Position numbers and translations under genes: made by a program. From a virus, in the IMG/VR virus record IMGVR_UViG_3300046817_000745, positions 1 to 64,000 of that record: a stretch of DNA of 64,000 nucleotides. One strand, given 5' to 3'. Positions 1-64,000 of this stretch are shown one piece after another. Position 1 is the stretch's first letter. Every line of letters begins with the position of its first letter. Under the pieces are notes generated by a model. That model ran no database searches. It had not been told where the DNA came from and worked only from the letters and a program-made list of their open reading frames with translations.

Positions 1-1
1 C

Positions 2-490
2 GTCACCCCGGTCCCCGACGGCACACCGATTCCGCACGGCCGGTCCACACCGCCGCAGGTCGGCCAGGTGGTGCCTGCGGACGACGTCGCCGAGAAGCTG
101 GAGACCGAGCCGGGCGAGCATGTCGTGCGCCGCCGTCGCGTCATGTTCGGGGACGACGGCGCCGCGACTCAGATCGGCGTCTCCTACATCCCGCTGTCGA
201 TCGCACGGGGAACGGAGCTGGAGCGTCCCGCCCGCTTGCGTGGCGCGGTGCCTGCCGCTCTGCGGCGCGCCGGCTACCCGCCGCGCACCGCCCGCGAGTG
301 GGTCACCGCCCGGATGCCGGCCGCGGAAGAGGCCAAGATCCTGCGGATCACCGCGGGTGTCCCCGTGCTGCGCACGCTCCGCCTGACATGTACGGATCTC
401 GACGTGCCCGTCGAGGTGCTGGAAATCATCTTCAGCGCCGATATCTACGAGCTGGAATACGAACTGCAGATCCATGAGGAGGAATCGTGA
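2..490 (+). CDS. GntR/HutC-family regulator, UTRA domain (KorSA/TraR-like); 5'-truncated
   Basis: Frame open from base 2; UTRA-like segments VVRRRRVM, EWVTARMP..EE...L, PVEV; HTH would lie upstream of the window. Confidence 0.85.
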   Translation, partial: VTPVPDGTPIPHGRSTPPQVGQVVPADDVAEKLETEPGEHVVRRRRVMFGDDGAATQIGVSYIPLSIARGTELERPARLRGAVPAALRRAGYPPRTAREWVTARMPAAEEAKILRITAGVPVLRTLRLTCTDLDVPVEVLEIIFSADIYELEYELQIHEEES

Positions 491-1368
491 AGCCGGGCCG
501 CAAGAACACAGACGCAGTCGAGGCGATCACCTTTTGGGTGGTCGGCGCCGGCCTGTGCACGATCCCCCTCCTGGTCTTCTTTTTCTCCTTCGGGAACGTC
601 GGTGCATTCGCGGAAAGCCTCGGCATGCCGCACCGCATCGCCTACCTCAACGGGCCGGCCATCGACCTGGCCGCCACCGTGTGCGTCGTCGCGTCCTCGT
701 ACCTCTCGACCAAGGATCTCTCTGAGAGCAGGCTGTGGCCGCTGCACCTGGCCACGTTCGTCTGCGGGCTGATGATGATCCTGCTGAACACCGCGGGCGC
801 ACTGCACACCCGGCAGTGGCGACTGGCATCCGTCGACTGCGTCGGCCCCGTCCTGCTGATCGGCTGGGGCGCCCTGGCGCCTTGGCTGTGGCGCAATCTG
901 ACCGAGGCGCGGCGCGGTGCTGCCGCCCCGGCAACCGGGCGCATTTCCGCCCGGCAACGAACGTCCACTGCCGCCCCGGAAATGCCGGCCGCACCCGGCA
1001 ACAGGGCGGCAGTGGACCCGGCAGCGGGCGGCAGTACTGCCGCCCCGGCATTGCCGCCCGCTGTCACTGACTTCCGGAAGCCTGCCGCCCCCCGGGGCGG
1101 AAACGTGCTCGAGTTCGCTGCCGCCCCTGGCCGGCGTTCCGCCCCCAACTGGGCGCAGCTCGCGCTGCCGCTGTGGAACCGCCATGTCGAGACGACCGGC
1201 CGCACGCCGACCGCCACAGAGCTGGCCGCCGCGCTGCGCCACACACATCCGAGCCTCGACGTACCCAAGAGCGACCGGTCTGAGCGCAACATCCGATCGG
1301 CCACCGAGGATCTCTGGCTGTCGACGGTGGCGGATGCACCGAAGACCAAGCAAGAGGAGGCCGGCTGA
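487..1368 (+). CDS. DUF2637-like multi-pass membrane protein (plasmid spread/transfer accessory)
   Basis: About four N-terminal hydrophobic segments, Ala/Pro-rich linker, small C-terminal domain; GTGA overlap with upstream gene, directly before traB. Confidence 0.7.
   Translation: MKPGRKNTDAVEAITFWVVGAGLCTIPLLVFFFSFGNVGAFAESLGMPHRIAYLNGPAIDLAATVCVVASSYLSTKDLSESRLWPLHLATFVCGLMMILLNTAGALHTRQWRLASVDCVGPVLLIGWGALAPWLWRNLTEARRGAAAPATGRISARQRTSTAAPEMPAAPGNRAAVDPAAGGSTAAPALPPAVTDFRKPAAPRGGNVLEFAAAPGRRSAPNWAQLALPLWNRHVETTGRTPTATELAAALRHTHPSLDVPKSDRSERNIRSATEDLWLSTVADAPKTKQEEAG
921..1145. repeat. Cluster of TGCCGCCC(C) repeats, direct and inverted
   Basis: Copies at 921, 969, 1038, 1052, 1083, 1119; inverted copies at 1004 and 1026; perfect palindrome GGGCGGCAGTACTGCCGCCC at 1026-1045. 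Confidence 0.7.
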
Positions 1369-3575
1369 TGCGCATGCGCCACGCCACACGCCACGCCACG
1401 CCACACGAAAACGTCGGCGCGATCGGGAATCTGGACGCCCAGGGCGCCGACCTTGTGCTGCGTGGCGTGGCGAGCGGATCGATCGATCCCTACGCGACCA
1501 GCGGCTACGCACAGACTGTCACGCAAACGATCGCCACGAGCCCCTACTCGGCAGTTCCCTCTCTCGCTGCCCTCGTGGCGGATCAGATCACCCCCGGCCT
1601 GGCGGACCGCACCGGCCCGGGAGCGTTCCAGAGACTGCAAGACTGGCACGTCATTCCTGCCGGTGTCATCGCCGGAGCACTCATCTGCGGTGCCGAATCG
1701 CACCACCAGCCGCTGCACGCATGGTTCGGTGGCGGGTTCACCGCAGCCGGGATCGCCGCCACCGCGGTCTACGGGGCCGTGCACGTCGCGCGCGCGATCA
1801 ACGGCGAGGACGAAGGCTCGGTCTCCGGCGGAGTACACGTGATCGGCCTGGGCGGCATCGGACTGGCGGCATTCGGCATCGCGTCGATTTCCGGTGCGAG
1901 TCCTCTCACTGCCGGGGTCGGCATCGGGCTGCTCACTGCCGGGTACTACGCCTGGTTCCAGACCCGGCACTCGCGGCTGCAGGATCAGCGCGGATTCCTG
2001 GTTGGCCACACTGCCGCTGCCACCCCGGCAGTCCTCGGAATGCCGGGCGGCATTGCCGCCCCCGTTGCCGCCCCCGTTGCCGGGCAGCTCGCATCCCATG
2101 AGGAGGCGATCGTGTATCGGGCGTTCGCCGACATGGGCATCGAACCGATCACCCTGCGCGCGTTCGAGCGCATCGACAAGGACGCTTTCAACGTGATCGT
2201 CGGGCTGCCCGGCAGCCGCGCGGACGACCCCGAGTCGGTGGTGCGCCGCAGTGAGACGCTCAAGAGCAACCTGCGCGCCACCCAGATCGCGGTCGAGGCC
2301 CTGCCGGACCAGGGTAACGAGGTCGCGCTCATGGCCCGGTTCGGTTCGGCCAGCCCGATCCTGGAAACCATCCCCTGGCCCGGACCGCAGACTGATGATG
2401 TGACCCAGCCTATTCGGATGGGGCTGACGCATTACGGTTCACCGGTCATGGTGCATTTCGCGAAAAGGCACACCCTGTTCGCCGGGAAGACCCGACGTGG
2501 AAAGTCCGCCGGTGTGCAGGTTGCCGTGTGTTCGATCGGGGCCACGAGAAACGGCCAGCTGTGGTTCCTCGATTTGAAGCCGGGTCAATTGGCGCTTGGT
2601 CCGTTCGAGCCGCTGTCCGCGCAGTTCGCCGACACCCTGCCCAAGGCCGCGCTGCTGATCGCCGCTGCGGTCGCCGCGATGGAGGAGAACGGAGAGATCC
2701 TCAAGGAAGAGCGCGAGCGCACCGGCGTCCCGGTGTGGGAGTGGGACCCGGCCGTGCACGGCTCCGGCATCTTCCTCGTCATCGACGAGCTCGCGGATTT
2801 CCTGCGCCTGGACCCCGAGATCTACGAGCAGTGGCTGCGCCTGATGCAGCTGGGCGCCGGCCTCGGCGTCTACATCATCGGCGCCACCCAGTCGCCGTCC
2901 GCGAAGGCGCTGGGCAACTCGACCGACGGCGGCAGCCAGTTCGGCGACATCTTCGGCTACCAGGCCAAGGGCGCCACCCAGGCCGGAGTCATCTTCGGGC
3001 AGGGCGCGTGGGGCGAGGGGTGGAAGCCGAGCGAGCGCAACCTGCCGCTGCAGGGCATGTTCCTGCTGCGCTCTCCTGAGCACACGCACCCGGTGGTCAG
3101 CCGCGGCGACTTCATCGAGCCGAACAGCGCGATGCGGATCGCCGCCGAGATCGCGGACGGCCAGCTCGCCCAGCTGCACCCGCGTACACAGGCCGCCGTC
3201 GACCGGGTGCTCGCCATGGGCGTCCCGGAGGGAACCGGCCCAGAAGGCGCCCGGCCCGCCGGAGGACAGCCGCAGGACGCACGTCCGTACGGGCGCCCGC
3301 GTCTGGTCACGCTCTACCCGGACGGTACGAAGGTCGACCCGCGGCACGAAGACATGTGGGACCTGCTCGGGTCGCTCGGCGAGCGCGGCGCGACCGTGGG
3401 CGATCTCTCCCTGGCCGCCAAGCGCGCCGGACATGAGCGATGCTCACTCGCCTGGGTGCGCGACCTGTGCAAGAACTGGCGCACCGCCGGGAACGTCATG
3501 GTCGAGGAGGGTAAGGAGCCGCGGTATTGGCGCGACGACGACACCCTCAAGCGGCGCGCCCGCCAGGAGGCATGA
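1368..3575 (+). CDS. traB: FtsK/SpoIIIE-family conjugative DNA translocase (TraB-like)
   Basis: N-terminal TM segments, Walker A AGKTRRGKS, Walker B FLVIDE, ATQ motif, C-terminal winged-helix-like domain; GAGGAGG RBS. Confidence 0.85.
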   Translation: MRMRHATRHATPHENVGAIGNLDAQGADLVLRGVASGSIDPYATSGYAQTVTQTIATSPYSAVPSLAALVADQITPGLADRTGPGAFQRLQDWHVIPAGVIAGALICGAESHHQPLHAWFGGGFTAAGIAATAVYGAVHVARAINGEDEGSVSGGVHVIGLGGIGLAAFGIASISGASPLTAGVGIGLLTAGYYAWFQTRHSRLQDQRGFLVGHTAAATPAVLGMPGGIAAPVAAPVAGQLASHEEAIVYRAFADMGIEPITLRAFERIDKDAFNVIVGLPGSRADDPESVVRRSETLKSNLRATQIAVEALPDQGNEVALMARFGSASPILETIPWPGPQTDDVTQPIRMGLTHYGSPVMVHFAKRHTLFAGKTRRGKSAGVQVAVCSIGATRNGQLWFLDLKPGQLALGPFEPLSAQFADTLPKAALLIAAAVAAMEENGEILKEERERTGVPVWEWDPAVHGSGIFLVIDELADFLRLDPEIYEQWLRLMQLGAGLGVYIIGATQSPSAKALGNSTDGGSQFGDIFGYQAKGATQAGVIFGQGAWGEGWKPSERNLPLQGMFLLRSPEHTHPVVSRGDFIEPNSAMRIAAEIADGQLAQLHPRTQAAVDRVLAMGVPEGTGPEGARPAGGQPQDARPYGRPRLVTLYPDGTKVDPRHEDMWDLLGSLGERGATVGDLSLAAKRAGHERCSLAWVRDLCKNWRTAGNVMVEEGKEPRYWRDDDTLKRRARQEA
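1377..1407 (+). repeat. CGCCA microrepeat at start of traB
   Basis: Five CGCCA units with two CA spacers, encoding RHATRHATPH. Confidence 0.7.
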
Positions 3576-4765
3576 TGGCCCGCCGCAGACGACGCTCCGG
3601 GTACTTCGCTCGGGAGTCCCGCAAGGCGAAGCGGGCGATGCGCCCGGACCGGATCGCGGCCCGGTTCATCTCCGGAGGCAGGCACCAGAGCTTCAAGTCG
3701 ATCGCCACATCCCCGTTCAAGCTGCACACCGTCACCTCAGGCAAGAACCGGCGCCAGCAGTATCAGGCGCTCAAACGGCGGGAGCAGCGCGCAGCCACGG
3801 CGCAGAAGCGCAAGGCGCAACGGGAAGCCGCGGCGCAGAAGAGGGCGTACGCACGCCGCGCCGCCGAGCTGAAGAAGCTCGCGCCGAAGCCGCCGCGCAA
3901 GCCTCGGGTGAAGTCACCGCCGATCGCGGTCAACCCGCGCACCGGCAAGCCGATCACCCTGGCGCAGGCGATGAAGTCGCTGAAGGACGCGCAGGATCGC
4001 GCCGACCGCCTCGCCGCCGGCCTGCCCGGCGATCCGCCGGCTAAGAAGACGGACACACCGCGCGCTGCAGCGGCGAAGAAGCCGGCAGCGAAGAAGGCAG
4101 CACCGCGCAAGCGGGCTGCGAAGAAGACCCCGCCTCCGCCGCCACCGCCTCCCGCCGTACCCGGCAAGAACCTGCGCGGCCTGTACCTGGCAGCCACCTG
4201 TGCGTGCCAGGGCACCGGCCGGATCTACACCGAGAAGAACGGCATGATCGCCGGTTCCGTCTCGTGCCCGGAGCACGGCCGCGCCGCACGCGGAGGCCGA
4301 AAGATCACATCGCGGCGCGCCGTGAAGAACGCGGGCCTGCCCGGGCTCGCCTCCTGGCTGGAGACCAAGGCGAGCGCCGGCCGCGGCAACCTCGACAAGA
4401 AACAGCAGCGGGCCGCCGACCGCGCTGATCGCAAGATCCGGTACGCCGGGCCCACCGAGGTGTGCGGCGCCTGTGACGACGGCATCGTCAACCGCGAGCT
4501 GACCGACCAGCTGCGTGCGCGGTACATCGCCCGGATCGTGGCTGATCGCGACGCTGCAGGCCGCAAGCCGTTGGGCGCGCGCAAGCTGGAAGCGATGGCG
4601 CGCAAGGCGTACCCGTATGACCACTGCCGTGCGTGCCGCGGACTGGCTGTCATTCCGGATCCGCACGCGGGAGCGTGGCTGGACCGGGCGCAGCTGCACG
4701 CGCAGCACCAACCCACCGCACGCGAACTGGCGACGGGCCGGGTCGTACCGGGCCGACGCACCTGA
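3572..4765 (+). CDS. Basic Lys/Arg-rich protein with Cys-pair zinc-binding motifs
   Basis: GGAGG RBS, ATGA overlap with traB; AAKKPAAKK tract; CACQGTG, CPEH, CGACDDG, CRACRG. Confidence 0.75.
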   Translation: MMARRRRRSGYFARESRKAKRAMRPDRIAARFISGGRHQSFKSIATSPFKLHTVTSGKNRRQQYQALKRREQRAATAQKRKAQREAAAQKRAYARRAAELKKLAPKPPRKPRVKSPPIAVNPRTGKPITLAQAMKSLKDAQDRADRLAAGLPGDPPAKKTDTPRAAAAKKPAAKKAAPRKRAAKKTPPPPPPPPAVPGKNLRGLYLAATCACQGTGRIYTEKNGMIAGSVSCPEHGRAARGGRKITSRRAVKNAGLPGLASWLETKASAGRGNLDKKQQRAADRADRKIRYAGPTEVCGACDDGIVNRELTDQLRARYIARIVADRDAAGRKPLGARKLEAMARKAYPYDHCRACRGLAVIPDPHAGAWLDRAQLHAQHQPTARELATGRVVPGRRT

Positions 4766-4781
4766 GCGCTACATTGCAGAC

Positions 4782-5012
4782 ATGACCACTCGGCTGCAGG
4801 CACTCGTGGTGATCCGGGCCGGAACGGAGCGGGCGCGCTGGCCCGACATCCAGCCCGGCGATGTGTGGGACGACACCGACGACCTCAACGCCTCCCGGCT
4901 GATCAGTGCCGGCCTGGCAACCGCGGCGCCGGCAGGCACGGTCAACTACCCGCATCACTCCCTGGCCCTGCTCGACGGGGTGCCGGGGCTGCGCAAGGCG
5001 GTGAGCAACTGA
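4782..5012 (+). CDS. Small hypothetical protein ending KAVSN
   Basis: ATG 4782, TGATG coupling to next gene; PGDVW...A..L...GLA pattern shared with small head-operon proteins. Confidence 0.7.
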   Translation: MTTRLQALVVIRAGTERARWPDIQPGDVWDDTDDLNASRLISAGLATAAPAGTVNYPHHSLALLDGVPGLRKAVSN

Positions 5013-5278
5013 TGACGATCTATACCCGTCACCCGTTGTGGGGGCCGGGATCCGCGCAGCGGCTGCCCCGCCCGAGCATGTCTGTGCGAGTCCGGATCCG
5101 CCCGGGCGTCCTGTCCGGTCTGTACGCAGCGGTCAGCCGGGACGTCTCGAAAGGCGCGCCGCAGGCGCCGCGCACTCCGACGCGTCCGGCCAATGAAACC
5201 GACTTCACTGCGGACGGCGTCGCCGAGCCGGGCAGCGAGGTGCCCATGCCGCAGTGGCACCCGGGCGTCACCAACTAG
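5012..5278 (+). CDS. Small hypothetical protein ending PGVTN
   Basis: ATG overlaps upstream stop (TGATG). Confidence 0.6.
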   Translation: MTIYTRHPLWGPGSAQRLPRPSMSVRVRIRPGVLSGLYAAVSRDVSKGAPQAPRTPTRPANETDFTADGVAEPGSEVPMPQWHPGVTN

Positions 5279-5316
5279 CCAGGACTACAGACCCTCGTGA
5301 TATCCGGCGGAGCCGG

Positions 5317-5331
5317 TAGTGTTGTCATCAG
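5317..5331 (+). promoter_or_regulatory. Putative -10 (TAGTGT) overlapped by GTTGTCATCAG box
   Basis: Intergenic; same box repeated at other promoter-like sites. Confidence 0.55.
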
Positions 5332-5344
5332 AGGGGTGAAGACA

Positions 5345-5776
5345 GTGAAGATCACTGTACGAGGGATTGCCGCAGTCGCAGTGTGCACAGCTCTGGCGGG
5401 GTGCGGCGGACCGCCTGGACACACCGCCGCGGCATCTCCGGTTCGAGCGGCTGCCGCCAACCCGGTCACGCTCTTGGCGCGAATGCACGTTCCGATCCCG
5501 CCAGGGGTGAGCGTCGGGAGCGTGGACATCTACGGCGACCGGTACGCGAGCGCCTCGTTCGCCGACGGAGAGTTGGTCACGGTGTCCACCTACGCCACCG
5601 AGGCGGCCGAGGCCGCGGGCATCGCACGCAACAGCGCTCCGAGCGACGTGAACAAACTGCTCACGGGCGCCCTGTTCACCGTGACGGTGACCGGCGTGGA
5701 CTCGGGCAGCGGCGGGATCAGCTTCCCGGAGAGCCCGGCATTGCTCGCGCAGGAGACAGGTTCGCAGGTCAAGTGA
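5345..5776 (+). CDS. Lipoprotein
   Basis: Basic N-terminus, hydrophobic stretch, lipobox LAGC; start uncertain (5336 or 5345). Confidence 0.8.
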   Translation: MKITVRGIAAVAVCTALAGCGGPPGHTAAASPVRAAAANPVTLLARMHVPIPPGVSVGSVDIYGDRYASASFADGELVTVSTYATEAAEAAGIARNSAPSDVNKLLTGALFTVTVTGVDSGSGGISFPESPALLAQETGSQVK

Positions 5777-5796
5777 TTGCGGTATGTCATAGATAG

Positions 5797-5829
5797 GCGG
5801 GACTGTCGGCCGCACTCCGACAGTCCCGC
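5797..5829 (+). terminator. Stem-loop terminator
   Basis: 13-bp perfect inverted repeat GCGGGACTGTCGG/CCGACAGTCCCGC after lipoprotein stop. Confidence 0.7.
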
Positions 5830-5862
5830 TGTCGCGTCATTCTAGAGAACGGAGATCGGACC

Positions 5863-6267
5863 ATGGCACTTCGCCGCCCGCCCCGTGACTGGTCAAGGCG
5901 CGTGGTCGATGAGACCGGCCGCCCGGTCAACCACGACTACTTCCACGAGCTGTCCCCGGCATTCACGACGGCACAGGATGCGGGTGCCACGACCGAGCTC
6001 CTGCCGGTGACGCAGCACAGCAGTTCGATGGCCGTGCGCCCGGGACCGCGACCTCTGCCGAAGTGGTATCTGGACTGGGAGGAGCGTGCCAGTAGCCTGG
6101 GTGCGTTCTGGAAGCAGGTCGACAAGAGGTTCGCGCAGCTCAGCGAGTACGTGTCCGGCAAGTCGCAGTTCGACGACGGCCAGGTCCGCAAATGGTCGGA
6201 GCACATACGGACCCAGCTGCCCGAAGCCGGTCGGATACCTGATTGGCGCATCCCCGTAGGCCGATGA
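5863..6267 (+). CDS. Hypothetical protein
   Basis: GGAG RBS, ATG start, 134-aa ORF filling the gap. Confidence 0.65.
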   Translation: MALRRPPRDWSRRVVDETGRPVNHDYFHELSPAFTTAQDAGATTELLPVTQHSSSMAVRPGPRPLPKWYLDWEERASSLGAFWKQVDKRFAQLSEYVSGKSQFDDGQVRKWSEHIRTQLPEAGRIPDWRIPVGR

Positions 6268-6274
6268 CGCCGGG

Positions 6275-6330
6275 TTGTCACCCTGCCGCGCCGTGCTAGA
6301 CTTGTCATCAGATAGACAGTTCAGGGAAGA
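6275..6330 (+). promoter_or_regulatory. Sigma70/HrdB-like promoter with CTTGTCATCAG box and TCAGGGAAGA motif
   Basis: TTGTCA at 6275, extended -10 TGcTAGACT 6294-6302, box 6301-6311, start-associated motif 6321-6330. Confidence 0.65.
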
Positions 6331-6336
6331 CGAAGG

Positions 6337-6603
6337 ATGAGGGTCGACATGAGCAAGGTCACTGTGGTTCTCGCTGACGGCATTGCGACGTACGACCGTG
6401 CATCGCGTGGTGTCGAGATGGCGCTTCAGCGTCGCTTTGACAACCCGACCGGCATCGCCACACACAGCCCCGACAAGCCCGGTTACTACCTGTTCGATGT
6501 GCGCAACTGGTGGGACGGCCCGAGCGAGATCCAGGACAACGGCGACGGCACGCTCACGTACACCAATCCTTGGGACGGACACAGCGACACGTTCACCGTC
6601 TGA
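6337..6603 (+). CDS. Hypothetical protein
   Basis: First ORF after promoter, GC3-rich codons. Confidence 0.7.
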   Translation: MRVDMSKVTVVLADGIATYDRASRGVEMALQRRFDNPTGIATHSPDKPGYYLFDVRNWWDGPSEIQDNGDGTLTYTNPWDGHSDTFTV

Positions 6604-6622
6604 CCGAGGGGATGTGTTGATC

Positions 6623-6895
6623 ATGGCCAAACGCTACTACTGCCCGGCTCAGCAACTCGGCTGGGGCTGTGACCGAGGCAGCGGAACCGCCCCTCGGCCG
6701 AAGTGCCGTTACTGCGGTACGGAGCTGATCACAGAGACCGGGTCGCACTGCGTCTTCCACTGGCGCGCGGACAGTCGCTACCAGGCCAAGGACGCCGTGC
6801 GCGTGTACCAGTCCCCGAAGGCCGCACAGAAATACGCAGACGATCACGGCGATGACCTGGTCGTGCGCTGGATCGATGAAGGGGCATCCCGATGA
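6623..6895 (+). CDS. Hypothetical Cys-containing (possible zinc-binding) protein
   Basis: GAGGG RBS; C..C and CRYC motifs; ATGA overlap with next gene. Confidence 0.65.
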   Translation: MAKRYYCPAQQLGWGCDRGSGTAPRPKCRYCGTELITETGSHCVFHWRADSRYQAKDAVRVYQSPKAAQKYADDHGDDLVVRWIDEGASR

Positions 6896-7734
6896 CACGA
6901 TTCGCCAATCTCACCGCTCTGCGCGAGCACCTGCGCAACCCGGCCGAGCCGATGTTCATCGGTGGCCAGGATGATCGGGATGAGCGTACGGCCTTCCTCA
7001 AGGCACTGGCCGACAATCCGACCCTCGCCCTGAGCAAGGCCGGGCGGCTGATGTGCTACCGCTACGAGAAGACCTGGTACGTCTCCGCCCCGGGCGTGGC
7101 ACGCACCGTTCCGACGGCCCTGTTCCACGTCACGACCAAGGCCAAGGCGCTGCTGTTCGCCGAGCTGCTCGAGCAAGGGCTCGACCTGCCGTGGGACGGC
7201 GACGACGTCGTCGAGGAGATGCGGGCGTATCCCGCTGCGCACGACGGACGCACGGCACCGGGCGCGATCCTGCGCCTGGTCGCGGGCAACCCGGTCCTGG
7301 ACAAGGACGGGACCGTGGCGCAGTGGGTATCCGACGAGGACGTATCCGACGCACGGCGCGGACGTGTCAAGATCCGTGAGACGGCGGCCGGGTACACCGA
7401 GCGAATCAAGGTTTCCGAGATCGAGATCGGCGACAGAATCTCGTACGCGTACGCGGGGTACACCTTGCCGATCTCGCTGCGTGCTGCCGGGGTCTCGGCC
7501 ACGCGGCAGTACTACCACTTGACGATCCGGGCCACCGTCCTGGACGACGGACAGAACATGACGCGGCACGGCAACAACTACGACGAGTTCAAGGACGGCA
7601 TGCGCTTCAAGGTGCGGGACGCGTCCTGGTTCAACGACGACACCGACGCACAGGGCGTGCTCGCGGCCGGCCACGCGCCGACGGTCGAGTGGATGACCAC
7701 GGTGCTGCGCAAGCCGAAGAAGGCTTCGAAATGA
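6892..7734 (+). CDS. Hypothetical protein (280 aa)
   Basis: Coupled ORF with typical codon bias. Confidence 0.75.
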   Translation: MTRFANLTALREHLRNPAEPMFIGGQDDRDERTAFLKALADNPTLALSKAGRLMCYRYEKTWYVSAPGVARTVPTALFHVTTKAKALLFAELLEQGLDLPWDGDDVVEEMRAYPAAHDGRTAPGAILRLVAGNPVLDKDGTVAQWVSDEDVSDARRGRVKIRETAAGYTERIKVSEIEIGDRISYAYAGYTLPISLRAAGVSATRQYYHLTIRATVLDDGQNMTRHGNNYDEFKDGMRFKVRDASWFNDDTDAQGVLAAGHAPTVEWMTTVLRKPKKASK

Positions 7735-8069
7735 CCGATCTCGCCGTACAGCTTCAACAAATCGCCGACGCCGACCACGCGCGCCAGCCGCTGTGCTCCG
7801 GCTGCGGACGCGGCGGCACGCCGTACGAGCACAACGGCGTGCGGTTCGACGGTCTGCACGCGCACCGAGGCGACCGCGTCTGCTCTCTGTGTCTGCGCGC
7901 CCGCGCCGACGACGAAGGCGTCGACATCCTGGTCACGGACGACCGCCCCGGCTACGGGTCGTACGTCTGCAACACCGCCCGCGACGGTGACAAGATTGCG
8001 GTGCAGCTCCCGCCGCATCTGCGCGGTATCGACGGACGCGATGCTCGGCGCAAAGGGAAGGGCGTCTGA
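7731..8069 (+). CDS. Hypothetical zinc-finger-like protein
   Basis: ATGA overlap; CSGC and CSLC. Confidence 0.65.
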   Translation: MTDLAVQLQQIADADHARQPLCSGCGRGGTPYEHNGVRFDGLHAHRGDRVCSLCLRARADDEGVDILVTDDRPGYGSYVCNTARDGDKIAVQLPPHLRGIDGRDARRKGKGV

Positions 8070-8072
8070 GAT

Positions 8073-8333
8073 ATGAGCCACACCAAAACCACTGGCAAAG
8101 ACCCGGTGCTCGTAGACATCACGGACTGCTGCTGTGGCAGGCTGCACGTGATGTCCCAGCTCGCCTGGGAGAAGTACCGCCGGGCCGTGGCGGGCAAGCC
8201 GTCCGCGATGCCGGTCGGCAACGGGTTCGGCTGCTGGCGAGTGCCACGCATCTTCATCGCCTGCCACGGGCTCGTGGCCGCCGAGATACCGGCACTGGCG
8301 GAGCGCTACGGCTGGGCCGAGGTCCGACCGTGA
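8073..8333 (+). CDS. Hypothetical protein
   Basis: Tightly packed ORF in operon. Confidence 0.6.
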   Translation: MSHTKTTGKDPVLVDITDCCCGRLHVMSQLAWEKYRRAVAGKPSAMPVGNGFGCWRVPRIFIACHGLVAAEIPALAERYGWAEVRP

Positions 8334-8575
8334 CGCAGTGCCCGTGGACGATCAGAGCGTCCGTGGACATCACCGTGCAGTGCGGCCGGAACAAGCACGG
8401 CGGCGACCCGCACCACCGCGGCAAGCACACCAACCCGGCGGCCGCTAACGGGTACACGGTGATTTCGTGGCTGGCCGGCGACCGCCGGGAGTACACCGGC
8501 GAGTGGCCCGGGCCGTGTGACAAGACCCCGGGGTGCGTCCTGCACCTCGGTCATCGCGGAAGGTGCGCGACATGA
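8330..8575 (+). CDS. Hypothetical Cys/His-rich protein
   Basis: GTGA overlap; C...H.G.H motifs. Confidence 0.6.
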   Translation: MTQCPWTIRASVDITVQCGRNKHGGDPHHRGKHTNPAAANGYTVISWLAGDRREYTGEWPGPCDKTPGCVLHLGHRGRCAT

Positions 8576-9057
8576 CCGAGATCATCGAGTTCCTGACGAA
8601 GCGGTACGACGAAAAGGAAGCCGCCGCGCGCGCTGCCGACAGAGCCGATCCCGCCCCCTGGACAGCCGAAGCCACCGATAAAGGCGACACCCGCGAACGC
8701 AGCGGCCACGGCTTCGGGGGTGTCATCGCGGCCGACGACGTCGCGCTGTGGGACACCGAAGGCAGTCGCACACTGTGCATGACAGCACCGACTTCGCGGC
8801 ACGTCGCGATGCACGATCCGGCCCGGGTGCTCGCCGAAGTTGCGGCGAAGCGGAAGCGGCTCGCCCTGCACAAGCCCGGGCCAGTCGGAAAATACGGCGA
8901 CCCGGTGCCGCGCTGCCTTGTGTGCCTGAGCGACCGGGCCGGGCGGCTGAGCGACGACTGGCAGGCGGACGTGTACCCGTGCGCGACGATCCTGCTGGAC
9001 GCCGCCGTCTATGCCGACCACATCGACTACCAGCAGAAATGGAGCGTCGATGACTGA
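8572..9057 (+). CDS. DUF6221-like actinophage protein
   Basis: Motifs FL..RYDE, HDPARVLAEVAAKR, YADH.DYQQKW. Confidence 0.8.
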   Translation: MTEIIEFLTKRYDEKEAAARAADRADPAPWTAEATDKGDTRERSGHGFGGVIAADDVALWDTEGSRTLCMTAPTSRHVAMHDPARVLAEVAAKRKRLALHKPGPVGKYGDPVPRCLVCLSDRAGRLSDDWQADVYPCATILLDAAVYADHIDYQQKWSVDD

Positions 9058-9355
9058 GATCGACGCACGCACCCGGCTGCGGATGGAGCGGCACAGGGCC
9101 GCGAGGGATGATTTCGCCTTCTGGATCTACCGGCTGGCGACCGCAGCCCTGGCCGAACAGGACGCCGAGATCGCCCGGCTCAAGGACGAGCTGGCGGACG
9201 CGCAGCACCGCCCGGTGCTGCACGCTACGGGGATGCAGTGCGAGAAGATCATCGCATCGGGCGAGGCCGACGGCGAGCTGCCGGGCACACTGCTGCGCTC
9301 GACCGACGACACACGCAGCTGGGAGCGCACGGCGGTAGGCTGGCAAATACGGTGA
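9050..9355 (+). CDS. Hypothetical protein with short coiled coil
   Basis: Last ORF before hairpin; overlaps upstream gene. Confidence 0.6.
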   Translation: MTEIDARTRLRMERHRAARDDFAFWIYRLATAALAEQDAEIARLKDELADAQHRPVLHATGMQCEKIIASGEADGELPGTLLRSTDDTRSWERTAVGWQIR

Positions 9356-9367
9356 GGTCGACGGTCA

Positions 9368-9402
9368 AAGGCCCGGGCTGCTCTCAAGAGCGCCCGGGCC
9401 TT
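9368..9402 (+). terminator. Stem-loop terminator
   Basis: AAGGCCCGGGC/GCCCGGGCCTT inverted repeat at end of accessory operon. Confidence 0.7.
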
Positions 9403-9490
9403 CGCCGTGTCGTGCGCCTCTGGTATCCGCCACCTCGTCCGCAGTACGCTACCCGCGTATACCACTTGTCGTCAGATATGGGGTTCGACC

Positions 9491-9769
9491 ATGGGGTTCG
9501 GAAACGTTGTCAACGAGATCAAGCACATGCTCAGCGAGGTCACGGGCGAGGCGGCCCGTGCGGCGGAGGCGGCACTGACCGGTCTGGAGGCCGAGGCCGG
9601 CAAGGTGCAGGCCACCGTCAGCGATCTGCTGGCGCAGGCCAAGGCCGACGCCGAGGCGGCTGTGGCGGCTGCCGAGCCCGAGGTCAAGGCCGCCGTCAGC
9701 GAGCTGGTTACCAGGCTCGAGGCGGACATCCAGACCGCACTCGCCGCTCTGGCCGCGCACGGTCTCTGA
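9491..9769 (+). CDS. Ala/Glu-rich amphipathic helical protein
   Basis: 92-aa all-helical ORF directly before endolysin. Confidence 0.7.
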   Translation: MGFGNVVNEIKHMLSEVTGEAARAAEAALTGLEAEAGKVQATVSDLLAQAKADAEAAVAAAEPEVKAAVSELVTRLEADIQTALAALAAHGL

Positions 9770-9775
9770 GCTGCG

Positions 9776-10714
9776 ATGCCTGTCTACGCACGCGGTATCG
9801 ACTACGCGTGGCAGCACCCCAACATGCAAGCGATCAAGGACGCCGGGTACGACTACATCATCCGGTACTACTCACGTGATCCAAGCAAGAACCTGACCCG
9901 CGCCGAGGCCGATAGTGCAGCCAAGGTCGGCCTGTGGGTCGTCGGGAACTGGGAGCACACCGCGAACGACGCGCTCGGCGGCCACAGCGCAGGAGTCGCG
10001 AACGCACGCCTGGCCAGGTCGCTCGCCGATGCCTGCAGACAGCCGCTGACCCGGCCGATCTATGAGAGCGACGACTTCGACGTCACCCCCGAGCAGGAAG
10101 CCATCGTCACCGAGTACCTGCGTGGCTGGGACTCAGTCATCGGCGTCGCCGAGGTCGGCGAATACGCGGGCTTCTACCCGCTGCGCGCGCAGCGCGACGC
10201 GGGCGTGACATCGTGGGAGTGGCAGCCGCGGGCGTGGTCCGGCGGCCAGTGGGAGCCGCGGGTGAACATCCGCCAGGTCGGCACCGCGATCGTCGGCGGC
10301 GTCGAGGTGGACGTCAATGAGGCGTGGACAGCGGATTATGGGCAGTGGCGCCCGAATGTGGATCCTTTCGCGCCGATCCCGGCTCCAATTACGTCGAAGG
10401 AGATTGATATGGCACGACTGTTCGACGTCCAAGCGGACCCGGCGAACGCCGCGAACGCCCCCGGCATCTGGGCCGCGGTGGAGGGTGTGGGCTACTTCCA
10501 CGTGACGGACACGACCGAGCTGCCCACGTATCGGGCCGGGGGCACGCCGGAGGGGCCGGTGAGCTACGCGCAGCACCTGACGATGCTGGCAGCGTCAGCG
10601 AAGATCACCCTGTCGGATGCACAGGTCGCGACGCTGGGCGCGGCGATTGCGGCCGGGCTGCCGACACACATCACCGGCACCCAGACCACAACGGTTTCCG
10701 AGACGCTGGACTAG
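9776..10714 (+). CDS. Endolysin, DUF1906 (GH25-like) glycoside hydrolase
   Basis: GIDYA, IIRYY, KNLT..EA, PIY..DFD, VDVN motifs; separate C-terminal domain. Confidence 0.85.
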   Translation: MPVYARGIDYAWQHPNMQAIKDAGYDYIIRYYSRDPSKNLTRAEADSAAKVGLWVVGNWEHTANDALGGHSAGVANARLARSLADACRQPLTRPIYESDDFDVTPEQEAIVTEYLRGWDSVIGVAEVGEYAGFYPLRAQRDAGVTSWEWQPRAWSGGQWEPRVNIRQVGTAIVGGVEVDVNEAWTADYGQWRPNVDPFAPIPAPITSKEIDMARLFDVQADPANAANAPGIWAAVEGVGYFHVTDTTELPTYRAGGTPEGPVSYAQHLTMLAASAKITLSDAQVATLGAAIAAGLPTHITGTQTTTVSETLD

Positions 10715-10766
10715 CAGCTGCGCGGTCTCGGACTGTCCCCCGATTACATGATCTGAGAGGGCTTCG

Positions 10767-11723
10767 ATGCCACACACACCTCGGCACGGCATGTACGGAC
10801 GGCTGCCGGGCGACCCGACCCGGCCGCGGATGCGCCTGTCCCGCTCATTGACCGGGGTCGTGCCCGCGTATCCGACCGCCGTCGACTACCTCGACCGGCT
10901 GCGCAACTGGCAGATGCTGGGAAACGACCAGTACGGGGACTGCGTAGCCGTCACGTGGAGCAACCTGCGCCGGCTGACCACCGCCTGGCTGGCCACCGAG
11001 ACGTACCCGTCGCTGTCGCAGGTGGAATCGCTGTACAAGACGCAGAACCCCGGGTTCCCGTCGCAGGACGACGGCATGGACATCCAGACGTGCTTGGAGT
11101 ACCTGGCCAAGACGGGCGGCCCGGACGGTGTCAAGGCGCTCGGCTTCGCCGCGGTCGACCACACCAACCCGGCCGAGGTCAAGGCCGCCATCGCCCTGTT
11201 CGGTGCGGTGTGGGTCGGCTTCGACGTGCTCTCGGCCAACGAAACCGAGTTCGACAGCGGCCAGCCGTGGGACTACGTGTCCGGATCGCCCGACGTCGGC
11301 GGCCACTCGGTGCTGGTCGGCGGGTACGGCGCGAGTGGGACAGGGCAGCTCGGAGGTGACGAGCGGTTCATCACCTGGGCGCAGGAGACCAGTTTCACGG
11401 ACAGGTTCTGGTCCAAGCAGGTCTCAGAGTGCTGGGCTGTCATCTGGCCCGAGCACCTGGGGTCGGCGGATTTCCTGGCCGGAGTCGACCTGCAGCAGCT
11501 CGCCACCGACTACACAGAGATCACCGGCCAGCCGTTCCCGGCACCGGTGCCGCCGGCCCCGGGGCCTCCCCCGCCCCCGCCCGCTCCGGGGCCGGCGCCC
11601 GGCCCCACGCCTCCGCCGGTGCCGCCGCAGCCTCCGGTCCCGGCACCCCCGGGTGCCATCGCGTGGCTGATCCAGCTCCTGGAGCACCTGATCAAGATTC
11701 TGAATCAGTGGGCCGGCCAGTGA
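10767..11723 (+). CDS. Papain-like cysteine peptidase with Pro-rich tail
   Basis: MLGNDQYGDC (Cys), GGHSVLVGGY (His), FITW; Pro linker and amphipathic C-terminal helix. Confidence 0.75.
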   Translation: MPHTPRHGMYGRLPGDPTRPRMRLSRSLTGVVPAYPTAVDYLDRLRNWQMLGNDQYGDCVAVTWSNLRRLTTAWLATETYPSLSQVESLYKTQNPGFPSQDDGMDIQTCLEYLAKTGGPDGVKALGFAAVDHTNPAEVKAAIALFGAVWVGFDVLSANETEFDSGQPWDYVSGSPDVGGHSVLVGGYGASGTGQLGGDERFITWAQETSFTDRFWSKQVSECWAVIWPEHLGSADFLAGVDLQQLATDYTEITGQPFPAPVPPAPGPPPPPPAPGPAPGPTPPPVPPQPPVPAPPGAIAWLIQLLEHLIKILNQWAGQ

Positions 11724-12280
11724 CGATCCCGGTCTTCGCCCCCGGGGACGTCTGGGCGGTGGACGCACCCGGATTCGGACGTATCCCGATCATCCTCGGG
11801 TCGTGGTTGACCGGGCACCCTGCACCCACCGATCACGTCGTCACCGTCCACCACCAGGACAAGAATGGCGTGTGGTGGGGCATCGAGGGGCGTCCGTCCG
11901 GCGTCGGCTGGGTCGACATGTCCAGCTACTTCGCCACCAGGGCGCAGTTGCGCGCAGCGCGCGGCAACGTCCGCCAGCCACGCACGGACGCGCAGCGAGC
12001 AGCCGTCTGCAAGCTGATGGAGGGCCTGCTCGGCACGAGCTACGACTGGGTCGGTGGGATCGTCGCCGACTTCGACACCGCGCTGCACGCCGGGGAACTG
12101 GCCAAGTTGATCGATCACTGGTGGGGGTGGGACAACGGCGCCGCACAGCCCGCCCACGTGGTCTGTTCCAGTGCGGCGGCGTGGGCATATCGGAACCTGG
12201 GGCTCGTATCCCCGCCGGTGGGGAACGCCGAGCTGGTCACGCCCGCCGACTGGTGGCGGTTCAACGGACAATGGCAGTAG
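11720..12280 (+). CDS. Permuted papain-like NlpC/P60 amidase-like protein
   Basis: His (TDHV) before Cys (VCSS), G..YDW and VTPAD motifs; GTGA overlap. Confidence 0.7.
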   Translation: MTIPVFAPGDVWAVDAPGFGRIPIILGSWLTGHPAPTDHVVTVHHQDKNGVWWGIEGRPSGVGWVDMSSYFATRAQLRAARGNVRQPRTDAQRAAVCKLMEGLLGTSYDWVGGIVADFDTALHAGELAKLIDHWWGWDNGAAQPAHVVCSSAAAWAYRNLGLVSPPVGNAELVTPADWWRFNGQWQ

Positions 12281-12296
12281 AGAGGGATCGAACACC

Positions 12297-12626
12297 ATGA
12301 GCGGGCAGTACACCGACGAGCAGCTCGAGGCGGACCACCTCGCGACCGGGCACACCGCACCGCGGATCACCCCCGAGCACGTGGACGAGATGATCGCCCA
12401 CGTGCGTTTCTGGCAGCCCGAGGGCACCACGATGACCGTCTGCCTGTTGGAGCTGGTGAACGGGTTCCAGACCATCGGGTACTCCGCCGCGGCCAGCTCG
12501 GACAACTTCGACGTGGAGATCGGCCGCAACCTTGCCCGCGAGCACGCCCGCAGTCAGATCTGGGTCCTCGAGGGCTACCTGCTGCGCCAGCAGCTGCACG
12601 ACCAGGAAACTCAGCAGAAGGTGTAA
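12297..12626 (+). CDS. Gp49 (N4 gp49/Sf6 gp66) family protein, candidate nucleotide-signal sponge
   Basis: PRIT...V, TVC...L.NGF...G.SA....NFD.EIG, IW.LEGYLL. Confidence 0.85.
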   Translation: MSGQYTDEQLEADHLATGHTAPRITPEHVDEMIAHVRFWQPEGTTMTVCLLELVNGFQTIGYSAAASSDNFDVEIGRNLAREHARSQIWVLEGYLLRQQLHDQETQQKV

Positions 12627-12629
12627 CCG

Positions 12630-12881
12630 GTGACGACGCTGAACGGCGAGATCGCGCGCAGTGAGCCCGGCAAGCTGAACGAGCAGCTGGCCGGGAAGGT
12701 CTGGCTCACGCAGAAACGGGGCGAGTGGCCTGTCACGCTGTGGACGAACGCCAGTGGCGTCCTTCACTGGCTGGCCGACAACCCCGACGGATCTGCGTGG
12801 GAGTACGAGATCACGCCGACCCGCCGGGTGCAGGCCGTTCGGCCGGAGCCCTATCTGCAGGAGGCAGTCAATGACGGATGA
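12630..12881 (+). CDS. Hypothetical protein
   Basis: Packed ORF between Gp49 and PLD genes. Confidence 0.6.
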   Translation: MTTLNGEIARSEPGKLNEQLAGKVWLTQKRGEWPVTLWTNASGVLHWLADNPDGSAWEYEITPTRRVQAVRPEPYLQEAVNDG

Positions 12882-13503
12882 CGCGCGCATCGCCGAGTTC
12901 GGTGCGTTCACGCCCGAGGGGCGGCTCACGCCCGGCTACGGCGACCACTACCTGTTCTTCGTCGGGCGCGACGACGTGCACGGCATCCTACTCAAGATGC
13001 TCACCGCCGAGACCCTCGGGCTCAAGCTGAACATGTTCGGGTACGACGACGACGCGCTCAACGACGCGATCCTCACGCTGCTGCAGAACCCGAACGTGCG
13101 CGTGCAGGGCACCCTGGACAAGTCGCAGTCCGGTGGCGTGCACGAGCGCGCGATCCTCGAGCACGACGCGGCCAACGATCCTGCGTTCTTCAACTCGTTC
13201 GTGGTCGGCCAGTCGGCGACACACCAGATCAGCCATACCAAGGGCGGTGTCCTGCTCGGACAGGGACTCGGCTTCGAGGGATCCACCAACTGGTCGGCAT
13301 CGGGTGAAGGCACCGGAATCAAGCTCGACCCGTCACAGAAGCCGGCTCCCGGCTTCAAGGCGCAGAACAACACGCTGTTGGTGTCGGCCAACCCGGTGTT
13401 CCTGTCCCGGTTCGGCGCCCGGCTGGACACCGAACACATCGCGGCGGTGCAACAGCAGCACCTGAACATGCTAAACAAGGTGCTGTCCGATCGGGCACAC
13501 TGA
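12871..13503 (+). CDS. Single-domain phospholipase D/Nuc-family protein
   Basis: HTK and GSTNWS, QNN; GGAGG RBS; canonical Asp of HxKxxxxD absent. Confidence 0.8.
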   Translation: MTDDARIAEFGAFTPEGRLTPGYGDHYLFFVGRDDVHGILLKMLTAETLGLKLNMFGYDDDALNDAILTLLQNPNVRVQGTLDKSQSGGVHERAILEHDAANDPAFFNSFVVGQSATHQISHTKGGVLLGQGLGFEGSTNWSASGEGTGIKLDPSQKPAPGFKAQNNTLLVSANPVFLSRFGARLDTEHIAAVQQQHLNMLNKVLSDRAH

Positions 13504-13733
13504 TGTTCCCTGAGCTGCACAGCGAGCTGAGCACCGATATCCCGCCCTACGACGTGCTCAGCCGGGCCCGGATGGCGGTCCGGCTGGTCGAGCGGATCAT
13601 GACGCAGCACGGAGACATCAGGTGCTGCCGGTGCTGGTTCTGCCTCGCGGCGCGCGACCTTGGCTGCCAGGTGCGCCCGGAGTTCGTCGGAGCCGAGCCG
13701 TTCGCACCACTCAGCACGCCCGTGGCACGCTGA
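13503..13733 (+). CDS. Hypothetical Cys-rich protein
   Basis: TGATG coupling; CCRCWFC. Confidence 0.5.
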   Translation: MFPELHSELSTDIPPYDVLSRARMAVRLVERIMTQHGDIRCCRCWFCLAARDLGCQVRPEFVGAEPFAPLSTPVAR

Positions 13734-13737
13734 GTCC

Positions 13738-15456
13738 GTGACAAGCCTGCTGAAAGAGTGGGCACGGCGGATGGACCCCGAGGTGGTCGTCGAATCCGCC
13801 TCGACCCGCTGGCGGCGCATCGCCCGCCCGGAGCAGCTGCTGCCCGAAGGCGACTGGCGGGTCATCTATTTTCAGGGCGGCCGGGGAAGCGGCAAGACGA
13901 GGTCGGGGTCCGCAGCCCTGGCAGAGCTGATCGAATCCGACCTTGAACTGGACCCGCCCGGGGAGTACGGCATCATCGCTCCCACGTACCGGGACGCCTG
14001 GACGGTGTGCGTCGAAGGCGAGGCGGGGATCCTGCGGGCGCTGGGCACCACGGCCGGTGAGGTCAAGCACGGGCTCTCGCGCACGGTCGACTACGCATAC
14101 CGCAGCTACGGGGAGATCGGCCTGCGCAGCGGGCACGTGATCTACGTCGACTCGGCCGACGACGGCGCACTGCGCGTGCAGGGCAAGAACCTGCGCGCGG
14201 CGTGGGGTGACGAGATCGGCCTGTGGAAACGCTGGCAGATCGCATGGGAGGAGTCGGTCCGGTTCGCCGTCCGCAAGGGCTCGTCGAAGATCATCGTCAC
14301 GGGCACGCCGAAGGCGTCCCGCCCGGCACGCAAGCTGGTGCGACGGCTGATCCGCGCCGGACGCGGCGATGACGAGTTCGGCGACGGTCCGGTGATCGTG
14401 CGTCGGTTGCGCACGATCGACAACATCCTCAACCTGTCCGAATCGTTCTTCCGATCGGTGGTCGGCGCGGCCAAAGGCACTCGGCTCGAACGCCAGGAGC
14501 TCGAGGGCGAGCTGCTCGACGACGTCGCCAATGCGTTGTGGACGCGCGAGATGCTCGAAGCCGCGCAGTGCCCCGGCGTCGGCGAGGAGGGCGGTCCCGA
14601 GTACCTGACATCGATCAAGATAGGCGTCGACCCGTCCGACGGCACCGAGGAGTCCGACGAACAGGCGTACACCATCGCCGGCCTCGGGCCGATGCGTGAT
14701 CAGGTCTACGTCATCGAGTCGTGGGGAGGGCAAGAGGCTCCGGCCCCGTTCGCCCGCCGGTTCCTGATCCGGGCGGCCGAGCTGGGCGCGACCGTCATCG
14801 TGGAGAAGAACCACGGCGGCAAGTGGATGATGCAGCTGATCGAGCAGATACAGCGCGCACTGCTCGAGGAGGGGGTCATCAAGAACCGGGTACCGGTGGA
14901 AGAGATCCACGCGAGCGAATCCAAACGCACTCGAGCCGAGCCGATATCCGGCCTGTACGAACGCGGCATCGTCAAGCACTGCCAGAAGGTGGCCCGGTTC
15001 CAGCTGGCGGATCCAGACACCGGCAAGCTGCAGTGGCGCGAAGAGGCGGAGCGGTTCACCGAACTCGAGGACCAGCAGGCGACATTCATCGGGGCAGCCG
15101 GCGAGCGCTCCCCCGACCGGCTCGACTCCCTGGTGTGGGCGTGCAGCCCGTTCCTGTCTCTGAGCTTCGGCCCAGTGACGCGCGCCCGGGTGGCCCAGTG
15201 GGTCCGCAGCGGAGGACAACTGGCGGACAGCGTGCCACTGGATCGCGACCGCGGCGGCGACCCGATCGCCGCGCCGGACCCGCAGGATGAACGTGTCGCG
15301 GTGCCGAGGGCGTTGCGGCGCCAGCAGCTCCAGGGTGCGGCCGCGGCTGGTGGCTTCGGCGAGCTGGACGCGTGGGGTCCGCAGGATCCCGACGATGCAC
15401 CTGAAAACGGCCGGCGCGGCAATGTGCACTCGTGGTCCGGATCGTCGCCGTTCTAG
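13738..15456 (+). CDS. terL: Terminase large subunit
   Basis: Walker A GGRGSGKT, Walker B WGDE, TGTP, RNase H-like IGVDP and SPDRLD. Confidence 0.95.
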   Translation: MTSLLKEWARRMDPEVVVESASTRWRRIARPEQLLPEGDWRVIYFQGGRGSGKTRSGSAALAELIESDLELDPPGEYGIIAPTYRDAWTVCVEGEAGILRALGTTAGEVKHGLSRTVDYAYRSYGEIGLRSGHVIYVDSADDGALRVQGKNLRAAWGDEIGLWKRWQIAWEESVRFAVRKGSSKIIVTGTPKASRPARKLVRRLIRAGRGDDEFGDGPVIVRRLRTIDNILNLSESFFRSVVGAAKGTRLERQELEGELLDDVANALWTREMLEAAQCPGVGEEGGPEYLTSIKIGVDPSDGTEESDEQAYTIAGLGPMRDQVYVIESWGGQEAPAPFARRFLIRAAELGATVIVEKNHGGKWMMQLIEQIQRALLEEGVIKNRVPVEEIHASESKRTRAEPISGLYERGIVKHCQKVARFQLADPDTGKLQWREEAERFTELEDQQATFIGAAGERSPDRLDSLVWACSPFLSLSFGPVTRARVAQWVRSGGQLADSVPLDRDRGGDPIAAPDPQDERVAVPRALRRQQLQGAAAAGGFGELDAWGPQDPDDAPENGRRGNVHSWSGSSPF

Positions 15457-15650
15457 CCGGTCGGCGTTACCCTGCAGACAGACGTTCTGATCAACGACGG
15501 GTTGGAGCTGCAATGCCGTGGTGCGGGTTCGTCGGGATGCTTGGGCTTCCTGTGCTGGAGAAGAAGACGCCGCCGAGGGTCAACTGCGGGCGAAAGCGCG
15601 GAGTGACCAAGAGCGTGAAGTCTCGCCGGAAGCGGTGAGCCGACCAGCAA

Positions 15651-15665
15651 TACTCTGCTGACAAG
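15651..15665 (+). promoter_or_regulatory. Putative -10 (TACTCT) with CTGCTGACAAG box upstream of portal
   Basis: Inverted copy of the repeated 11-bp box. Confidence 0.5.
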
Positions 15666-15685
15666 CGATCACCTCGAGGAGAGCC

Positions 15686-17266
15686 GTGGCCAAGGCGCAG
15701 GGCAGTGAGGCGTCCGACATGGGGAAGGTCTACGCCTTCCCGGACATCAAGCCCGCATCCAAGCGTGAGCTGCTCGGCAAAGAGCTGGGGACTCAGTTCG
15801 ACCTCGGCCAGCGGCTGTTCGCCTGGTACGGCGAGGGCGACGTCTTCGACTACGGCGAGTACACCGCGCGGGACATGAAAGCGATGTTCCGCCGGGACGG
15901 CATCTGCTCGGCCGTCGAATCGGTGCTCACCCTGCCGATCCGCGAAGCCGACTTCTCGATCGAGCCCGCCAGGGGCGATCAGGGCGAGGCCGAGTTCGCG
16001 CGCGGCGTGCTGCTGACTCCGGACACCGACGGCGGCATGATGACCCCCGCGCACGAGCTGGTCGGGCAGGTCACCAGCGCGCAGATATACCGCCGGGCGT
16101 TCTTCGAGAAGGTGTGGAAGGTCCGCGAGTCGGACGGAAAGATCGTGTACGACAAGATCGCGTTTCGCCCGCCCGCCACCTGCCAGGCACGGTACAACTC
16201 GCGCACCGCTGTCCCGAACGGCTTCCGCCAGCAGGTCTGGCTGTTCGGCGGCAACCTGATGCTCACCAAGGAACAGAAGGTCCCCGGCTACGTCGACATC
16301 CCGAAGGTCCGTTCCTTCATCCACACACACGGTAAGCACCGCGAGCCGCTGATCGGCGTGTCGGAGATGGACGTCAGCTACTGGGTGTATCAGACCAAGA
16401 TGAAGCTGCTGTTCCTCTGGTACTACTTCCTGGAGAACCAGGCGATGCAGCGCATCGTCGCGTACGGCCCCGGCCAGCCCGAGGCCAACGCAGCCGCCGA
16501 TGACATCTCCCAGCTCAAGGGTGCGGGCGTGGTCGGGCTCATCCACGCGCCCGACGGTAAGAAGGCGTTCGAGGTCATATCCCAGCCACCCGACGCCGGC
16601 AAGTTCTTCACCGAAGCCATGATGTTCCTGGAGGGCTGGCAGACGCAGAGCGTGCTGGCCGGATTCATGGGACTGGTCGGTGGCGCGACGGCCGGCAAAG
16701 GTGCGTACTCGCTCTCTCAGGATCAGAGCGCGTTCTACCTCAAGTCTCGCCAGGCCGTCGCGAAGGAGATCGCTGAATCGATCTCCTTCGACGTCATGCG
16801 CCCGCTGGTGCTGCTCAACTACGGCCCTGGCGCTGCCTTCCCCAACTGGAAGTTCGGCCCGCTGCAGGATGAACAGCTGCAAGCGCTGATCACCTTGTTC
16901 GGCACACTGGCGGCCGCGCCCGTGCTGCACATCCCCATGCCGGTGTTCGACCTGATCACCGAGCGGATGTCGACGATCCTGCAGCTGGACATCGACCAGG
17001 TGCACACCGCGCTGGTGTCCACTGCGCAGCAGCGCGCCGAGCAGCTGGCGTCCCAACCGCCTCCGGGCATGCCGCCCGCGGCCGCGGCGGGGCTCGGGCA
17101 GGTGCAGGGTCTAGTCGGCGCGGCGCAGAATCTGACCCGCCAGGCTGCACAGAAACAGGGCGGTGTGCCCGAAGGACTGCGCGGTGTGCCGTCCGGTGCG
17201 CCCGCGCCACCCCCGGCGCCGTCTCGCCTCGGTGCGGGCGGGCAGAATCCGCCAGGGCCGGCATGA
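15686..17266 (+). CDS. Portal protein (DUF935/Mu gp29-like)
   Basis: Follows terL, 526 aa, GAYSLS, LV.LNYG...P motifs. Confidence 0.85.
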   Translation: MAKAQGSEASDMGKVYAFPDIKPASKRELLGKELGTQFDLGQRLFAWYGEGDVFDYGEYTARDMKAMFRRDGICSAVESVLTLPIREADFSIEPARGDQGEAEFARGVLLTPDTDGGMMTPAHELVGQVTSAQIYRRAFFEKVWKVRESDGKIVYDKIAFRPPATCQARYNSRTAVPNGFRQQVWLFGGNLMLTKEQKVPGYVDIPKVRSFIHTHGKHREPLIGVSEMDVSYWVYQTKMKLLFLWYYFLENQAMQRIVAYGPGQPEANAAADDISQLKGAGVVGLIHAPDGKKAFEVISQPPDAGKFFTEAMMFLEGWQTQSVLAGFMGLVGGATAGKGAYSLSQDQSAFYLKSRQAVAKEIAESISFDVMRPLVLLNYGPGAAFPNWKFGPLQDEQLQALITLFGTLAAAPVLHIPMPVFDLITERMSTILQLDIDQVHTALVSTAQQRAEQLASQPPPGMPPAAAAGLGQVQGLVGAAQNLTRQAAQKQGGVPEGLRGVPSGAPAPPPAPSRLGAGGQNPPGPA

Positions 17267-17970
17267 CCACCCCGACGCAGCAGCCCGCCGCACAGCCGCC
17301 GCAGCAGACGGGTCCGAGCGATGCGGATCTGGCCGCCGCTGCTGCGGCGGCACTCGCGGCCGCGATCACCGTCCCGGCCGTCACCGCACTTCTCGCGGGG
17401 CTGTACGCCAAAGCGGGTTTCGAGCGGCCGGCGCTGCAGTCGGCGCTACAGATCATCATGGCGATGCCTCCCGAGGCGACCGGGATCGCTGGGCCGGCCA
17501 CCGCGCAGGTCGCCTACCTCAACCAGGTCCGTCGCGGGCAGATGGTCGTGTCGATCGGCCGAAGGCTGACAGGTGACATACGCAGCGCACGGTCGGAGGG
17601 CCGCAGCGTGGTCACCGCACTGCTGAACGGCGTGACGCGCGAACGCCGCTACTTCGGGATGCACCGGGACGCGATCTGGTCCCGCGCGCAGGCGGCCATG
17701 GCCGTCGACATGGCGGCTCTGCAGTACGGTCTGCTGCTCGGCTGGCATACCCACCGGGATGACCGGACCACGCCGGAGTGCCTGGCGGCTGACGGGAAAA
17801 ACTTCCGCGCCGACTCGATGCCGTTGATCGGCTTCCCGGGCGCGACGCACTCCAAGTGCCGCTGCAAGCCGGTCGCGCCATACCCCGGCGCGCCGCTGTT
17901 GCCGTCGGCGGGCAACACCCCGGCGCGCACTGTCCGGTTGCAGCGTCGGATGGCGCGCAGGATGTCGTAA
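17263..17970 (+). CDS. Head morphogenesis (MuF/SPP1 gp7-like) protein
   Basis: W....DDRTT.EC...DG and H..CRC motifs after portal. Confidence 0.8.
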   Translation: MTTPTQQPAAQPPQQTGPSDADLAAAAAAALAAAITVPAVTALLAGLYAKAGFERPALQSALQIIMAMPPEATGIAGPATAQVAYLNQVRRGQMVVSIGRRLTGDIRSARSEGRSVVTALLNGVTRERRYFGMHRDAIWSRAQAAMAVDMAALQYGLLLGWHTHRDDRTTPECLAADGKNFRADSMPLIGFPGATHSKCRCKPVAPYPGAPLLPSAGNTPARTVRLQRRMARRMS

Positions 17971-17980
17971 GGAGGCGGGC

Positions 17981-18430
17981 ATGGAAGATCAGATGCGCCA
18001 GTACGCACCCTACCCGGCAGAGCTGGCAGATCTCGTGGCAGGGCTGAAGTACAAGTCCGAGGACGGGTGGACGTCCGGATTGGTCGACGTCGAACGCGAC
18101 CACGCCGGGGTGCACACCGGCCCGGCCGGAGGGCTGACGCTGGTCATCGTCCGGGTGGGGCCGGACACCTACGACCACGGGCGCATCCTGCGGGTCGGGC
18201 ACTACTTCCCGGTCCCGGCCGCCACGTACGATCGCCGATCCTGGCAACGCTGGCTGTTCGAGCGCGTCCGGGACGTGGAGACCCACGAGGCCATGGAGCA
18301 CTTCGTCATCGACGGCAAGCGGCCTTACGCGCCCAGCCACGGCCCGGGCAACGACCCGTACATGGTCCGCGAGACGGGCACCGACATGGATCGCAGGACC
18401 GCGTACACCGGAGAGGTGAACCCGGCATGA
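17981..18430 (+). CDS. Hypothetical protein with HExxE motif
   Basis: AAGGAGG RBS; ETHEAMEHF. Confidence 0.75.
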   Translation: MEDQMRQYAPYPAELADLVAGLKYKSEDGWTSGLVDVERDHAGVHTGPAGGLTLVIVRVGPDTYDHGRILRVGHYFPVPAATYDRRSWQRWLFERVRDVETHEAMEHFVIDGKRPYAPSHGPGNDPYMVRETGTDMDRRTAYTGEVNPA

Positions 18431-19794
18431 CGTTCGCGCGCAAGACCGAGGTGCCGCTGGTCGCGCTCAAGCAGCGCACGGCCAGCGGCATGCGTGCTCT
18501 GGCAGGCAAGATCGATGAGGAGCTGCCCGGGATGGTCGCGCCGCAGCACCTGCGCGACGCGGCCCGTGCGCTGGAATCCGGCAACCATGTCGGTGCAAAA
18601 CGCCATTTGCAGGCTGCAATGCACACCATGACACCGCTGTCCCTCACCCGGCACGGCGTGCTGGACGATCACGGCCACTCCCTGGCCAAGGTCAACATGG
18701 ACCTGATCAATCGGCACCACATGCTGGTCAGTGACCTGGAGGACGGCGAGAACCACAACCAGGGCGTCCGCGCCACTCCGGCAACCTTCACCCAGCCGAG
18801 CACCCTGCCGCTCGGCGGTTCGATGAACTCGCAGCAGGTCCGCGGTGCTGCGAGTGACGGCGGGCCCGGCGCACCCAAGACGGTGCGGACCGCGATGGTG
18901 CCTGCTCCGCGGCAGAATACCGGCACTGACCGGGCGGTGGCCGGCGGCCCGAAGGCTCCGAGCCGGAAGGAGAACCAGCTTCCCGCACGTCCGACGCCGC
19001 AGGCGGTGTTGTCCTGGGCAGATCTCTACGATCTCATCGAACTATCCACGCAGACGGGCCGACTGGCAGCCACACCCGCCCCTCGCGGTCGCCCGGGCGG
19101 ACCGGGGCTGTACGACGTCAAGGGCATGGGCCACACCGCCTATCTCCAGCAGATCGTGAAGGCGCTGATCCGTAAGCGGGGAATGCCGCCGGACAAGGCA
19201 TACGCGATTGCCCGGGGAGCGATTCGCCGCTGGGCGTCTGGCGGTGGCAAGGTGCATCCCGAAGTCCGGGCGGCTGCAACGGCTGCGGAGAGTGGAGAGC
19301 TCGCCCGCCAGAGGCAGGCAAAATCCGACCATGAACACACCGCTGACTCGTGGGCAGGTGTGTTCGACCTGGTCGGCACTGCGGCGGGTGCTGCTCTCGA
19401 CCCCCGGACGGTCACAGGCCAGTTCGGGGCCGGAGGCCAGCAACCACCGCCCGCTGCGGCGCCCGCGGCATCTCCGGCTGAGAAGAAACGTCAACTGCTG
19501 GCCCAGGCGGCTGCGGACCGGCAGAAGGCAAGAGACCTGGCCAAGCAGCTGGCCGTGTTAGTGGCCGCAAGCAAGGCGACGACCAAGACGACTGCGCAAG
19601 CCACCAAGGCGGGGGCAACAGGGAAGACAGCCAGCTCAACCCCGGCAAAGAAGGCTGCCACGGCTCCGGCAGCACAGACTGCCGGAGCAGCCAGGAAACC
19701 GACGAAGAAGCAACAGGTTGCTGCACTCAAAACGCAGATAGCCGCACTGCTCGCCAAAGCTGCACAAGAGACGGCACAGGCGGCGAAGCTGTGA
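18427..19794 (+). CDS. Multi-module head-region protein
   Basis: GGAGAGG RBS, ATGA overlap; modules separated by SWA..x(D/E)L linkers; Ala/Lys-rich tail. Confidence 0.75.
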   Translation: MTFARKTEVPLVALKQRTASGMRALAGKIDEELPGMVAPQHLRDAARALESGNHVGAKRHLQAAMHTMTPLSLTRHGVLDDHGHSLAKVNMDLINRHHMLVSDLEDGENHNQGVRATPATFTQPSTLPLGGSMNSQQVRGAASDGGPGAPKTVRTAMVPAPRQNTGTDRAVAGGPKAPSRKENQLPARPTPQAVLSWADLYDLIELSTQTGRLAATPAPRGRPGGPGLYDVKGMGHTAYLQQIVKALIRKRGMPPDKAYAIARGAIRRWASGGGKVHPEVRAAATAAESGELARQRQAKSDHEHTADSWAGVFDLVGTAAGAALDPRTVTGQFGAGGQQPPPAAAPAASPAEKKRQLLAQAAADRQKARDLAKQLAVLVAASKATTKTTAQATKAGATGKTASSTPAKKAATAPAAQTAGAARKPTKKQQVAALKTQIAALLAKAAQETAQAAKL

Positions 19795-22700
19795 CACGGC
19801 CGACTGAGACAGGAATCAGCAGCCAGGCGGCCGATCTGCTACCCGGTCCGGACGATCGAACTGCAGTGGCCATGTTCACAGCACACCGGATCGACGACAT
19901 GCTCACAGCCCTGGCGCACGCCGATGAGCGGATGCAGGCCATGCGCACGTCCGACGGCGAACTACGGCACTACCACAGCCTGCACTTCGACGAGCACATC
20001 GCGAACGTCATGCAGGACGCAGGCCAGCTCAAGGACAACATGCTGGAGCACTACCCCGCCGAAGCCGCCGAGTGGCGGGCGCTGGTGCAGGTGATGGATC
20101 TGGTGTCGGGGTACAGCCTTAATCCGCGATCCGGCATGATCTCCCTTGACCTGCCGCCCGGTGCGCTGGCTCCGGTATCGGGTGGCGTGGACGACCACCA
20201 CATCACGGTGGTCTACCTCGGGCCCGACGTGGATGACGAGGCGTTCGCGGAGGCGTGCCGCCGGGCACAGGAAGCGGCATCGGCGATGCCGGGGCCATTG
20301 ACGGGCACAGTCGGCGGAATCGGCTCGTTCAAGCCGTCGGACGGCAGCGATGGGAAGACACCCGCATGGGCCGGTGTCGTGCTGCCCGGTGCCGACCGGA
20401 TCCAGGACGCACTGAAAGATCTATCGGCCAGCCAGCACAAGGACTGGAAGCCACACGTCACCGTGGCGTACGTGGGTCCTGGCGAGTCACTTCCCGACCC
20501 GGTCCCGCAGACTCCCGTGACGTTCACACACCTGTCGGTGCACCGCGGCCGGGATGAAGTGGTCCGCTACCCGCTCGGCGGCGGCCCGGTGGACATGGCG
20601 AAGTCGGTGAGCTCGACAGCCAAGGCCGCATCGTTCGCGCACCTCCTGCAGTCGATCGCGTATGACGCATCACACACCCAGCGGCACTCGAAGGCGATGC
20701 TCGCCGACACAGACGAGACGTGCTGGCAATTCGACGCAGACCACGCCGAGAAGCACATGCACGGCACCGCCGGGCACGTCCACAAACTCGCCGAGCTGAT
20801 CCACGACAACTACCCCGCCGAAGAGAAGTGGCTGGGGAAACTGACGGCGAAGGAAGATCTGTCCACCGTCTCCGACGGGGCGCTGGAGCTCGGCATTGCA
20901 GGACAGCTCGGACACGCCGGCACCTCGATCGGCGGACAGGTGCTGCTCGCCGGCTGGGAGCAGCAGACTCGCGACGCGCAGGGGCGGTGGGTGAAAGGTC
21001 TGCGTTTCTCGGTCAAGCCCTACGGCGTGGTCGAGGACAGGTTCGCAGGCGGGAATGAGAAGGGCGAGATTTGGAACAAGGTCCCGACAGCGCACCGGAT
21101 TACGGCGCACCACGGCAAGACCGAGGTCGGGCACCTGGACTGGAACGTCCACCACGGCGGCGTCGACATGGTGCACACCGAGGAGAAATTCCGCGGCCGC
21201 GGCGTGGCCATGAACCTGTTCGACCGGGCTCGGGAGTACGCCGCTGAAAACGGCCTGATACTGCCGAACACCGAGCACGCGATTCCGATCTCGCCCTCGG
21301 GGCTCGGCTTCCACGAGGCACTGTCACAGCGCAACCGTCCCGGCTCCGAGGTGACCGGTCAGGTGCCTCTGATCCCCCGAAAGGGCGCCAACCGAACCAC
21401 CGCGCTGTCACTCGAGCTGGGCAGCTGGCACGATGCCTGGGTCCACGAGATGCGCGGCGCGCACGGCGAGTGGATCCGCGGCGCGGAAGGACAGGGCCCT
21501 GCCCCGAGCGACCGCACCCCCTACCGGGTTCCGCCGCACAGCCGACTGGTCAACCTGCGCTCGCCGTACCCCGACCCGGCCGACCATCCGTTCTTCAAGG
21601 CACACCCGATGAGCAGCGCCAACATCGTGCACGCCTACTCGGTGGCCACTGAGCAGCAGAAGGCGCAGGGCATGCGCTGGTATGCCGACGCCGGTCTGCT
21701 CGGCGCCGCAATCGCGCACGGCGATCACCATCTCGGGGCCGGGCTGCTCTCGGCCTACTCACCGCAGACGTCGTGGCCGATCAACATGTTCAACGCCGCG
21801 CGCTCGGTCGAGATGGGACGTCCGATCGGCCCGCACGAGGGCACGACCGTGATGACCAGTCACGCCAACGCCGCACGCAAGATCATGGATGGCGCCAGCT
21901 TTGATGAGGCACTGCCCGGCCCGAAGACCAACGCATTCGCCCGGCTGATCGAGACCGAGGGGAAAGACAAGCCGGATGATCCGTTCGGGGAGGTTGTGGT
22001 CGACAGACATGCTGTGTCCGTGGCGGCCGGAGAACGGCTCAGTGACAAGGAACCGGTTCCGATCGGTGATGACAGGTACTACCAGGTGGTCGCCGACGAA
22101 TATCGCAAGGCAGCGATCGATGCCAGCCGGCGGGAGGGCTACACGATCTCGCCCAGCCAGATGCAGGCGATCACTTGGCTGGTGCAGCAGTCGGCGAATG
22201 AGGCACAGGACGCTCATACGCCGTCAAAGGGTTCAGCGGCGTCGATGGCGAAAGGCCGGGTCACGCGAACTGCCAACGCCTGGAAGAACTGGCTCGCTTA
22301 CGCCCGGCTGCAGAACGTCGCTACCGCATCCGGCACTACAGCCCTTGCGACAGAGCTAGAGCTGCACAACGCCTGGATGACCGAGCTGCGGGATGAGCGC
22401 GGTCGATTCGCGACGTCGGGCGGTGTGATGTCCGAGCACGTCAACCCGGAAGGGTTCTCGCTGCACCAGCGCACGGGACAACCGCCGCGCGGCGGATTCA
22501 TGGTCTCCCTGCCGGGACACACGCACCAATACCCGGACTCGATCATGAAAGACAAGCACAAGCTCGCCGAGGCGCTCGACAAGATGCTGATGGACGAACG
22601 TGAGACCTTCAGCAAACCTGATGTCTACTTGGGTGGGTGGGTCAGCGACGGTATGCTGTGGTTGGACCCGTCGGAGAACGTCGCCGACCGTGATGAGGCG

Positions 22701-22928
22701 GTCAAGACGGGGCAGAGCCGGGATCAGGTCGCAATCTGGGACGTCGTAGGGGGTCGGGAAATTGACACCGGAGGAACAGGCGGGGCCACCACCGAGCACG
22801 CCACCCCGGGCATTTCTGGCAGTCCCCCCGGGCTACGCGGACTTACCCGAAGCCGAGCGCAAGGCCGAAGCCCTGAAGCTGGCGCAGGCATTGCAGGACA
22901 GGCAATTAGGGTCGATCTCGGGCGATAA
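19791..22928 (+). CDS. Polyvalent head-operon protein: His-rich repeats, 2H phosphoesterase, GNAT-like, glycosylase-like (DUF7178-like) and SAM-lyase-like domains
   Basis: HIT (20199) and HVT (20454) motifs; FRGRGVA; WY..SPQTSW..N..GPKT.AF..VDRHA..QAITW; YLGGW..LWLD.S..DRDEA..DQVAIWD. Confidence 0.8.
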   Translation: MTRPTETGISSQAADLLPGPDDRTAVAMFTAHRIDDMLTALAHADERMQAMRTSDGELRHYHSLHFDEHIANVMQDAGQLKDNMLEHYPAEAAEWRALVQVMDLVSGYSLNPRSGMISLDLPPGALAPVSGGVDDHHITVVYLGPDVDDEAFAEACRRAQEAASAMPGPLTGTVGGIGSFKPSDGSDGKTPAWAGVVLPGADRIQDALKDLSASQHKDWKPHVTVAYVGPGESLPDPVPQTPVTFTHLSVHRGRDEVVRYPLGGGPVDMAKSVSSTAKAASFAHLLQSIAYDASHTQRHSKAMLADTDETCWQFDADHAEKHMHGTAGHVHKLAELIHDNYPAEEKWLGKLTAKEDLSTVSDGALELGIAGQLGHAGTSIGGQVLLAGWEQQTRDAQGRWVKGLRFSVKPYGVVEDRFAGGNEKGEIWNKVPTAHRITAHHGKTEVGHLDWNVHHGGVDMVHTEEKFRGRGVAMNLFDRAREYAAENGLILPNTEHAIPISPSGLGFHEALSQRNRPGSEVTGQVPLIPRKGANRTTALSLELGSWHDAWVHEMRGAHGEWIRGAEGQGPAPSDRTPYRVPPHSRLVNLRSPYPDPADHPFFKAHPMSSANIVHAYSVATEQQKAQGMRWYADAGLLGAAIAHGDHHLGAGLLSAYSPQTSWPINMFNAARSVEMGRPIGPHEGTTVMTSHANAARKIMDGASFDEALPGPKTNAFARLIETEGKDKPDDPFGEVVVDRHAVSVAAGERLSDKEPVPIGDDRYYQVVADEYRKAAIDASRREGYTISPSQMQAITWLVQQSANEAQDAHTPSKGSAASMAKGRVTRTANAWKNWLAYARLQNVATASGTTALATELELHNAWMTELRDERGRFATSGGVMSEHVNPEGFSLHQRTGQPPRGGFMVSLPGHTHQYPDSIMKDKHKLAEALDKMLMDERETFSKPDVYLGGWVSDGMLWLDPSENVADRDEAVKTGQSRDQVAIWDVVGGREIDTGGTGGATTEHATPGISGSPPGLRGLTRSRAQGRSPEAGAGIAGQAIRVDLGR

Positions 22929-22953
22929 CACAGGCTCAAGCAGCGCAGATTAA
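22762..22953 (+). CDS. Possible small overlapping protein (different frame) at 3' end of polyvalent gene
   Basis: 63-aa TTG ORF with a protein-like helical segment LPEAERKAEALKLAQAL; weak RBS. Confidence 0.35.
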   Translation: MTPEEQAGPPPSTPPRAFLAVPPGYADLPEAERKAEALKLAQALQDRQLGSISGDNTGSSSAD

Positions 22954-23049
22954 CCCCCGATACGCCGCAGAGATACGTTTCCGTTCGGCAAGCGCTATCA
23001 TGCCCACAGAAACGATCTCTGCGCAGGTGCGCACGGGAGGTTGGGCCAC

Positions 23050-24054
23050 ATGGCGACGTACGCCGGAACGCGGCCGGGTTCAGGCGACAACTTCAAGAAG
23101 TTGTCGGGAACCCTGGCAGCCCGCGGAGCGCACAATCCCGATGCCCTGGCGGCCTGGATCGGCCGGGGCAAGTACGGGCGCAAGGGCATGTCGAAACTGT
23201 CCGCCAAGGGCGGCCACCACGCACACAGCAACCCTCTCGGGCTCGCCTCGGAAGAAGGCGGCGAGCACAGCCACGTCGTGACGCACAGCCACGAGTTCGC
23301 ATCGCTCGCGCACACGCACGAGGACGCCGGGGCCGGATACGAGCCCGGCGGGAGTATGCGCGAGGGCCAGGGTTCGTCCGGCGGTGTGGGTGACTTCGAG
23401 AGCGGCTCGTCCAAGCTGCGCACGCCGCAGGAGGGTGACCAGCGCTCGACCGGCTTCCGCAGTCAGCGTCTCGGCGTCGGCGCGCGCGCCGGGAACTACG
23501 GATCCATGTCCAACACCGGCGGCCGGGCTGTGTCCCTGGCGCAGCGGCTGCCCGTGACCAGCCCGTGGGACGTGGTGATCAGCCGGGGCATCGACGGCAG
23601 CGCGCAGGTGAGGCACCGCCGCGGCGGTACGGGTATCGGATCGATCCGGCGTATAGACGGCGGCGGATGGACTGCCACCCCCGACGGCGGCAGTCCGTTG
23701 CCGGGCCACCCGCACCAGAGGGCCGCGCTCATGGAGCTGCTCGGCACCTGGAACCGCAGTGCGACCACACCCGACCGGGCCGGGGTGCCATACGCCCAGC
23801 CGGCTCAGCAGACTCCCTTGATGGAGAAGTTCGGTGTTCCGGCGATCCGCGCGCTGGCCACTCCGACGGTGTCGGCCGGAGACGGTCCGCGGACCACCAT
23901 GGCTGACGCCAGCTCCGGGTCCGACGACACGGACGGCCTGACGCCGAAGGGCAAGGCGATCTACGCCAAGCTGCGGAGCCGCGGCTTCCCGGCCGAGCGG
24001 GCACTCGCGTTCGCCAAGCGCGCGCAGAACATGGGTCCGAAGGCCGCAGCGTGA
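23050..24054 (+). CDS. Multi-module head-region protein
   Basis: GGGAGG RBS; ALAAWIGRGKYG module, His-rich segment, C-terminal basic helical module. Confidence 0.75.
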   Translation: MATYAGTRPGSGDNFKKLSGTLAARGAHNPDALAAWIGRGKYGRKGMSKLSAKGGHHAHSNPLGLASEEGGEHSHVVTHSHEFASLAHTHEDAGAGYEPGGSMREGQGSSGGVGDFESGSSKLRTPQEGDQRSTGFRSQRLGVGARAGNYGSMSNTGGRAVSLAQRLPVTSPWDVVISRGIDGSAQVRHRRGGTGIGSIRRIDGGGWTATPDGGSPLPGHPHQRAALMELLGTWNRSATTPDRAGVPYAQPAQQTPLMEKFGVPAIRALATPTVSAGDGPRTTMADASSGSDDTDGLTPKGKAIYAKLRSRGFPAERALAFAKRAQNMGPKAAA

Positions 24055-25235
24055 CCACCGCCGTCCTCACCCCATTCACCGGCACACGGGCTGTGGAACT
24101 GGGCAACCGGGTGTGGCGCAAACGTGTCCTGCCCGTCGGCGATGTCGAGTACAAGGGCCGGATGCTGCACTTCACCCGCGAGTACCTGGCCGGGCTGGCG
24201 CAGGCGTTTCACGAGCGTGCCTATGATCAGGTGCCGTTCCAGCTGGCCGGGGATGACAACCGGCACACTAACGACGTCGAGCGGTTCGGCGGCCAGATCA
24301 CCTCTTTCGACCTGGAGAAGGACGGGCTGTATCTCAAGCTCGAGGCCACCGAGCGCGGTGAGAAGGTCTTGAAGGACAATCCGAATCTCGGAGTGTCCGC
24401 CAGGATCGTGGAGGACTACGCGCGCAGCGACGGCAAGTTTTTCACCGCAGCCGTACAGCACGTGCTCGGCACGCTCGATCCGCGCATCCCCGCACTTGGC
24501 GGATGGCAGGCAGTCGAAGCGTCCAACGACGCCGACACAGTCTTGGATCTTTCAACATCGGTATTCGCGGGCGAGGAGAAGCCAGTGCCTGAATTCACCA
24601 CCGAGGAGCGCGGGCGGCTCGCGAAGCTGCTGCAGATCCCCGAGGACAAGATCGATGCCTTGACGAAGCTGGCCGGCACGGACCTCGATCTGCTGGCCGG
24701 CGAGGGCCAGGGTGTGGGCAGCGCGGAGCTGAGTGACGAAGAGCTGGCGCAGCTGATCGCCGACATGCCCGAGGAAGAGCTGGCCGCACTGCAGGCCGAG
24801 TTCGAGAACGAGGTCGCGGCCGCGGCGCCCGGGCTGTCCAATCAGACCGCGATGGCGATCGAGATGGCGAACGTGCGCGCCGACGAGAACGAGCGGCAGC
24901 TCTCGGTCATCACCGCTGAGCTGGACGCCCAGCGTTTCGCCGCGGAGAAGGCCCGGTTCGTGCGCGACTCCGGCGTACCGCCGTTCATCATGGACCTGGC
25001 GCAGCCGCTGCTGGAGGGGACCGGGCACACCGTCGACCTGTCGAATGGCAAGGCGGTCGACGCCGGGCAGATCGTGCGCAAGATCCTCACCGAGTACGCC
25101 AAGGCCGCCCGGATGATGGACCTGTCGATCGAGATGGGTTCGCCGATGGACGAGCCCGACCAGCAGGGCGCCGCCGCGGAAGCGCGCGACGACATCGTGG
25201 GCCGGGCCCGTGAACAGATGTTCGGGATGCGGTAG
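24051..25235 (+). CDS. Prohead protease (Mu gpI-like) fused to scaffold
   Basis: N-terminal His (NRHT) and Ser (GVSA) in herpes/Mu protease-like pattern; acidic helical C-terminal half; precedes capsid genes. Confidence 0.8.
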   Translation: MTTAVLTPFTGTRAVELGNRVWRKRVLPVGDVEYKGRMLHFTREYLAGLAQAFHERAYDQVPFQLAGDDNRHTNDVERFGGQITSFDLEKDGLYLKLEATERGEKVLKDNPNLGVSARIVEDYARSDGKFFTAAVQHVLGTLDPRIPALGGWQAVEASNDADTVLDLSTSVFAGEEKPVPEFTTEERGRLAKLLQIPEDKIDALTKLAGTDLDLLAGEGQGVGSAELSDEELAQLIADMPEEELAALQAEFENEVAAAAPGLSNQTAMAIEMANVRADENERQLSVITAELDAQRFAAEKARFVRDSGVPPFIMDLAQPLLEGTGHTVDLSNGKAVDAGQIVRKILTEYAKAARMMDLSIEMGSPMDEPDQQGAAAEARDDIVGRAREQMFGMR

Positions 25236-25239
25236 TCCG

Positions 25240-25443
25240 ATGCCACGATACGTCGTGACCACGACGACCACAGTCGCCGGCAGCGGGTACAACCAGCCGC
25301 CGCGCACGGTGGTCACGCGCCAGGTGGTCGAGCTGAACGCAGCCGAGGTCACAGCGGTCGGAGCTGGCAACCTGCGCGCGGTGTCCGCGTCGAACACGCA
25401 CGAGACGTCCGGCGAGGCGTTCGCCGTGAGCAACGGATTCTGA
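25240..25443 (+). CDS. Small virion-associated protein ending AVSNGF
   Basis: Between scaffold and decoration gene; TAVGAGNL motif. Confidence 0.7.
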   Translation: MPRYVVTTTTTVAGSGYNQPPRTVVTRQVVELNAAEVTAVGAGNLRAVSASNTHETSGEAFAVSNGF

Positions 25444-25456
25444 GGAGGCAGGGCTG

Positions 25457-25960
25457 ATGTCTGCGGTTCTCCCGCACTACAAGCAAGGGCCGATCAACAA
25501 GCAGGTGTCCGCGCTGGTCATCGGCGGAATGATCGTGGCTCCGACGACCGCCGGCACGAACCCGAGCGCCGATCTTTCCGTGGCCCCGTGTTCGGCCGCC
25601 AACACCCGGTACTACCTGGGCGTGGCCGGCAAGGACGCCAACGTCATCGCGGTGCAGACCGGCGCGGCCAACACGTACGGCCAGCCCGCGATCGACATCA
25701 GCGTGCTGGACGACTACACCGCCGTCTACTACGGCGGTGTGGACATCTGGGTCTGGTATCAGGGCGCGGTGGCGGAGGGTGATCTTCTGATCATCAGCGC
25801 CACCACGGCCGGAACGGTGATCACCAACGGCGCCGGCACCGACCCGACGAAGATCGTGGGCAAGTGCACACACCCCGGCGGAGTCAGCGCCGGCATGCTC
25901 GTCGCCAACACGCTCATCGGCGGCAGCACATACTTCCTGGGCCGAGCCAGGATCTTCTGA
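25457..25960 (+). CDS. Capsid decoration/cement protein
   Basis: Position before capsid gene; LGVA..DA, GDLL, IVG pattern; GAGGAGG RBS. Confidence 0.7.
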   Translation: MSAVLPHYKQGPINKQVSALVIGGMIVAPTTAGTNPSADLSVAPCSAANTRYYLGVAGKDANVIAVQTGAANTYGQPAIDISVLDDYTAVYYGGVDIWVWYQGAVAEGDLLIISATTAGTVITNGAGTDPTKIVGKCTHPGGVSAGMLVANTLIGGSTYFLGRARIF

Positions 25961-25972
25961 GAGGGATGGCCG

Positions 25973-26884
25973 ATGCCGACAGGTGCACGCGGTTATTCGG
26001 ATTCACCCCGGATAACCGTCAATGAGCTGCTGAAGGACCCGCTGGTCATCCCGGCGTTGATCCTGGACATCACGCAGAACGAGTTCATCGTGGACTCGGT
26101 GCTGCGTAACGGCGGAGCGGCGCCGTCCGGCGCGGTCAGGTACTCCGAGTCGACGCCGCTGTACGCGGACGACTACCCCGAGGTGCGAGCCGAGTTCGGC
26201 GAGGTCCCGGTCGTGCCGACCTCGATCGGCATCCCGCGCGTGGTGTTCACCCACGAGCGCGCGATGGCGATCATGGTCTCGGACGAGATGCGCCGACGCC
26301 AGACCATCGACCCGGTGACCCGCCAGCTGCTGCAGGTCAAGAACACGATGGTCTACAGCTGGAACACGGCGTTCTACTCCGCCGTGGTGGCCAACGCCTC
26401 GATCCAGACCCTCGCGGTGTCCAATGCCTGGGCCAGCGCTTCGGCGACGATCCGCGCGGACATCGCGCAGGCGTGCTACCTGGTGGAGAACGCCAACATC
26501 GTCTCTCCGTCCGGCGTGACGCAGTGGCTGGGCTTCGAAGCCGACACGCTGATCATCAACCACGGCACCAAGAACTCGCTGCTGCAGAGCTCGACGTTCG
26601 CCGCGCCGTACATCGGCGACATCGCGTCGGAGAACCTGCTGTACACCGGCGTGTTGCCACAGAAGATCTTCAACCTGGACGTGCTGGTCTCTCGGCAGGT
26701 CCCGGCCGGCAACGCGATCGTCATGCAGCGGCACCGGGCCGGCTTCTACGCCGATGAGCTGCCGTTCCTCGCGGGTCCGCTCTACCGGGACGAGCCGCGC
26801 AAGACCTGGCGCACGGACACCCAACGGGCCAGCGCCATCGGCCTGGACCAGCCTCTGGCCATCACGCTGCTGTCAGGAGTGTGA
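25973..26884 (+). CDS. Major capsid protein (HK97-fold)
   Basis: 303 aa; AEFGEVP, DTLIIN, DQPLAI..L.GV; position. Confidence 0.9.
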   Translation: MPTGARGYSDSPRITVNELLKDPLVIPALILDITQNEFIVDSVLRNGGAAPSGAVRYSESTPLYADDYPEVRAEFGEVPVVPTSIGIPRVVFTHERAMAIMVSDEMRRRQTIDPVTRQLLQVKNTMVYSWNTAFYSAVVANASIQTLAVSNAWASASATIRADIAQACYLVENANIVSPSGVTQWLGFEADTLIINHGTKNSLLQSSTFAAPYIGDIASENLLYTGVLPQKIFNLDVLVSRQVPAGNAIVMQRHRAGFYADELPFLAGPLYRDEPRKTWRTDTQRASAIGLDQPLAITLLSGV

Positions 26885-26885
26885 G

Positions 26886-27281
26886 ATGCCCCGCTACCAG
26901 GCGCTGATGAACCTCTCCCTGCCACGCAAGGGAGACGTCGAGAAGCAGACCGACCTGATCCCGCCTGGCGACACGTTCGAAGCGGACGAAGCCCGGGTGC
27001 AGAACCTGCTGAATCCGAGGTACGGACCGCCGCGGATCCGCAGGATCGAAGAGCAGGGCCAGGATATGCCGCTGATCCTGCCGCGGCACGTCTCCAACCC
27101 GCAGTTCGGGCCACCGGCGGGCACCCGGCCCGATCCCAAGGGGTCCAGCGCCATTCAGGTTCTGTCGAAGATCCCGGAGCTCACCGAGCCGATGCCGGAC
27201 AGCGAGCAGCAGCCGGCGGAAGAGGCGGTTGACCTGCCGCCGCGGCGTGTCCGCGCAGCAGCTCGAACCGCGGCAGGGTAA
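26886..27281 (+). CDS. Hypothetical head-associated protein
   Basis: Directly after capsid gene; PGDTFE small-domain motif. Confidence 0.7.
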   Translation: MPRYQALMNLSLPRKGDVEKQTDLIPPGDTFEADEARVQNLLNPRYGPPRIRRIEEQGQDMPLILPRHVSNPQFGPPAGTRPDPKGSSAIQVLSKIPELTEPMPDSEQQPAEEAVDLPPRRVRAAARTAAG

Positions 27282-27284
27282 GCC

Positions 27285-27944
27285 ATGGCGTCATCGGGGA
27301 TTCCAAGCGAGCCGGTGGCCGCCGTCGTGACGTGTCCGCGGTGTGGGAAGCCCGTGCGACGCAACATGATCAATGTCAACGGCACGCTGTCCCGGTGCGC
27401 CGGCTGTGAGTGGCAGTTCATCCCCGGCCTGGTCACGGTCGGGGCAGCTCCCGGCGTCCCGACCAGCGGCACAGCGACCACGAACCTGGTGACCAACACC
27501 AAGGGCTCGATCGTCATCGTCACCCTGAGCGGGTTCACGCTGACCTTCGTGTACGTCAACGGCATCCAGGTCGGCACGACCAACGCGGCCTATGCGGTAC
27601 CGGCCGGCGGCACGATCTCGGTCACGTACTCTGTGGCCGGTACCTGGACATGGGTGTTGCCGGCCAGCAACGGCGCGGTGACGGCCGGCGCAGTGGCGCT
27701 CCCGATCGCCGCAGGCGGCGCAGCGTTCTCAGCCGGCGAGCAGATCTACTACAGCGATGCAGCGGCGTCGGAGATCGTGGTCGTCGGCCCGGGTTCGATC
27801 GCGACGTCGATCGTGATCGCAGCTCCTGGATTCGCGAACGCCCACGGCAGTGCGAAGACCTTCGGCGACCTGGTGCTCGCACCCGCCTACTCCGGCGTAG
27901 GGGTCGGCGAGGCTGTCCCGTCGGCACCGGGGTGGGGGTTCTGA
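27285..27944 (+). CDS. Virion-associated protein with N-terminal zinc ribbon
   Basis: CPRC...CAGC; beta-rich domain shared with 29421-29843. Confidence 0.7.
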   Translation: MASSGIPSEPVAAVVTCPRCGKPVRRNMINVNGTLSRCAGCEWQFIPGLVTVGAAPGVPTSGTATTNLVTNTKGSIVIVTLSGFTLTFVYVNGIQVGTTNAAYAVPAGGTISVTYSVAGTWTWVLPASNGAVTAGAVALPIAAGGAAFSAGEQIYYSDAAASEIVVVGPGSIATSIVIAAPGFANAHGSAKTFGDLVLAPAYSGVGVGEAVPSAPGWGF

Positions 27945-28261
27945 TGGCGATCAACCGCTACCGCCTGAACTCGAAGGTCACCCTCGCAGCTGGGACGTAC
28001 GCACCCGACGTGGAGACGGGCGCGGCGTCAACCACTCCGCTCGGCGTCGGGTCGCCCGCCAACTTCGGCACCGGCAGCTACGGCCAGGGAGTGGGCAAGT
28101 GGGGCAGCGGAGCCGGCGCGGCCGGAGGCTCGACCACCTGGCTGGCCGGAATGGAGCTGCTGCTCGACCCGGCGGGGTCGCTCTACACCGCGATCGGCGG
28201 CAGCAACCTGACGCAGATCACCTCGGCCGACAACATCGGCCACTCCGGCTTGAGCAACTGA
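27944..28261 (+). CDS. Small virion-associated protein ending SGLSN
   Basis: TGATG coupling; TAIGGSNL motif. Confidence 0.7.
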   Translation: MAINRYRLNSKVTLAAGTYAPDVETGAASTTPLGVGSPANFGTGSYGQGVGKWGSGAGAAGGSTTWLAGMELLLDPAGSLYTAIGGSNLTQITSADNIGHSGLSN

Positions 28262-28272
28262 GGGGAGCGGAT

Positions 28273-28569
28273 ATGCCGACGGCAGGAAACAAGCAGCCGG
28301 ACAGCCCGGACACTGCGGCTGACAAGCCGGACCCCCGTGATGCGCGGATCGTCGAGCTGGAGCAGCAGCTGGCCGCGATCCAGCGTCCGACGATCACGAT
28401 CCAGGGCCTTCCAGTGCGCCTCAAGGTCGAGCCGCCCCACTCGGAGCTGCACTACGCCGGGCGGATCATCGGTACCGATTACACCGAGGTCCCCGCGAAC
28501 ATGGCGTCCGCGTACATGGAAGCCGCAGCCGACGCGGGCGTGACCCTCACCCAGGATCAGGAGGGCTGA
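28273..28569 (+). CDS. Hypothetical protein
   Basis: GGGGAG RBS; short coiled coil. Confidence 0.7.
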   Translation: MPTAGNKQPDSPDTAADKPDPRDARIVELEQQLAAIQRPTITIQGLPVRLKVEPPHSELHYAGRIIGTDYTEVPANMASAYMEAAADAGVTLTQDQEG

Positions 28570-28570
28570 C

Positions 28571-29179
28571 ATGCCCGGGGCGCCTCTTCTCTACACACCG
28601 CCGAACTACACCACCACCAATGTGGTGTACGGGACCGGCATCCTGTTCACCGCAGCGACCGGCACCGCGGTTCCGTCCGATCAGAACCTCGGCGTGGGAA
28701 GTGCATGGACCGGCCTGGGGTGGGCGTACGTCGGCTCAACCGAGGCCGGTGTCACGGTCACGTTCAACCCGACCACGCAGAACATCTCGGTCGAGGAGCA
28801 GCCCACACCGGTCGGTGTGGCCGTCAACACCGCCGAGCTGCAGGTCACCACCTCCATGTCGGAGGAGACCCTGTCCAACGTCAACCTCGCGTACGGCAAC
28901 TGCGGCACGGTCGCGATCACTCCGCCCGGGGCGGGACAGCCGGGTAAGTCGGTGCTGACGCTGTCGACCAACTTCACCAGCGTGGCGGTCGCAGTGGTCG
29001 GCAAGAACCTGTACGGCTTCGCCCGGGTGGTCTTCGTCCCGGTCGTCGTCTCCGCCGGCCAGGTGCAGACCGCGTACCGCCGCGCCGCGCAGCAGCGGCT
29101 CTACCCGCTGACCCTCTCGGCGATCTGCCCGTTCAACCAGATCACCTACACCGACCTGACGGCAATCGCGACCTCGTAA
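28571..29179 (+). CDS. Major tail (tube) protein
   Basis: W.YVGST..GV, I.VE, M.E.TL.N..LA pattern, Thr/Val-rich, 202 aa. Confidence 0.8.
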   Translation: MPGAPLLYTPPNYTTTNVVYGTGILFTAATGTAVPSDQNLGVGSAWTGLGWAYVGSTEAGVTVTFNPTTQNISVEEQPTPVGVAVNTAELQVTTSMSEETLSNVNLAYGNCGTVAITPPGAGQPGKSVLTLSTNFTSVAVAVVGKNLYGFARVVFVPVVVSAGQVQTAYRRAAQQRLYPLTLSAICPFNQITYTDLTAIATS

Positions 29180-29191
29180 GGAGACCGGACG

Positions 29192-29419
29192 ATGGGCGCC
29201 AACGTGCGGATCGTCAAGGCGGACACGACGTTCACCTATGACGGCGTGAGCCAGTCGGTTGCGATGGGGACGATCATCGACATCCCCGCCGGCTCCGCAC
29301 TGGAGACCGCGATCGGAGCGGGCAACCTGGCCGCGCTCGGCGCCGCGGGCACACCGACCGCAACGTCCATCGCGATGGGCGGAGCCATGCTGATGGACGC
29401 CCAAGACGCAGGGAGCTGA
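29192..29419 (+). CDS. Small virion-associated protein
   Basis: AAGGAG RBS; TAIGAGNL motif. Confidence 0.7.
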   Translation: MGANVRIVKADTTFTYDGVSQSVAMGTIIDIPAGSALETAIGAGNLAALGAAGTPTATSIAMGGAMLMDAQDAGS

Positions 29420-29420
29420 T

Positions 29421-29843
29421 ATGTCCGTCCCGACCCCGACCTTCCCGGCGACCACCGTCAAGGTCGCCAACACCACCGGACAGAACGTGCGAGTCGCGCT
29501 CACAGGCGGCACGTCGACCTTCATCTACACGTACGACCAGCTCGGTACCCAGGTGCAGGTCGGGACCACCACACCTCAGAACGTCCTGCTGCCGCCGGGA
29601 TACTCGATCTCGGCCACGTTCTCGGTCGCACCGACCTGGGCGTGGACCGACCCGTACGACGTGTCGGACTACCCTCCCGTCTACTCGCAGCCGAACCAGA
29701 TCACCGCGCAGGTATCCCCGAACAACCTGCTGCAGCAGCTTCCCGGCAACGTCTACGCACCGACCCGCAACCTGGGGGGCGGCACCGGGTGCTGGGCGGG
29801 CGTCGCATCCGCGGCCGGGCTGTCGGTGGGAGTGAGCAACTGA
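29421..29843 (+). CDS. Virion-associated protein ending VGVSN
   Basis: Beta-rich domain paralogous to 27285-27944. Confidence 0.7.
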   Translation: MSVPTPTFPATTVKVANTTGQNVRVALTGGTSTFIYTYDQLGTQVQVGTTTPQNVLLPPGYSISATFSVAPTWAWTDPYDVSDYPPVYSQPNQITAQVSPNNLLQQLPGNVYAPTRNLGGGTGCWAGVASAAGLSVGVSN

Positions 29844-29894
29844 CATGGTGACGCGTACGGTCGGCAGCACCGCGCCTTTGTGCACAGGTGCGCC

Positions 29895-30443
29895 GTGACC
29901 ACTATGTACGCCTCGCTGGCAGACCTGAAGCTGGTCATGGACAGCACCGACACGGGCACCGGCACCGCGGCGCAGCTGTCCGACGCACAACTCACCCTCG
30001 CGCTGCAGGCGGCGTCCAACCGGGTCAGCGTGTACGCCGGCAACGTCTATGACAGCTCTACGCCGCAGTCCGTACCACCGGACATCTTCCATGATCTGAC
30101 CCTCGACCTGGCTGCGTTCTGGGCGACCGTCACGTACCTCAAGAACAAGGAAATGCCGCAGAACCACCCGGTGCTGCTGCGGTACAAGGACGCGCAAGGC
30201 GTTCTGAACGCCGTGCGCGACGGCAAGCTGCGGCTCGACGTCACGGCACCCGGCGGGGTCGGGCAGGAAACCGGCGTAGTGATCAACAGGATCCCGCGGA
30301 TCTTCACCGGAGACGACTCGAACACCACGATCAACCCGATGACCGGCTCGCTGCAGGCTGACGTTCCCTCCGACATGTGGCGGCCCGGGTACGCGGACAT
30401 CGCCGAGCAGCTCGGCGAGGGAAGCGCCTGGTACCAGGGATGA
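29895..30443 (+). CDS. Head-tail adaptor (Mu gp36/DUF1320-like)
   Basis: YASLADL, AL..AS..V..Y, RYKDA...L..VRDGK..L. Confidence 0.8.
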   Translation: MTTMYASLADLKLVMDSTDTGTGTAAQLSDAQLTLALQAASNRVSVYAGNVYDSSTPQSVPPDIFHDLTLDLAAFWATVTYLKNKEMPQNHPVLLRYKDAQGVLNAVRDGKLRLDVTAPGGVGQETGVVINRIPRIFTGDDSNTTINPMTGSLQADVPSDMWRPGYADIAEQLGEGSAWYQG

Positions 30444-30970
30444 CCGCAGCGTTCGCCGACCGGATCGCACAGCTGCGGGAGATGGTCGGCAGCCGTGAAG
30501 GAGAGATCCGCGCCAGTGTCGTTGTCGACCAGGTGTACGCCCATTTCCAGCATGAGCACCTGGAGCTGCACCATCCCCGCGGTGGAAAGGCGAAGTTCCT
30601 CGAGCAGCCGCTGTTCGCGCACCACAAGGACTACCTGGCCGACTACGCGCACACCGTGCTGCGTGACGGCGGCCGCGCGGCAATGGTGCGCTCGGCCGAT
30701 CACCTGTCCGACCAGGTCGAGATCCACGCACCGCGCGAGTGGGGCGATCTGATGAAGTCCGGACACCCGCAGGTGCATCTCGGAGATCATGAGATCTACG
30801 ACAAGCCGCCGAGAGTGCACCGGCTCACCAAGGCGGAGCTGCGTGTCAAGAGCCGTGCCATCCTGCGGGCACGGCTGGCGGCGGGCCTCACGGTGTACTT
30901 CATGCGGGGCGGCAAAGTCGTGCGCATCCCGGGCAAGAACGAGCCGCACGAGCTGCGGGGGCGGCTGTGA
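30440..30970 (+). CDS. Neck/tail-completion protein (HK97 gp10-like)
   Basis: YAHFQHE...HPRGGKAKFLEQP. Confidence 0.65.
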   Translation: MTAAFADRIAQLREMVGSREGEIRASVVVDQVYAHFQHEHLELHHPRGGKAKFLEQPLFAHHKDYLADYAHTVLRDGGRAAMVRSADHLSDQVEIHAPREWGDLMKSGHPQVHLGDHEIYDKPPRVHRLTKAELRVKSRAILRARLAAGLTVYFMRGGKVVRIPGKNEPHELRGRL

Positions 30971-31377
30971 CCGCGCAGACAAAGCTGGTCATAGACTGGA
31001 TCTCATCTCTGGGGTGGGACACCCGCCAGGAGGCGGGCTACCCTCTGCTGCCCGGTCCGGAGATCCTGGCCGAGCCGGACAAGGCGGTGCACATCACGTG
31101 CACCGGTGGTCCCGGGTACACCACCGAGGAACCCGCCACCGACGGCTTCAGCTTTCAGGCGCGCGTCCGCGGGCCGTCCGACGACCCGCTCGCCGCCGAC
31201 ACGGCCGCCGGACTGCTCGACTCGATGATCCTGGGCGCGAGCTTCCCGGCCAATGTGGACGGCACGCACATCCACCACGTGCACCGGATGGGCTCCGGCC
31301 CGTCGCCGCTACCCCTCGACCCGGCGGATCGCCGCTTCGAGTATGCCTGCAGCTACATAATGATCGCGGGAGTGTGA
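30967..31377 (+). CDS. Tail terminator-like protein
   Basis: GGPG, FQARVRG, D...R.EY..Y pattern; position. Confidence 0.7.
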   Translation: MTAQTKLVIDWISSLGWDTRQEAGYPLLPGPEILAEPDKAVHITCTGGPGYTTEEPATDGFSFQARVRGPSDDPLAADTAAGLLDSMILGASFPANVDGTHIHHVHRMGSGPSPLPLDPADRRFEYACSYIMIAGV

Positions 31378-31380
31378 AGC

Positions 31381-31878
31381 ATGGCCACTGGACCACGGAC
31401 GCTGATCCAGCCGATCCCGTTCAACCTGTACCCCAATCTGCAGGCGTCTTCGGTCTTCTCGCCGTCGGGCAACGGCTTCGACACCGGGTCGCCGGGTGGG
31501 TCGTTCACCGCCTGGACCGTGGCGTCCACACTGGGTGTGATCATCCCGAACAACGGGTCGGTCCTGCTGTGGTACGTCAACGGAGCCACGGCCGCCGTGC
31601 CATACCAGGTGCTGGTCGGGGACGTGATCGGCAACACCGGGCAGGTGGCCCCGGCCACCACGATCGCCGGCACGATCACCGCCAGCTCCTCCGGCTGGCT
31701 GGGCCCCTGGTCGCCCGCCACGTACAACCAGCAGGCCCCGGCGAGTGTGACCTACGCAGGAGCGACCAACACGCAGGCACTGACGGCTGCCGCGCAGGGC
31801 TGCGTCGTGGTCGACTTCACCACCCCCACCATCACGTTCGCCGTGCGCGCGTACACGCTGACCCCCGTCTCGCCGTAA
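31381..31878 (+). CDS. Hypothetical virion protein
   Basis: Beta-rich ORF in tail operon. Confidence 0.7.
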   Translation: MATGPRTLIQPIPFNLYPNLQASSVFSPSGNGFDTGSPGGSFTAWTVASTLGVIIPNNGSVLLWYVNGATAAVPYQVLVGDVIGNTGQVAPATTIAGTITASSSGWLGPWSPATYNQQAPASVTYAGATNTQALTAAAQGCVVVDFTTPTITFAVRAYTLTPVSP

Positions 31879-31888
31879 GGAGCCGCCC

Positions 31889-32341
31889 ATGCCGAAATTC
31901 GACGCCGGGACCGTGGTCGAGCCACTCGACTACGATTTCACCACCGTGAAGGGGTACCCGCACCACAAGGCCAAGGGACTGATCCCCGAGCCCAGCGAGA
32001 AGCAGATCGCGTCATTCATCGGAAGCCTGCGCGACTTGATGAAGGACGCGGGGGCGATGGTCGACGGTGGCGACGCCGAGGACATCGCCAATCCGATGGC
32101 GTTCCTCAAGCAGCTCGACTCGTACGACCCGGCGAAGTTCCTCGATCTGTACGCAGGCATGAGCACCGCCTACGCCGATCTGTGTTCAGGCAACCCCTCA
32201 GTCGAGGAGATCTCGGCACTTCCGCTGCGTGTGCGGCTGCGGTTCTTCGCCTGGCTGATGGAAGAGGTGGTCTCCCCGGAAGCCGGACCCGGCGCTGGGA
32301 TAGCGGTGGTGACACCGCTGCGGTCCGCAGCCGCCGGGTAA
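31889..32341 (+). CDS. Tail assembly chaperone
   Basis: AAGGAG RBS; second gene before tape measure. Confidence 0.7.
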   Translation: MPKFDAGTVVEPLDYDFTTVKGYPHHKAKGLIPEPSEKQIASFIGSLRDLMKDAGAMVDGGDAEDIANPMAFLKQLDSYDPAKFLDLYAGMSTAYADLCSGNPSVEEISALPLRVRLRFFAWLMEEVVSPEAGPGAGIAVVTPLRSAAAG

Positions 32342-32610
32342 TCCTCTGCATTGTCCGCCGGCACCTGCACATCGGACCGGCCGAGTGGGACGCGCTGAGC
32401 TGGGACTACCAGCGGATGTACCTAGAGCACCTGGACGAGGATGAGGAGATCCCGTTCAGCCTGGGCACTGCGGACCCCGTCGAGTCACCAGGACACGGCG
32501 CCGGGCCGTCGGTCAGAGAGAACGTGGACACCGGCGCGTCCGTGCTGGATATCAGCGCCATGCGGGCCGAGCTCGAGGAGGCGCGGCGTGTGCGGAAAGG
32601 CGGTTCCTGA
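32282..32610 (+). CDS. Tail assembly chaperone C-terminal extension, probably reached by -1 frameshift
   Basis: -1 frame open 32182-32610 without a good own start; candidate non-canonical slip site CCCGGAA at 32275-32281. Confidence 0.55.
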
Positions 32611-35600
32611 TGTTTGACGCGGGCGCCATCGAAGCCACGCTTACTGTCCACCTCGATCAGTTCAACCGTGACCTGGACAAGGCCGAGGAGCGGATCCGCC
32701 GGATCGAGGCGGAGAAGCACATCGTCAAGATCTCCGCCGTCTTCGACACCGCCTCGATGACCCGTGCCCGCAAGATGTTCGCCGACCTGGACATGCAGAT
32801 ATCCCGGGATGCGGCGATGCGGCTCAAGACCAGCCCGCAGGGGTCGGTGCTCGGCTCGCTCAACGCGCTGTTCTCCCCGCACCCGGTGGCTGGATCTCCG
32901 ACCGCGCAGCAGTCCGGTCAGCAGGGCCTGCTCGGCAAGATGTTCAACACACCCGGCGGAGGCGCAGGCCGGCCGGGGCCGGCTGCTGGGCCGCAACAGC
33001 AGCCTCCCGGCCGCACCACGGGCCCTGCACCGGGCCCGGGCGGCGTGGGGCCCGCTATGACCGTCCCGGGCCAGCAGAGGGACTCCAAGGGCAGATTCAC
33101 GTCCGGAGGCGGCGGCGGAGGCAGTAGCAACAGCCTGCTGTTCAAGCTGCTCTCTCAGATGCTGGGCGGTGATAAGAGGGCGCAGGACGTCGTCTCGGCG
33201 TTGACGCCGAACACCAAGGCACTTACAGGATTCATCAACAAGCTCGGGTCGGCGGCCGGCCCCGGCATTCTGGGCATCAGCGCGAAGAGAGCCAGCCAGG
33301 TGGGGGTTGGCGGATCACTGCTGGGCGCGCTGCCCGCGCTGCTGGGGCCGTTGGCCGCGCTCGGTGTCGGCGGGGCGGGCGCGGGCGTGCTCGCACTCGG
33401 GGCCAAGACACTGATCGGGACCAAGCAGGACCCCGGCCAGCTCTACAACCCGGCGCAGAAGGCCGGCGCGGCGCTGCAGGGCGGTCTGAAGACCGCGGCG
33501 CAGCCGCTGGTCAAACCACTCGAACAGGCGTTTTCACAGATTCCGTCCTTGATCAAAAGCATCACCCCGGCGTTGACTCAGCTGTTCGCCGGGGCATCGA
33601 CCTTGATCCAGCCATTCCTCCAGGGAATCACCGCGCTGGCCAAAGACGTGCTGCCGGGGCTCGGTCAGGCGTTCCGGGTCGTGGCCCCGCTGATGGAGCC
33701 GTTCCTGTCCTCGATCGGCCAGCTTTTCAAGAACCTGCTACCCGGGCTCTTGTCAATGTTAAAGGCCGTACAACCGATTCTTGGTGTGCTAGAGGGAGTC
33801 GTCGGCCGGGTCGGAACCGCACTAGGCGGCTTGTTTTCCGCAATAGCGCCGGTCATGCAACCGGCAAGTGTGCTGCTCAAGGCCGTCTTAGACCTCGTCC
33901 TATCTCTACTGCCGATCATAGGTCAGTTGGCAGCAATTTTCGCGTCAGCCTTGGCGCCCGCTTTTCAGATGTTCGCCGGCCTGCTCAACCAGCTCGTGCC
34001 GGTGCTGATCCCGATCGGCAAGATCCTCGCCCAGCTGGCCGGGGCCGTGCTCGTCGACCTGGTCGGAATTCTCCAGCCGCTGGTCCAGCTGATCGGCGCA
34101 CTGGCGCCATCCTTCGGCATCCTGGCCAAGGTGCTCGGCGACGTCTTCAACGCGCTGGAGAACACCGGCATCTTCCAGGTGCTCGCCTCTGCGCTGGAAA
34201 GCGTCGTCGGACCGCTGGCCAGCTTTATCAACATGTTGGTGGCACAGCTCGCACCTTTCATCCCGCCGCTGCTGCAGATCTTCCAGTCGCTGGTCAACGC
34301 CGGTATCAACGTCTTCGTCACCGCGATCCTCACGCTACTGCCGATACTCACCCAGCTCGTTCAGGCACTGCTGCCGCCACTGCTCAAGATCATCGTTGCG
34401 CTCACTCCGACCATTGCCCAGCTGGCCCAGCTGATGGCTCGGGGGCTGGGAGACGCGATCGTGGCCATAGCCAATGTCCTGGCGCCGCTGCTGGTGCTGA
34501 TCGTGAAGTTGATCGTCGGTGTGGTCAACTGGCTGAACAGCACACACCTGCTCCTGCCGGTTCTCGGCCTGCTGATGCTGGCTATCGCACCCATACCCAC
34601 GGCGATCGGCCTGATTGCCCTGGCGATCGGATACCTGGCGGAGCACTGGCAACGCATTTGGGGTGACATCAAACAGTGGGCAAAAGACGCCTGGGACTTC
34701 ATCTACAACGGATTCGGGAAGTATCTGCTGCCACTGCTCGGTCCGGTCGGCCTGATCGCGCTGGGTGTGATCGAGCTGCTCAAGCACTGGAAACAGGTAT
34801 GGGGCGACATCAAGCAAGTCGGTCTCGACTTCTACCAGTGGATCTGGAAAGACTTCGGTGCCAAGATCTCAAACTTCATCACCAAGACCGTACCCAGCTG
34901 GTTCGACACCGCGGTCGGCGCGATCAAGACCGCCTGGAACAAGGTCGAGGACGTTTTCAAAGTCCCGGTGAATTTCTTGATCAACACCGTGTACGACGGT
35001 GGGATCCGCCGGTTCTGGAACGACGTGATGGGCGCGATCGGGCTCGGGTCGCTCGACCTGCCGCTCATCAAGGGACTGGCATCAGGTGGGAAGATCCACA
35101 ATGGCACCGGGCCGCGCGCCGACGATGTGCTCATTCGGGCCAGCCGTGGGGAAACCGTCGTGTCGGCCGCGCACTCGGCCATGCTCGCGCCGCTGTTCGC
35201 AGCCGTCGGTGTTCCTGGGTACGCAGGCGGCGGGGTCGTCGGTGACGTCGGCGGGGTCGTCGCAGCCCTGCTGACGGGCAACACCGGCGCATTGACCAAC
35301 TCGCTCATGGATCTGGTCGGTGTGTCCAAGGGCACGTCGGGCGATCTGGCCCAGATGGTCACCGGCATCCCAAAGAAGATCATTGGTGACGCCGTGCACT
35401 GGGTCTCCGGGTCGATCGGCGGGATCATCAGTGCACTCTTCGGCACGAAGTCGGCAGGCAGTGCCCTCGCCGGGATAGCAGGCGTTGTGCCGGGCATAGC
35501 GAACGCCCGGCTGGCTCAGCTGATGTACCCGAAGTGGGCCAGTGGGTCCGACTGGGCCGCGTGGAACTACGTCGCGATGCGGGAATCCGGATGGTCCAAC

Positions 35601-36071
35601 ACCGCGAACAACCCGTCATCCGGCGCGTACGGCATCGCGCAGGCCCTGCCGTACACCAAGATGCCGAAAGCGGCCTGGCCGCCGTCCGCAGGCGGCAGCG
35701 CCGACCCGGCCACACAGATCATGTGGATGATCAGTTACATGCTCGGACGGTACGGTGGGCCGGTCGGCGCGGCCGCGCACGAGCAGCAGTTCAACTGGTA
35801 CGGCGGCGGATTGGACGCGGTCTTCAGCCACCCCACCGTGATCGGTGTCGGCGAGCGCGGGCCCGAGGCGGTTAGCGTCACACCACTCGCGTCGTACGGG
35901 CTGCGCGGTAAAGACCGCCTCGATCAGCTCATCGCGGCGCTCGGCAACGACCGGCCGATGATCGGCACGTATCAGACGGCGTTCTACGGCACCGGAGACA
36001 CCGCGTACGCCATGCGCGAGCTGGCTCGCACACTGCGCGTGTCCCGGCTGCAGGCGGTGGTGGGAAGATGA
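32610..36071 (+). CDS. Tape measure protein with C-terminal lytic transglycosylase
   Basis: 1153 aa, amphipathic repeats, Trp-spaced repeats, RESGW...A.NPSSGAYGIAQALP. Confidence 0.93.
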   Translation: MFDAGAIEATLTVHLDQFNRDLDKAEERIRRIEAEKHIVKISAVFDTASMTRARKMFADLDMQISRDAAMRLKTSPQGSVLGSLNALFSPHPVAGSPTAQQSGQQGLLGKMFNTPGGGAGRPGPAAGPQQQPPGRTTGPAPGPGGVGPAMTVPGQQRDSKGRFTSGGGGGGSSNSLLFKLLSQMLGGDKRAQDVVSALTPNTKALTGFINKLGSAAGPGILGISAKRASQVGVGGSLLGALPALLGPLAALGVGGAGAGVLALGAKTLIGTKQDPGQLYNPAQKAGAALQGGLKTAAQPLVKPLEQAFSQIPSLIKSITPALTQLFAGASTLIQPFLQGITALAKDVLPGLGQAFRVVAPLMEPFLSSIGQLFKNLLPGLLSMLKAVQPILGVLEGVVGRVGTALGGLFSAIAPVMQPASVLLKAVLDLVLSLLPIIGQLAAIFASALAPAFQMFAGLLNQLVPVLIPIGKILAQLAGAVLVDLVGILQPLVQLIGALAPSFGILAKVLGDVFNALENTGIFQVLASALESVVGPLASFINMLVAQLAPFIPPLLQIFQSLVNAGINVFVTAILTLLPILTQLVQALLPPLLKIIVALTPTIAQLAQLMARGLGDAIVAIANVLAPLLVLIVKLIVGVVNWLNSTHLLLPVLGLLMLAIAPIPTAIGLIALAIGYLAEHWQRIWGDIKQWAKDAWDFIYNGFGKYLLPLLGPVGLIALGVIELLKHWKQVWGDIKQVGLDFYQWIWKDFGAKISNFITKTVPSWFDTAVGAIKTAWNKVEDVFKVPVNFLINTVYDGGIRRFWNDVMGAIGLGSLDLPLIKGLASGGKIHNGTGPRADDVLIRASRGETVVSAAHSAMLAPLFAAVGVPGYAGGGVVGDVGGVVAALLTGNTGALTNSLMDLVGVSKGTSGDLAQMVTGIPKKIIGDAVHWVSGSIGGIISALFGTKSAGSALAGIAGVVPGIANARLAQLMYPKWASGSDWAAWNYVAMRESGWSNTANNPSSGAYGIAQALPYTKMPKAAWPPSAGGSADPATQIMWMISYMLGRYGGPVGAAAHEQQFNWYGGGLDAVFSHPTVIGVGERGPEAVSVTPLASYGLRGKDRLDQLIAALGNDRPMIGTYQTAFYGTGDTAYAMRELARTLRVSRLQAVVGR

Positions 36072-37483
36072 CCGATCCGGTGCTGAGCGCAGGCCAGTAC
36101 TCCATCGACGGACTGGTGTTCGGGTCCGGTCAGATGATCTCGATAGCCAAGACGGAGATCAGCCCCGGTGCCGCAGTGACACAGGACACCCAGCTGATCG
36201 CCAACGACGGAAGACGATTCGGCTTCGACGTGCTGCCCGGGATGGCGGTCATCTTCACCGGGCAGGCGTTCCAGCAGGGCGATACCGGCCTGGCCCAGAT
36301 GAACGCGTACGACACCTTCGCCGCCACCTGGGGAAGGAAAGCCGTCCGGCGGACACCCGGGGCGGTCAGCACCCTGCGGATGTACTACCGGGGCAGCTCG
36401 GTGACCCGGCGGGTGTACGGCAGGGGGCGGGCATGTACGCCGGTCCTCGGCCTGGCCAGCCAGGGGTACATTCCGTTCACCGCCGAATTCGACTGCGCCG
36501 ACAGTGTGTTCTACGGAGACGTGCTCAACTCCTTCACCCTGGGCACCGCCTACGCGTTCACCGGTGGCGGCGTCGCACCGCCGCTCACCCCTCCGGTGGC
36601 GCTGGCCGCGGTCCAGACCGCGAACAACATGATTCCCGCGGCGGACAGCGACTTCGAACTGCCCTGGACGGGGAGCTGGACACCGCAGACGCTGATCTCA
36701 TCCCTCGGCCAGTCGACCGACTGGGCCGCGATCGGCACGCACTCGATGAAGGCAGCGGTCACCGGAGCGGGCACCGCGATCGTCAACTATGCAAATCTGT
36801 CGGTGCTTGCCGGGCTGTCCTACGGAGCGGGGCTGCGCGTCCGGGTCAGCTCGGGCAGCGGGACGGCGACGTTGACCGGGCAATGGCTCAACGGCGCGCT
36901 GGGCGTCATCGGGTCCCCGGTCACCTTCGGCACGGCGACGGCGACCACCAGCGGCACGGGGGTCCAAGTCGGCGGACTGCAGAGTGCCCCGGCCGGGGCG
37001 GCATGGCTCACCCTATCCCTCAGCTACGCGGCGGCCGGCGCCGTCAGCTTCTACGCGGACACGGTCATCGTCACCCAGGGCGTATATCAGAACAATGCGA
37101 TCCTGAACTCTGGAACCACTGACACCTGGCCGGTTATCACGATCACGGGTCCGTGCACTAATCCATCGATCATCTACCAGGGCAGTTCGACATCGCTTAC
37201 GCTGCAGACCGCCCTGGCCGCGAATCAGACGGCTGTGATATCCACCGTGCCGTGGAACCGGTACGTCGGAATCACCAGCTCGATCGGAGCCGATCCGTAC
37301 GGATCCGTCGCGGTCGCCGCGTCGCTGTCCGGAGTGGTGCGCGGCAGCCCGCTGGACGCTTTGATGATCCCGGCCGGATCCTTGACACCGGTCACATACT
37401 CAGCTCAAGACCTGACAGGGACATCGCGCTGCACCGTGTCTTGGCGCAATGCTTTCAAGATGCTAGGAGGCTCGACTCCGTGA
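36068..37483 (+). CDS. Distal tail protein with inserted carbohydrate-binding-like domain
   Basis: Follows TMP; N.GT.DTWPVITITGP..NP motif; central beta-sandwich insert. Confidence 0.75.
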   Translation: MTDPVLSAGQYSIDGLVFGSGQMISIAKTEISPGAAVTQDTQLIANDGRRFGFDVLPGMAVIFTGQAFQQGDTGLAQMNAYDTFAATWGRKAVRRTPGAVSTLRMYYRGSSVTRRVYGRGRACTPVLGLASQGYIPFTAEFDCADSVFYGDVLNSFTLGTAYAFTGGGVAPPLTPPVALAAVQTANNMIPAADSDFELPWTGSWTPQTLISSLGQSTDWAAIGTHSMKAAVTGAGTAIVNYANLSVLAGLSYGAGLRVRVSSGSGTATLTGQWLNGALGVIGSPVTFGTATATTSGTGVQVGGLQSAPAGAAWLTLSLSYAAAGAVSFYADTVIVTQGVYQNNAILNSGTTDTWPVITITGPCTNPSIIYQGSSTSLTLQTALAANQTAVISTVPWNRYVGITSSIGADPYGSVAVAASLSGVVRGSPLDALMIPAGSLTPVTYSAQDLTGTSRCTVSWRNAFKMLGGSTP

Positions 37484-38454
37484 GCTGGGTTCAAGGACTG
37501 TGGGCCGTCGATGGGAACACCCTGGACGCATCGCTGTGGCGCCAGCAGCTGTTCGCGTCCACTCTCAAGAGATCCGGGATCATGGCCCCCGCGGATCTCA
37601 AGGTCACGGCGTTCAGCACACCCGGAGCGGGTGTGAACGTGGCCGGCGGCTCCTGCGTCATCGCCGGCCAGGAGCTCTCCGGCGGTCAGCAGGGCAGTTA
37701 CTACGGCTTCAACAACGGGGTGGACGTGGTGACCGTGGCGGCCACCGGAGGATCACCCCGTTCCGACCTGATCATCGCCAGGGTCGAAGACCCTACGTTC
37801 AGCGGATCATCCTGGCCGTGGAACCCGGCGACACAGAACCTGATCTATTCGCGCGATCTCTCAGGTGTGTCGTCCAGCGCGACGACCGTACCGGGAGGTA
37901 CGACCGGCATCCCGCTTGCCCGTATCGACGTACCCGCCAGCACCTCGGCGATCACCAACGCCATGATCACGGATCTGCGGGCACTGGCCAACCCGGCTCG
38001 GCAGAACGACCTCTACGTCCTGACACCGGTGGCGACGGACGCGATGTCTGCAGCCACGGACAGCAAGACCGTGATGCGCAACTGGGGGCCGGCGTTCCCC
38101 ACCGTCTACATCCCGACGTGGGCCGTGCTGATGCGCATGGTCTTCACCGTCTCGGCAAGCCTGGTCGGGGGCGGCACCTTTGGATGCGCCATCGTGCTGC
38201 AGGTGAAGGTCGGACCGTCGATCACGTCGCAGATCAGCGGGATGGGTGACTCGGCGGTGGGTACGAACACCATCGGATTCCAGTCGGTCGGTCTTCTCGG
38301 CGACACCGTCAACGTGTCCTCGCTGCAGGGACAGACCGTGACAGTGCAGCCGCAGGCCCGGATCATCAACAGCGCCAGCGTGCAGGGATCGGTGACGATC
38401 AACGGAGCCTCTACGGAGACCCTGCAGTGCTACTTCCTCGAAGCGCCACAGTAG
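37480..38454 (+). CDS. Minor tail protein
   Basis: RSDLIIARVEDP, IPLARID.PA.T..IT..MI.DLR motifs. Confidence 0.75.
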   Translation: MSWVQGLWAVDGNTLDASLWRQQLFASTLKRSGIMAPADLKVTAFSTPGAGVNVAGGSCVIAGQELSGGQQGSYYGFNNGVDVVTVAATGGSPRSDLIIARVEDPTFSGSSWPWNPATQNLIYSRDLSGVSSSATTVPGGTTGIPLARIDVPASTSAITNAMITDLRALANPARQNDLYVLTPVATDAMSAATDSKTVMRNWGPAFPTVYIPTWAVLMRMVFTVSASLVGGGTFGCAIVLQVKVGPSITSQISGMGDSAVGTNTIGFQSVGLLGDTVNVSSLQGQTVTVQPQARIINSASVQGSVTINGASTETLQCYFLEAPQ

Positions 38455-39750
38455 ATGGCAGAGCAGTGGCAGTACTTCGCACAGCGCATCCTGGATGGCA
38501 CGTGGCTGGACCGGGTCGGTGCGCAGATGACGTCCGTCACGATGACCTGGGACCTGGCGACCGACCAGTTCCAAGGAACGATCACTCCGCAGGACAGGGA
38601 CCGCACCGCGAGCGACGGGCGTCCGCTCTTCGACGAATGGTCGACTGCGATCTACGCCGTCGAGTCCGGGATCATCCGCTGGGGCGGTCTGCTGATCGAC
38701 TCTGAGTTCACCGGTCCCGGGTGGGTCCTGGGCGCCGTCGGGTTCCGGGGGTACCCGAACGGCAACATGTACAACGGGGCCGTCTGGACACAGAACGCCA
38801 TTGATCCGCTGGACGTGGTCCGCTACATCTGGTCGTACCTACAGACGCAGCCGGGAGGAAATCTCGGACTGGTCGCGGACACCACAGCCAGCACAGCACG
38901 GGTCGGCGCGGCCACCTACGTCACCGCACCGGGGAACCAGAGCCTGACCCAGATCGCGACGGCTGCCAACCTGACTCTGGCGCAGATCCAGGCACTGAAC
39001 TCGACAGCGAACCGGAGCGCTAACGGGTACACATACCAGTCGTTGCCCGCAACAGGCAACGTGCCGGCCGGGGTGCCAGTCATCACCGCGCTCAGTCCGT
39101 ACACCCTCGCCTGGTACAACGGCACCGACTGCGGGCAAGAGCTGTCCAACCTTGCGCAGAGCGCGCCGTTCGGCATGTCGGAGTCGCACGCGTGGGCCGA
39201 CGCGGGCCAGAACACCGTGTCCCACAGGCTGGTACTCGGATACCCGCGGATCGGCACGCGGCAGCAGAACCTGCGCTTCGTCGAGGGCGAGAACATCACC
39301 GCGCTGGTCGACGTATCCCGCAACGGGGTCGACTACGCCAACGAACTGCTCGGGATCGGCGCAGGCACTGGCTCGGCCGCGGTCCGGACCACAGTCGGGT
39401 CACCGGATCCGTACCGGCTCAGGCGGTGCGGATCAGTCGTCAACCAGATGATCACCGACGCAGGCCAGCTCTCGTCCCTCGCCCAGCGGATGCTGACGAC
39501 GCTGCAGGCCCCCCTGGCAGGCCAGATCGGTAGCTGCACCTGGCTGAACCATCCGAACGCGCCGCTCGGAAGCTTCGCCCAGGGAGACGACGTCCTGATC
39601 TCGGTGAAGAACGGATGGTTGGCCGGACAGGACATCTGGCACCGGATCACGTCGTACACGTACAACCCGGCGACCATGACCGGGACACTCACCATGGCCC
39701 GCAGTGATTCCTTCACCTATGAGCCGTCCGCGACTACGGTGACAGCATGA
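38455..39750 (+). CDS. Minor tail/baseplate hub protein with LysM-like insert
   Basis: IRWGG, LGYPRIG, LRFVEGEN; YVTAPGNQSLTQIA...L.LAQIQALN. Confidence 0.75.
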   Translation: MAEQWQYFAQRILDGTWLDRVGAQMTSVTMTWDLATDQFQGTITPQDRDRTASDGRPLFDEWSTAIYAVESGIIRWGGLLIDSEFTGPGWVLGAVGFRGYPNGNMYNGAVWTQNAIDPLDVVRYIWSYLQTQPGGNLGLVADTTASTARVGAATYVTAPGNQSLTQIATAANLTLAQIQALNSTANRSANGYTYQSLPATGNVPAGVPVITALSPYTLAWYNGTDCGQELSNLAQSAPFGMSESHAWADAGQNTVSHRLVLGYPRIGTRQQNLRFVEGENITALVDVSRNGVDYANELLGIGAGTGSAAVRTTVGSPDPYRLRRCGSVVNQMITDAGQLSSLAQRMLTTLQAPLAGQIGSCTWLNHPNAPLGSFAQGDDVLISVKNGWLAGQDIWHRITSYTYNPATMTGTLTMARSDSFTYEPSATTVTA

Positions 39751-42700
39751 TCGACAGCCAGCTAGCCGCGGCGGTCGCTTCGCTCATGGACGAAGTGAAG
39801 AGACTGCAGGGACAGGTCAAGGGGATGCAGCTGTCCCAGACCCGCAGCCAGCTGGGCCATTCCAGCATCGACGACGGGTCACTCGCCGTCATCAGCGGCG
39901 GGTCGGTCCGACAGATCATCGGCCTGCAGAGCGACGGCACGGTCACCACCGTCGACCAGAACGCGCCTGCCCCGCCGGTGCCTTCGACGCCGACCGTCAC
40001 ACCCGCGCCAGGGGGGCTGACGGTCGCATGGGACGGCTTGTTCTCCGGCGGCTCGGCGCGGCCGCTCGATTTCGCCGACGTCGAGGTGCACGTCTCCATC
40101 ACCCCGGCTTTCACTCCGAACAGCACCACGCTGCGCGGCACGATGATCAAGGCCGGACAGGTCACCGTGCAACCGCTGGCATCCACCACCACCTACTACG
40201 CCGGCTTGGTCGCGGTCAACACCTCGGGCAACAAGAGCACGGTGAGCACTGAGGTAGCAGGGGTACCTCAGACGGCTCTGATCTCACCGGTCACCGCCAG
40301 TGAGATCGGGTACATCGGCGTTCTGAACGCCAATCCGTACCTGACGGGCGGCGACGGCACCGGCTGGGCATCAGGCGGCGGGACACCGGGATCCGCCATC
40401 ATCGTCACGAGCCCGTCCGCTGAACCGCCGTACACGTACACACAGCGTCCGGTTTCGCACATCGCCGGTGCTTCCGCCGCGTCACGTGTCGTCGGGACGC
40501 CGGTACAGCCGCCTCCCGTACTCATGACCATCTCGCCGACGGTGGTGCCCCTGGCAGGGGCAGGCGTCCCGGGAGTATCCGGCACGGTCAGCGTCGTCAC
40601 CAGTCAGCCCGCCGGATCGCCCTACACGTATGCGCTGCAGCTGGTCTCCAACACTGCGGGCGGGGGCACCGCCTACGAGCCGGGGCCGCCTGCGTTCCCT
40701 GCGATCCCCGGGCAGCAGTACCTGGTAACCGGCCTGTTCTACACACCGGCAACGTCCGTCTCTCTCGGGTTGTCGTTCTTCCTCAATGGTGTGTGGATCT
40801 GTGACGTCACCCAGGTGACACCCGTCTCCGCGAACACCTGGACGCAGGTTGCGGCGGTGGTCACCGCACCGTCCGGATCCAACTCGGCGGGCCCCGTATT
40901 CTTCACCCCGGGCCAATTCAGCCAGTACACCATGTACGGCCAGGCAGTCACCGCACTGCCACAAGTCCCCGGCGCGCTGATCCAGGCGGGGACAGTCTCC
41001 GCAATACAGATCGCGGCCGGGACAGTGGTCGCCGGGATCATCGACGGAACCACGGTCGAAACCGCCACGCTTGTTCTGGACACATCGGGCGTAGGCACGG
41101 GCGAGTTCGTCTACAACGGCGTGGGCACCTTCGGCAACTTGATCGGGTCGTGGGCGGCCGCGGCCGGCATCGACGCGTTCGGGAACCCGTACCCTGCCGG
41201 GTTGACTGCGACTCAGGGGCAGTTGACGGGTATCGGAGTCGTCCAGGCAGACATCATCCAAAGCATCCTCGAGGCATGCACCGTCAACAATGCCCTGATC
41301 AACGGTCCCAGTGTCGTGGGCGGAACCTCTCTGGAGACCGCCATCGTCTTCGACACGATCGGCGGAAACCTGCTGATCTACGCGAAGAGCACTGCGTCGA
41401 CCACGCTCACTGGCGAGGGGACGTGGACTGCTCCGGCCGGGTCATCCGGAACCGCCAAAATCGAGTGTTGGGGCGCGGGAGGCGGAGCCGGAAACAACGC
41501 CTCGGGCGCGGGAGGCGGTGGCGGCGGAGGCGGGGAATACGCCTGCGAGCCCACCTACCCGGTCGTAGCGGGACAGGTATACACGTACAACACGGGGGTG
41601 GGCGGTAGCGGAACCACCAACGGGGCAGGCGGCAACGGAAACGACACCTGGTTCGACGCAGGGAACGTATATGCACACGGCGGCCATGGCGGCGGCACGA
41701 ACCCGACCGGTTTCTGGGTCGGGTCCCCGGGAGGGACCGGCTCTGCCAACACCACCCGTTTCAACGGCGGCAACGGCGGCAACGGCTTCGGGCCCAACGG
41801 AGGCGGTGGCGGCGGAGGCAGCAGCGCGGGCCCGGCTGCAGTCGGAGGATCCGGGCACGACGCGAGCGGGGGGACAGGAGGAGCCGGCGGGACGGCGCCC
41901 ACAGGCGGTGGCACCGGCGGGGCTGCGGGGAACAACACCGCAGCAGGAAACGCCGGCACCGTTCCCGGCGGCGGTGGCGGCGGGTCGGGCACCAACGGAG
42001 GATCCAGCAGCAGAACCGATGTGTTCCACCCCACGGGGACATACTCCTACTACGGTGCCGACAACACCGAGGGATTCCCCCGAACCCTAAGCAACACCAA
42101 CGGGAACATGCAGCAGGGGTGCCCCAACGACTCCAACCTCGGGACGTTCTTCAGCTTCGCGCATTACAACTCATCGAATATCGTGAGCACGCTGAGTGGC
42201 AGAACGATCGACGCGGTGAGTATCACCGTTGACTGTCTGCATTCTTGGTACAACTCGGGAATGACCGTGTACCTGGACTATTCAGGCGTCAGCTCATTCC
42301 CGTCACCTATCTCAATCCCCGGCTCGACACACATCGGAAGCTACGGGATCGGAGAGGGACAAACAGAGACGATCTCCGTTCCGAACAGCGTCGGAGCAGC
42401 GTTCCAGAGCGGCGCAGCCCAGAGCCTGTACTTCCACGGGCCCAACCAGGGCTTGGCATACTCCGGATTCTTCCAGGGCGGCACCGGAGGGAATGCACCA
42501 CACCTGAACGTCGCCAGCCATGCGGGGTCGAGCCCGGTTCCGTCAGGTAACGGCGCAGACGGGCAGCTGAAGATCACCTACGTCAACTCGGTGGTCCTGG
42601 TGGCATCGTTCTCCGGAGTGGCGTTCACCGACGCATACGGGAACTCGATCCCGGTCGGCATGATGGTGAACACGGTCAAGGCGATCCAGCCGGGGTCGAG

Positions 42701-43058
42701 CCCGGCCGTGGCGGAGACCTGGCACACCTTGACCCTCAAGGCCGGATTCTCCAGCAACGGGTCCCCGGCGCCACCGTGCAGCTACCAGTTCGAACCCGCC
42801 GGAGGCGGGCGGGTGCGCCTGAGAGGCAGAGTGAATCTCACGGCCAATCAAGTAGCCGGCGCACCGTTCGCCGATATCCCGGCGAACTATACCCCGGTGT
42901 TCAACCATGAGATGCAGTGCAGCAACACCCTCAGCGGAATCACGGCGGGTAGAGGACCGATATACACGGACTCAGCATCCAATCAATTGAAGCTGACCGT
43001 GGCTGGAACCAGTGGTAATTTCATTTACCTGGACGGCGTCGTCTTCGACATCGACTAA
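39747..43058 (+). CDS. Tail fibre/receptor-binding protein
   Basis: N-terminal coil, Fn3-like domain, CBM-like domain, Gly-rich region, C-terminal beta domain. Confidence 0.8.
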   Translation: MIDSQLAAAVASLMDEVKRLQGQVKGMQLSQTRSQLGHSSIDDGSLAVISGGSVRQIIGLQSDGTVTTVDQNAPAPPVPSTPTVTPAPGGLTVAWDGLFSGGSARPLDFADVEVHVSITPAFTPNSTTLRGTMIKAGQVTVQPLASTTTYYAGLVAVNTSGNKSTVSTEVAGVPQTALISPVTASEIGYIGVLNANPYLTGGDGTGWASGGGTPGSAIIVTSPSAEPPYTYTQRPVSHIAGASAASRVVGTPVQPPPVLMTISPTVVPLAGAGVPGVSGTVSVVTSQPAGSPYTYALQLVSNTAGGGTAYEPGPPAFPAIPGQQYLVTGLFYTPATSVSLGLSFFLNGVWICDVTQVTPVSANTWTQVAAVVTAPSGSNSAGPVFFTPGQFSQYTMYGQAVTALPQVPGALIQAGTVSAIQIAAGTVVAGIIDGTTVETATLVLDTSGVGTGEFVYNGVGTFGNLIGSWAAAAGIDAFGNPYPAGLTATQGQLTGIGVVQADIIQSILEACTVNNALINGPSVVGGTSLETAIVFDTIGGNLLIYAKSTASTTLTGEGTWTAPAGSSGTAKIECWGAGGGAGNNASGAGGGGGGGGEYACEPTYPVVAGQVYTYNTGVGGSGTTNGAGGNGNDTWFDAGNVYAHGGHGGGTNPTGFWVGSPGGTGSANTTRFNGGNGGNGFGPNGGGGGGGSSAGPAAVGGSGHDASGGTGGAGGTAPTGGGTGGAAGNNTAAGNAGTVPGGGGGGSGTNGGSSSRTDVFHPTGTYSYYGADNTEGFPRTLSNTNGNMQQGCPNDSNLGTFFSFAHYNSSNIVSTLSGRTIDAVSITVDCLHSWYNSGMTVYLDYSGVSSFPSPISIPGSTHIGSYGIGEGQTETISVPNSVGAAFQSGAAQSLYFHGPNQGLAYSGFFQGGTGGNAPHLNVASHAGSSPVPSGNGADGQLKITYVNSVVLVASFSGVAFTDAYGNSIPVGMMVNTVKAIQPGSSPAVAETWHTLTLKAGFSSNGSPAPPCSYQFEPAGGGRVRLRGRVNLTANQVAGAPFADIPANYTPVFNHEMQCSNTLSGITAGRGPIYTDSASNQLKLTVAGTSGNFIYLDGVVFDID

Positions 43059-43086
43059 GCCAGACAAGACAACACGAGGAGTCCGC

Positions 43087-43371
43087 ATGACGATAAACCC
43101 GCCCAACTTCGGGGCGTTCCAGCTGCAGCTGACGCAGGCCGTTCTGGATGTCAGGAACGCGATGGACCAGGCGAACAACCTGAACGACTACATCGTCTCG
43201 GAAGGTGGAGGCACCTTCCTGACCGGCCTCGGGTTCAGCACTGCCGACGCCGCAGTCGTCACCAGCACCTTCGCCAACCTCGCATCTCTGACCGCCGTCT
43301 ACAAGGGCGGTACGCCAGGCGCGGCATTCAACTACCGGGCCAACGGAAACCTGCTCTGGTCGGGCAACTAA
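43087..43371 (+). CDS. Hypothetical protein
   Basis: GAGGAG RBS; follows fibre gene. Confidence 0.7.
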   Translation: MTINPPNFGAFQLQLTQAVLDVRNAMDQANNLNDYIVSEGGGTFLTGLGFSTADAAVVTSTFANLASLTAVYKGGTPGAAFNYRANGNLLWSGN

Positions 43372-43420
43372 GCGCAGCCGCTCGACGGCTACGCTCGGCT
43401 CTACGTAAGGAGAGACGACA

Positions 43421-43891
43421 ATGGCTGAGCATCTATACGAAGTCGGCTGGACGTACACGTCCGGCGCGGCTGCCCATGCGATCGGAGAGATCATCCCGGC
43501 GACGCTCGCCACGAATAAGCGTCCTCCGGAGATCCGCGAAATCGGGATGTTCATCAACACGCCCGGGGCGGGTGTCGCCCAGATCGGTATCGGCCAGCCC
43601 GCGGCCATCGGTATCACCCCGGGCACGCTGGCCACCGCCCAGGCCACCGCCACCTACGACACGATCGCGGGCAACACCACGGTTGCGGGAAGTTGGGGCA
43701 CCGCGCCGACTGTGCCGGGCACATTTCGGCGCCGGGCAGATCTTCAGGCCGTGGCCGGGGCCGGGCTCATCTGGACCTGGAACCCGGGTGAGTTCGTCCT
43801 GTGGTCTGGAGCCGCCATCAACACGATCGTTCTGTGGCAATTGTCCGCACAGGTCGTCATCTACGACTTGTACATCAAGGTCGCCGAGTAG
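43421..43891 (+). CDS. Hypothetical virion protein
   Basis: AAGGAG RBS; beta-rich. Confidence 0.7.
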   Translation: MAEHLYEVGWTYTSGAAAHAIGEIIPATLATNKRPPEIREIGMFINTPGAGVAQIGIGQPAAIGITPGTLATAQATATYDTIAGNTTVAGSWGTAPTVPGTFRRRADLQAVAGAGLIWTWNPGEFVLWSGAAINTIVLWQLSAQVVIYDLYIKVAE

Positions 43892-43943
43892 CTGCAGATG
43901 TGCTGAGTGGAACTAGTCGCACCTCCGAGAGAGAAGGCAAGGA

Positions 43944-44234
43944 GTGGGATGGCTGACTGGATTGACTCGCTTCTGGCGCGAGCTGCTGCGCGACATTCTG
44001 CTTACCGGATCGGGCCTGGCAGTGGTGGGAAGCCAGGTCGTATCGGCCCAGCCGAGCCCGCTGCTCATCGGGGCCGGCCTCAGCCTCACGTTCCCGTCTA
44101 CGTTCGTGAAGATCCGCGAGATCCTGATCTCCCCCTCTGGTACCGAGGGTGTATCTGGGCCACCATCGGAGCCGCCTGGGCCGGCGCCGTCGTCGGTGCC
44201 GTCCGGGCCACGGTCGGGGGGCGCTGGTGAATAG
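43944..44234 (+). CDS. Small two-TM membrane protein (holin-like)
   Basis: Two hydrophobic segments, Pro/Ser-rich tail, end of tail operon. Confidence 0.55.
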   Translation: MGWLTGLTRFWRELLRDILLTGSGLAVVGSQVVSAQPSPLLIGAGLSLTFPSTFVKIREILISPSGTEGVSGPPSEPPGPAPSSVPSGPRSGGAGE

Positions 44235-44577
44235 GCTCTGGGAGCACTTACGACTCGGGCCGATGACCGGTGGCGCGAAAAAAGGACTGCTCTACATCGT
44301 GGGGCTGGGCATTCTCATCAACGCCGGGGTGTACTTCCTGTCCGTCAGATCGGTGAACTCCCTGGCGGTGCAGCAACACGCACAGTGCAAGTTCTACGAC
44401 GACCTCGGCAGTTCACCGATCACAGCCGTGCCGGGTGCCAAGGCGTCGATCCTCGGCGTGTCGCTTGTGTCGGATGCCAGGGTGGCGTGGCACCGGCTCG
44501 GCTGTTCCGGCACGCAACAGCCTGCCGCGCCATCGTTCCTGCAGTGGGCCGCATACTACAAATTGCCCGCTGATTGA
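44227..44577 (+). CDS. Single-TM membrane protein (lysis accessory candidate)
   Basis: One TM segment then a domain with two Cys; overlaps upstream gene. Confidence 0.6.
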   Translation: MNRLWEHLRLGPMTGGAKKGLLYIVGLGILINAGVYFLSVRSVNSLAVQQHAQCKFYDDLGSSPITAVPGAKASILGVSLVSDARVAWHRLGCSGTQQPAAPSFLQWAAYYKLPAD

Positions 44578-44589
44578 TAGCGTGAGCAT

Positions 44590-44862
44590 ATGAGCAGGCA
44601 GGACAGCCGAGTAGTCGAACGCACCGTCGCGGCGCTGGAGACGCTACTGGCTTCCGGCGTCCGGCAGGTGGACGTGCGCCGCGTGCTCGTGCTGCTCGGC
44701 CGGCCCGCGCCAGAGCCGAACGGCGCGCCCGAGCCGCGCCCGCAACTCGACCCGCGTGCAGATCCGCTGACCGGCTGCCTGCCGGTGACCGCACAGGGAG
44801 GACACAGTGACAGCTCAGACGAGAAAAAGCCCCGCACCCGCCAAGTCGGCTTCCGCGGCTGA
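44590..44862 (+). CDS. Hypothetical protein
   Basis: 90-aa ORF; no clear RBS. Confidence 0.45.
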   Translation: MSRQDSRVVERTVAALETLLASGVRQVDVRRVLVLLGRPAPEPNGAPEPRPQLDPRADPLTGCLPVTAQGGHSDSSDEKKPRTRQVGFRG

Positions 44863-45076
44863 ATCCAAGGCCGCTAAGAAGCACACGCGAGCTGCGGACC
44901 CCGAGCCCACACACCGGGTGGTCCGGGAGATCGTGATCGGCGGCACGTCGCGCGCCGTCGGAGATCTGGTGCACCTGGACGGGCTGAACGCGGCCGAGCT
45001 GGAGAGTCACGGGTACGTGGTCAAGGCGCAAACGGCGGAGCCGGGCGACGGGAACGACCCGACACCCGGCTCCTAG
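44807..45076 (+). CDS. Hypothetical small protein
   Basis: GGGAGG RBS; VGDLV.L....A.EL...GYV motif. Confidence 0.65.
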   Translation: MTAQTRKSPAPAKSASAAESKAAKKHTRAADPEPTHRVVREIVIGGTSRAVGDLVHLDGLNAAELESHGYVVKAQTAEPGDGNDPTPGS

Positions 45077-45084
45077 TGGGTTGA

Positions 45085-45279
45085 TCAGAGGACGAATTCG
45101 TCGAAGTCGCCGCGGCGGACGCCCTCGATGAACGCCGCGAGCTTCTCCGGCGTGGTCGCCACGATCGCGTTCGGCTCGTCGGACTCCCGGATCAGGATGA
45201 TCCCGGCGTCCTGCCGGGCCATCTCCAGGCAGTTGCCCTGCGAGTTGCTCGCGCTCGACTTCTTCCACTCAATGACCAT
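45085..45279 (-). CDS. DUF397 domain protein
   Basis: WKKSSAS....NCLE.A, IRES, AFIEGV..GDFD; AAGGGA RBS. Confidence 0.9.
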   Translation of the reverse strand: MVIEWKKSSASNSQGNCLEMARQDAGIILIRESDEPNAIVATTPEKLAAFIEGVRRGDFDEFVL

Positions 45280-45326
45280 GCGTGTTCCCTTCCTCAGCCG
45301 GCCGGGGCTCTCCCGGCCGGACGCTC

Positions 45327-45620
45327 TCACCCGTACCGGCTGCGGGCACGGTCGATGCCCCGCTGCACCGTCTTGACGTCTTTGCGCAGCGCGGCCGCCA
45401 GCGGGAGGGCAGCCGTGCGTGAGCCGCCCTCGGCCAGGATGTACGCCAGCGTCACATCCGACATGGTGTGCGGGGTCGGGACGCCCGCGAGCAGTCGCAT
45501 GGCCACCACTTCATCGGCAGGGCCGTGCACGGTGTCGACGGTCAGTCCGTCCGATGGGATGCGGCGGGCGGACTTGAGCCGGGCCGCGCTGATCCGGCCG
45601 GTATCCGTGTCGATGCTCAT
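45327..45620 (-). CDS. Hypothetical protein, possible C-terminal HTH
   Basis: GGAGG RBS, ATGA overlap; LAAALRKDVKTVQR. Confidence 0.6.
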   Translation of the reverse strand: MSIDTDTGRISAARLKSARRIPSDGLTVDTVHGPADEVVAMRLLAGVPTPHTMSDVTLAYILAEGGSRTAALPLAAALRKDVKTVQRGIDRARSRYG

Positions 45621-46105
45621 GCGGCACCGCCGCTGAGTCTGCGGTCCGACACGGACAGCTTGCGCCGGGTGTTGCTCTCCAGTTCGTCGATCTCCGAGGA
45701 GTACAGCCCCTCGTGGTGCCCGCGGTCGAGGTGGACCGGCTGCTCGGGAAAGGCGCGCTCCCACGCCCGGAAGTACAGCCCGCCCAGGGCTCCGTGCAGC
45801 GGGATTTTGATGCTGACCCCGTAGCAGATGCAGACGATCTCCGCCCAGGTCCCGGGCCGGGTGTCCTGTCCGGCCGCCACTCGCTCGAGCAGTTCGCGGG
45901 CGTGCGACCGGTAGACGAACTCGGTGTCCATCAGCGCGTGCGTCGGGATCACCAGCCGGAAACCACGCCAGAGCTGCGCGGCACACTCCGGATGCCGCTC
46001 CTGCGCGGCGGCGATCTCCTCCTCGGCCCACACCAGCTGGCCAAGCGGACCGCGCAAATCAGAAATCGTGCCTTTGACCAGTTCGTCGAGTTCGGTGTCA
46101 GCCAT
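45617..46105 (-). CDS. Hypothetical protein
   Basis: 162-aa ORF, GGAG RBS. Confidence 0.75.
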   Translation of the reverse strand: MADTELDELVKGTISDLRGPLGQLVWAEEEIAAAQERHPECAAQLWRGFRLVIPTHALMDTEFVYRSHARELLERVAAGQDTRPGTWAEIVCICYGVSIKIPLHGALGGLYFRAWERAFPEQPVHLDRGHHEGLYSSEIDELESNTRRKLSVSDRRLSGGAA

Positions 46106-46106
46106 C

Positions 46107-46589
46107 TCAGGCTCCGATCAGGTCGGTCAGGTGCACGCGCGGGGCCTTGCGGCTCTTGGGCGCGCGGGGGTCGGGCATCTGGTAGACGTCGATCACGGCG
46201 TCGAGCAGTTCACGGTCCTCGGCGCGGTAGCCGGACACGCGCAGCAGCTGCAGCCCGCGGCGTCCTGCGGCGGCCAGGCCGATCTGCGCCGGGCCGGCGC
46301 CGTCGTGCGTCTCGCGCCACACGGCGGCCGTCTTGCGCCCGACCGGACTGGCGTAGCGGCGCACCAGGTCGCCGTCGGCTCCGCGCTCGCGCAGCTGCTC
46401 GGCGACGGTCAGGACGCCTTCGGCGGCGTTGACGCGGTTGGCCAGTCGGAGCAGGACATCACGGCGACGGGCCGGGGAGTCGAAGGATCCGACCCGGGCG
46501 CGCGCGGCGCGGCCGGTGCGTGCGGGTGCGGCCTTGGCCTGGCGGTCGCGCGGAGGGCAGATGTTGCGGGCGATGTCACTGTACGACAT
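46107..46589 (-). CDS. Hypothetical basic protein
   Basis: TCAGGGAAGA motif upstream. Confidence 0.7.
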   Translation of the reverse strand: MSYSDIARNICPPRDRQAKAAPARTGRAARARVGSFDSPARRRDVLLRLANRVNAAEGVLTVAEQLRERGADGDLVRRYASPVGRKTAAVWRETHDGAGPAQIGLAAAGRRGLQLLRVSGYRAEDRELLDAVIDVYQMPDPRAPKSRKAPRVHLTDLIGA

Positions 46590-46618
46590 TTCGATCTTCT
46601 TCCCTGATCTGTCTCGGA

Positions 46619-46918
46619 CTAGCTGTGCTGGCTGCGACGGGTCACGTGGATCTGCTCGGTCGGGGCGGGCTCTTCGGTCTGCTCGACCTGCAGACCCTCG
46701 CAGATCTGCGTGCTGTACCAGCCGAAGTGCTCGTTGAGGTCGTCAATCGCCTCATCGCGCGAGCGGTGCGAGGACTGGATCGCGAACCCCTGCCGGCCGT
46801 CGTAGTAGGACACGACACTCCAGCCGAAGTGGGCGATCTCCTCGACACCGTGCCACTGGCGGCCGCCGTAGAACGGCCAGAGGTGCGAGTAGAGCGTGAT
46901 GCGCTGGCTTTTACTCAT
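46619..46918 (-). CDS. Hypothetical protein
   Basis: TCAGGGAAGA motif and promoter upstream. Confidence 0.7.
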   Translation of the reverse strand: MSKSQRITLYSHLWPFYGGRQWHGVEEIAHFGWSVVSYYDGRQGFAIQSSHRSRDEAIDDLNEHFGWYSTQICEGLQVEQTEEPAPTEQIHVTRRSQHS

Positions 46919-46923
46919 CTTGA

Positions 46924-46968
46924 TCTTCCCTGATCTGGCCCTTAACTGATGACAACTACAGCTTAGCA
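46924..46968 (-). promoter_or_regulatory. Extended -10 (TGcTAAGCT), GTTGTCATCAG box, TCAGGGAAGA motif
   Basis: Box 46946-46956; motif 46924-46933. Confidence 0.6.
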
Positions 46969-47285
46969 GATTCCTCCGCCGCAGGAAACTTCCACCCGGA
47001 TCCGCAAGGGCCGGGAATCCCCCGGCGCAGCCAGGCATCGACCTGCTCGATGTCGAACCACCGGTACGCGCGCTTCGAGTCGTCGACCTTGTGCGTGGTG
47101 TCCGCCGGCTGCGGGAACGGCTCGCCGGCTGCGTTCCGCGTGCCGCGGTGCCACCAGTCCCGGATCCGGCGCCGGTCCAGCGGCGGATCGATTGCGTAGC
47201 GCTCCGACAGGATGGCCGCGAGCCCCTGGAACCCGGCCATGCCGTTCTCGGTCTTCCACAACGGCTTGCCGGTCTTCGGTGCCAT
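46956..47285 (-). CDS. Xis/AlpA-like winged-helix DNA-binding protein
   Basis: GGAGGAG RBS; IRDWW.R, FPQP, WFDIEQVDAWL. Confidence 0.6.
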   Translation of the reverse strand: MAPKTGKPLWKTENGMAGFQGLAAILSERYAIDPPLDRRRIRDWWHRGTRNAAGEPFPQPADTTHKVDDSKRAYRWFDIEQVDAWLRRGIPGPCGSGWKFPAAEESAKL

Positions 47286-47358
47286 CGTCATCTCCTCCCA
47301 CGCGCTGGGCAGTGCCGCCGCCTCGTGGGGAGGCGACGGCACTGCGGTCAACTACAGG

Positions 47359-48615
47359 TTACCGCCGGACGGACACGGCCTCCAGAGCGGGCACTGCGAG
47401 GCGCTCGACCTCGTAGGCCCGGTCCGGGTCCTCGAGCGTCTGGGCGTACGCGGTCAGCGCGTTGGCGACGCCGCCCGCCGTGGGCTGGCCGGACAGGATG
47501 AAGAAGTCCAGGACGCTCTTGGACTCCTCGGCGCTCAGGCCGAGCCCGGCGCAGACCTTCGGCACGACCTCGGTCGGGCTGGCGATCTGGACGGCGGCCT
47601 TCTCCTCGAACCCGGTGATCAGGCTGGCCAGGTACTCGGGAGTCAGCCACTGGGTGACTGCGTCGGTGGTCTCCGACTTGACCAGCGCACCGGCCGCCCG
47701 GACCGTGGCCAGTGACGGGCGGATGACGCCCTCGGACAGGACTCGGCCGAGGTGGACCTTGCGGATGCCCTGGCGCACGTCCGTCCAGCCGTTGGAGCAG
47801 CGCACCAGGCAGACCACCGGGGTCAGGTTGTAGGCGCCGGACCCGGTCTCGGAGTTGTCGAAGTCCAGACCCATGTAGGCGACCGGCTCTTCGCCGTGGT
47901 TGAAGATGTGGTGCTCGCCGTACTGCGCGCGCAGTGCGGCCATGTCGCGGTGCCCGGCGCGACGCGGGCCGCGGTCGGTGCCGCCGTTGCCGTCGAACGG
48001 GCTGCGGTAGCCCTCGAGCAGGCCCTCGGCGCGTGCGTAGACCTCGGGAAACTCGAACCGCACGCGCATCCGGGTCTCGGACAGGTCCGAGACGTTGACG
48101 ATCGGCGCGACGCCGGCCGCCTGGATGCCCTGGGTCACGGCCATCAGCATGTCAAGGTTGTCCATCGACAGGTTGAACCGGTCGGACAGGACCGCGCGGG
48201 CCACGCCCGGGGCTCCGTCGTCGCCGCGGAAGAGCCGTAGCAGGAAGCTGCGGGCGTCGGGCGCGTGCAGCTCGGTGCCGTCGCCGCCCTTGCGGCCGTG
48301 CAGCCATCCGTTGACGTTGCCGTCGATCAGGTCGTTGCGGCCCGCCTCGCGCATCCTGCGGAAGTAGGTCTGGCCGACGCCCAGCTTGTCCGCCAGGCCG
48401 CGATCGGCGATCTCGGTCAGCGCGTAGGTCCCGGCCGCGGAGGTGACGCCGTCCTCGGTGATCTCGGCGACGGTGTTGGCGACCACGAGCTGACCGTCAC
48501 GGCTCCAAACCTGGCGGGCCGGCGCGACGACGTCGAGCTTGTGCGCGTTCTGCGAGTTGAGGATGTCCAGCAGTTCCTGTGCGCTGGCGTTCCTCGCGGT
48601 GAGCTGAACGGTCAT
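47359..48615 (-). CDS. DUF932-family protein
   Basis: RAVLSDRF..DN, NSETGSG, LVRCSNG, H.G, ANALTAYAQ. Confidence 0.8.
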   Translation of the reverse strand: MTVQLTARNASAQELLDILNSQNAHKLDVVAPARQVWSRDGQLVVANTVAEITEDGVTSAAGTYALTEIADRGLADKLGVGQTYFRRMREAGRNDLIDGNVNGWLHGRKGGDGTELHAPDARSFLLRLFRGDDGAPGVARAVLSDRFNLSMDNLDMLMAVTQGIQAAGVAPIVNVSDLSETRMRVRFEFPEVYARAEGLLEGYRSPFDGNGGTDRGPRRAGHRDMAALRAQYGEHHIFNHGEEPVAYMGLDFDNSETGSGAYNLTPVVCLVRCSNGWTDVRQGIRKVHLGRVLSEGVIRPSLATVRAAGALVKSETTDAVTQWLTPEYLASLITGFEEKAAVQIASPTEVVPKVCAGLGLSAEESKSVLDFFILSGQPTAGGVANALTAYAQTLEDPDRAYEVERLAVPALEAVSVRR

Positions 48616-48675
48616 CTTCCCTGATCCCTTCGCCTGAGTCCGCCTGCGGCGGTCTCACTGATGACAACATTAGCA
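48615..48675 (-). promoter_or_regulatory. Extended -10 (TGcTAATGT), GTTGTCATCAG box, TCAGGGAAGA motif
   Basis: Box 48658-48668; motif 48615-48624. Confidence 0.6.
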
Positions 48676-48714
48676 GTTCCCCGGCCACACCACAAGTCGG
48701 GGGCGGACACGGAA

Positions 48715-48744
48715 GAGGGCCCTTCGTTGGCGCGAAGGGCCCTC
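48715..48744 (-). terminator. Stem-loop terminator
   Basis: 12-bp perfect inverted repeat GAGGGCCCTTCG/CGAAGGGCCCTC. Confidence 0.7.
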
Positions 48745-48761
48745 GCAAACCGGATGCTGCA

Positions 48762-48885
48762 CCTGGCGTGAGAAGCGGTGTTTCCTGTGCTCCGACTCCA
48801 GTAGAGGAGTCGAAGTGTGCACCTCGGCCGCGCGGCTCCGGGGGGATGGAGAGCTCACGCGCGGCCGAGGGCGTCTTTCACCAGG
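48762..48885 (-). ncRNA. Candidate structured RNA (multi-stem), unassigned
   Basis: Enclosing stem plus two internal hairpins in an intergenic region. Confidence 0.3.
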
Positions 48886-48890
48886 CCAGC

Positions 48891-49937
48891 CTACTGGGCC
48901 CACGGCGGGGGCGGGGCCCCCTGCTGACCGGCGGGCTCGGGCTGCGCCGCCGGGGGTGCGGCCTGCTGGCCGTTCCACGGAGGCGGCTGCGGCCCGTTCA
49001 CGGGCGGCATGGCCGGCTGCTGCGGCTGCGGCTGCGGCTGCTGGAACGGAGCCGGCGCCGCGCCGTAGCCGGGGGCGGGCGCGTACTGCTGCGGCTGCGG
49101 CGGCTGGCCGTTCATCGGCTGCGCGTATCCCTGGCCCTGCTGCGCGGGGTCGTACCCGCCTGCGGCAGGTGCGGGCGGCTGCGCCCACGGCGGCATGCCC
49201 GTACCGGGCCCGGGCTGGCCACCGGCCGGGGCCATGGCGGGCGCCGGAGTCTGCCAGGGGTCAGCGGCCACGGGCATCGCGGCAGGCTGCTGGGGACCGC
49301 CGTACGGCGCCTGCGCCGGGTACCCGGGCTGCGGCGGGAACGGCGGCTGTCCGTATCCCTGCGGCTGGCCGTATCCCTGCTGCGGTGGGTACTGCTGCTG
49401 CTGCGGGTACTGCGGTTGGCCGTATCCCGGCTGTGCGCCGTAGCCGGGCATCTGCGCCGGCTGCTGCGACTGGAACGTTGGCCAGGTCGTCGGAGCGCCG
49501 GGCCTCGCCGGACGCACGTCGCGCACCTTGTTGCGGGTGACACCCTCGTACTCCTCCTGAATGATCTTCAGGAGCACCGGCCGCCCGATCATCGCCTGGG
49601 CCACCTGCTCGGGAGTCCAGCCCAACACCCAAAACGGCTGCTGCTGCGGGTTGGCCGGGTCCGGGACCGGGATGCCCAGGGCCGCCAGGTGCTTGAACAT
49701 GATCCCGAGCGCCTCCGGCTTGTCGGCGGTGATCGTTACCGGCTGCTTGATCTGCGTGCGCCCGGCGTTGGGGCCGGTCGACACGCGGTACCGCACGTCC
49801 CACTGACCTTTGTCGCCCGCCCTGGTGCGGCCCCACGTGCTCGCCTCGACCACGGCGTCGACCTCACCGGCGTCGTAGACGAAGATCGAGCTGTCGGCCT
49901 GCCCGTACAGCGTTCCGAAGTCATACTGCTGGCTCAT
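48891..49937 (-). CDS. ssDNA-binding protein (DUF669-like) with long Pro/Gln tail
   Basis: OB-like N-domain ending EEYEGVTRNKV; next to Sak4-like ATPase; ends PPPPWAQ. Confidence 0.7.
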   Translation of the reverse strand: MSQQYDFGTLYGQADSSIFVYDAGEVDAVVEASTWGRTRAGDKGQWDVRYRVSTGPNAGRTQIKQPVTITADKPEALGIMFKHLAALGIPVPDPANPQQQPFWVLGWTPEQVAQAMIGRPVLLKIIQEEYEGVTRNKVRDVRPARPGAPTTWPTFQSQQPAQMPGYGAQPGYGQPQYPQQQQYPPQQGYGQPQGYGQPPFPPQPGYPAQAPYGGPQQPAAMPVAADPWQTPAPAMAPAGGQPGPGTGMPPWAQPPAPAAGGYDPAQQGQGYAQPMNGQPPQPQQYAPAPGYGAAPAPFQQPQPQPQQPAMPPVNGPQPPPWNGQQAAPPAAQPEPAGQQGAPPPPWAQ

Positions 49938-49940
49938 GAT

Positions 49941-50738
49941 CTACTTCCTTCTTCCCTGGAGAACCTGCGCGAGCATGCTCTCAGCGGTGTACCCGGGGTG
50001 GGTTGGATCCCCGATCCTCATGGTGTATGGCAGGCGCCCTCCCAGGCGCTCGCCGGTCTCGTACTGCGGATGCGGCCCGATGAACATCAGGCGGCTGCCG
50101 TCCCGCTCGGCCCCGAGATATCCGAGCACATCCACGTAGTAGGGCAGGAAGTCCTGCGCCTGGCCCTGCACCATCGGGCGCCAGCGGCCGTCCTTCAGGT
50201 GCGTACCGGCCACGAAGGTCATCGACCACAGCGGCTTGACCGGGTGTGTGATCAGGTCGCGATAGGCCCGGACCATCTGGTTGACCTGCCGCAGCAGAGC
50301 TCCCCACTTGTCCCGGTCCATCTGGTTGCCCTTGGTCAGATCGTCGATGATCCGCTGCTGGACCTCGGTGACCGAGTCCATCCCGCCGGAGTTGAACGGA
50401 TGCTGGCCGGAGTTGAGCACGCTGTACGTCGCGGTGACCGTCCGCGCATCACGCACCAGCACGATCGCGGTGTCCCAGCTGCCGTCAGCCTGCGGCGGCG
50501 GCTCGCGCATCGGGTCCCACTCGATTTTGCGCGACGGGGTCCAGTAGGAGGAGCCTTCGACGTCGAGCACGAAGCGCGGAGCCGGCCCCGAGTCGGCGAA
50601 GGTGCTCTTGCCCGCCTTCGGCAGGCCGTGTACGAGGAACGAGAGGCCCTGGACACGGCGGCGGTGCTGCGGTGGCGACTGCATCTGCGGCTGCCGGACG
50701 AACGCCGCGGGCACGTACTGCTGCGGCTGGACGCTCAC
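49941..50738 (-). CDS. AAA_24/Sak4-like recombination ATPase
   Basis: Walker A GLPKAGKST, LDVEG, DSVTE; GTGA overlap. Confidence 0.8.
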   Translation of the reverse strand: MSVQPQQYVPAAFVRQPQMQSPPQHRRRVQGLSFLVHGLPKAGKSTFADSGPAPRFVLDVEGSSYWTPSRKIEWDPMREPPPQADGSWDTAIVLVRDARTVTATYSVLNSGQHPFNSGGMDSVTEVQQRIIDDLTKGNQMDRDKWGALLRQVNQMVRAYRDLITHPVKPLWSMTFVAGTHLKDGRWRPMVQGQAQDFLPYYVDVLGYLGAERDGSRLMFIGPHPQYETGERLGGRLPYTMRIGDPTHPGYTAESMLAQVLQGRRK

Positions 50739-50977
50739 CCGAGGACCGCGTTCCACATCGCGACGCAGCCCAGCACCAGGCCGAACATGGCGGCCAGGAC
50801 GAACAACACGTAGAAGACCGTCCCCGCCATGTCTTTGATCCTGGTACGCCGCGCATCCTCGGCAGCACTGCGCAGTGCGAGCTCTGCGGCCTTCTCCTGG
50901 TAGTGGGCGGTTTGCTCGCCGAGGATGGCCTCGAGCACACTCTTGGGGGTGGGTTTGCCTGTCGGTTCGGTCGTCAT
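50735..50977 (-). CDS. Small membrane protein
   Basis: C-terminal TM helix; overlaps both neighbours. Confidence 0.7.
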   Translation of the reverse strand: MTTEPTGKPTPKSVLEAILGEQTAHYQEKAAELALRSAAEDARRTRIKDMAGTVFYVLFVLAAMFGLVLGCVAMWNAVLG

Positions 50978-51951
50978 ATCTTCGCCATCTCTTCCCTGAT
51001 CGTGCGGAGCGCGTCGTCCCGGTAGTACTCGTAGGGGTCCGCCTGCCGGAACCGTCCACTGCGGACAAGACTAGCAGACCAGTCGCTCCCGTCGTCCATC
51101 ATCGGGCAGATTTCCCGGAAGGTGCACCACCACTTGCAGTCCGTCGGGATCTGCGTGGGGTACATCTGCGAGCGCTGCACCTGGTCGATCACAGACAGGT
51201 CGCCGCCACTGCGCTGGTATGCGTCGTCGAGCATCGAGCGGGCCCACATGATCTGCTGCGCCACGCTCTGCACCCGCAGCAGCGTCGCGTCGATCTCCTG
51301 CGGAGTGTAGGTGAACGGGTCACGGCGGTAGTAGGGCGGCTGCGCACTGCCGGTGCGCTTCACCCGGCGCAGCGTGTCGATCGTGCCACCCGCGATCTTC
51401 GGGCCGTCTGCCGCGCTGGCAAGGTGCTGTACCAGCGTGTAGAGCTTCATCTGCGGGTCAAGGCGTAGTTGCTCGGCGCGCTCGAAGGTGGCCCCGGTCT
51501 TGTAGTCGCGGAACATCAGCGCGCCGTCGGAGATCCGCAGGGCCACCTGATCCAACCGGGCGCGCAGCTGCACTCCGGGCACTCCGGGCAGGTCGACCCG
51601 CAGATCGGTCTCGGTGGCCACGATCTTGAAGTCTGCGTCCTCGCCGCTCTCGACCAGCCACTCCAGGTAGCCGGACACCATCGCCTCGGCCAGGTCCGCC
51701 TCCTTCGCCAAGTCCGCCGCGAAGTCGGGATGTTTGGCGGCCTCGGCCTTGTACAGCAGTGCGAGCACCGCGACCGGGTCGAGCTGGTATCCGAAATGGC
51801 CCTCGAGCGCGGTGTGCACCCGCTTGCCGAGCTCCCTGTTGCCGACGGGCGACTCATCGGTGGGCACGAATCCTAGGTAGTATGTCAAGTACCAATTACG
51901 TCGGCACCTGAGCCACGCATAGATCTCCGACTGCGAGATCAGCATCGTCAT
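50974..51951 (-). CDS. PD-(D/E)xK RecB/Cas4-like exonuclease
   Basis: S.SEI..WLRCRR, G..VH..LE, RLD, DYKT, Q..LY, CKWWC.F..IC. Confidence 0.88.
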   Translation of the reverse strand: MTMLISQSEIYAWLRCRRNWYLTYYLGFVPTDESPVGNRELGKRVHTALEGHFGYQLDPVAVLALLYKAEAAKHPDFAADLAKEADLAEAMVSGYLEWLVESGEDADFKIVATETDLRVDLPGVPGVQLRARLDQVALRISDGALMFRDYKTGATFERAEQLRLDPQMKLYTLVQHLASAADGPKIAGGTIDTLRRVKRTGSAQPPYYRRDPFTYTPQEIDATLLRVQSVAQQIMWARSMLDDAYQRSGGDLSVIDQVQRSQMYPTQIPTDCKWWCTFREICPMMDDGSDWSASLVRSGRFRQADPYEYYRDDALRTIREEMAKI

Positions 51952-52163
51952 CCTCCCTGCTTTCCTTCCAGTATTTCTCCGGTGATCACCCGATACTGAG
52001 GGCGAACGAACGACTGCATCTCATCGAACGCACTGTGTGCAGACTGCTCGGTGGCGAACGGAATCCTGACCACCAGGCCGCCGTTCCGTCTCTCGATCTC
52101 AACGCCGTCATACGGATGCAGGAATGCGATCTCCACGTACCAGTCGCCTTCTGCCTCACTCAT
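51948..52163 (-). CDS. Hypothetical protein
   Basis: Overlaps both neighbours. Confidence 0.6.
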   Translation of the reverse strand: MSEAEGDWYVEIAFLHPYDGVEIERRNGGLVVRIPFATEQSAHSAFDEMQSFVRPQYRVITGEILEGKQGG

Positions 52164-54015
52164 CGTCGCCTGCGATCAGCCAGCGCAGCAGGTCGGCATC
52201 GCGGGTGAGCTCGGCCGCGCGCTCGCCCTTCTGCTCGCCGAGCTGGAACAGCCGCTCCTCGACCGTGCCGGGGGTGATGGAGTAGACGATGCGGACACCG
52301 CCCTGCGCCGTGCCCTGCTGCCCGATCCGGTCGATGCGGCAGATCTTCTGATCGCGCGAGCGCCAGCTCGGGTCCGGCTGCATGAAGAAGATCGTGTGAG
52401 CCGCGGTGAGCGTGATCGACTCCGCGCCGGCCGCGGTGATGAAGATGACCTGGCAGTCGCCGCGCTGGAACCAGGTCACCGCCTGGTCCATGGCGTCCGC
52501 GGTCATCCCGCCGACGATCTTGCAGTGTGTGATCTTCTTAGCGGCCAGGGCCTTCTCGGCGAGCGCGACCAGCTGCGGCGAGTTGGCGGATACGACCAGC
52601 TGGCCTTCCTCGTCCTCGAGGAAGTCGAGCAGGTCGGCCACCTTCGATGACGGCATGATCATTCGGGGCCGCAGCACCGTGAACCCGTCACCGTCCTCGC
52701 CCTCGGTGACCTCGAGCATGGACGATGCCAGCTGGCACAGGCGGGTGAACGCCACCAGATCGTTCGACGCAACGACCAGCCTGCCCTCGAGCTCGACCAG
52801 TGCCTGCTTGGCGATCTCTTTGTACGTGCGCTTCTGCGCCGGGGACATCTGCGGATAGCGGAACACCGGCTCGAGGCGGGTCGGCAGGAACGGCAGCGCG
52901 ACCTTGCGCGGGATCCGCCGGATCAGCGGCTGGACGAAGGAGTGGAAGGTCTCCGCGGTGTCCGGCCGGATGCCGAGCACGGTGGTCCCGCCGTGGAAAT
53001 TGATCTCTTTGACGGCGAACAGGTCCAGGTAGCGACTGCGGGACGGCGCGGTGGCGACGTCCAGGCCGTGCAGCAGCGGCCAGAGCTGGCCGATGTGGTC
53101 GGCGACCGGCGTGCCGGTGGCCAGCCAACGGTATTCCGCCTGGTGCAGCATCCACCACAGCGCGCGGGTCTGCTTCGAGCGTGCGTCCTGCATTCGGTGC
53201 GCCTCGTCGGCGATCACCGTGCGCCAGGGTGTTCCCGTCAAGTTTAGATCCTTCGGGTGCACCTCACACCGGGCCGCGGCGATGCCTTCGTCGATGCCGC
53301 CGCACGCCTTGCACCGGATGAACCGGACGCCGGGGTACGCCTCGAGCCGCGTGTGCGCGCGTACGTTCGGCCAGCCGATGATCCACACATCTCCGTCGTC
53401 CCGCTCGATCGCCTGGCGGCGGCGAAGCGCCGTGCCGTCGACCACGACCGTGCGCAGCTCCGGCGCCCAGTGCGCAAACTCGCGCTCCCAGTTGCGGATC
53501 GCCGCGACCGAGCAGACGACCAGCGCCGGCAGCGGGTCGGGGCCGAGCTCCTTCGCCAGCTGCAGTGCGCGGATCAGCTGAGGCGTCTTGCCGTTGCCCT
53601 GCTCATCGCCGAGGATCGCATGGCGCCGGTCGTATAGGTATACAGCTCCGCCGCACTGGAACGGGTAGAGCTTGCGCGGCCGCCCGTCTGGGAACGGCAG
53701 GCTGAGCTCGTCCAGCTCATCGAGGCACGGCGAGATGCCGTCGTACTCGCCGTCGTCCAGGGCGCTGCGCAGCTTCCAGGCGTACACCACGTCGTCGTAT
53801 GCGTTCTTGGACCACGCTTGCAAATCGGGGCCGACGTCCAGCGGCTGGCCGGACCATAGCATGTGCAGCGTGACGACGGTCGCCCACGACAGCGGGGCGT
53901 GCCAGGTCCCTGCGTTCTTGTCGAAGTTGCAGCCGGGCATCTGGGCAGTGAGGTGGTTCTCCACCGTGCTGCACCCGATCACTATCTTGCGGTCGATGAT
54001 CTCAGCCCATGCCAT
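52156..54015 (-). CDS. SNF2-family helicase
   Basis: DEQGNGKT, IADEAH, ATGTP, RIDRIGQ. Confidence 0.9.
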   Translation of the reverse strand: MAWAEIIDRKIVIGCSTVENHLTAQMPGCNFDKNAGTWHAPLSWATVVTLHMLWSGQPLDVGPDLQAWSKNAYDDVVYAWKLRSALDDGEYDGISPCLDELDELSLPFPDGRPRKLYPFQCGGAVYLYDRRHAILGDEQGNGKTPQLIRALQLAKELGPDPLPALVVCSVAAIRNWEREFAHWAPELRTVVVDGTALRRRQAIERDDGDVWIIGWPNVRAHTRLEAYPGVRFIRCKACGGIDEGIAAARCEVHPKDLNLTGTPWRTVIADEAHRMQDARSKQTRALWWMLHQAEYRWLATGTPVADHIGQLWPLLHGLDVATAPSRSRYLDLFAVKEINFHGGTTVLGIRPDTAETFHSFVQPLIRRIPRKVALPFLPTRLEPVFRYPQMSPAQKRTYKEIAKQALVELEGRLVVASNDLVAFTRLCQLASSMLEVTEGEDGDGFTVLRPRMIMPSSKVADLLDFLEDEEGQLVVSANSPQLVALAEKALAAKKITHCKIVGGMTADAMDQAVTWFQRGDCQVIFITAAGAESITLTAAHTIFFMQPDPSWRSRDQKICRIDRIGQQGTAQGGVRIVYSITPGTVEERLFQLGEQKGERAAELTRDADLLRWLIAGDDE

Positions 54016-54319
54016 GGCCGGCCTGCTTCTGTCGCAGGAGCAGCTGGTGTCCTGCCTCGGTCAAAGACGACGGTGACTTGAAGAGTTTGATCAGTTCTCG
54101 ACCGACAATCGTGAGCCGCACCGGGTCACCGTGGCCGTTGCCGACGTCGATCAGACCGTACTGTCCGAGTACGCGGAATGTCTCGCTGTTCACGGTGTAG
54201 TTCGTGCCAGGCAAAGTCCAACGACTGCGCGGAGCGACGATGAAGACCACACCATCGCCTTGGTCCTGCGTGTCAATCGTGCGGAGTAGGACCAAAGATG
54301 CACGTGTAAGGGGTTGCAT
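54002..54319 (-). CDS. Hypothetical protein (possible winged helix)
   Basis: TCAGGGAGGA motif upstream; GLI...V.LT..GR. Confidence 0.65.
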   Translation of the reverse strand: MQPLTRASLVLLRTIDTQDQGDGVVFIVAPRSRWTLPGTNYTVNSETFRVLGQYGLIDVGNGHGDPVRLTIVGRELIKLFKSPSSLTEAGHQLLLRQKQAGHGMG

Positions 54320-54322
54320 TCT

Positions 54323-54367
54323 TCCTCCCTGATCTCGCTGCCGACCCTACAAGATGTCAGCAGTATG
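54323..54367 (-). promoter_or_regulatory. Putative -10 (CATACT), CTGCTGACATC box, TCAGGGAGGA motif
   Basis: Box 54353-54363; motif 54323-54332. Confidence 0.5.
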
Positions 54368-54811
54368 GAGACTAGCACGCCAGTGGGCCGGCAGGTTGCC
54401 GGTCCGTAGGCACCACGCCACGAGGTGCTGGGCTGCGCTCTGCGCGTCGTCTTTCCCGGCCGGCCAGATGCCCAGGGACCGCAGCACGGTCGGGTTGGCG
54501 ACCTTGCGGTCGTCGGGCGCGGCGGGGGTCAGGATCCGCACGTGGCGGGATGTGGCCAGATACCGGGCCACGCCGATCATCTCGATCGTCTGGTGCACCG
54601 GCTCCTGCGTGAGCTTGTGCGTCTGCGGGCCGATGTGGAATCGCTCCCATCCGACCACACCGCCGTAGTTCCACCGTGTGCAGAACAGATCGATCATGTC
54701 TGCGGCGCGCTGTGGCGGGAACTCGTCGGTCCAGAAGTCTTGACCGCCGATCAGCGTCGCCAGGCCGGTCATCCCGCCGGGGTCGATCCACATCACAGCC
54801 GGAGGCAGCAT
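54347..54811 (-). CDS. RuvC-like Holliday junction resolvase
   Basis: WIDPGGMTGLA, WERF, E.IG, DDA.SA..H. Confidence 0.75.
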   Translation of the reverse strand: MLPPAVMWIDPGGMTGLATLIGGQDFWTDEFPPQRAADMIDLFCTRWNYGGVVGWERFHIGPQTHKLTQEPVHQTIEMIGVARYLATSRHVRILTPAAPDDRKVANPTVLRSLGIWPAGKDDAQSAAQHLVAWCLRTGNLPAHWRASLHTADIL

Positions 54812-54822
54812 TTTGATCCTCT

Positions 54823-55113
54823 CTACACCAGTCGTTTCGGGACCTTGCGCAGCGGAGCGCGGTCAGTCATCGGTCGGATGAAGGGGTTCAGACCGCCATC
54901 ACGCCCGCGCGACCACAGCCGCTTCCAGCAGTAGGAACAGTTCTCGAAGTGCACGTCGCAATGGTGCGGCACGTGGTACCCGCGCAGCCAACACGCCGGG
55001 CGCCACAGCCACGCGTATCCGCGGTCGGTGCAGTGCCACCAGACGGCATGGATGCGGTTGCCTCCGTTGAGTTTGCGACGGTACCAGCGGTCGAAACGGC
55101 TGCGGAGGCTCAC
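54823..55113 (-). CDS. Hypothetical Cys/His/Trp-rich protein
   Basis: GAGGGA RBS; CWLRGYH..CSYC. Confidence 0.55.
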   Translation of the reverse strand: MSLRSRFDRWYRRKLNGGNRIHAVWWHCTDRGYAWLWRPACWLRGYHVPHHCDVHFENCSYCWKRLWSRGRDGGLNPFIRPMTDRAPLRKVPKRLV

Positions 55114-55116
55114 CGG

Positions 55117-55440
55117 TCAGTCCCTCGCGTCGATGAGCAGCGGCGTGAGAGATCCGCCGTCGAAGCCGTGTGTCGGCGGGATCTTGGTCCACACTCGGCC
55201 CTTCTGGTCCAGCCAGCCGACCCGCCGCAGCGTCGCGAAGTGCAGGGCGGCCGCGTCCCACGCCAGCTCCATCAACTCCAGGTCTTTGACCGCGGTCGGC
55301 GTGACGCCGCCGGACTCCTGGCGCGCCGCCTCCCACTCGCTGAACGAGATGTGACGCGGGTCGACGGGTGTCTTCCACTCCTCGCCTCGGTACGTGTGCA
55401 TGTCGGTCTGCGCTCCGGGGTACCTCACGACTTCACCCAT
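55117..55440 (-). CDS. Hypothetical protein
   Basis: Overlaps polymerase stop. Confidence 0.6.
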   Translation of the reverse strand: MGEVVRYPGAQTDMHTYRGEEWKTPVDPRHISFSEWEAARQESGGVTPTAVKDLELMELAWDAAALHFATLRRVGWLDQKGRVWTKIPPTHGFDGGSLTPLLIDARD

Positions 55441-57206
55441 CTCTCTGTCAATACCTTCCCATCCCACGTGATCGGGACTTGGTACGTGTCGCGATCGGTC
55501 AGGATCCTGGTCATCGTAGCCAGGGCGTCCTCAGCGTGCTCGGCCGGGAACTCGGCCAGTACTTCGTCATGGATGGTAAGACGCAGATAAGGACTGAACC
55601 CGGCCGCATCCAGCGCGATCACGCCCTTTTTCAAGATCTCGGCGGCGTGGCCCTGGATCTTGTAGTTCAGCCCTGCATAGCTTTTGCCGCGGTCGGTGTA
55701 CAGCACCCGCCCGGTGGGCGTGGTCACGAATCCGCGGCGGCCGGCGTTCTCCTCGGCCCGGCACCGCGCGGTGATCTGTGACATCAGCCGGTCAAGGCCG
55801 GGGTAGAGCCGGCCGAATGCGGTATACACCGGCCGGGCCTGCTCGACTGGCACGCCCGCGGTCACCGCCATTTTCTCCAGCCCGGATCCGTAGATCTTCG
55901 CGTAGGTGGCGTTTTTGGTCACCTGGCGGCGGGTGTCCTTCTTATCGATCTGCTCGGGGTCGGTCTGGAAGATCTGCCCTGCCATCAGCCGGAAGAAGTC
56001 GACACCGCTCGCGTCGGCGCGGTGGAACATCTCGATCATGCCGGGGTCGGCCGAGAAGTGCGCGGCCAGGCGTGCCTCGATCTGGTCGGCGTCGATCGTC
56101 ACGAACGCGTTTCCGGGCCGCGGCCGGTACGCTCCGCGGATCATCGGCACGTCCCGGTCGAAGGTCTGCATCGGCGGGTCGGTGACGCTCTGGCGTGAGG
56201 TGCGCGCCTGGATCGTGTTGATCGAGGCGTGGATGACGTCGTCGGCGTCGCGCAGGTCGAGGAATTTGCGCAGGTGCGTGTTCACGATCTTGTCGGCCTT
56301 GCGGGCGCCGGTGATCGTCTCAATCAGCCGGCGGTGTGCAGGGTACTCGGCTGCGTACATCCGCAGCGTGTCCTTGTCCATCGACGGCTGGCCGGTCTTC
56401 GTCCACGACAGCGTCGGGATCCCGACGGCATTGAGCACCCGCTCGAGCTGGGCGGAGGAGTTGACCGAGGTGACGCCGTGCTCCCCGCGCAGCCATGCCT
56501 TCGCGTCGTGCTCCCACGCCGTGACCTGCTCGATCGAGCGCTCGATGTACGGCACGTCGAGCATCATCCCGGTGTCCATCATCTGCGCCGCGATACGAGC
56601 GGTGGCCCGTTCCAGGTCGTACGCCTCCCGGTACTTGGCGAGCACCTCGGGGCCGATCTTGTTCCAGATGTGCGCGGTCAAGACCGGGTCGAGCGCGGAG
56701 TACGCGGTGTATCCGGGGTACTCGATCGGCACAGTCGCCCACGTCCAGTGGTTGGTGGCCATCGCGTCGTGCAGCACCTGCTCGCCGATCATGGCGCGCG
56801 GGTCGATCATCTTCGCGGAGACGGGCTTGAGCCCGTGCAGGGCGATCGAGTCGTGCAGATGGCAGGCGATCAGCGTGTCGTGGATTTTCGACCAGTCGAG
56901 TTTCAGCCCGAGCTGGGCGAGCACCCGCCAGTCGTACGCGCTCTGATGCGCGGCCAGCTCGCCGCGGTACTTGCGCAGGATCTCCAGCAGACCGCCGCCC
57001 CACAGGTGCGCGGGGGCAGCCCATCCGGTGCGCATGTCGCCGATCTGGACCATGCGGCACACGTCCCGGTACGGGGAGAGACCCGCCGACTCCGTGTCGA
57101 AGCACAGCGGACCCTGCCGACGTTCCCCGGCCCATCGCTGGCACTCGGCCAGCTCATCGATCGACATGATCGTGCGCAGGCTGACGCCGTCCAGCGCGCC
57201 GGCCAT
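55425..57206 (-). CDS. polA: Family A DNA polymerase with 3'-5' exonuclease
   Basis: ExoI FDTES, HDT, YSALD; motif A DADQIEAR, motif B R..TKNATYAKIYG, motif C IHDE. Confidence 0.93.
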   Translation of the reverse strand: MAGALDGVSLRTIMSIDELAECQRWAGERRQGPLCFDTESAGLSPYRDVCRMVQIGDMRTGWAAPAHLWGGGLLEILRKYRGELAAHQSAYDWRVLAQLGLKLDWSKIHDTLIACHLHDSIALHGLKPVSAKMIDPRAMIGEQVLHDAMATNHWTWATVPIEYPGYTAYSALDPVLTAHIWNKIGPEVLAKYREAYDLERATARIAAQMMDTGMMLDVPYIERSIEQVTAWEHDAKAWLRGEHGVTSVNSSAQLERVLNAVGIPTLSWTKTGQPSMDKDTLRMYAAEYPAHRRLIETITGARKADKIVNTHLRKFLDLRDADDVIHASINTIQARTSRQSVTDPPMQTFDRDVPMIRGAYRPRPGNAFVTIDADQIEARLAAHFSADPGMIEMFHRADASGVDFFRLMAGQIFQTDPEQIDKKDTRRQVTKNATYAKIYGSGLEKMAVTAGVPVEQARPVYTAFGRLYPGLDRLMSQITARCRAEENAGRRGFVTTPTGRVLYTDRGKSYAGLNYKIQGHAAEILKKGVIALDAAGFSPYLRLTIHDEVLAEFPAEHAEDALATMTRILTDRDTYQVPITWDGKVLTERWVKS

Positions 57207-57329
57207 CAGACGGTCCAATGCTTGGACCAGTCCAGATTACAGGTCGAGCAGTAGTACCCCTTGTAGTAAAGCTCTTTGTATGATGACACGTCATGTCTCA
57301 ACAGCTTGTGCAGCAACGCTCGGATCATG

Positions 57330-57473
57330 TCACGCCGTCCAGTGCTTGCCAGCCCGGAAGAACAGACCGTTCCAGCCTTTGCCACACGTCCAGCAGTGGT
57401 AGAAGTTCGCGTAGCCGCGGCCGGGGATGGACGTGCGGTGCAGCATCAGCTCATGCGCCCAGAGCCGGATCAT
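57330..57473 (-). CDS. Small zinc-ribbon-like protein
   Basis: ATGA overlap; CWTCG. Confidence 0.45.
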   Translation of the reverse strand: MIRLWAHELMLHRTSIPGRGYANFYHCWTCGKGWNGLFFRAGKHWTA

Positions 57474-57973
57474 CGCGTGACACCCGACCTCGGGATCAGC
57501 GCGAGGAAATGCGGGTGCTCCTGCGCGACCGCGCCGAGTAGCTCGATGACCGGCTTCGACCAGAACGCCTTGCCGGTGCGGTGGTCGATCACGAGGTTGT
57601 CCACGACCTGCTGCTCCGTGTCCAGGAACCACACGTTGTGGCGCGGGATCTCCATCCGCACCGGATCGCCGGGACGCATGGCGCTCAGCTCGGGCGGGCG
57701 GCACTGCCCGCACGGCTCGGACCCCTCGAGCAGGTCGGCGGCAGTGGCCGGCTGGCCGGGGCGCGCCTGCTTCGGCGTGCGGCAGGTGGTGTCCTGGCGG
57801 TGGTAGAGAGTCGAGTCCGAGAGCCGGTGGATCACCCATCCGCCACCTTCGCGCTGGTACAGCGCGATCTCGATCCATCGCGCCCGCTCGCCGTCGTCGG
57901 TGGTCACCTCGGCGGCGAGAACCCCCTCGAACTGCGAGACCACGGCTCCGCGGTGGTCCTTAATAATGATCAT
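57470..57973 (-). CDS. Hypothetical protein
   Basis: TCAGGGAGGA motif upstream; RWIEIALY, H...C, CGQC. Confidence 0.75.
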   Translation of the reverse strand: MIIIKDHRGAVVSQFEGVLAAEVTTDDGERARWIEIALYQREGGGWVIHRLSDSTLYHRQDTTCRTPKQARPGQPATAADLLEGSEPCGQCRPPELSAMRPGDPVRMEIPRHNVWFLDTEQQVVDNLVIDHRTGKAFWSKPVIELLGAVAQEHPHFLALIPRSGVTR

Positions 57974-58046
57974 GTGTTCCTCCCTGAACTAGTCCGCAGT
58001 TGAGTCTACAATAGGATCGGCACGAACGTTCAGGGAGGATTTGGCA
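57974..58046. promoter_or_regulatory. Divergent promoter region
   Basis: TCAGGGAGGA on both strands facing outward; TACAAT (+) overlapping TAGACT (-) in centre. Confidence 0.6.
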
Positions 58047-58976
58047 ATGGGCTGTCTTCATCAGGATTTCGCAGGAAGCGACCCCGTCGTACGCCAGCTC
58101 GGGATCGGCGCGGCCGCCTTGCGGTACCAGGGCCAGGGCTACGCGGTGCTCGCCCTGGCACGCGGCCGCAAACGCCCGCACCGGATTCTGGGTGACTCCG
58201 GCGGCGTGCACTGGGCGAGCATCGACCCGCAGGCCGCGAAGTGGAGCTGGAGCAGGGACCGCGCGGCCAACCTCGGCGTCGCGTGCGGGTCCCCATCTCG
58301 GCTGATCGTGGTCGACCTGGACGTCAAGGGCGGCCGCGACGGACCCGGGGAACTGACCCGGTTCATGGCGCAGTACCAGCTGGGCATCCGTGACGCCGCG
58401 GTGGCGGCCACCCCCTCGGGTGGCACGCACCTGTGGCTGCGCACCCCCGACGGGATGCGGGTACAGGGACGTCCCGGGATCCTGCCCGGCGTCGACATCC
58501 TCGGTGACGGCAACCTCGTGGTCGCCGCGCCCTCGATGGCGATGGTGTCCGGGCGCGGCGGCGAGCAGGTCCCGATCCCGTACCGGTGGACCGCCGGATG
58601 CTACTGCGCCGCCGGCCCGGTCCCGCCCTGGATGCTGGCGTGGATTGCCTCGGCCGGGCCGGGTATGGGCAGCGCCGGATCGGGCAGTGGCGGCGGCGGG
58701 GAGGAGGACGTCGACCTGGACGCGCTGCGCGAGCGCGGCGCGGCGGCCGGCACACGCAACCGCGAGCTGTACCGGGCCGCGTGCAAGCTGCACCGCACAC
58801 TGGCGCCGCAGGACGTGCTCGCGCAGCTCGAGGTGATGTGGCGGGCCGGAGACACGTCGGGGCTGCCGTGGCGCGAGGTGCTGACCCTCAACGAGAGCGC
58901 CCGCAAGTTCATCGACGGACAGCAGCAGCGCGAACGGGCGCTACGCGATGCGTGGGTCAGGAGTGGTATGCGATGA
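58047..58976 (+). CDS. Bifunctional DNA primase/polymerase (Prim-Pol)
   Basis: K.P, ANLGV, VVDLDVK, TPSGG.HLW, GVDI.G.G..VVA.PS, RN..LY. Confidence 0.9.
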   Translation: MGCLHQDFAGSDPVVRQLGIGAAALRYQGQGYAVLALARGRKRPHRILGDSGGVHWASIDPQAAKWSWSRDRAANLGVACGSPSRLIVVDLDVKGGRDGPGELTRFMAQYQLGIRDAAVAATPSGGTHLWLRTPDGMRVQGRPGILPGVDILGDGNLVVAAPSMAMVSGRGGEQVPIPYRWTAGCYCAAGPVPPWMLAWIASAGPGMGSAGSGSGGGGEEDVDLDALRERGAAAGTRNRELYRAACKLHRTLAPQDVLAQLEVMWRAGDTSGLPWREVLTLNESARKFIDGQQQRERALRDAWVRSGMR

Positions 58977-59002
58977 ACGCATCCGAGCGGTCCGGGCAGT
59001 GG

Positions 59003-59038
59003 CGAGGGGCCCGGCGCCTTCCCGTGCCGAGCCCCTCG
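59003..59038. terminator. Imperfect stem-loop between Prim-Pol and ATPase genes
   Basis: CGAGGGGC.CGGC / GCCG.GCCCCTCG. Confidence 0.4.
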
Positions 59039-59216
59039 TGAGTCCCGGATGTCCGCACTAGGCTGGCGGGATCCCCCTGGACCCGAGGATGAACCGCCGC
59101 ACACGAGACCGTCTTGACCCGGTCTTCCCGCGAAACACCGTGAGCACCCGATCGAAAAGGAACGCTCAGATGCGCATCCTACCGCAAGCACCTGCAAACA
59201 CGACAAGGTCACGGCC

Positions 59217-60620
59217 GTGACCGGCGCACCGGCCGCGCCCGCAGCCGTCGGCGTGCTGATGGACATCCTGCACCGCGACTACTACGTGTCGGCCACCACG
59301 GACGGGCGCCTGTTCGCCGTGCGCCTGGACACGCCCTCGGTCATGATCCCGATGCGCGGATCCTCCGGCATGCGCCAGCGCCTGGCCGTGGACATGTACG
59401 TGCAGACCGGCCGGGCCGCGAACAGTGACGCGCTCACCTCGGTCCTGAACCTCGCCGAAGGCGCGGCCATGAGCCGCAAGCGGGTCACCCCGAATCTGCG
59501 GATCGCGCCCTGGCACGGGGCGGTGTACATCGACCTGGGCCGCACGGACGGCAAGGCGGTGGAGCTGAAGCCGGGAGCGTGGCGCGTGGTGGACCGCCCG
59601 CCCGTCCTGTTCACCCGCACGGCGCTCACCGCCGAGCTGCCGCTGCCGGCCGAGGAAGGCCGGATGGAAGAGGCACGGGACCTGATCAACGTGCGCTCGC
59701 CGGACGACTGGGCGCTGTACATCGCCTGCCGGGTCGCGTCCCTCTTCCCCGGCATCACGCACCCGATCGAGGTGATCTCGGGTCCGCCCGGGTCGGCGAA
59801 GACCGCGGCCACCAAGGTCACCTCCAACTGGATCGACGCCTCCCCCGCCATGCTCCCGGTCCCGCGGGACGGGCGCACCTGGGCGGCCATGGCCGGCGGG
59901 CGGTACGTGCTGCCGCTGGACAACGTGAGCGGTGTGGCGCGCTGGTGGTCGGACGCTCTGTGCAAGGCGGCGTCCGGGGACGGCTGGGTGGACCGCGCGC
60001 TGTACACCGACGGAGACCTGTACGTCGCCGCGTTCCAGTCTGTGATCATCCTGAACGGGATCACGCTGGGCGGGCTACAGGGCGACCTGGCCGACCGGCT
60101 CGCGGCGCACCACCTGTCCCGGATCACGGCGTACCGCTCCGATGATGAGGTCGCGGCCACCTGGGCGCTGGCGCATCCCGGGGCGCTGGCCTGGCTGCTG
60201 GACCGCGCCGCGGAGATCCTCGGAGACATGCAGTCCCTGCCGCAGATGACCGGGCCGGACCGCCTGATCCGCTTCTCACAGATCGTGCAGCTGATCGACC
60301 GGCGGTGGCACACCAACGCGCTGGGCGCCTGGCGGGCGGGGCGCATCGGCGTGCTCGAGGACATCGCCGAGGGCGACCTGGTCGCCGTCGCGCTGCGCCA
60401 GGCGGTGCACGCACCGTGGTACGGCACCTCGACCGAGCTGCTGCACCACCTGATGATGCACGGCGGTCTGCAGGACGAGGGCGGGAAGCGGTGGACGCCG
60501 CAGATGCTCAGTGAGCGGTTGGAGCGCACCGGCCAGGCTCTGGCGGCCATCGGCTGGCGGGTCGAGCGGGGTCGCGCGCACGGGGGCAAGCGCATGATCT
60601 GGGTCAACCCGCCGCAATGA
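59217..60620 (+). CDS. P-loop ATPase, putative replicative helicase partner of Prim-Pol
   Basis: GPPGSAKT, LDNVS, R.LYTD, ILNGI, DLADR; start uncertain. Confidence 0.8.
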   Translation: MTGAPAAPAAVGVLMDILHRDYYVSATTDGRLFAVRLDTPSVMIPMRGSSGMRQRLAVDMYVQTGRAANSDALTSVLNLAEGAAMSRKRVTPNLRIAPWHGAVYIDLGRTDGKAVELKPGAWRVVDRPPVLFTRTALTAELPLPAEEGRMEEARDLINVRSPDDWALYIACRVASLFPGITHPIEVISGPPGSAKTAATKVTSNWIDASPAMLPVPRDGRTWAAMAGGRYVLPLDNVSGVARWWSDALCKAASGDGWVDRALYTDGDLYVAAFQSVIILNGITLGGLQGDLADRLAAHHLSRITAYRSDDEVAATWALAHPGALAWLLDRAAEILGDMQSLPQMTGPDRLIRFSQIVQLIDRRWHTNALGAWRAGRIGVLEDIAEGDLVAVALRQAVHAPWYGTSTELLHHLMMHGGLQDEGGKRWTPQMLSERLERTGQALAAIGWRVERGRAHGGKRMIWVNPPQ

Positions 60621-60639
60621 GTCAAGACGTTGAGTAAGT

Positions 60640-60870
60640 GGTGACGCGGTGACGAGGGTGACGGCTTTTTCTACTACCATCTGCTTCCCCCTCTTAAAAT
60701 CCTAGGGACAGATAGTAGTAGGGAGAGGCGTCACCAGCGTCACCGCTCGTCACCTAACGATCTTGGAAACAGATGCGGCATGCGAGAGAAGCGCCACCGA
60801 CAGATGTGGAACGCCAAAAGTGCGCCACCGACAGATGATGCTGTGTTGGACCTCGCCACCGGGTGACGCC
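60640..60870. repeat. Candidate replication origin
   Basis: Three GGTGACG then three inverted CGTCACC flanking an AT-richer core; 16-bp direct repeat GCGCCACCGACAGATG at 60791 and 60822. Confidence 0.65.
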
Positions 60871-61010
60871 TATTTGTAGATCCACATCTGCCCCGAACTG
60901 AGTTTCAGATGATCTCTGCGGGAACTGCGTCGTTGCAGGTCGTGGAGTTGCGTTGTTCGGTTCTTTGAATATGATCTTGAAACCCTATGGAAGGGTGATC
61001 TTGCGGACGT

Positions 61011-61655
61011 ATGATGACCGACATGGACGTACCCCCACGTGCGATGGACGAGATCATGGCCGCCATGATCGGACCGGCACCGGATCACCAGTGCCGCGGG
61101 ACCAACCGGGGCGGAGGGCCATGCGGCAGGGGTCCGGTGCCCGGCGCGACGGTGTGCGCGATGCACGGGGGCAAGGCGCCCGCCGTGGTCGCCAAGGCCG
61201 AGATACGCCTGGCGGAGCGCGAGGCGGTGATGGTCGCGAGGCGCGCCGTGCTCGACCTGACCGACGCCGAGTTGATCGAGCAGTTCGGCAATCCCGGCGA
61301 GACGCTGCAGTGGATCATCGCCATGAGCCGGGCCCTGGCGTCCCGGCTGCACGTCGCGGTCGCCGATCTGTCCGACCTGGTGTATACCGACGCGTTCGGC
61401 AACATTCACGTGCGCGGAGAAGTCAATGCGCTGATGAAGGCGATAGCCCTGGCCGGCTCGCACGCGGAGCGGGCCCTGCGCCTGAACCTGGATCACCGCG
61501 GTCTGCAGGTGCAGGAGCGGCAGCTGGCGCTGCTCGACCGCGCGCTGGACACCGCCCTGGCGCAGGCCGGGCTGGACGCCGACACCCAGCGCACCGTGCG
61601 CCGCGTGCTGCGCACCGAGATCCTGGCCGCAGACGAGACAGCAGACGCGAATTGA
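61011..61655 (+). CDS. C..C..C.MHGG domain protein, possible terminase small subunit
   Basis: CRGTNRGGGPC..PVPGATVCAMHGGKAP then helical region. Confidence 0.65.
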   Translation: MMTDMDVPPRAMDEIMAAMIGPAPDHQCRGTNRGGGPCGRGPVPGATVCAMHGGKAPAVVAKAEIRLAEREAVMVARRAVLDLTDAELIEQFGNPGETLQWIIAMSRALASRLHVAVADLSDLVYTDAFGNIHVRGEVNALMKAIALAGSHAERALRLNLDHRGLQVQERQLALLDRALDTALAQAGLDADTQRTVRRVLRTEILAADETADAN

Positions 61656-61721
61656 TCGGCCGCCCGGGACAGGCCGAGCCTTTCGCGTGACGTTGCACTA
61701 CTCAGTGAGACCGTGGCAGGG

Positions 61722-61753
61722 TAGACTGCTGACAAGTGATGGTTCAGGGAGGA
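61722..61753 (+). promoter_or_regulatory. Putative -10 (TAGACT), CTGCTGACAAG box, TCAGGGAGGA motif
   Basis: Box 61726-61736; motif 61744-61753. Confidence 0.6.
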
Positions 61754-61759
61754 AACGCA

Positions 61760-62230
61760 GTGAAGATCAGCGTCCGGGGTGTCGATTACACCCCCGTGCA
61801 CGTCAGCGAAGTAGGGATCTTCAGCATCATCGTCCGCGGTGTGCGGTACGAGTCGGACACCCTGGCGGGCCTACGCAGCAAGGTGTTCCTGCGTGCGCGC
61901 GGGCACGGCGTCAAGGTCACGATCCCGTTCACGGCCATCGAAAACGGTGTGATCCGCAACGGCGTCGCCACCGGATTCCACGAGGTCGACGGCTCGATCC
62001 TGGTGCACTGGGAAGAGACCCCGTACCGCGCCGAGACGCTCGGATGGAGCTGCACCACCCTGGCTCCGCTCACCGAGCACGGCGCCGACCTGTACCGGCA
62101 GCTGTCCGCCGACTACTGGGCGGCGCGCAGCGTCGTCGAGAAATTCGAGCAGCGCCATGCAATCGACCTGAGAAGCAGGATCATCGCGGCGATCTCCGTC
62201 GCGGTCGAGAAGGAGGACAAAGAACTGTGA
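61760..62230 (+). CDS. Hypothetical protein
   Basis: GGGAGG RBS before GTG. Confidence 0.7.
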   Translation: MKISVRGVDYTPVHVSEVGIFSIIVRGVRYESDTLAGLRSKVFLRARGHGVKVTIPFTAIENGVIRNGVATGFHEVDGSILVHWEETPYRAETLGWSCTTLAPLTEHGADLYRQLSADYWAARSVVEKFEQRHAIDLRSRIIAAISVAVEKEDKEL

Positions 62231-62931
62231 GCGATCAGACGTTCGGCGCGTGGCTGATGGAGCAGCACGAGCGCCAAGACGCCACGGGCGCGCTTTCGCG
62301 TGCGTGGACACATCTGCGCGAGGCACGCGGGTACAACCGCACCCACACGGCGAAGTCCATCGGCCAGCTGCTCTCCGCCCAGCTCGGCGAGGACTGGCAG
62401 AAGTTGCGCGGAGACGAGTCGATCACCGCGGCCGAGGCCGAGTGGAAGACCGGCACGACGCTGGAGCGGCAGGGAGATCACGGGATGGTGTTGCCACCGG
62501 ATGGGCACCAGCCCCAAGGCATCCCTGAGCCGTGGAAGACCCCGGCCGGTGGCGAGCAGTTGCAGTTGCCCGGCATGCCGTCCGGGTACGCGGTCACCGG
62601 TCCGGATCTCGAGTCGATGATTGCGGCTGTGCCCGTGCCCGCGCCCGCACCGCCCATGGCCATCCTCGTGGTCGACGGATACGAGTACGAGTTGACCCCC
62701 GGCCGCCGCTATGTGCTGGACCTGCGCCCGGTCCTGCGCCAGGACAGCGACAACCCGGCTCCGGCACGTGCGAACACGGCCACCCATGTGGACACAGACA
62801 TCTTCGCGCCGGCTCCGCAGCTGATCGACGACCAGGGCCGGCTCAACTTCGCGGTGCTGTATGCCCTGGCCGACCACACCCTGCCCGAAGGCGCCGACCT
62901 GGCGTCGCTCGGCCTGGCCGGTGATGAGTGA
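62227..62931 (+). CDS. Protein with N-terminal YozE-like domain
   Basis: GGAGG RBS; TFGAWLMEQ..RQD..GAL.R, A.AEW. Confidence 0.6.
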   Translation: MSDQTFGAWLMEQHERQDATGALSRAWTHLREARGYNRTHTAKSIGQLLSAQLGEDWQKLRGDESITAAEAEWKTGTTLERQGDHGMVLPPDGHQPQGIPEPWKTPAGGEQLQLPGMPSGYAVTGPDLESMIAAVPVPAPAPPMAILVVDGYEYELTPGRRYVLDLRPVLRQDSDNPAPARANTATHVDTDIFAPAPQLIDDQGRLNFAVLYALADHTLPEGADLASLGLAGDE

Positions 62932-63137
62932 TCGTGAGCGGATCCGCCAGGACCGCGCTGATCCGGATCGAGCTGGAGTTCACCGTCACCGACATGGCGA
63001 GCGAGGGTGAGATGCTCGACGCCGTGACCCGCGCGATCGTGGTGGCCAAGCCCGAGCTGGAGTCGCCCAATGGTCAGTGCTCGGTGCGCGTGGTCGCCTC
63101 GCACGTCACGACGAAGCACACAGGAGGATCGCTGTGA
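62928..63137 (+). CDS. Hypothetical protein
   Basis: GTGA overlaps at both ends. Confidence 0.55.
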   Translation: MIVSGSARTALIRIELEFTVTDMASEGEMLDAVTRAIVVAKPELESPNGQCSVRVVASHVTTKHTGGSL

Positions 63138-63337
63138 GCATGCCCGAGCAGTTCCGGCCGATCGGCGAGCTGGACGACGGAGTCACCGGCGTCGTGATCG
63201 AACGGCGCGACCCGGCGCGCTGGCAGGGCGCCTTGGCCGACGCGGTCGACCTCGCCATCGACGACGCCGAGCCGGTGTACCTGGTCGAGGACGGCAAGCG
63301 CGTCGCCGTCATCACACCGGTTGCCGACCCGCAGTGA
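63134..63337 (+). CDS. Phd/YefM-like DNA-binding domain protein
   Basis: AGGAGG RBS; L..AVD.A....EPVYL..DGKRVAVI.PV. Confidence 0.55.
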   Translation: MSMPEQFRPIGELDDGVTGVVIERRDPARWQGALADAVDLAIDDAEPVYLVEDGKRVAVITPVADPQ

Positions 63338-63537
63338 GTGAGAGCTCGCTCGACGACCTGGCCCGACGCGCGATCGACGCGGTCGCGGCCGGCCAGAAAA
63401 CCATCACGGTGACGCCGGCTGATCACCGGTGCCTCCGGTCGGCCACCGACGAAGACTGGAACAGTGCACTGATCCGCAACGGCTCGGGGCCGATCTACGG
63501 CGTCGGCCTGGATGTGGTGGTGGTGGCAGATGCGTAA
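63334..63537 (+). CDS. Hypothetical protein
   Basis: GTGA overlap. Confidence 0.5.
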   Translation: MSESSLDDLARRAIDAVAAGQKTITVTPADHRCLRSATDEDWNSALIRNGSGPIYGVGLDVVVVADA

Positions 63538-63721
63538 ACCGCAGCGCGCCCGCGCGACGTGGTTCGCCCTGTACAGGGCGGGCTACCGGCTGCACCGCGA
63601 CCGCGTCAACCGGTGTTGGTGGTTGGAGATGCCCGACAAGTGCATCGGGTGGGCAGGGATCCGCACGCGCGAGCTCAGAAGAGTGCCCGAGACGGCTGCC
63701 AGGACGTGGCGGCCGGTGTAG
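63530..63721 (+). CDS. Hypothetical basic protein
   Basis: Overlaps upstream stop. Confidence 0.45.
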   Translation: MRKPQRARATWFALYRAGYRLHRDRVNRCWWLEMPDKCIGWAGIRTRELRRVPETAARTWRPV

Positions 63722-63751
63722 TCTGCAGGTGAGGACAAGTTCAGGGAGGAA

Positions 63752-64000
63752 ATGCAGATGGTTCTAGATCATGAAACAGCGGCGGAGCTGCTGTTCATCG
63801 CCGTGACGGCGGTCCCCGCCAGCGTGTCAGAGGCAATGCGTGTGGCTGCCGAGGAGTACACGCGGATCCACGGCGATCTGACGGTCGTCGCAACGCAGAT
63901 GGCGAGCCAGTTCGGCGATCACCCGGAGAGTGCCACCGCGCGGATGCGCCGCTGCCTCGCCGTGGCACCCCTGCACATGGTGGCGCCTGAGCCCAGCGAC
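63752..64000 (+). CDS. Hypothetical protein, 3'-truncated
   Basis: TCAGGGAGGA motif upstream; frame open to window end; FGDHPESATARMR. Confidence 0.65.
   Translation, partial: MQMVLDHETAAELLFIAVTAVPASVSEAMRVAAEEYTRIHGDLTVVATQMASQFGDHPESATARMRRCLAVAPLHMVAPEPSD

Follow-up and report, generated by a model that had tools for sequence, protein, structure and literature searches.

Several described systems resemble the locus studied here. Phage-type polyvalent proteins (Iyer, Burroughs, Anand, de Souza and Aravind 2017, PMC5512222) are reported to combine unrelated activities in one chain and to be encoded with the portal–terminase head genes, while their domains recur alone and in other combinations. 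Both 2H and GNAT modules are listed for the class in PMC5512222, which predicts that its members are packaged in the head and injected. A packaged, injected use is likewise predicted for 2H domains linked to MuF or the portal in PMC5512222 and PMC9503650, so that the general idea of packaged 2H enzymes is already in print (PMC5512222 on 2H; PMC9503650, section 3.4.5). Finally, T4 Acb1, an anti-CBASS phosphodiesterase, is a phage-encoded member of the same 2H superfamily (PMC9117128).

The window analysed is a stretch of 64,000 nucleotides from a complete 73-kb record (72,872 bp, with terminal repeats) of an uncultured high-GC phage. It holds a gene for a 1045-aa protein that fits as a member of the phage polyvalent proteins already described, with its four unrelated enzyme-like modules in one chain, its place among head genes and its domains found elsewhere alone or recombined. 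In contrast to the class as presented in PMC5512222, the protein stands alone, with neither MuF nor portal in its chain, lacks a zincin-like peptidase, and carries a DUF7178 and a phrog_17808-type domain (the word “glycosylase” is absent from the main text of that paper). No LPD family of Pfam matches it. With the portal/MuF-2H fusions of actinophage-like viruses (PMC9503650, section 3.4.5; relatives P0020–P0085), it shares the same two HxT motifs, but here portal, MuF and the 2H chain are encoded apart, by three genes that keep this order.

The gene and its place in the head operon

15686–17266, + strand: Mu-type portal (Pfam Portal_Mu, E 9.4e-30)
17263–17970, + strand: MuF (Pfam Phage_Mu_F, E 1.1e-6)
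19791–22928, + strand: complete gene of the putative polyvalent protein (P0001), 1045 aa (ORF list, translation, third-position GC, homologues)
25973–26884, + strand: major capsid protein (phrog_1650, E 2e-72)

The open reading frame, with its GTG start, was confirmed in the ORF list and the translation, as was every motif coordinate given by the first-pass annotation. Third-position GC in its own frame is 0.74–0.89 across 19900–22600 and drops to 0.56–0.67 in the tail (22782–22925). The GTG shares 4 nt with the stop of the upstream gene. In the database version of the protein (P0002, 1018 aa), the start is called at M28; since the alignment with the homologues P0009 and P0010 begins at residue 1, the GTG is favoured.

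The first-pass annotation had placed the gene between MuF and a prohead protease. Its location in the head operon stands, but two genes intervene after MuF, one of 149 aa (17981–18430) and one of 455 aa (18427–19794; its ORF is listed with a start at 18067, too far upstream), and no protease family was found among the downstream neighbours. These are a 337-aa gene (23041–24054) and a 394-aa gene (24051–25235), neither of which has a match in Pfam, PHROG, NCBIfam or PDB sequences, so the protease label is unverified. The 394-aa gene is probably the one that had received it.

The order portal–MuF–g455–1045-aa gene–g337–g394–g167–capsid is kept in four related viral loci on four contigs, although modules are exchanged or divided up among them; across these loci capsid identity is 93–99% and module identity 46–76%. 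Two genes (646 and 564 aa) take the place of one in the related contigs L002 and L003, hence a single chain is not essential. More broadly, 20 viral records were examined for the gene bearing the C-terminal domain. In 13 of them it starts 93–8067 nt downstream of the MuF match and shares its strand; five had no MuF found, and in the other two the gene lies 7.7 kb upstream or at a distance of 23.8 kb. Moreover, in Streptomyces phage JackieB the MuF-type gene is immediately followed by one whose 1169-aa product includes an ADP-ribosyltransferase domain. Fusion to the head proteins themselves is common among the homologues, 54 of 87 having portal (Phage_portal PF04860) and/or MuF (Phage_Mu_F PF04233) in the same chain, and the 2H module is 44–76% identical to such fused relatives, the close ones among them standing at 60–76%. 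The homologues share varying subsets of modules with the 1045-aa protein, others being swapped in (Zeta-toxin-like kinase, ADP-ribosyltransferase, Nudix, alpha/beta-hydrolase, PI3/4-kinase-like).

Modules of the chain

19791–20105, + strand: N-terminal module M1 (residues 1–105), no family, conserved in P0003–P0010
20106–20585, + strand: LigT-like 2H phosphoesterase module (residues 106–265), by Pfam and HxT motifs at 20199–20207 and 20454–20462
20589–20951, + strand: module M3 (residues 267–387), no family, from homologue alignment and BLASTP against M1
20955–20990, + strand: linker peptide copy 1, WEQQTRDAQGRW
20997–21410, + strand: GNAT-like acetyltransferase module (residues 403–540), motif RGRGVA, by Pfam (below cut-off), PDB and Atlas
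21438–21473, + strand: linker peptide copy 2, WVHEMRGAHGEW
21513–22370, + strand: DUF7178 module (residues 575–860), HhH-GPD glycosylase-like predicted fold, by Pfam, model and VIA-align
22374–22409, + strand: linker peptide copy 3, WMTELRDERGRF
22443–22781, + strand: uncharacterised alpha/beta C-terminal domain (residues 885–997), by phrog_17808 and model
22782–22925, + strand: low-complexity tail ending in half a linker (GIAGQAIRVDLGR), from the translation

A conserved 12-residue peptide, W-x2-E-x-R-x3-G-x-W, stands before each of the GNAT-like, DUF7178 and C-terminal modules. Exact 15-nt repeats also occur, one encoding YPAE at 20050 and 20809, the other (GGCATTGCAGGACAG) at 20892 and, in the tail, at 22887; M1 weakly resembles M3 (BLASTP E 0.024, 23% over 69 aa). 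The 2H assignment of the first-pass annotation holds: Pfam 2_5_RNA_ligase2 matches with E 4.6e-6 (27.2 bits, barely at the cut-off of 27), and H137, T139, H222 and T224, belonging to the motifs H137-I-T (from 20199) and H222-V-T (from 20454), are invariant in an alignment of 29 2H sequences. The profile of these sequences reaches, among PDB entries, only the LigT-type archaeal proteins 2fyh (E 0.089) and 1vdx (E 0.55), which does not bear out an Acb1-like identity. Acb1 is, besides, a small solo protein. No sequence or profile link between T4 Acb1 (PMC9117128) and the 2H module was found.

The second enzymatic module can likewise be retained as GNAT-like. Its FRGRGVA motif begins at residue 467 (about nt 21189), Pfam Acetyltransf_CG matches at E 1.2e-5 with 25.8 bits, below the 30-bit cut-off, motif A matches the PDB dopamine N-acetyltransferase at E 0.44, and Atlas features match viral GNAT clusters with a score of 0.91.

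For the third module, the glycosylase-like call is upheld by the Pfam DUF7178 core (residues 609–800, nt 21615–22190, E 3.9e-37) and by the predicted structure (pLDDT 91.8), against which the top 24 of the 50 VIA-align rows listed are HhH-GPD-type glycosylases (Z 10.3 to 4.8), the rows turning unrelated from Z 4.4. The predicted fold is thus shared with T. maritima Ogg (3n0u, the best match), E. coli Nth (endonuclease III) and H. pylori MagIII (1pu6), at Z 10.3, 8.8 and 6.6, respectively, scores to be read against the tool's warning that helical models can reach Z ~13 by arrangement alone. Lys712 in EALPGPKT and Asp738 in VVDRHA parallel EALPGVGRKT...AVDTH of E. coli Nth, in an order and spacing similar to those of the lysine of the hairpin-helix motif and the aspartate of VD-x-H common in these glycosylases; in an alignment of 27 DUF7178 sequences, D164 (VVDRHA) is invariant and K138 (EALPGPKT) at least 90% conserved. 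Sequence comparison, however, yields no significant match and no HhH-GPD Pfam match (hhalign sets VVVDRHA over IAVDTHI of E. coli Nth at a non-significant E of 0.43 over 15 columns), Foldseek gives a best E of 0.8, and the Fe-S cysteine cluster at the end of Nth has no counterpart. Since the queuine-salvage enzyme DUF2419 reaches a score comparable to those of the glycosylases (Z 8.8), the substrate could be a nucleoside or nucleotide. DUF7178 also exists as a solo gene. In phage Triumph it lies near a genome end, next to genes for an acetyltransferase and an OCR-like antirestriction protein; in the T7-like cyanophage S-CBP2 it is one of the first genes. These genome-end regions look early, which suggests that the function is required when infection begins.

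The C-terminal domain, modelled with pLDDT 89.7, contains the YLGGW...DQVAIWD stretch (residues about 944–983), matches phrog_17808 over residues 929–987 (E 1.5e-9) and closes with EIDTGGTG, of which seven of eight positions are invariant and the eighth at least 90% conserved in 26 viral proteins. It is widespread (1503 cluster representatives at E<=1e-3), and none of 55 members has a Pfam family. Its resemblance to an Orf1/T3-type SAM lyase, proposed from the sequence, was not recovered. As in Svi3-3, Orf1 and T3 SAMase (PMC7877911), the domain is small, alpha/beta and of a ferredoxin-like class, but the structural score is at noise and sequences do not match: the SAM lyase 6zm9_A ranks 13th of the 75 chains at Z>=2 in VIA-align (Z 2.5; 70 aligned, rmsd 3.6), a list headed by an unrelated GyrI-like protein at Z 4.0. 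Against the PDB, Foldseek returned nothing at E<=0.001, and the matches listed include no SAM lyase, nor did a 55-sequence profile find one among PDB sequences. The 22 BFVD matches at E<=0.001 are either unnamed or phage proteins that are uncharacterised, and none of the 50 rows listed, many of them nameless, is named as a SAM lyase. No placement was found on the domain for the Svi3-3 residues Gly56, Tyr58, Glu69 and Gln104.

Alternative readings and proposed role

At face value, an intact 2H active site and a C-terminal beta-alpha-beta-beta-alpha-beta core, as read from the order of secondary-structure elements in the model, of the broad class of the ferredoxin-like SAM lyase subunit (PMC7877911) might point to an Acb1-type anti-CBASS nuclease and a SAM lyase acting against type I R-M or BREX, released from a precursor by the prohead protease; viral 2H enzymes are indeed described as diverse, some degrading cyclic dinucleotides (bioRxiv 10.1101/2025.08.21.671373). 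With LigT-like structures as the sole reach of the 2H profile and the lyase score in the noise, we regard this combination as very improbable. Cleavage into pieces, as the term “polyprotein” had implied, finds no peptidase domain recognisable in the chain or in the adjacent genes. Searches with PADLOC, which models defence rather than counter-defence proteins, gave no match. Just as improbable is a cargo of the MuF polymorphic toxin type, described for temperate phages (PMC5576092) and serving competition between bacteria instead of counter-defence. Relatives do carry Zeta-toxin-like and ADP-ribosyltransferase modules, but the 1045-aa chain is not fused to MuF, Pfam finds no toxin-type domain in it, and there is no verified immunity gene, a small overlapping ORF being an unproven candidate. 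Moreover, the complete genome has no match to an integrase or resolvase, which makes a temperate lifestyle improbable.

An unpackaged chain of late cytoplasmic enzymes, repairing RNA ends and DNA or modifying host factors, deserves somewhat more weight but is still unlikely. Position in the head operon would then reflect late timing only. Healing RNA 2',3'-cyclic phosphate ends is the classical task of LigT-like 2H enzymes (PMC5512222, section 20), the version of the protein in this phage has no structural domain attached, and two related contigs carry the locus as two genes; against this stand the portal/MuF fusions within the same 2H clade, the conserved position after MuF and the early-looking location of solo DUF7178 genes. 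Altogether, the first-pass annotation is supported in its view of a late head-module protein with several enzymes, and we favour, with a probability of about 0.6, a phage-type polyvalent protein that is packaged with the head and released with the DNA, its enzymes acting early. Packaging, cleavage and anti-defence action of the protein are all putative.

According to this favoured reading of a polyvalent protein, one late-made chain would unite a LigT-like 2H, a GNAT-like, an HhH-GPD-type DUF7178 and an alpha/beta domain of unassigned activity. It would be synthesised alongside the head proteins and enter the procapsid, the repeated 12-residue peptide being a candidate loading tag. The 2H module would likely target cyclic or 2'-5' nucleotide signals, or RNA 2',3'-cyclic-phosphate ends. 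For the DUF7178 module the likely target is a base, located either in DNA or in a nucleotide, and for the GNAT module a protein or small-molecule amine. Released into the cell together with the DNA, these enzymes would be active before any phage gene is expressed.

A multi-domain gene within the head operon

The open reading frame at 19791-22928 (+), singled out by the first-pass annotation, is real: it encodes 1045 aa (P0001) from a GTG sharing 4 nt with the stop of the preceding gene, its third-position GC is of the coding type and its homologues align from residue 1; the database gene call for the same gene (P0002) begins at M28. The window covers bases 1-64000 of a virus record of 72,872 bp, which is flanked by direct terminal repeats and has a completeness rating of 100%; the GC content is about 67%. 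No match to a tyrosine-integrase or a resolvase was found anywhere in the record, hence the phage is probably virulent. Searching the phage collection with 15000-27000 by megablast gave no match, and tblastn with the whole 1045-aa protein recovered DUF7178 matches only (55 records, all below 60% identity). PADLOC gave no match, and a promoter and terminator scan of 17000-26000 found nothing exceeding the shuffled expectation.

Head and tail genes around the 1045-aa gene (strand shown where recorded)
13660-15456, large terminase (TerL)
15686-17266, Mu-type portal
17263-17970, MuF
17981-18430, 149-aa phrog_1540 protein
18427-19794 (+), 455-aa protein, start set by frame plot and translation
19791-22928 (+), 1045-aa polyvalent gene, between the 455-aa and 337-aa genes
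23041-24054 (+), 337-aa protein, Gly/His-rich
24051-25235 (+), 394-aa protein, acidic C-terminal half, followed by small genes
25973-26884, major capsid protein
28571-29179, tail tube
32610-36071 (+), tape measure

The gene sits among the late and virion genes of a portal-terminase phage, with TerL, the Mu-type portal and MuF upstream and the capsid, tail tube and tape measure genes downstream. It had been placed between MuF and a prohead protease, which is loosely right as to order, but the protease matched no family: the 337-aa and 394-aa neighbours have no match in Pfam, PHROG (E<0.09), NCBIfam or the PDB sequence families, and that identity was dropped for both. Homologues of the 394-aa protein occur in 12 phage records (11 Streptomyces phages and one Microcystis phage), all annotated as hypothetical; JackieB, a Streptomyces phage, encodes it in an unnamed gene immediately ahead of the annotated scaffolding and capsid genes. 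Both neighbours are conserved in the head operon.

The 455-aa gene, for which the mechanical ORF list had set the start at 18067, 360 nt too early, has a long Ala/Lys/Thr-rich tail and no family match. Conservation is 68-81% in three of the four related loci and about 42-44% in the fourth. Its product could be an internal, DNA-binding protein of the head. Elsewhere in the window, a member of the Gp49/Sf6-gp66 family (12171-12626, +; Pfam Phage_gp49_66, E 3.9e-23) is encoded shortly before the terminase region, and a segment at the C-terminal end of the tape measure resembles transglycosylases (matches to several PHROG transglycosylase families; Pfam SLT, E 0.017). The gene at 9776-10714 (+) encodes an Rv2525c-like glycoside-hydrolase-like protein and that at 1368-3575 (+) an FtsK/SpoIIIE-like protein, while DNA polymerase A and SNF2 helicase genes are located at 52-57 kb on the minus strand.

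The order portal, MuF, 455-aa gene, polyvalent locus, 337-aa gene, 394-aa gene, 167-aa gene and capsid is kept in four related viral loci, each on a different contig, with 93-99% identity for the capsid and 46-76% for the modules. The GNAT module is missing or replaced, the locus is split into a 646-aa and a 564-aa gene in L002/L003 (7008-8699 plus the upstream ORF), while L005 (6924-9533) lacks the 2H part and has gained extra C-terminal sequence. The polyvalent locus is a fast-changing cargo locus within an otherwise conserved head operon.

Phage_portal and/or Phage_Mu_F domains occur in the same chain in 54 of the 87 homologues, and the 2H modules of these 54 are 44-76% identical to that of the 1045-aa protein. 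The C-terminal domain was mapped in 20 viral records, of which 15 show a MuF match and five do not; in 13 of these 15, the gene carrying the domain starts 93-8067 nt downstream of MuF on the same strand, the other two having it 7.7 kb upstream of MuF and 23.8 kb away, respectively. JackieB gp8 (L049, 2773-6282), a 1169-aa "hypothetical protein" encoded directly after a MuF-type gene, ends in an ADP-ribosyltransferase exoenzyme domain (E 7.8e-15). JackieB is a cultured phage, and gp8 offers a tractable analogue for virion proteomics.

At least two domains of disparate activity are joined in the 1045-aa chain (2H, GNAT-like, HhH-GPD-like DUF7178 and a domain of no known family), and these domains recur alone and in variable architectures. 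BLAST mapping of the 87 homologues indeed shows that each module travels separately, in the company of Zeta-toxin-like kinase, ADP-ribosyltransferase, Nudix, alpha/beta-hydrolase, PI3/4-kinase-like and SprT-like domains. By its sequence, the gene is a member of the phage-type polyvalent proteins of Iyer et al. 2017 (PMC5512222), with which it shares a 2H domain in a multi-domain chain of head-gene context. Since 2017, the prediction for head-packaged proteins of this kind has been that they serve phages as a first-strike weapon (PMC5512222). The general idea of counter-defence cargo, put forward for this gene in the first-pass annotation, holds and was already published, but the two enzyme labels attached to it (Acb1 and SAM lyase) find no support, as detailed below. 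Within the literature entries as listed, no proteomic evidence for polyvalent proteins in virions was found.

The 2H, GNAT-like and C-terminal modules

The 2H module (residues 106-265) barely exceeds the cut-off of Pfam 2_5_RNA_ligase2 (PF13563; E 4.6e-6, 27.2 bits for a cut-off of 27) and stays under that of PF02834 (20.0 bits for 23.3). It features two HxT motifs, H137-I-T and H222-V-T, of which H137, T139, H222 and T224 are invariant in an alignment of the module with 28 short relatives. When the profile of these 29 sequences was searched against the PDB sequences, among which Acb1 structures are presumably included, the nearest entries were the archaeal LigT-like proteins 2fyh (E 0.089) and 1vdx (E 0.55), both with the two motifs aligned, and the remaining rows were due to chance, without any Acb1. 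In this search, the Acb1-like label finds no support. The domain is flanked by two segments, M1 (residues 1-105) and M3 (residues 267-387), which are weakly alike (E 0.024) and match no family. Regarding function, 2H domains fused to MuF or portal in phage-type polyvalent proteins have been proposed to be RNases or degraders of defence-system nucleotide signals (PMC5512222), a proposal repeated for MuF/portal-fused 2H in PMC9503650. According to a 2025 preprint, 13 of the 75 phage 2H enzymes belong to multi-domain proteins, where acetyltransferases are the partners of some (bioRxiv 10.1101/2025.08.21.671373).

The GNAT-like module (residues ~403-540) scores 25.8 bits against Acetyltransf_CG, below the 30-bit cut-off; it contains the motif-A string R-G-R-G-V-A (motif A being R/Q-x-x-G-x-G/A), and its Atlas features match viral GNAT clusters (score 0.91). 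A comparison with the acetyltransferase of phage Triumph showed no detectable relation (E 0.52).

The C-terminal domain (residues 885-997) belongs to a large family, which numbers 1503 cluster representatives at E<=1e-3 (238 at 1e-10, 42 at 1e-30) and is present in 47 viral loci of 34-69% GC. Its members are either solo proteins of ~110-250 aa or parts of chains of up to 3343 aa, and Pfam recognised no family in 55 of them. The invariant residues are G, G, G-W, Q and E-I-D-T-G-T-G, the domain finishing on an essentially invariant EIDTGGTG.

The first-pass annotation had likened this domain to Orf1-type SAM lyases. In SAM lyases of the Svi3-3 type, three ferredoxin-like subunits form a trimer, and Gly56, Tyr58, Glu69 and Gln104 are conserved (PMC7877911). 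The predicted model of the C-terminal domain is alpha/beta (pLDDT 89.7) and, in our reading, its strand-helix order would contain a beta-alpha-beta-beta-alpha-beta core, yet the broad fold class common to this domain and SAM lyases is too widespread to count as evidence. With VIA-align, the best match was an unrelated GyrI-like protein (Z 4.0), the SAM lyase 6zm9_A being ranked 13 (Z 2.5, rmsd 3.6, 70 aligned residues) among 75 chains with Z>=2. Foldseek returned no PDB match at E<=0.001 and no SAM lyase among the rows listed, and neither a SAM lyase nor an alignment to its Gly56/Tyr58/Glu69/Gln104 was obtained with the family profile against the PDB sequences. In BFVD, the 22 matches at E<=0.001 were uncharacterised proteins of phages, entries lacking a name and polyvalent chains labelled Zeta-toxin or XkdF, while the Atlas features pointed to viral hypotheticals, including one cluster auto-named "putative HAD hydrolase", a name that we do not trust. 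Prediction of a three-copy complex gave a score of 0.00, which is no answer and speaks neither for nor against a SAM-lyase-like trimer. Altogether, structure searches, profiles, Pfam and Atlas features lend no support to a SAM lyase, which we regard as very improbable.

DUF7178 and the HhH-GPD glycosylases

Residues 575-860 are assigned to DUF7178 (Pfam E 3.9e-37). An AlphaFold model built from a 27-sequence alignment is all-helical (pLDDT 91.8) and, with Foldseek, matches solved structures weakly (AGOG 1xqo, E 0.8). VIA-align was then run against 48,161 chains, and HhH-GPD-type glycosylases occupied the top 24 of the 50 rows listed (Z 10.3-4.8, 87-206 aligned residues), with unrelated rows starting at Z 4.4. 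The best of the listed rows was Thermotoga maritima Ogg (3n0u, Z 10.3, rmsd 3.6, 175 aligned residues); queuine-salvage DUF2419 (7ugk, Z 8.8), MagIII (1pu6, 8.8), OGG1 (7.4) and endonuclease III (2abk, 6.6) followed, and AGOG, Mag1, MutY, AlkA and MBD4 are also among the top 24. As the tool itself warns, helical models may score Z ~13 by arrangement alone; therefore, the argument for a glycosylase-like fold is that the top rows all belong to one family, combined with the motifs.

HhH-GPD glycosylases have a catalytic Asp after a Gly/Pro-rich loop and, in bifunctional members, a Lys in the hairpin-helix. The 1045-aa protein reads EALPGPKTNAFARLI...GEVVVDRHAVSVA beside EALPGVGRKTANVVL...TIAVDTHIFRV in E. 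coli Nth. In the 27-sequence alignment, D738 is invariant and K712 is at least 90% conserved, and we take their putative Nth counterparts to be the catalytic Asp138 and Lys120. The equivalence of the lysines comes from reading EALPGPKT beside EALPGVGRKT. At the sequence level, a link to glycosylases was sought and set aside: the HhH-GPD Pfam profile did not match the DUF7178 stretch, where DUF7178 stood alone at E<=0.01, hmmsearch of the DUF7178 profile against the PDB sequences, for solved glycosylases, gave chance rows only, and the sole hhalign alignment to Nth, which puts VVVDRHA on IAVDTHI, is not significant (E 0.43). Taken together, the model and the motifs argue for an HhH-GPD glycosylase-like fold.

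DUF7178 is found in cultured Streptomyces, Microbacterium, cyanobacterial and roseobacter phages, and some phage annotators already name it "glycosylase". This is the case in phage Triumph, where a solo DUF7178 gene lies 3 kb from the right end, two genes away from an acetyltransferase and eight genes away from an OCR-like antirestriction gene. Another solo DUF7178 is gene 5 of the T7-like cyanophage S-CBP2. These placements hint at an early function. In titles and abstract starts, the papers listed on phage virion HhH-GPD glycosylases contain nothing pointing to this family. The fold assignment and the place of DUF7178 in such a chain may be new in print, because "glycosylase" is absent from the main text of PMC5512222 and "DUF7178" occurs in no paper of the literature searched; the supplements of PMC5512222 and of the 2H preprint might already list DUF7178, the C-terminal domain or the architecture.

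A linker peptide and the proposed role of the cargo

A 12-residue peptide (W-x2-E-x-R-x3-G-x-W) precedes the GNAT-like, DUF7178 and C-terminal modules, as WEQQTRDAQGRW, WVHEMRGAHGEW and WMTELRDERGRF, respectively. Besides these three copies, the pattern has one other match in the whole window, at 10214, which seems unrelated. Relatives have up to five copies (homologues P0011 and P0012), and solo DUF7178 and solo C-terminal-domain proteins often begin with the peptide. A looser regular expression, found in 125 of 264 proteins, also picks up Nudix boxes and chance strings and was not used as a count. As read from these sequences, the pattern suggests a cassette boundary or a tag, which would act as a loading signal, a cleavage site or both. 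The chain itself ends on an apparent first half of the linker (GIAGQAIRVDLGR), encoded by an exact 15-nt repeat of sequence lying before copy 1; a second exact repeat flanks the 2H domain. Both are possible traces of cassette recombination.

Exact 15-nt direct repeats within the 1045-aa gene
20892-20906 and 22887-22901, encoding GIAGQ, where linker 1 begins and in the C-terminal tail
20050-20064 and 20809-20823, encoding YPAE, in M1 and M3, on either side of the 2H domain

The last 167 nt of the gene are overlapped by a 63-aa ORF in another frame (22762-22953, +), whose translation contains PPGYADLPEAERKAEALKLA. The related contigs L002, L005 and L006 show 53-59% conservation of it in that alternative frame, the main frame of L006 stopping inside the matching stretch. 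Difference counts by codon position favour neither frame, and this conservation could be due to dual coding, a shifted C-terminus or chance.

DUF7178 proteins may be a hitherto unrecognised family of phage bifunctional (Lys/Asp) HhH-GPD glycosylases devoted to the start of infection, a reading to which we give a probability of roughly one in five. They would be produced either from an early gene, as in Streptomyces phages and cyanopodoviruses, or, as here, be preloaded into the capsid behind a universal loading tag of 12 residues, and would remove a defence-related or host-specific base, whether in DNA or in a nucleotide.

To our knowledge, almost no head-packaged polyvalent protein has been tested, and the present gene provides a compact example from a complete genome. 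A C-terminal family devoid of any Pfam match (1503 cluster representatives), mostly encoded downstream of MuF, is now delimited, and an unsupported functional label (SAM lyase) is prevented from spreading. As for DUF7178, a Pfam domain of unknown function gains a candidate fold and candidate catalytic residues. If the idea of a tag peptide holds, chosen proteins could be loaded into phage capsids, and if our reading of DUF7178 is true, the peptide would address cargo to the capsid quite generally, in thousands of phage modules.
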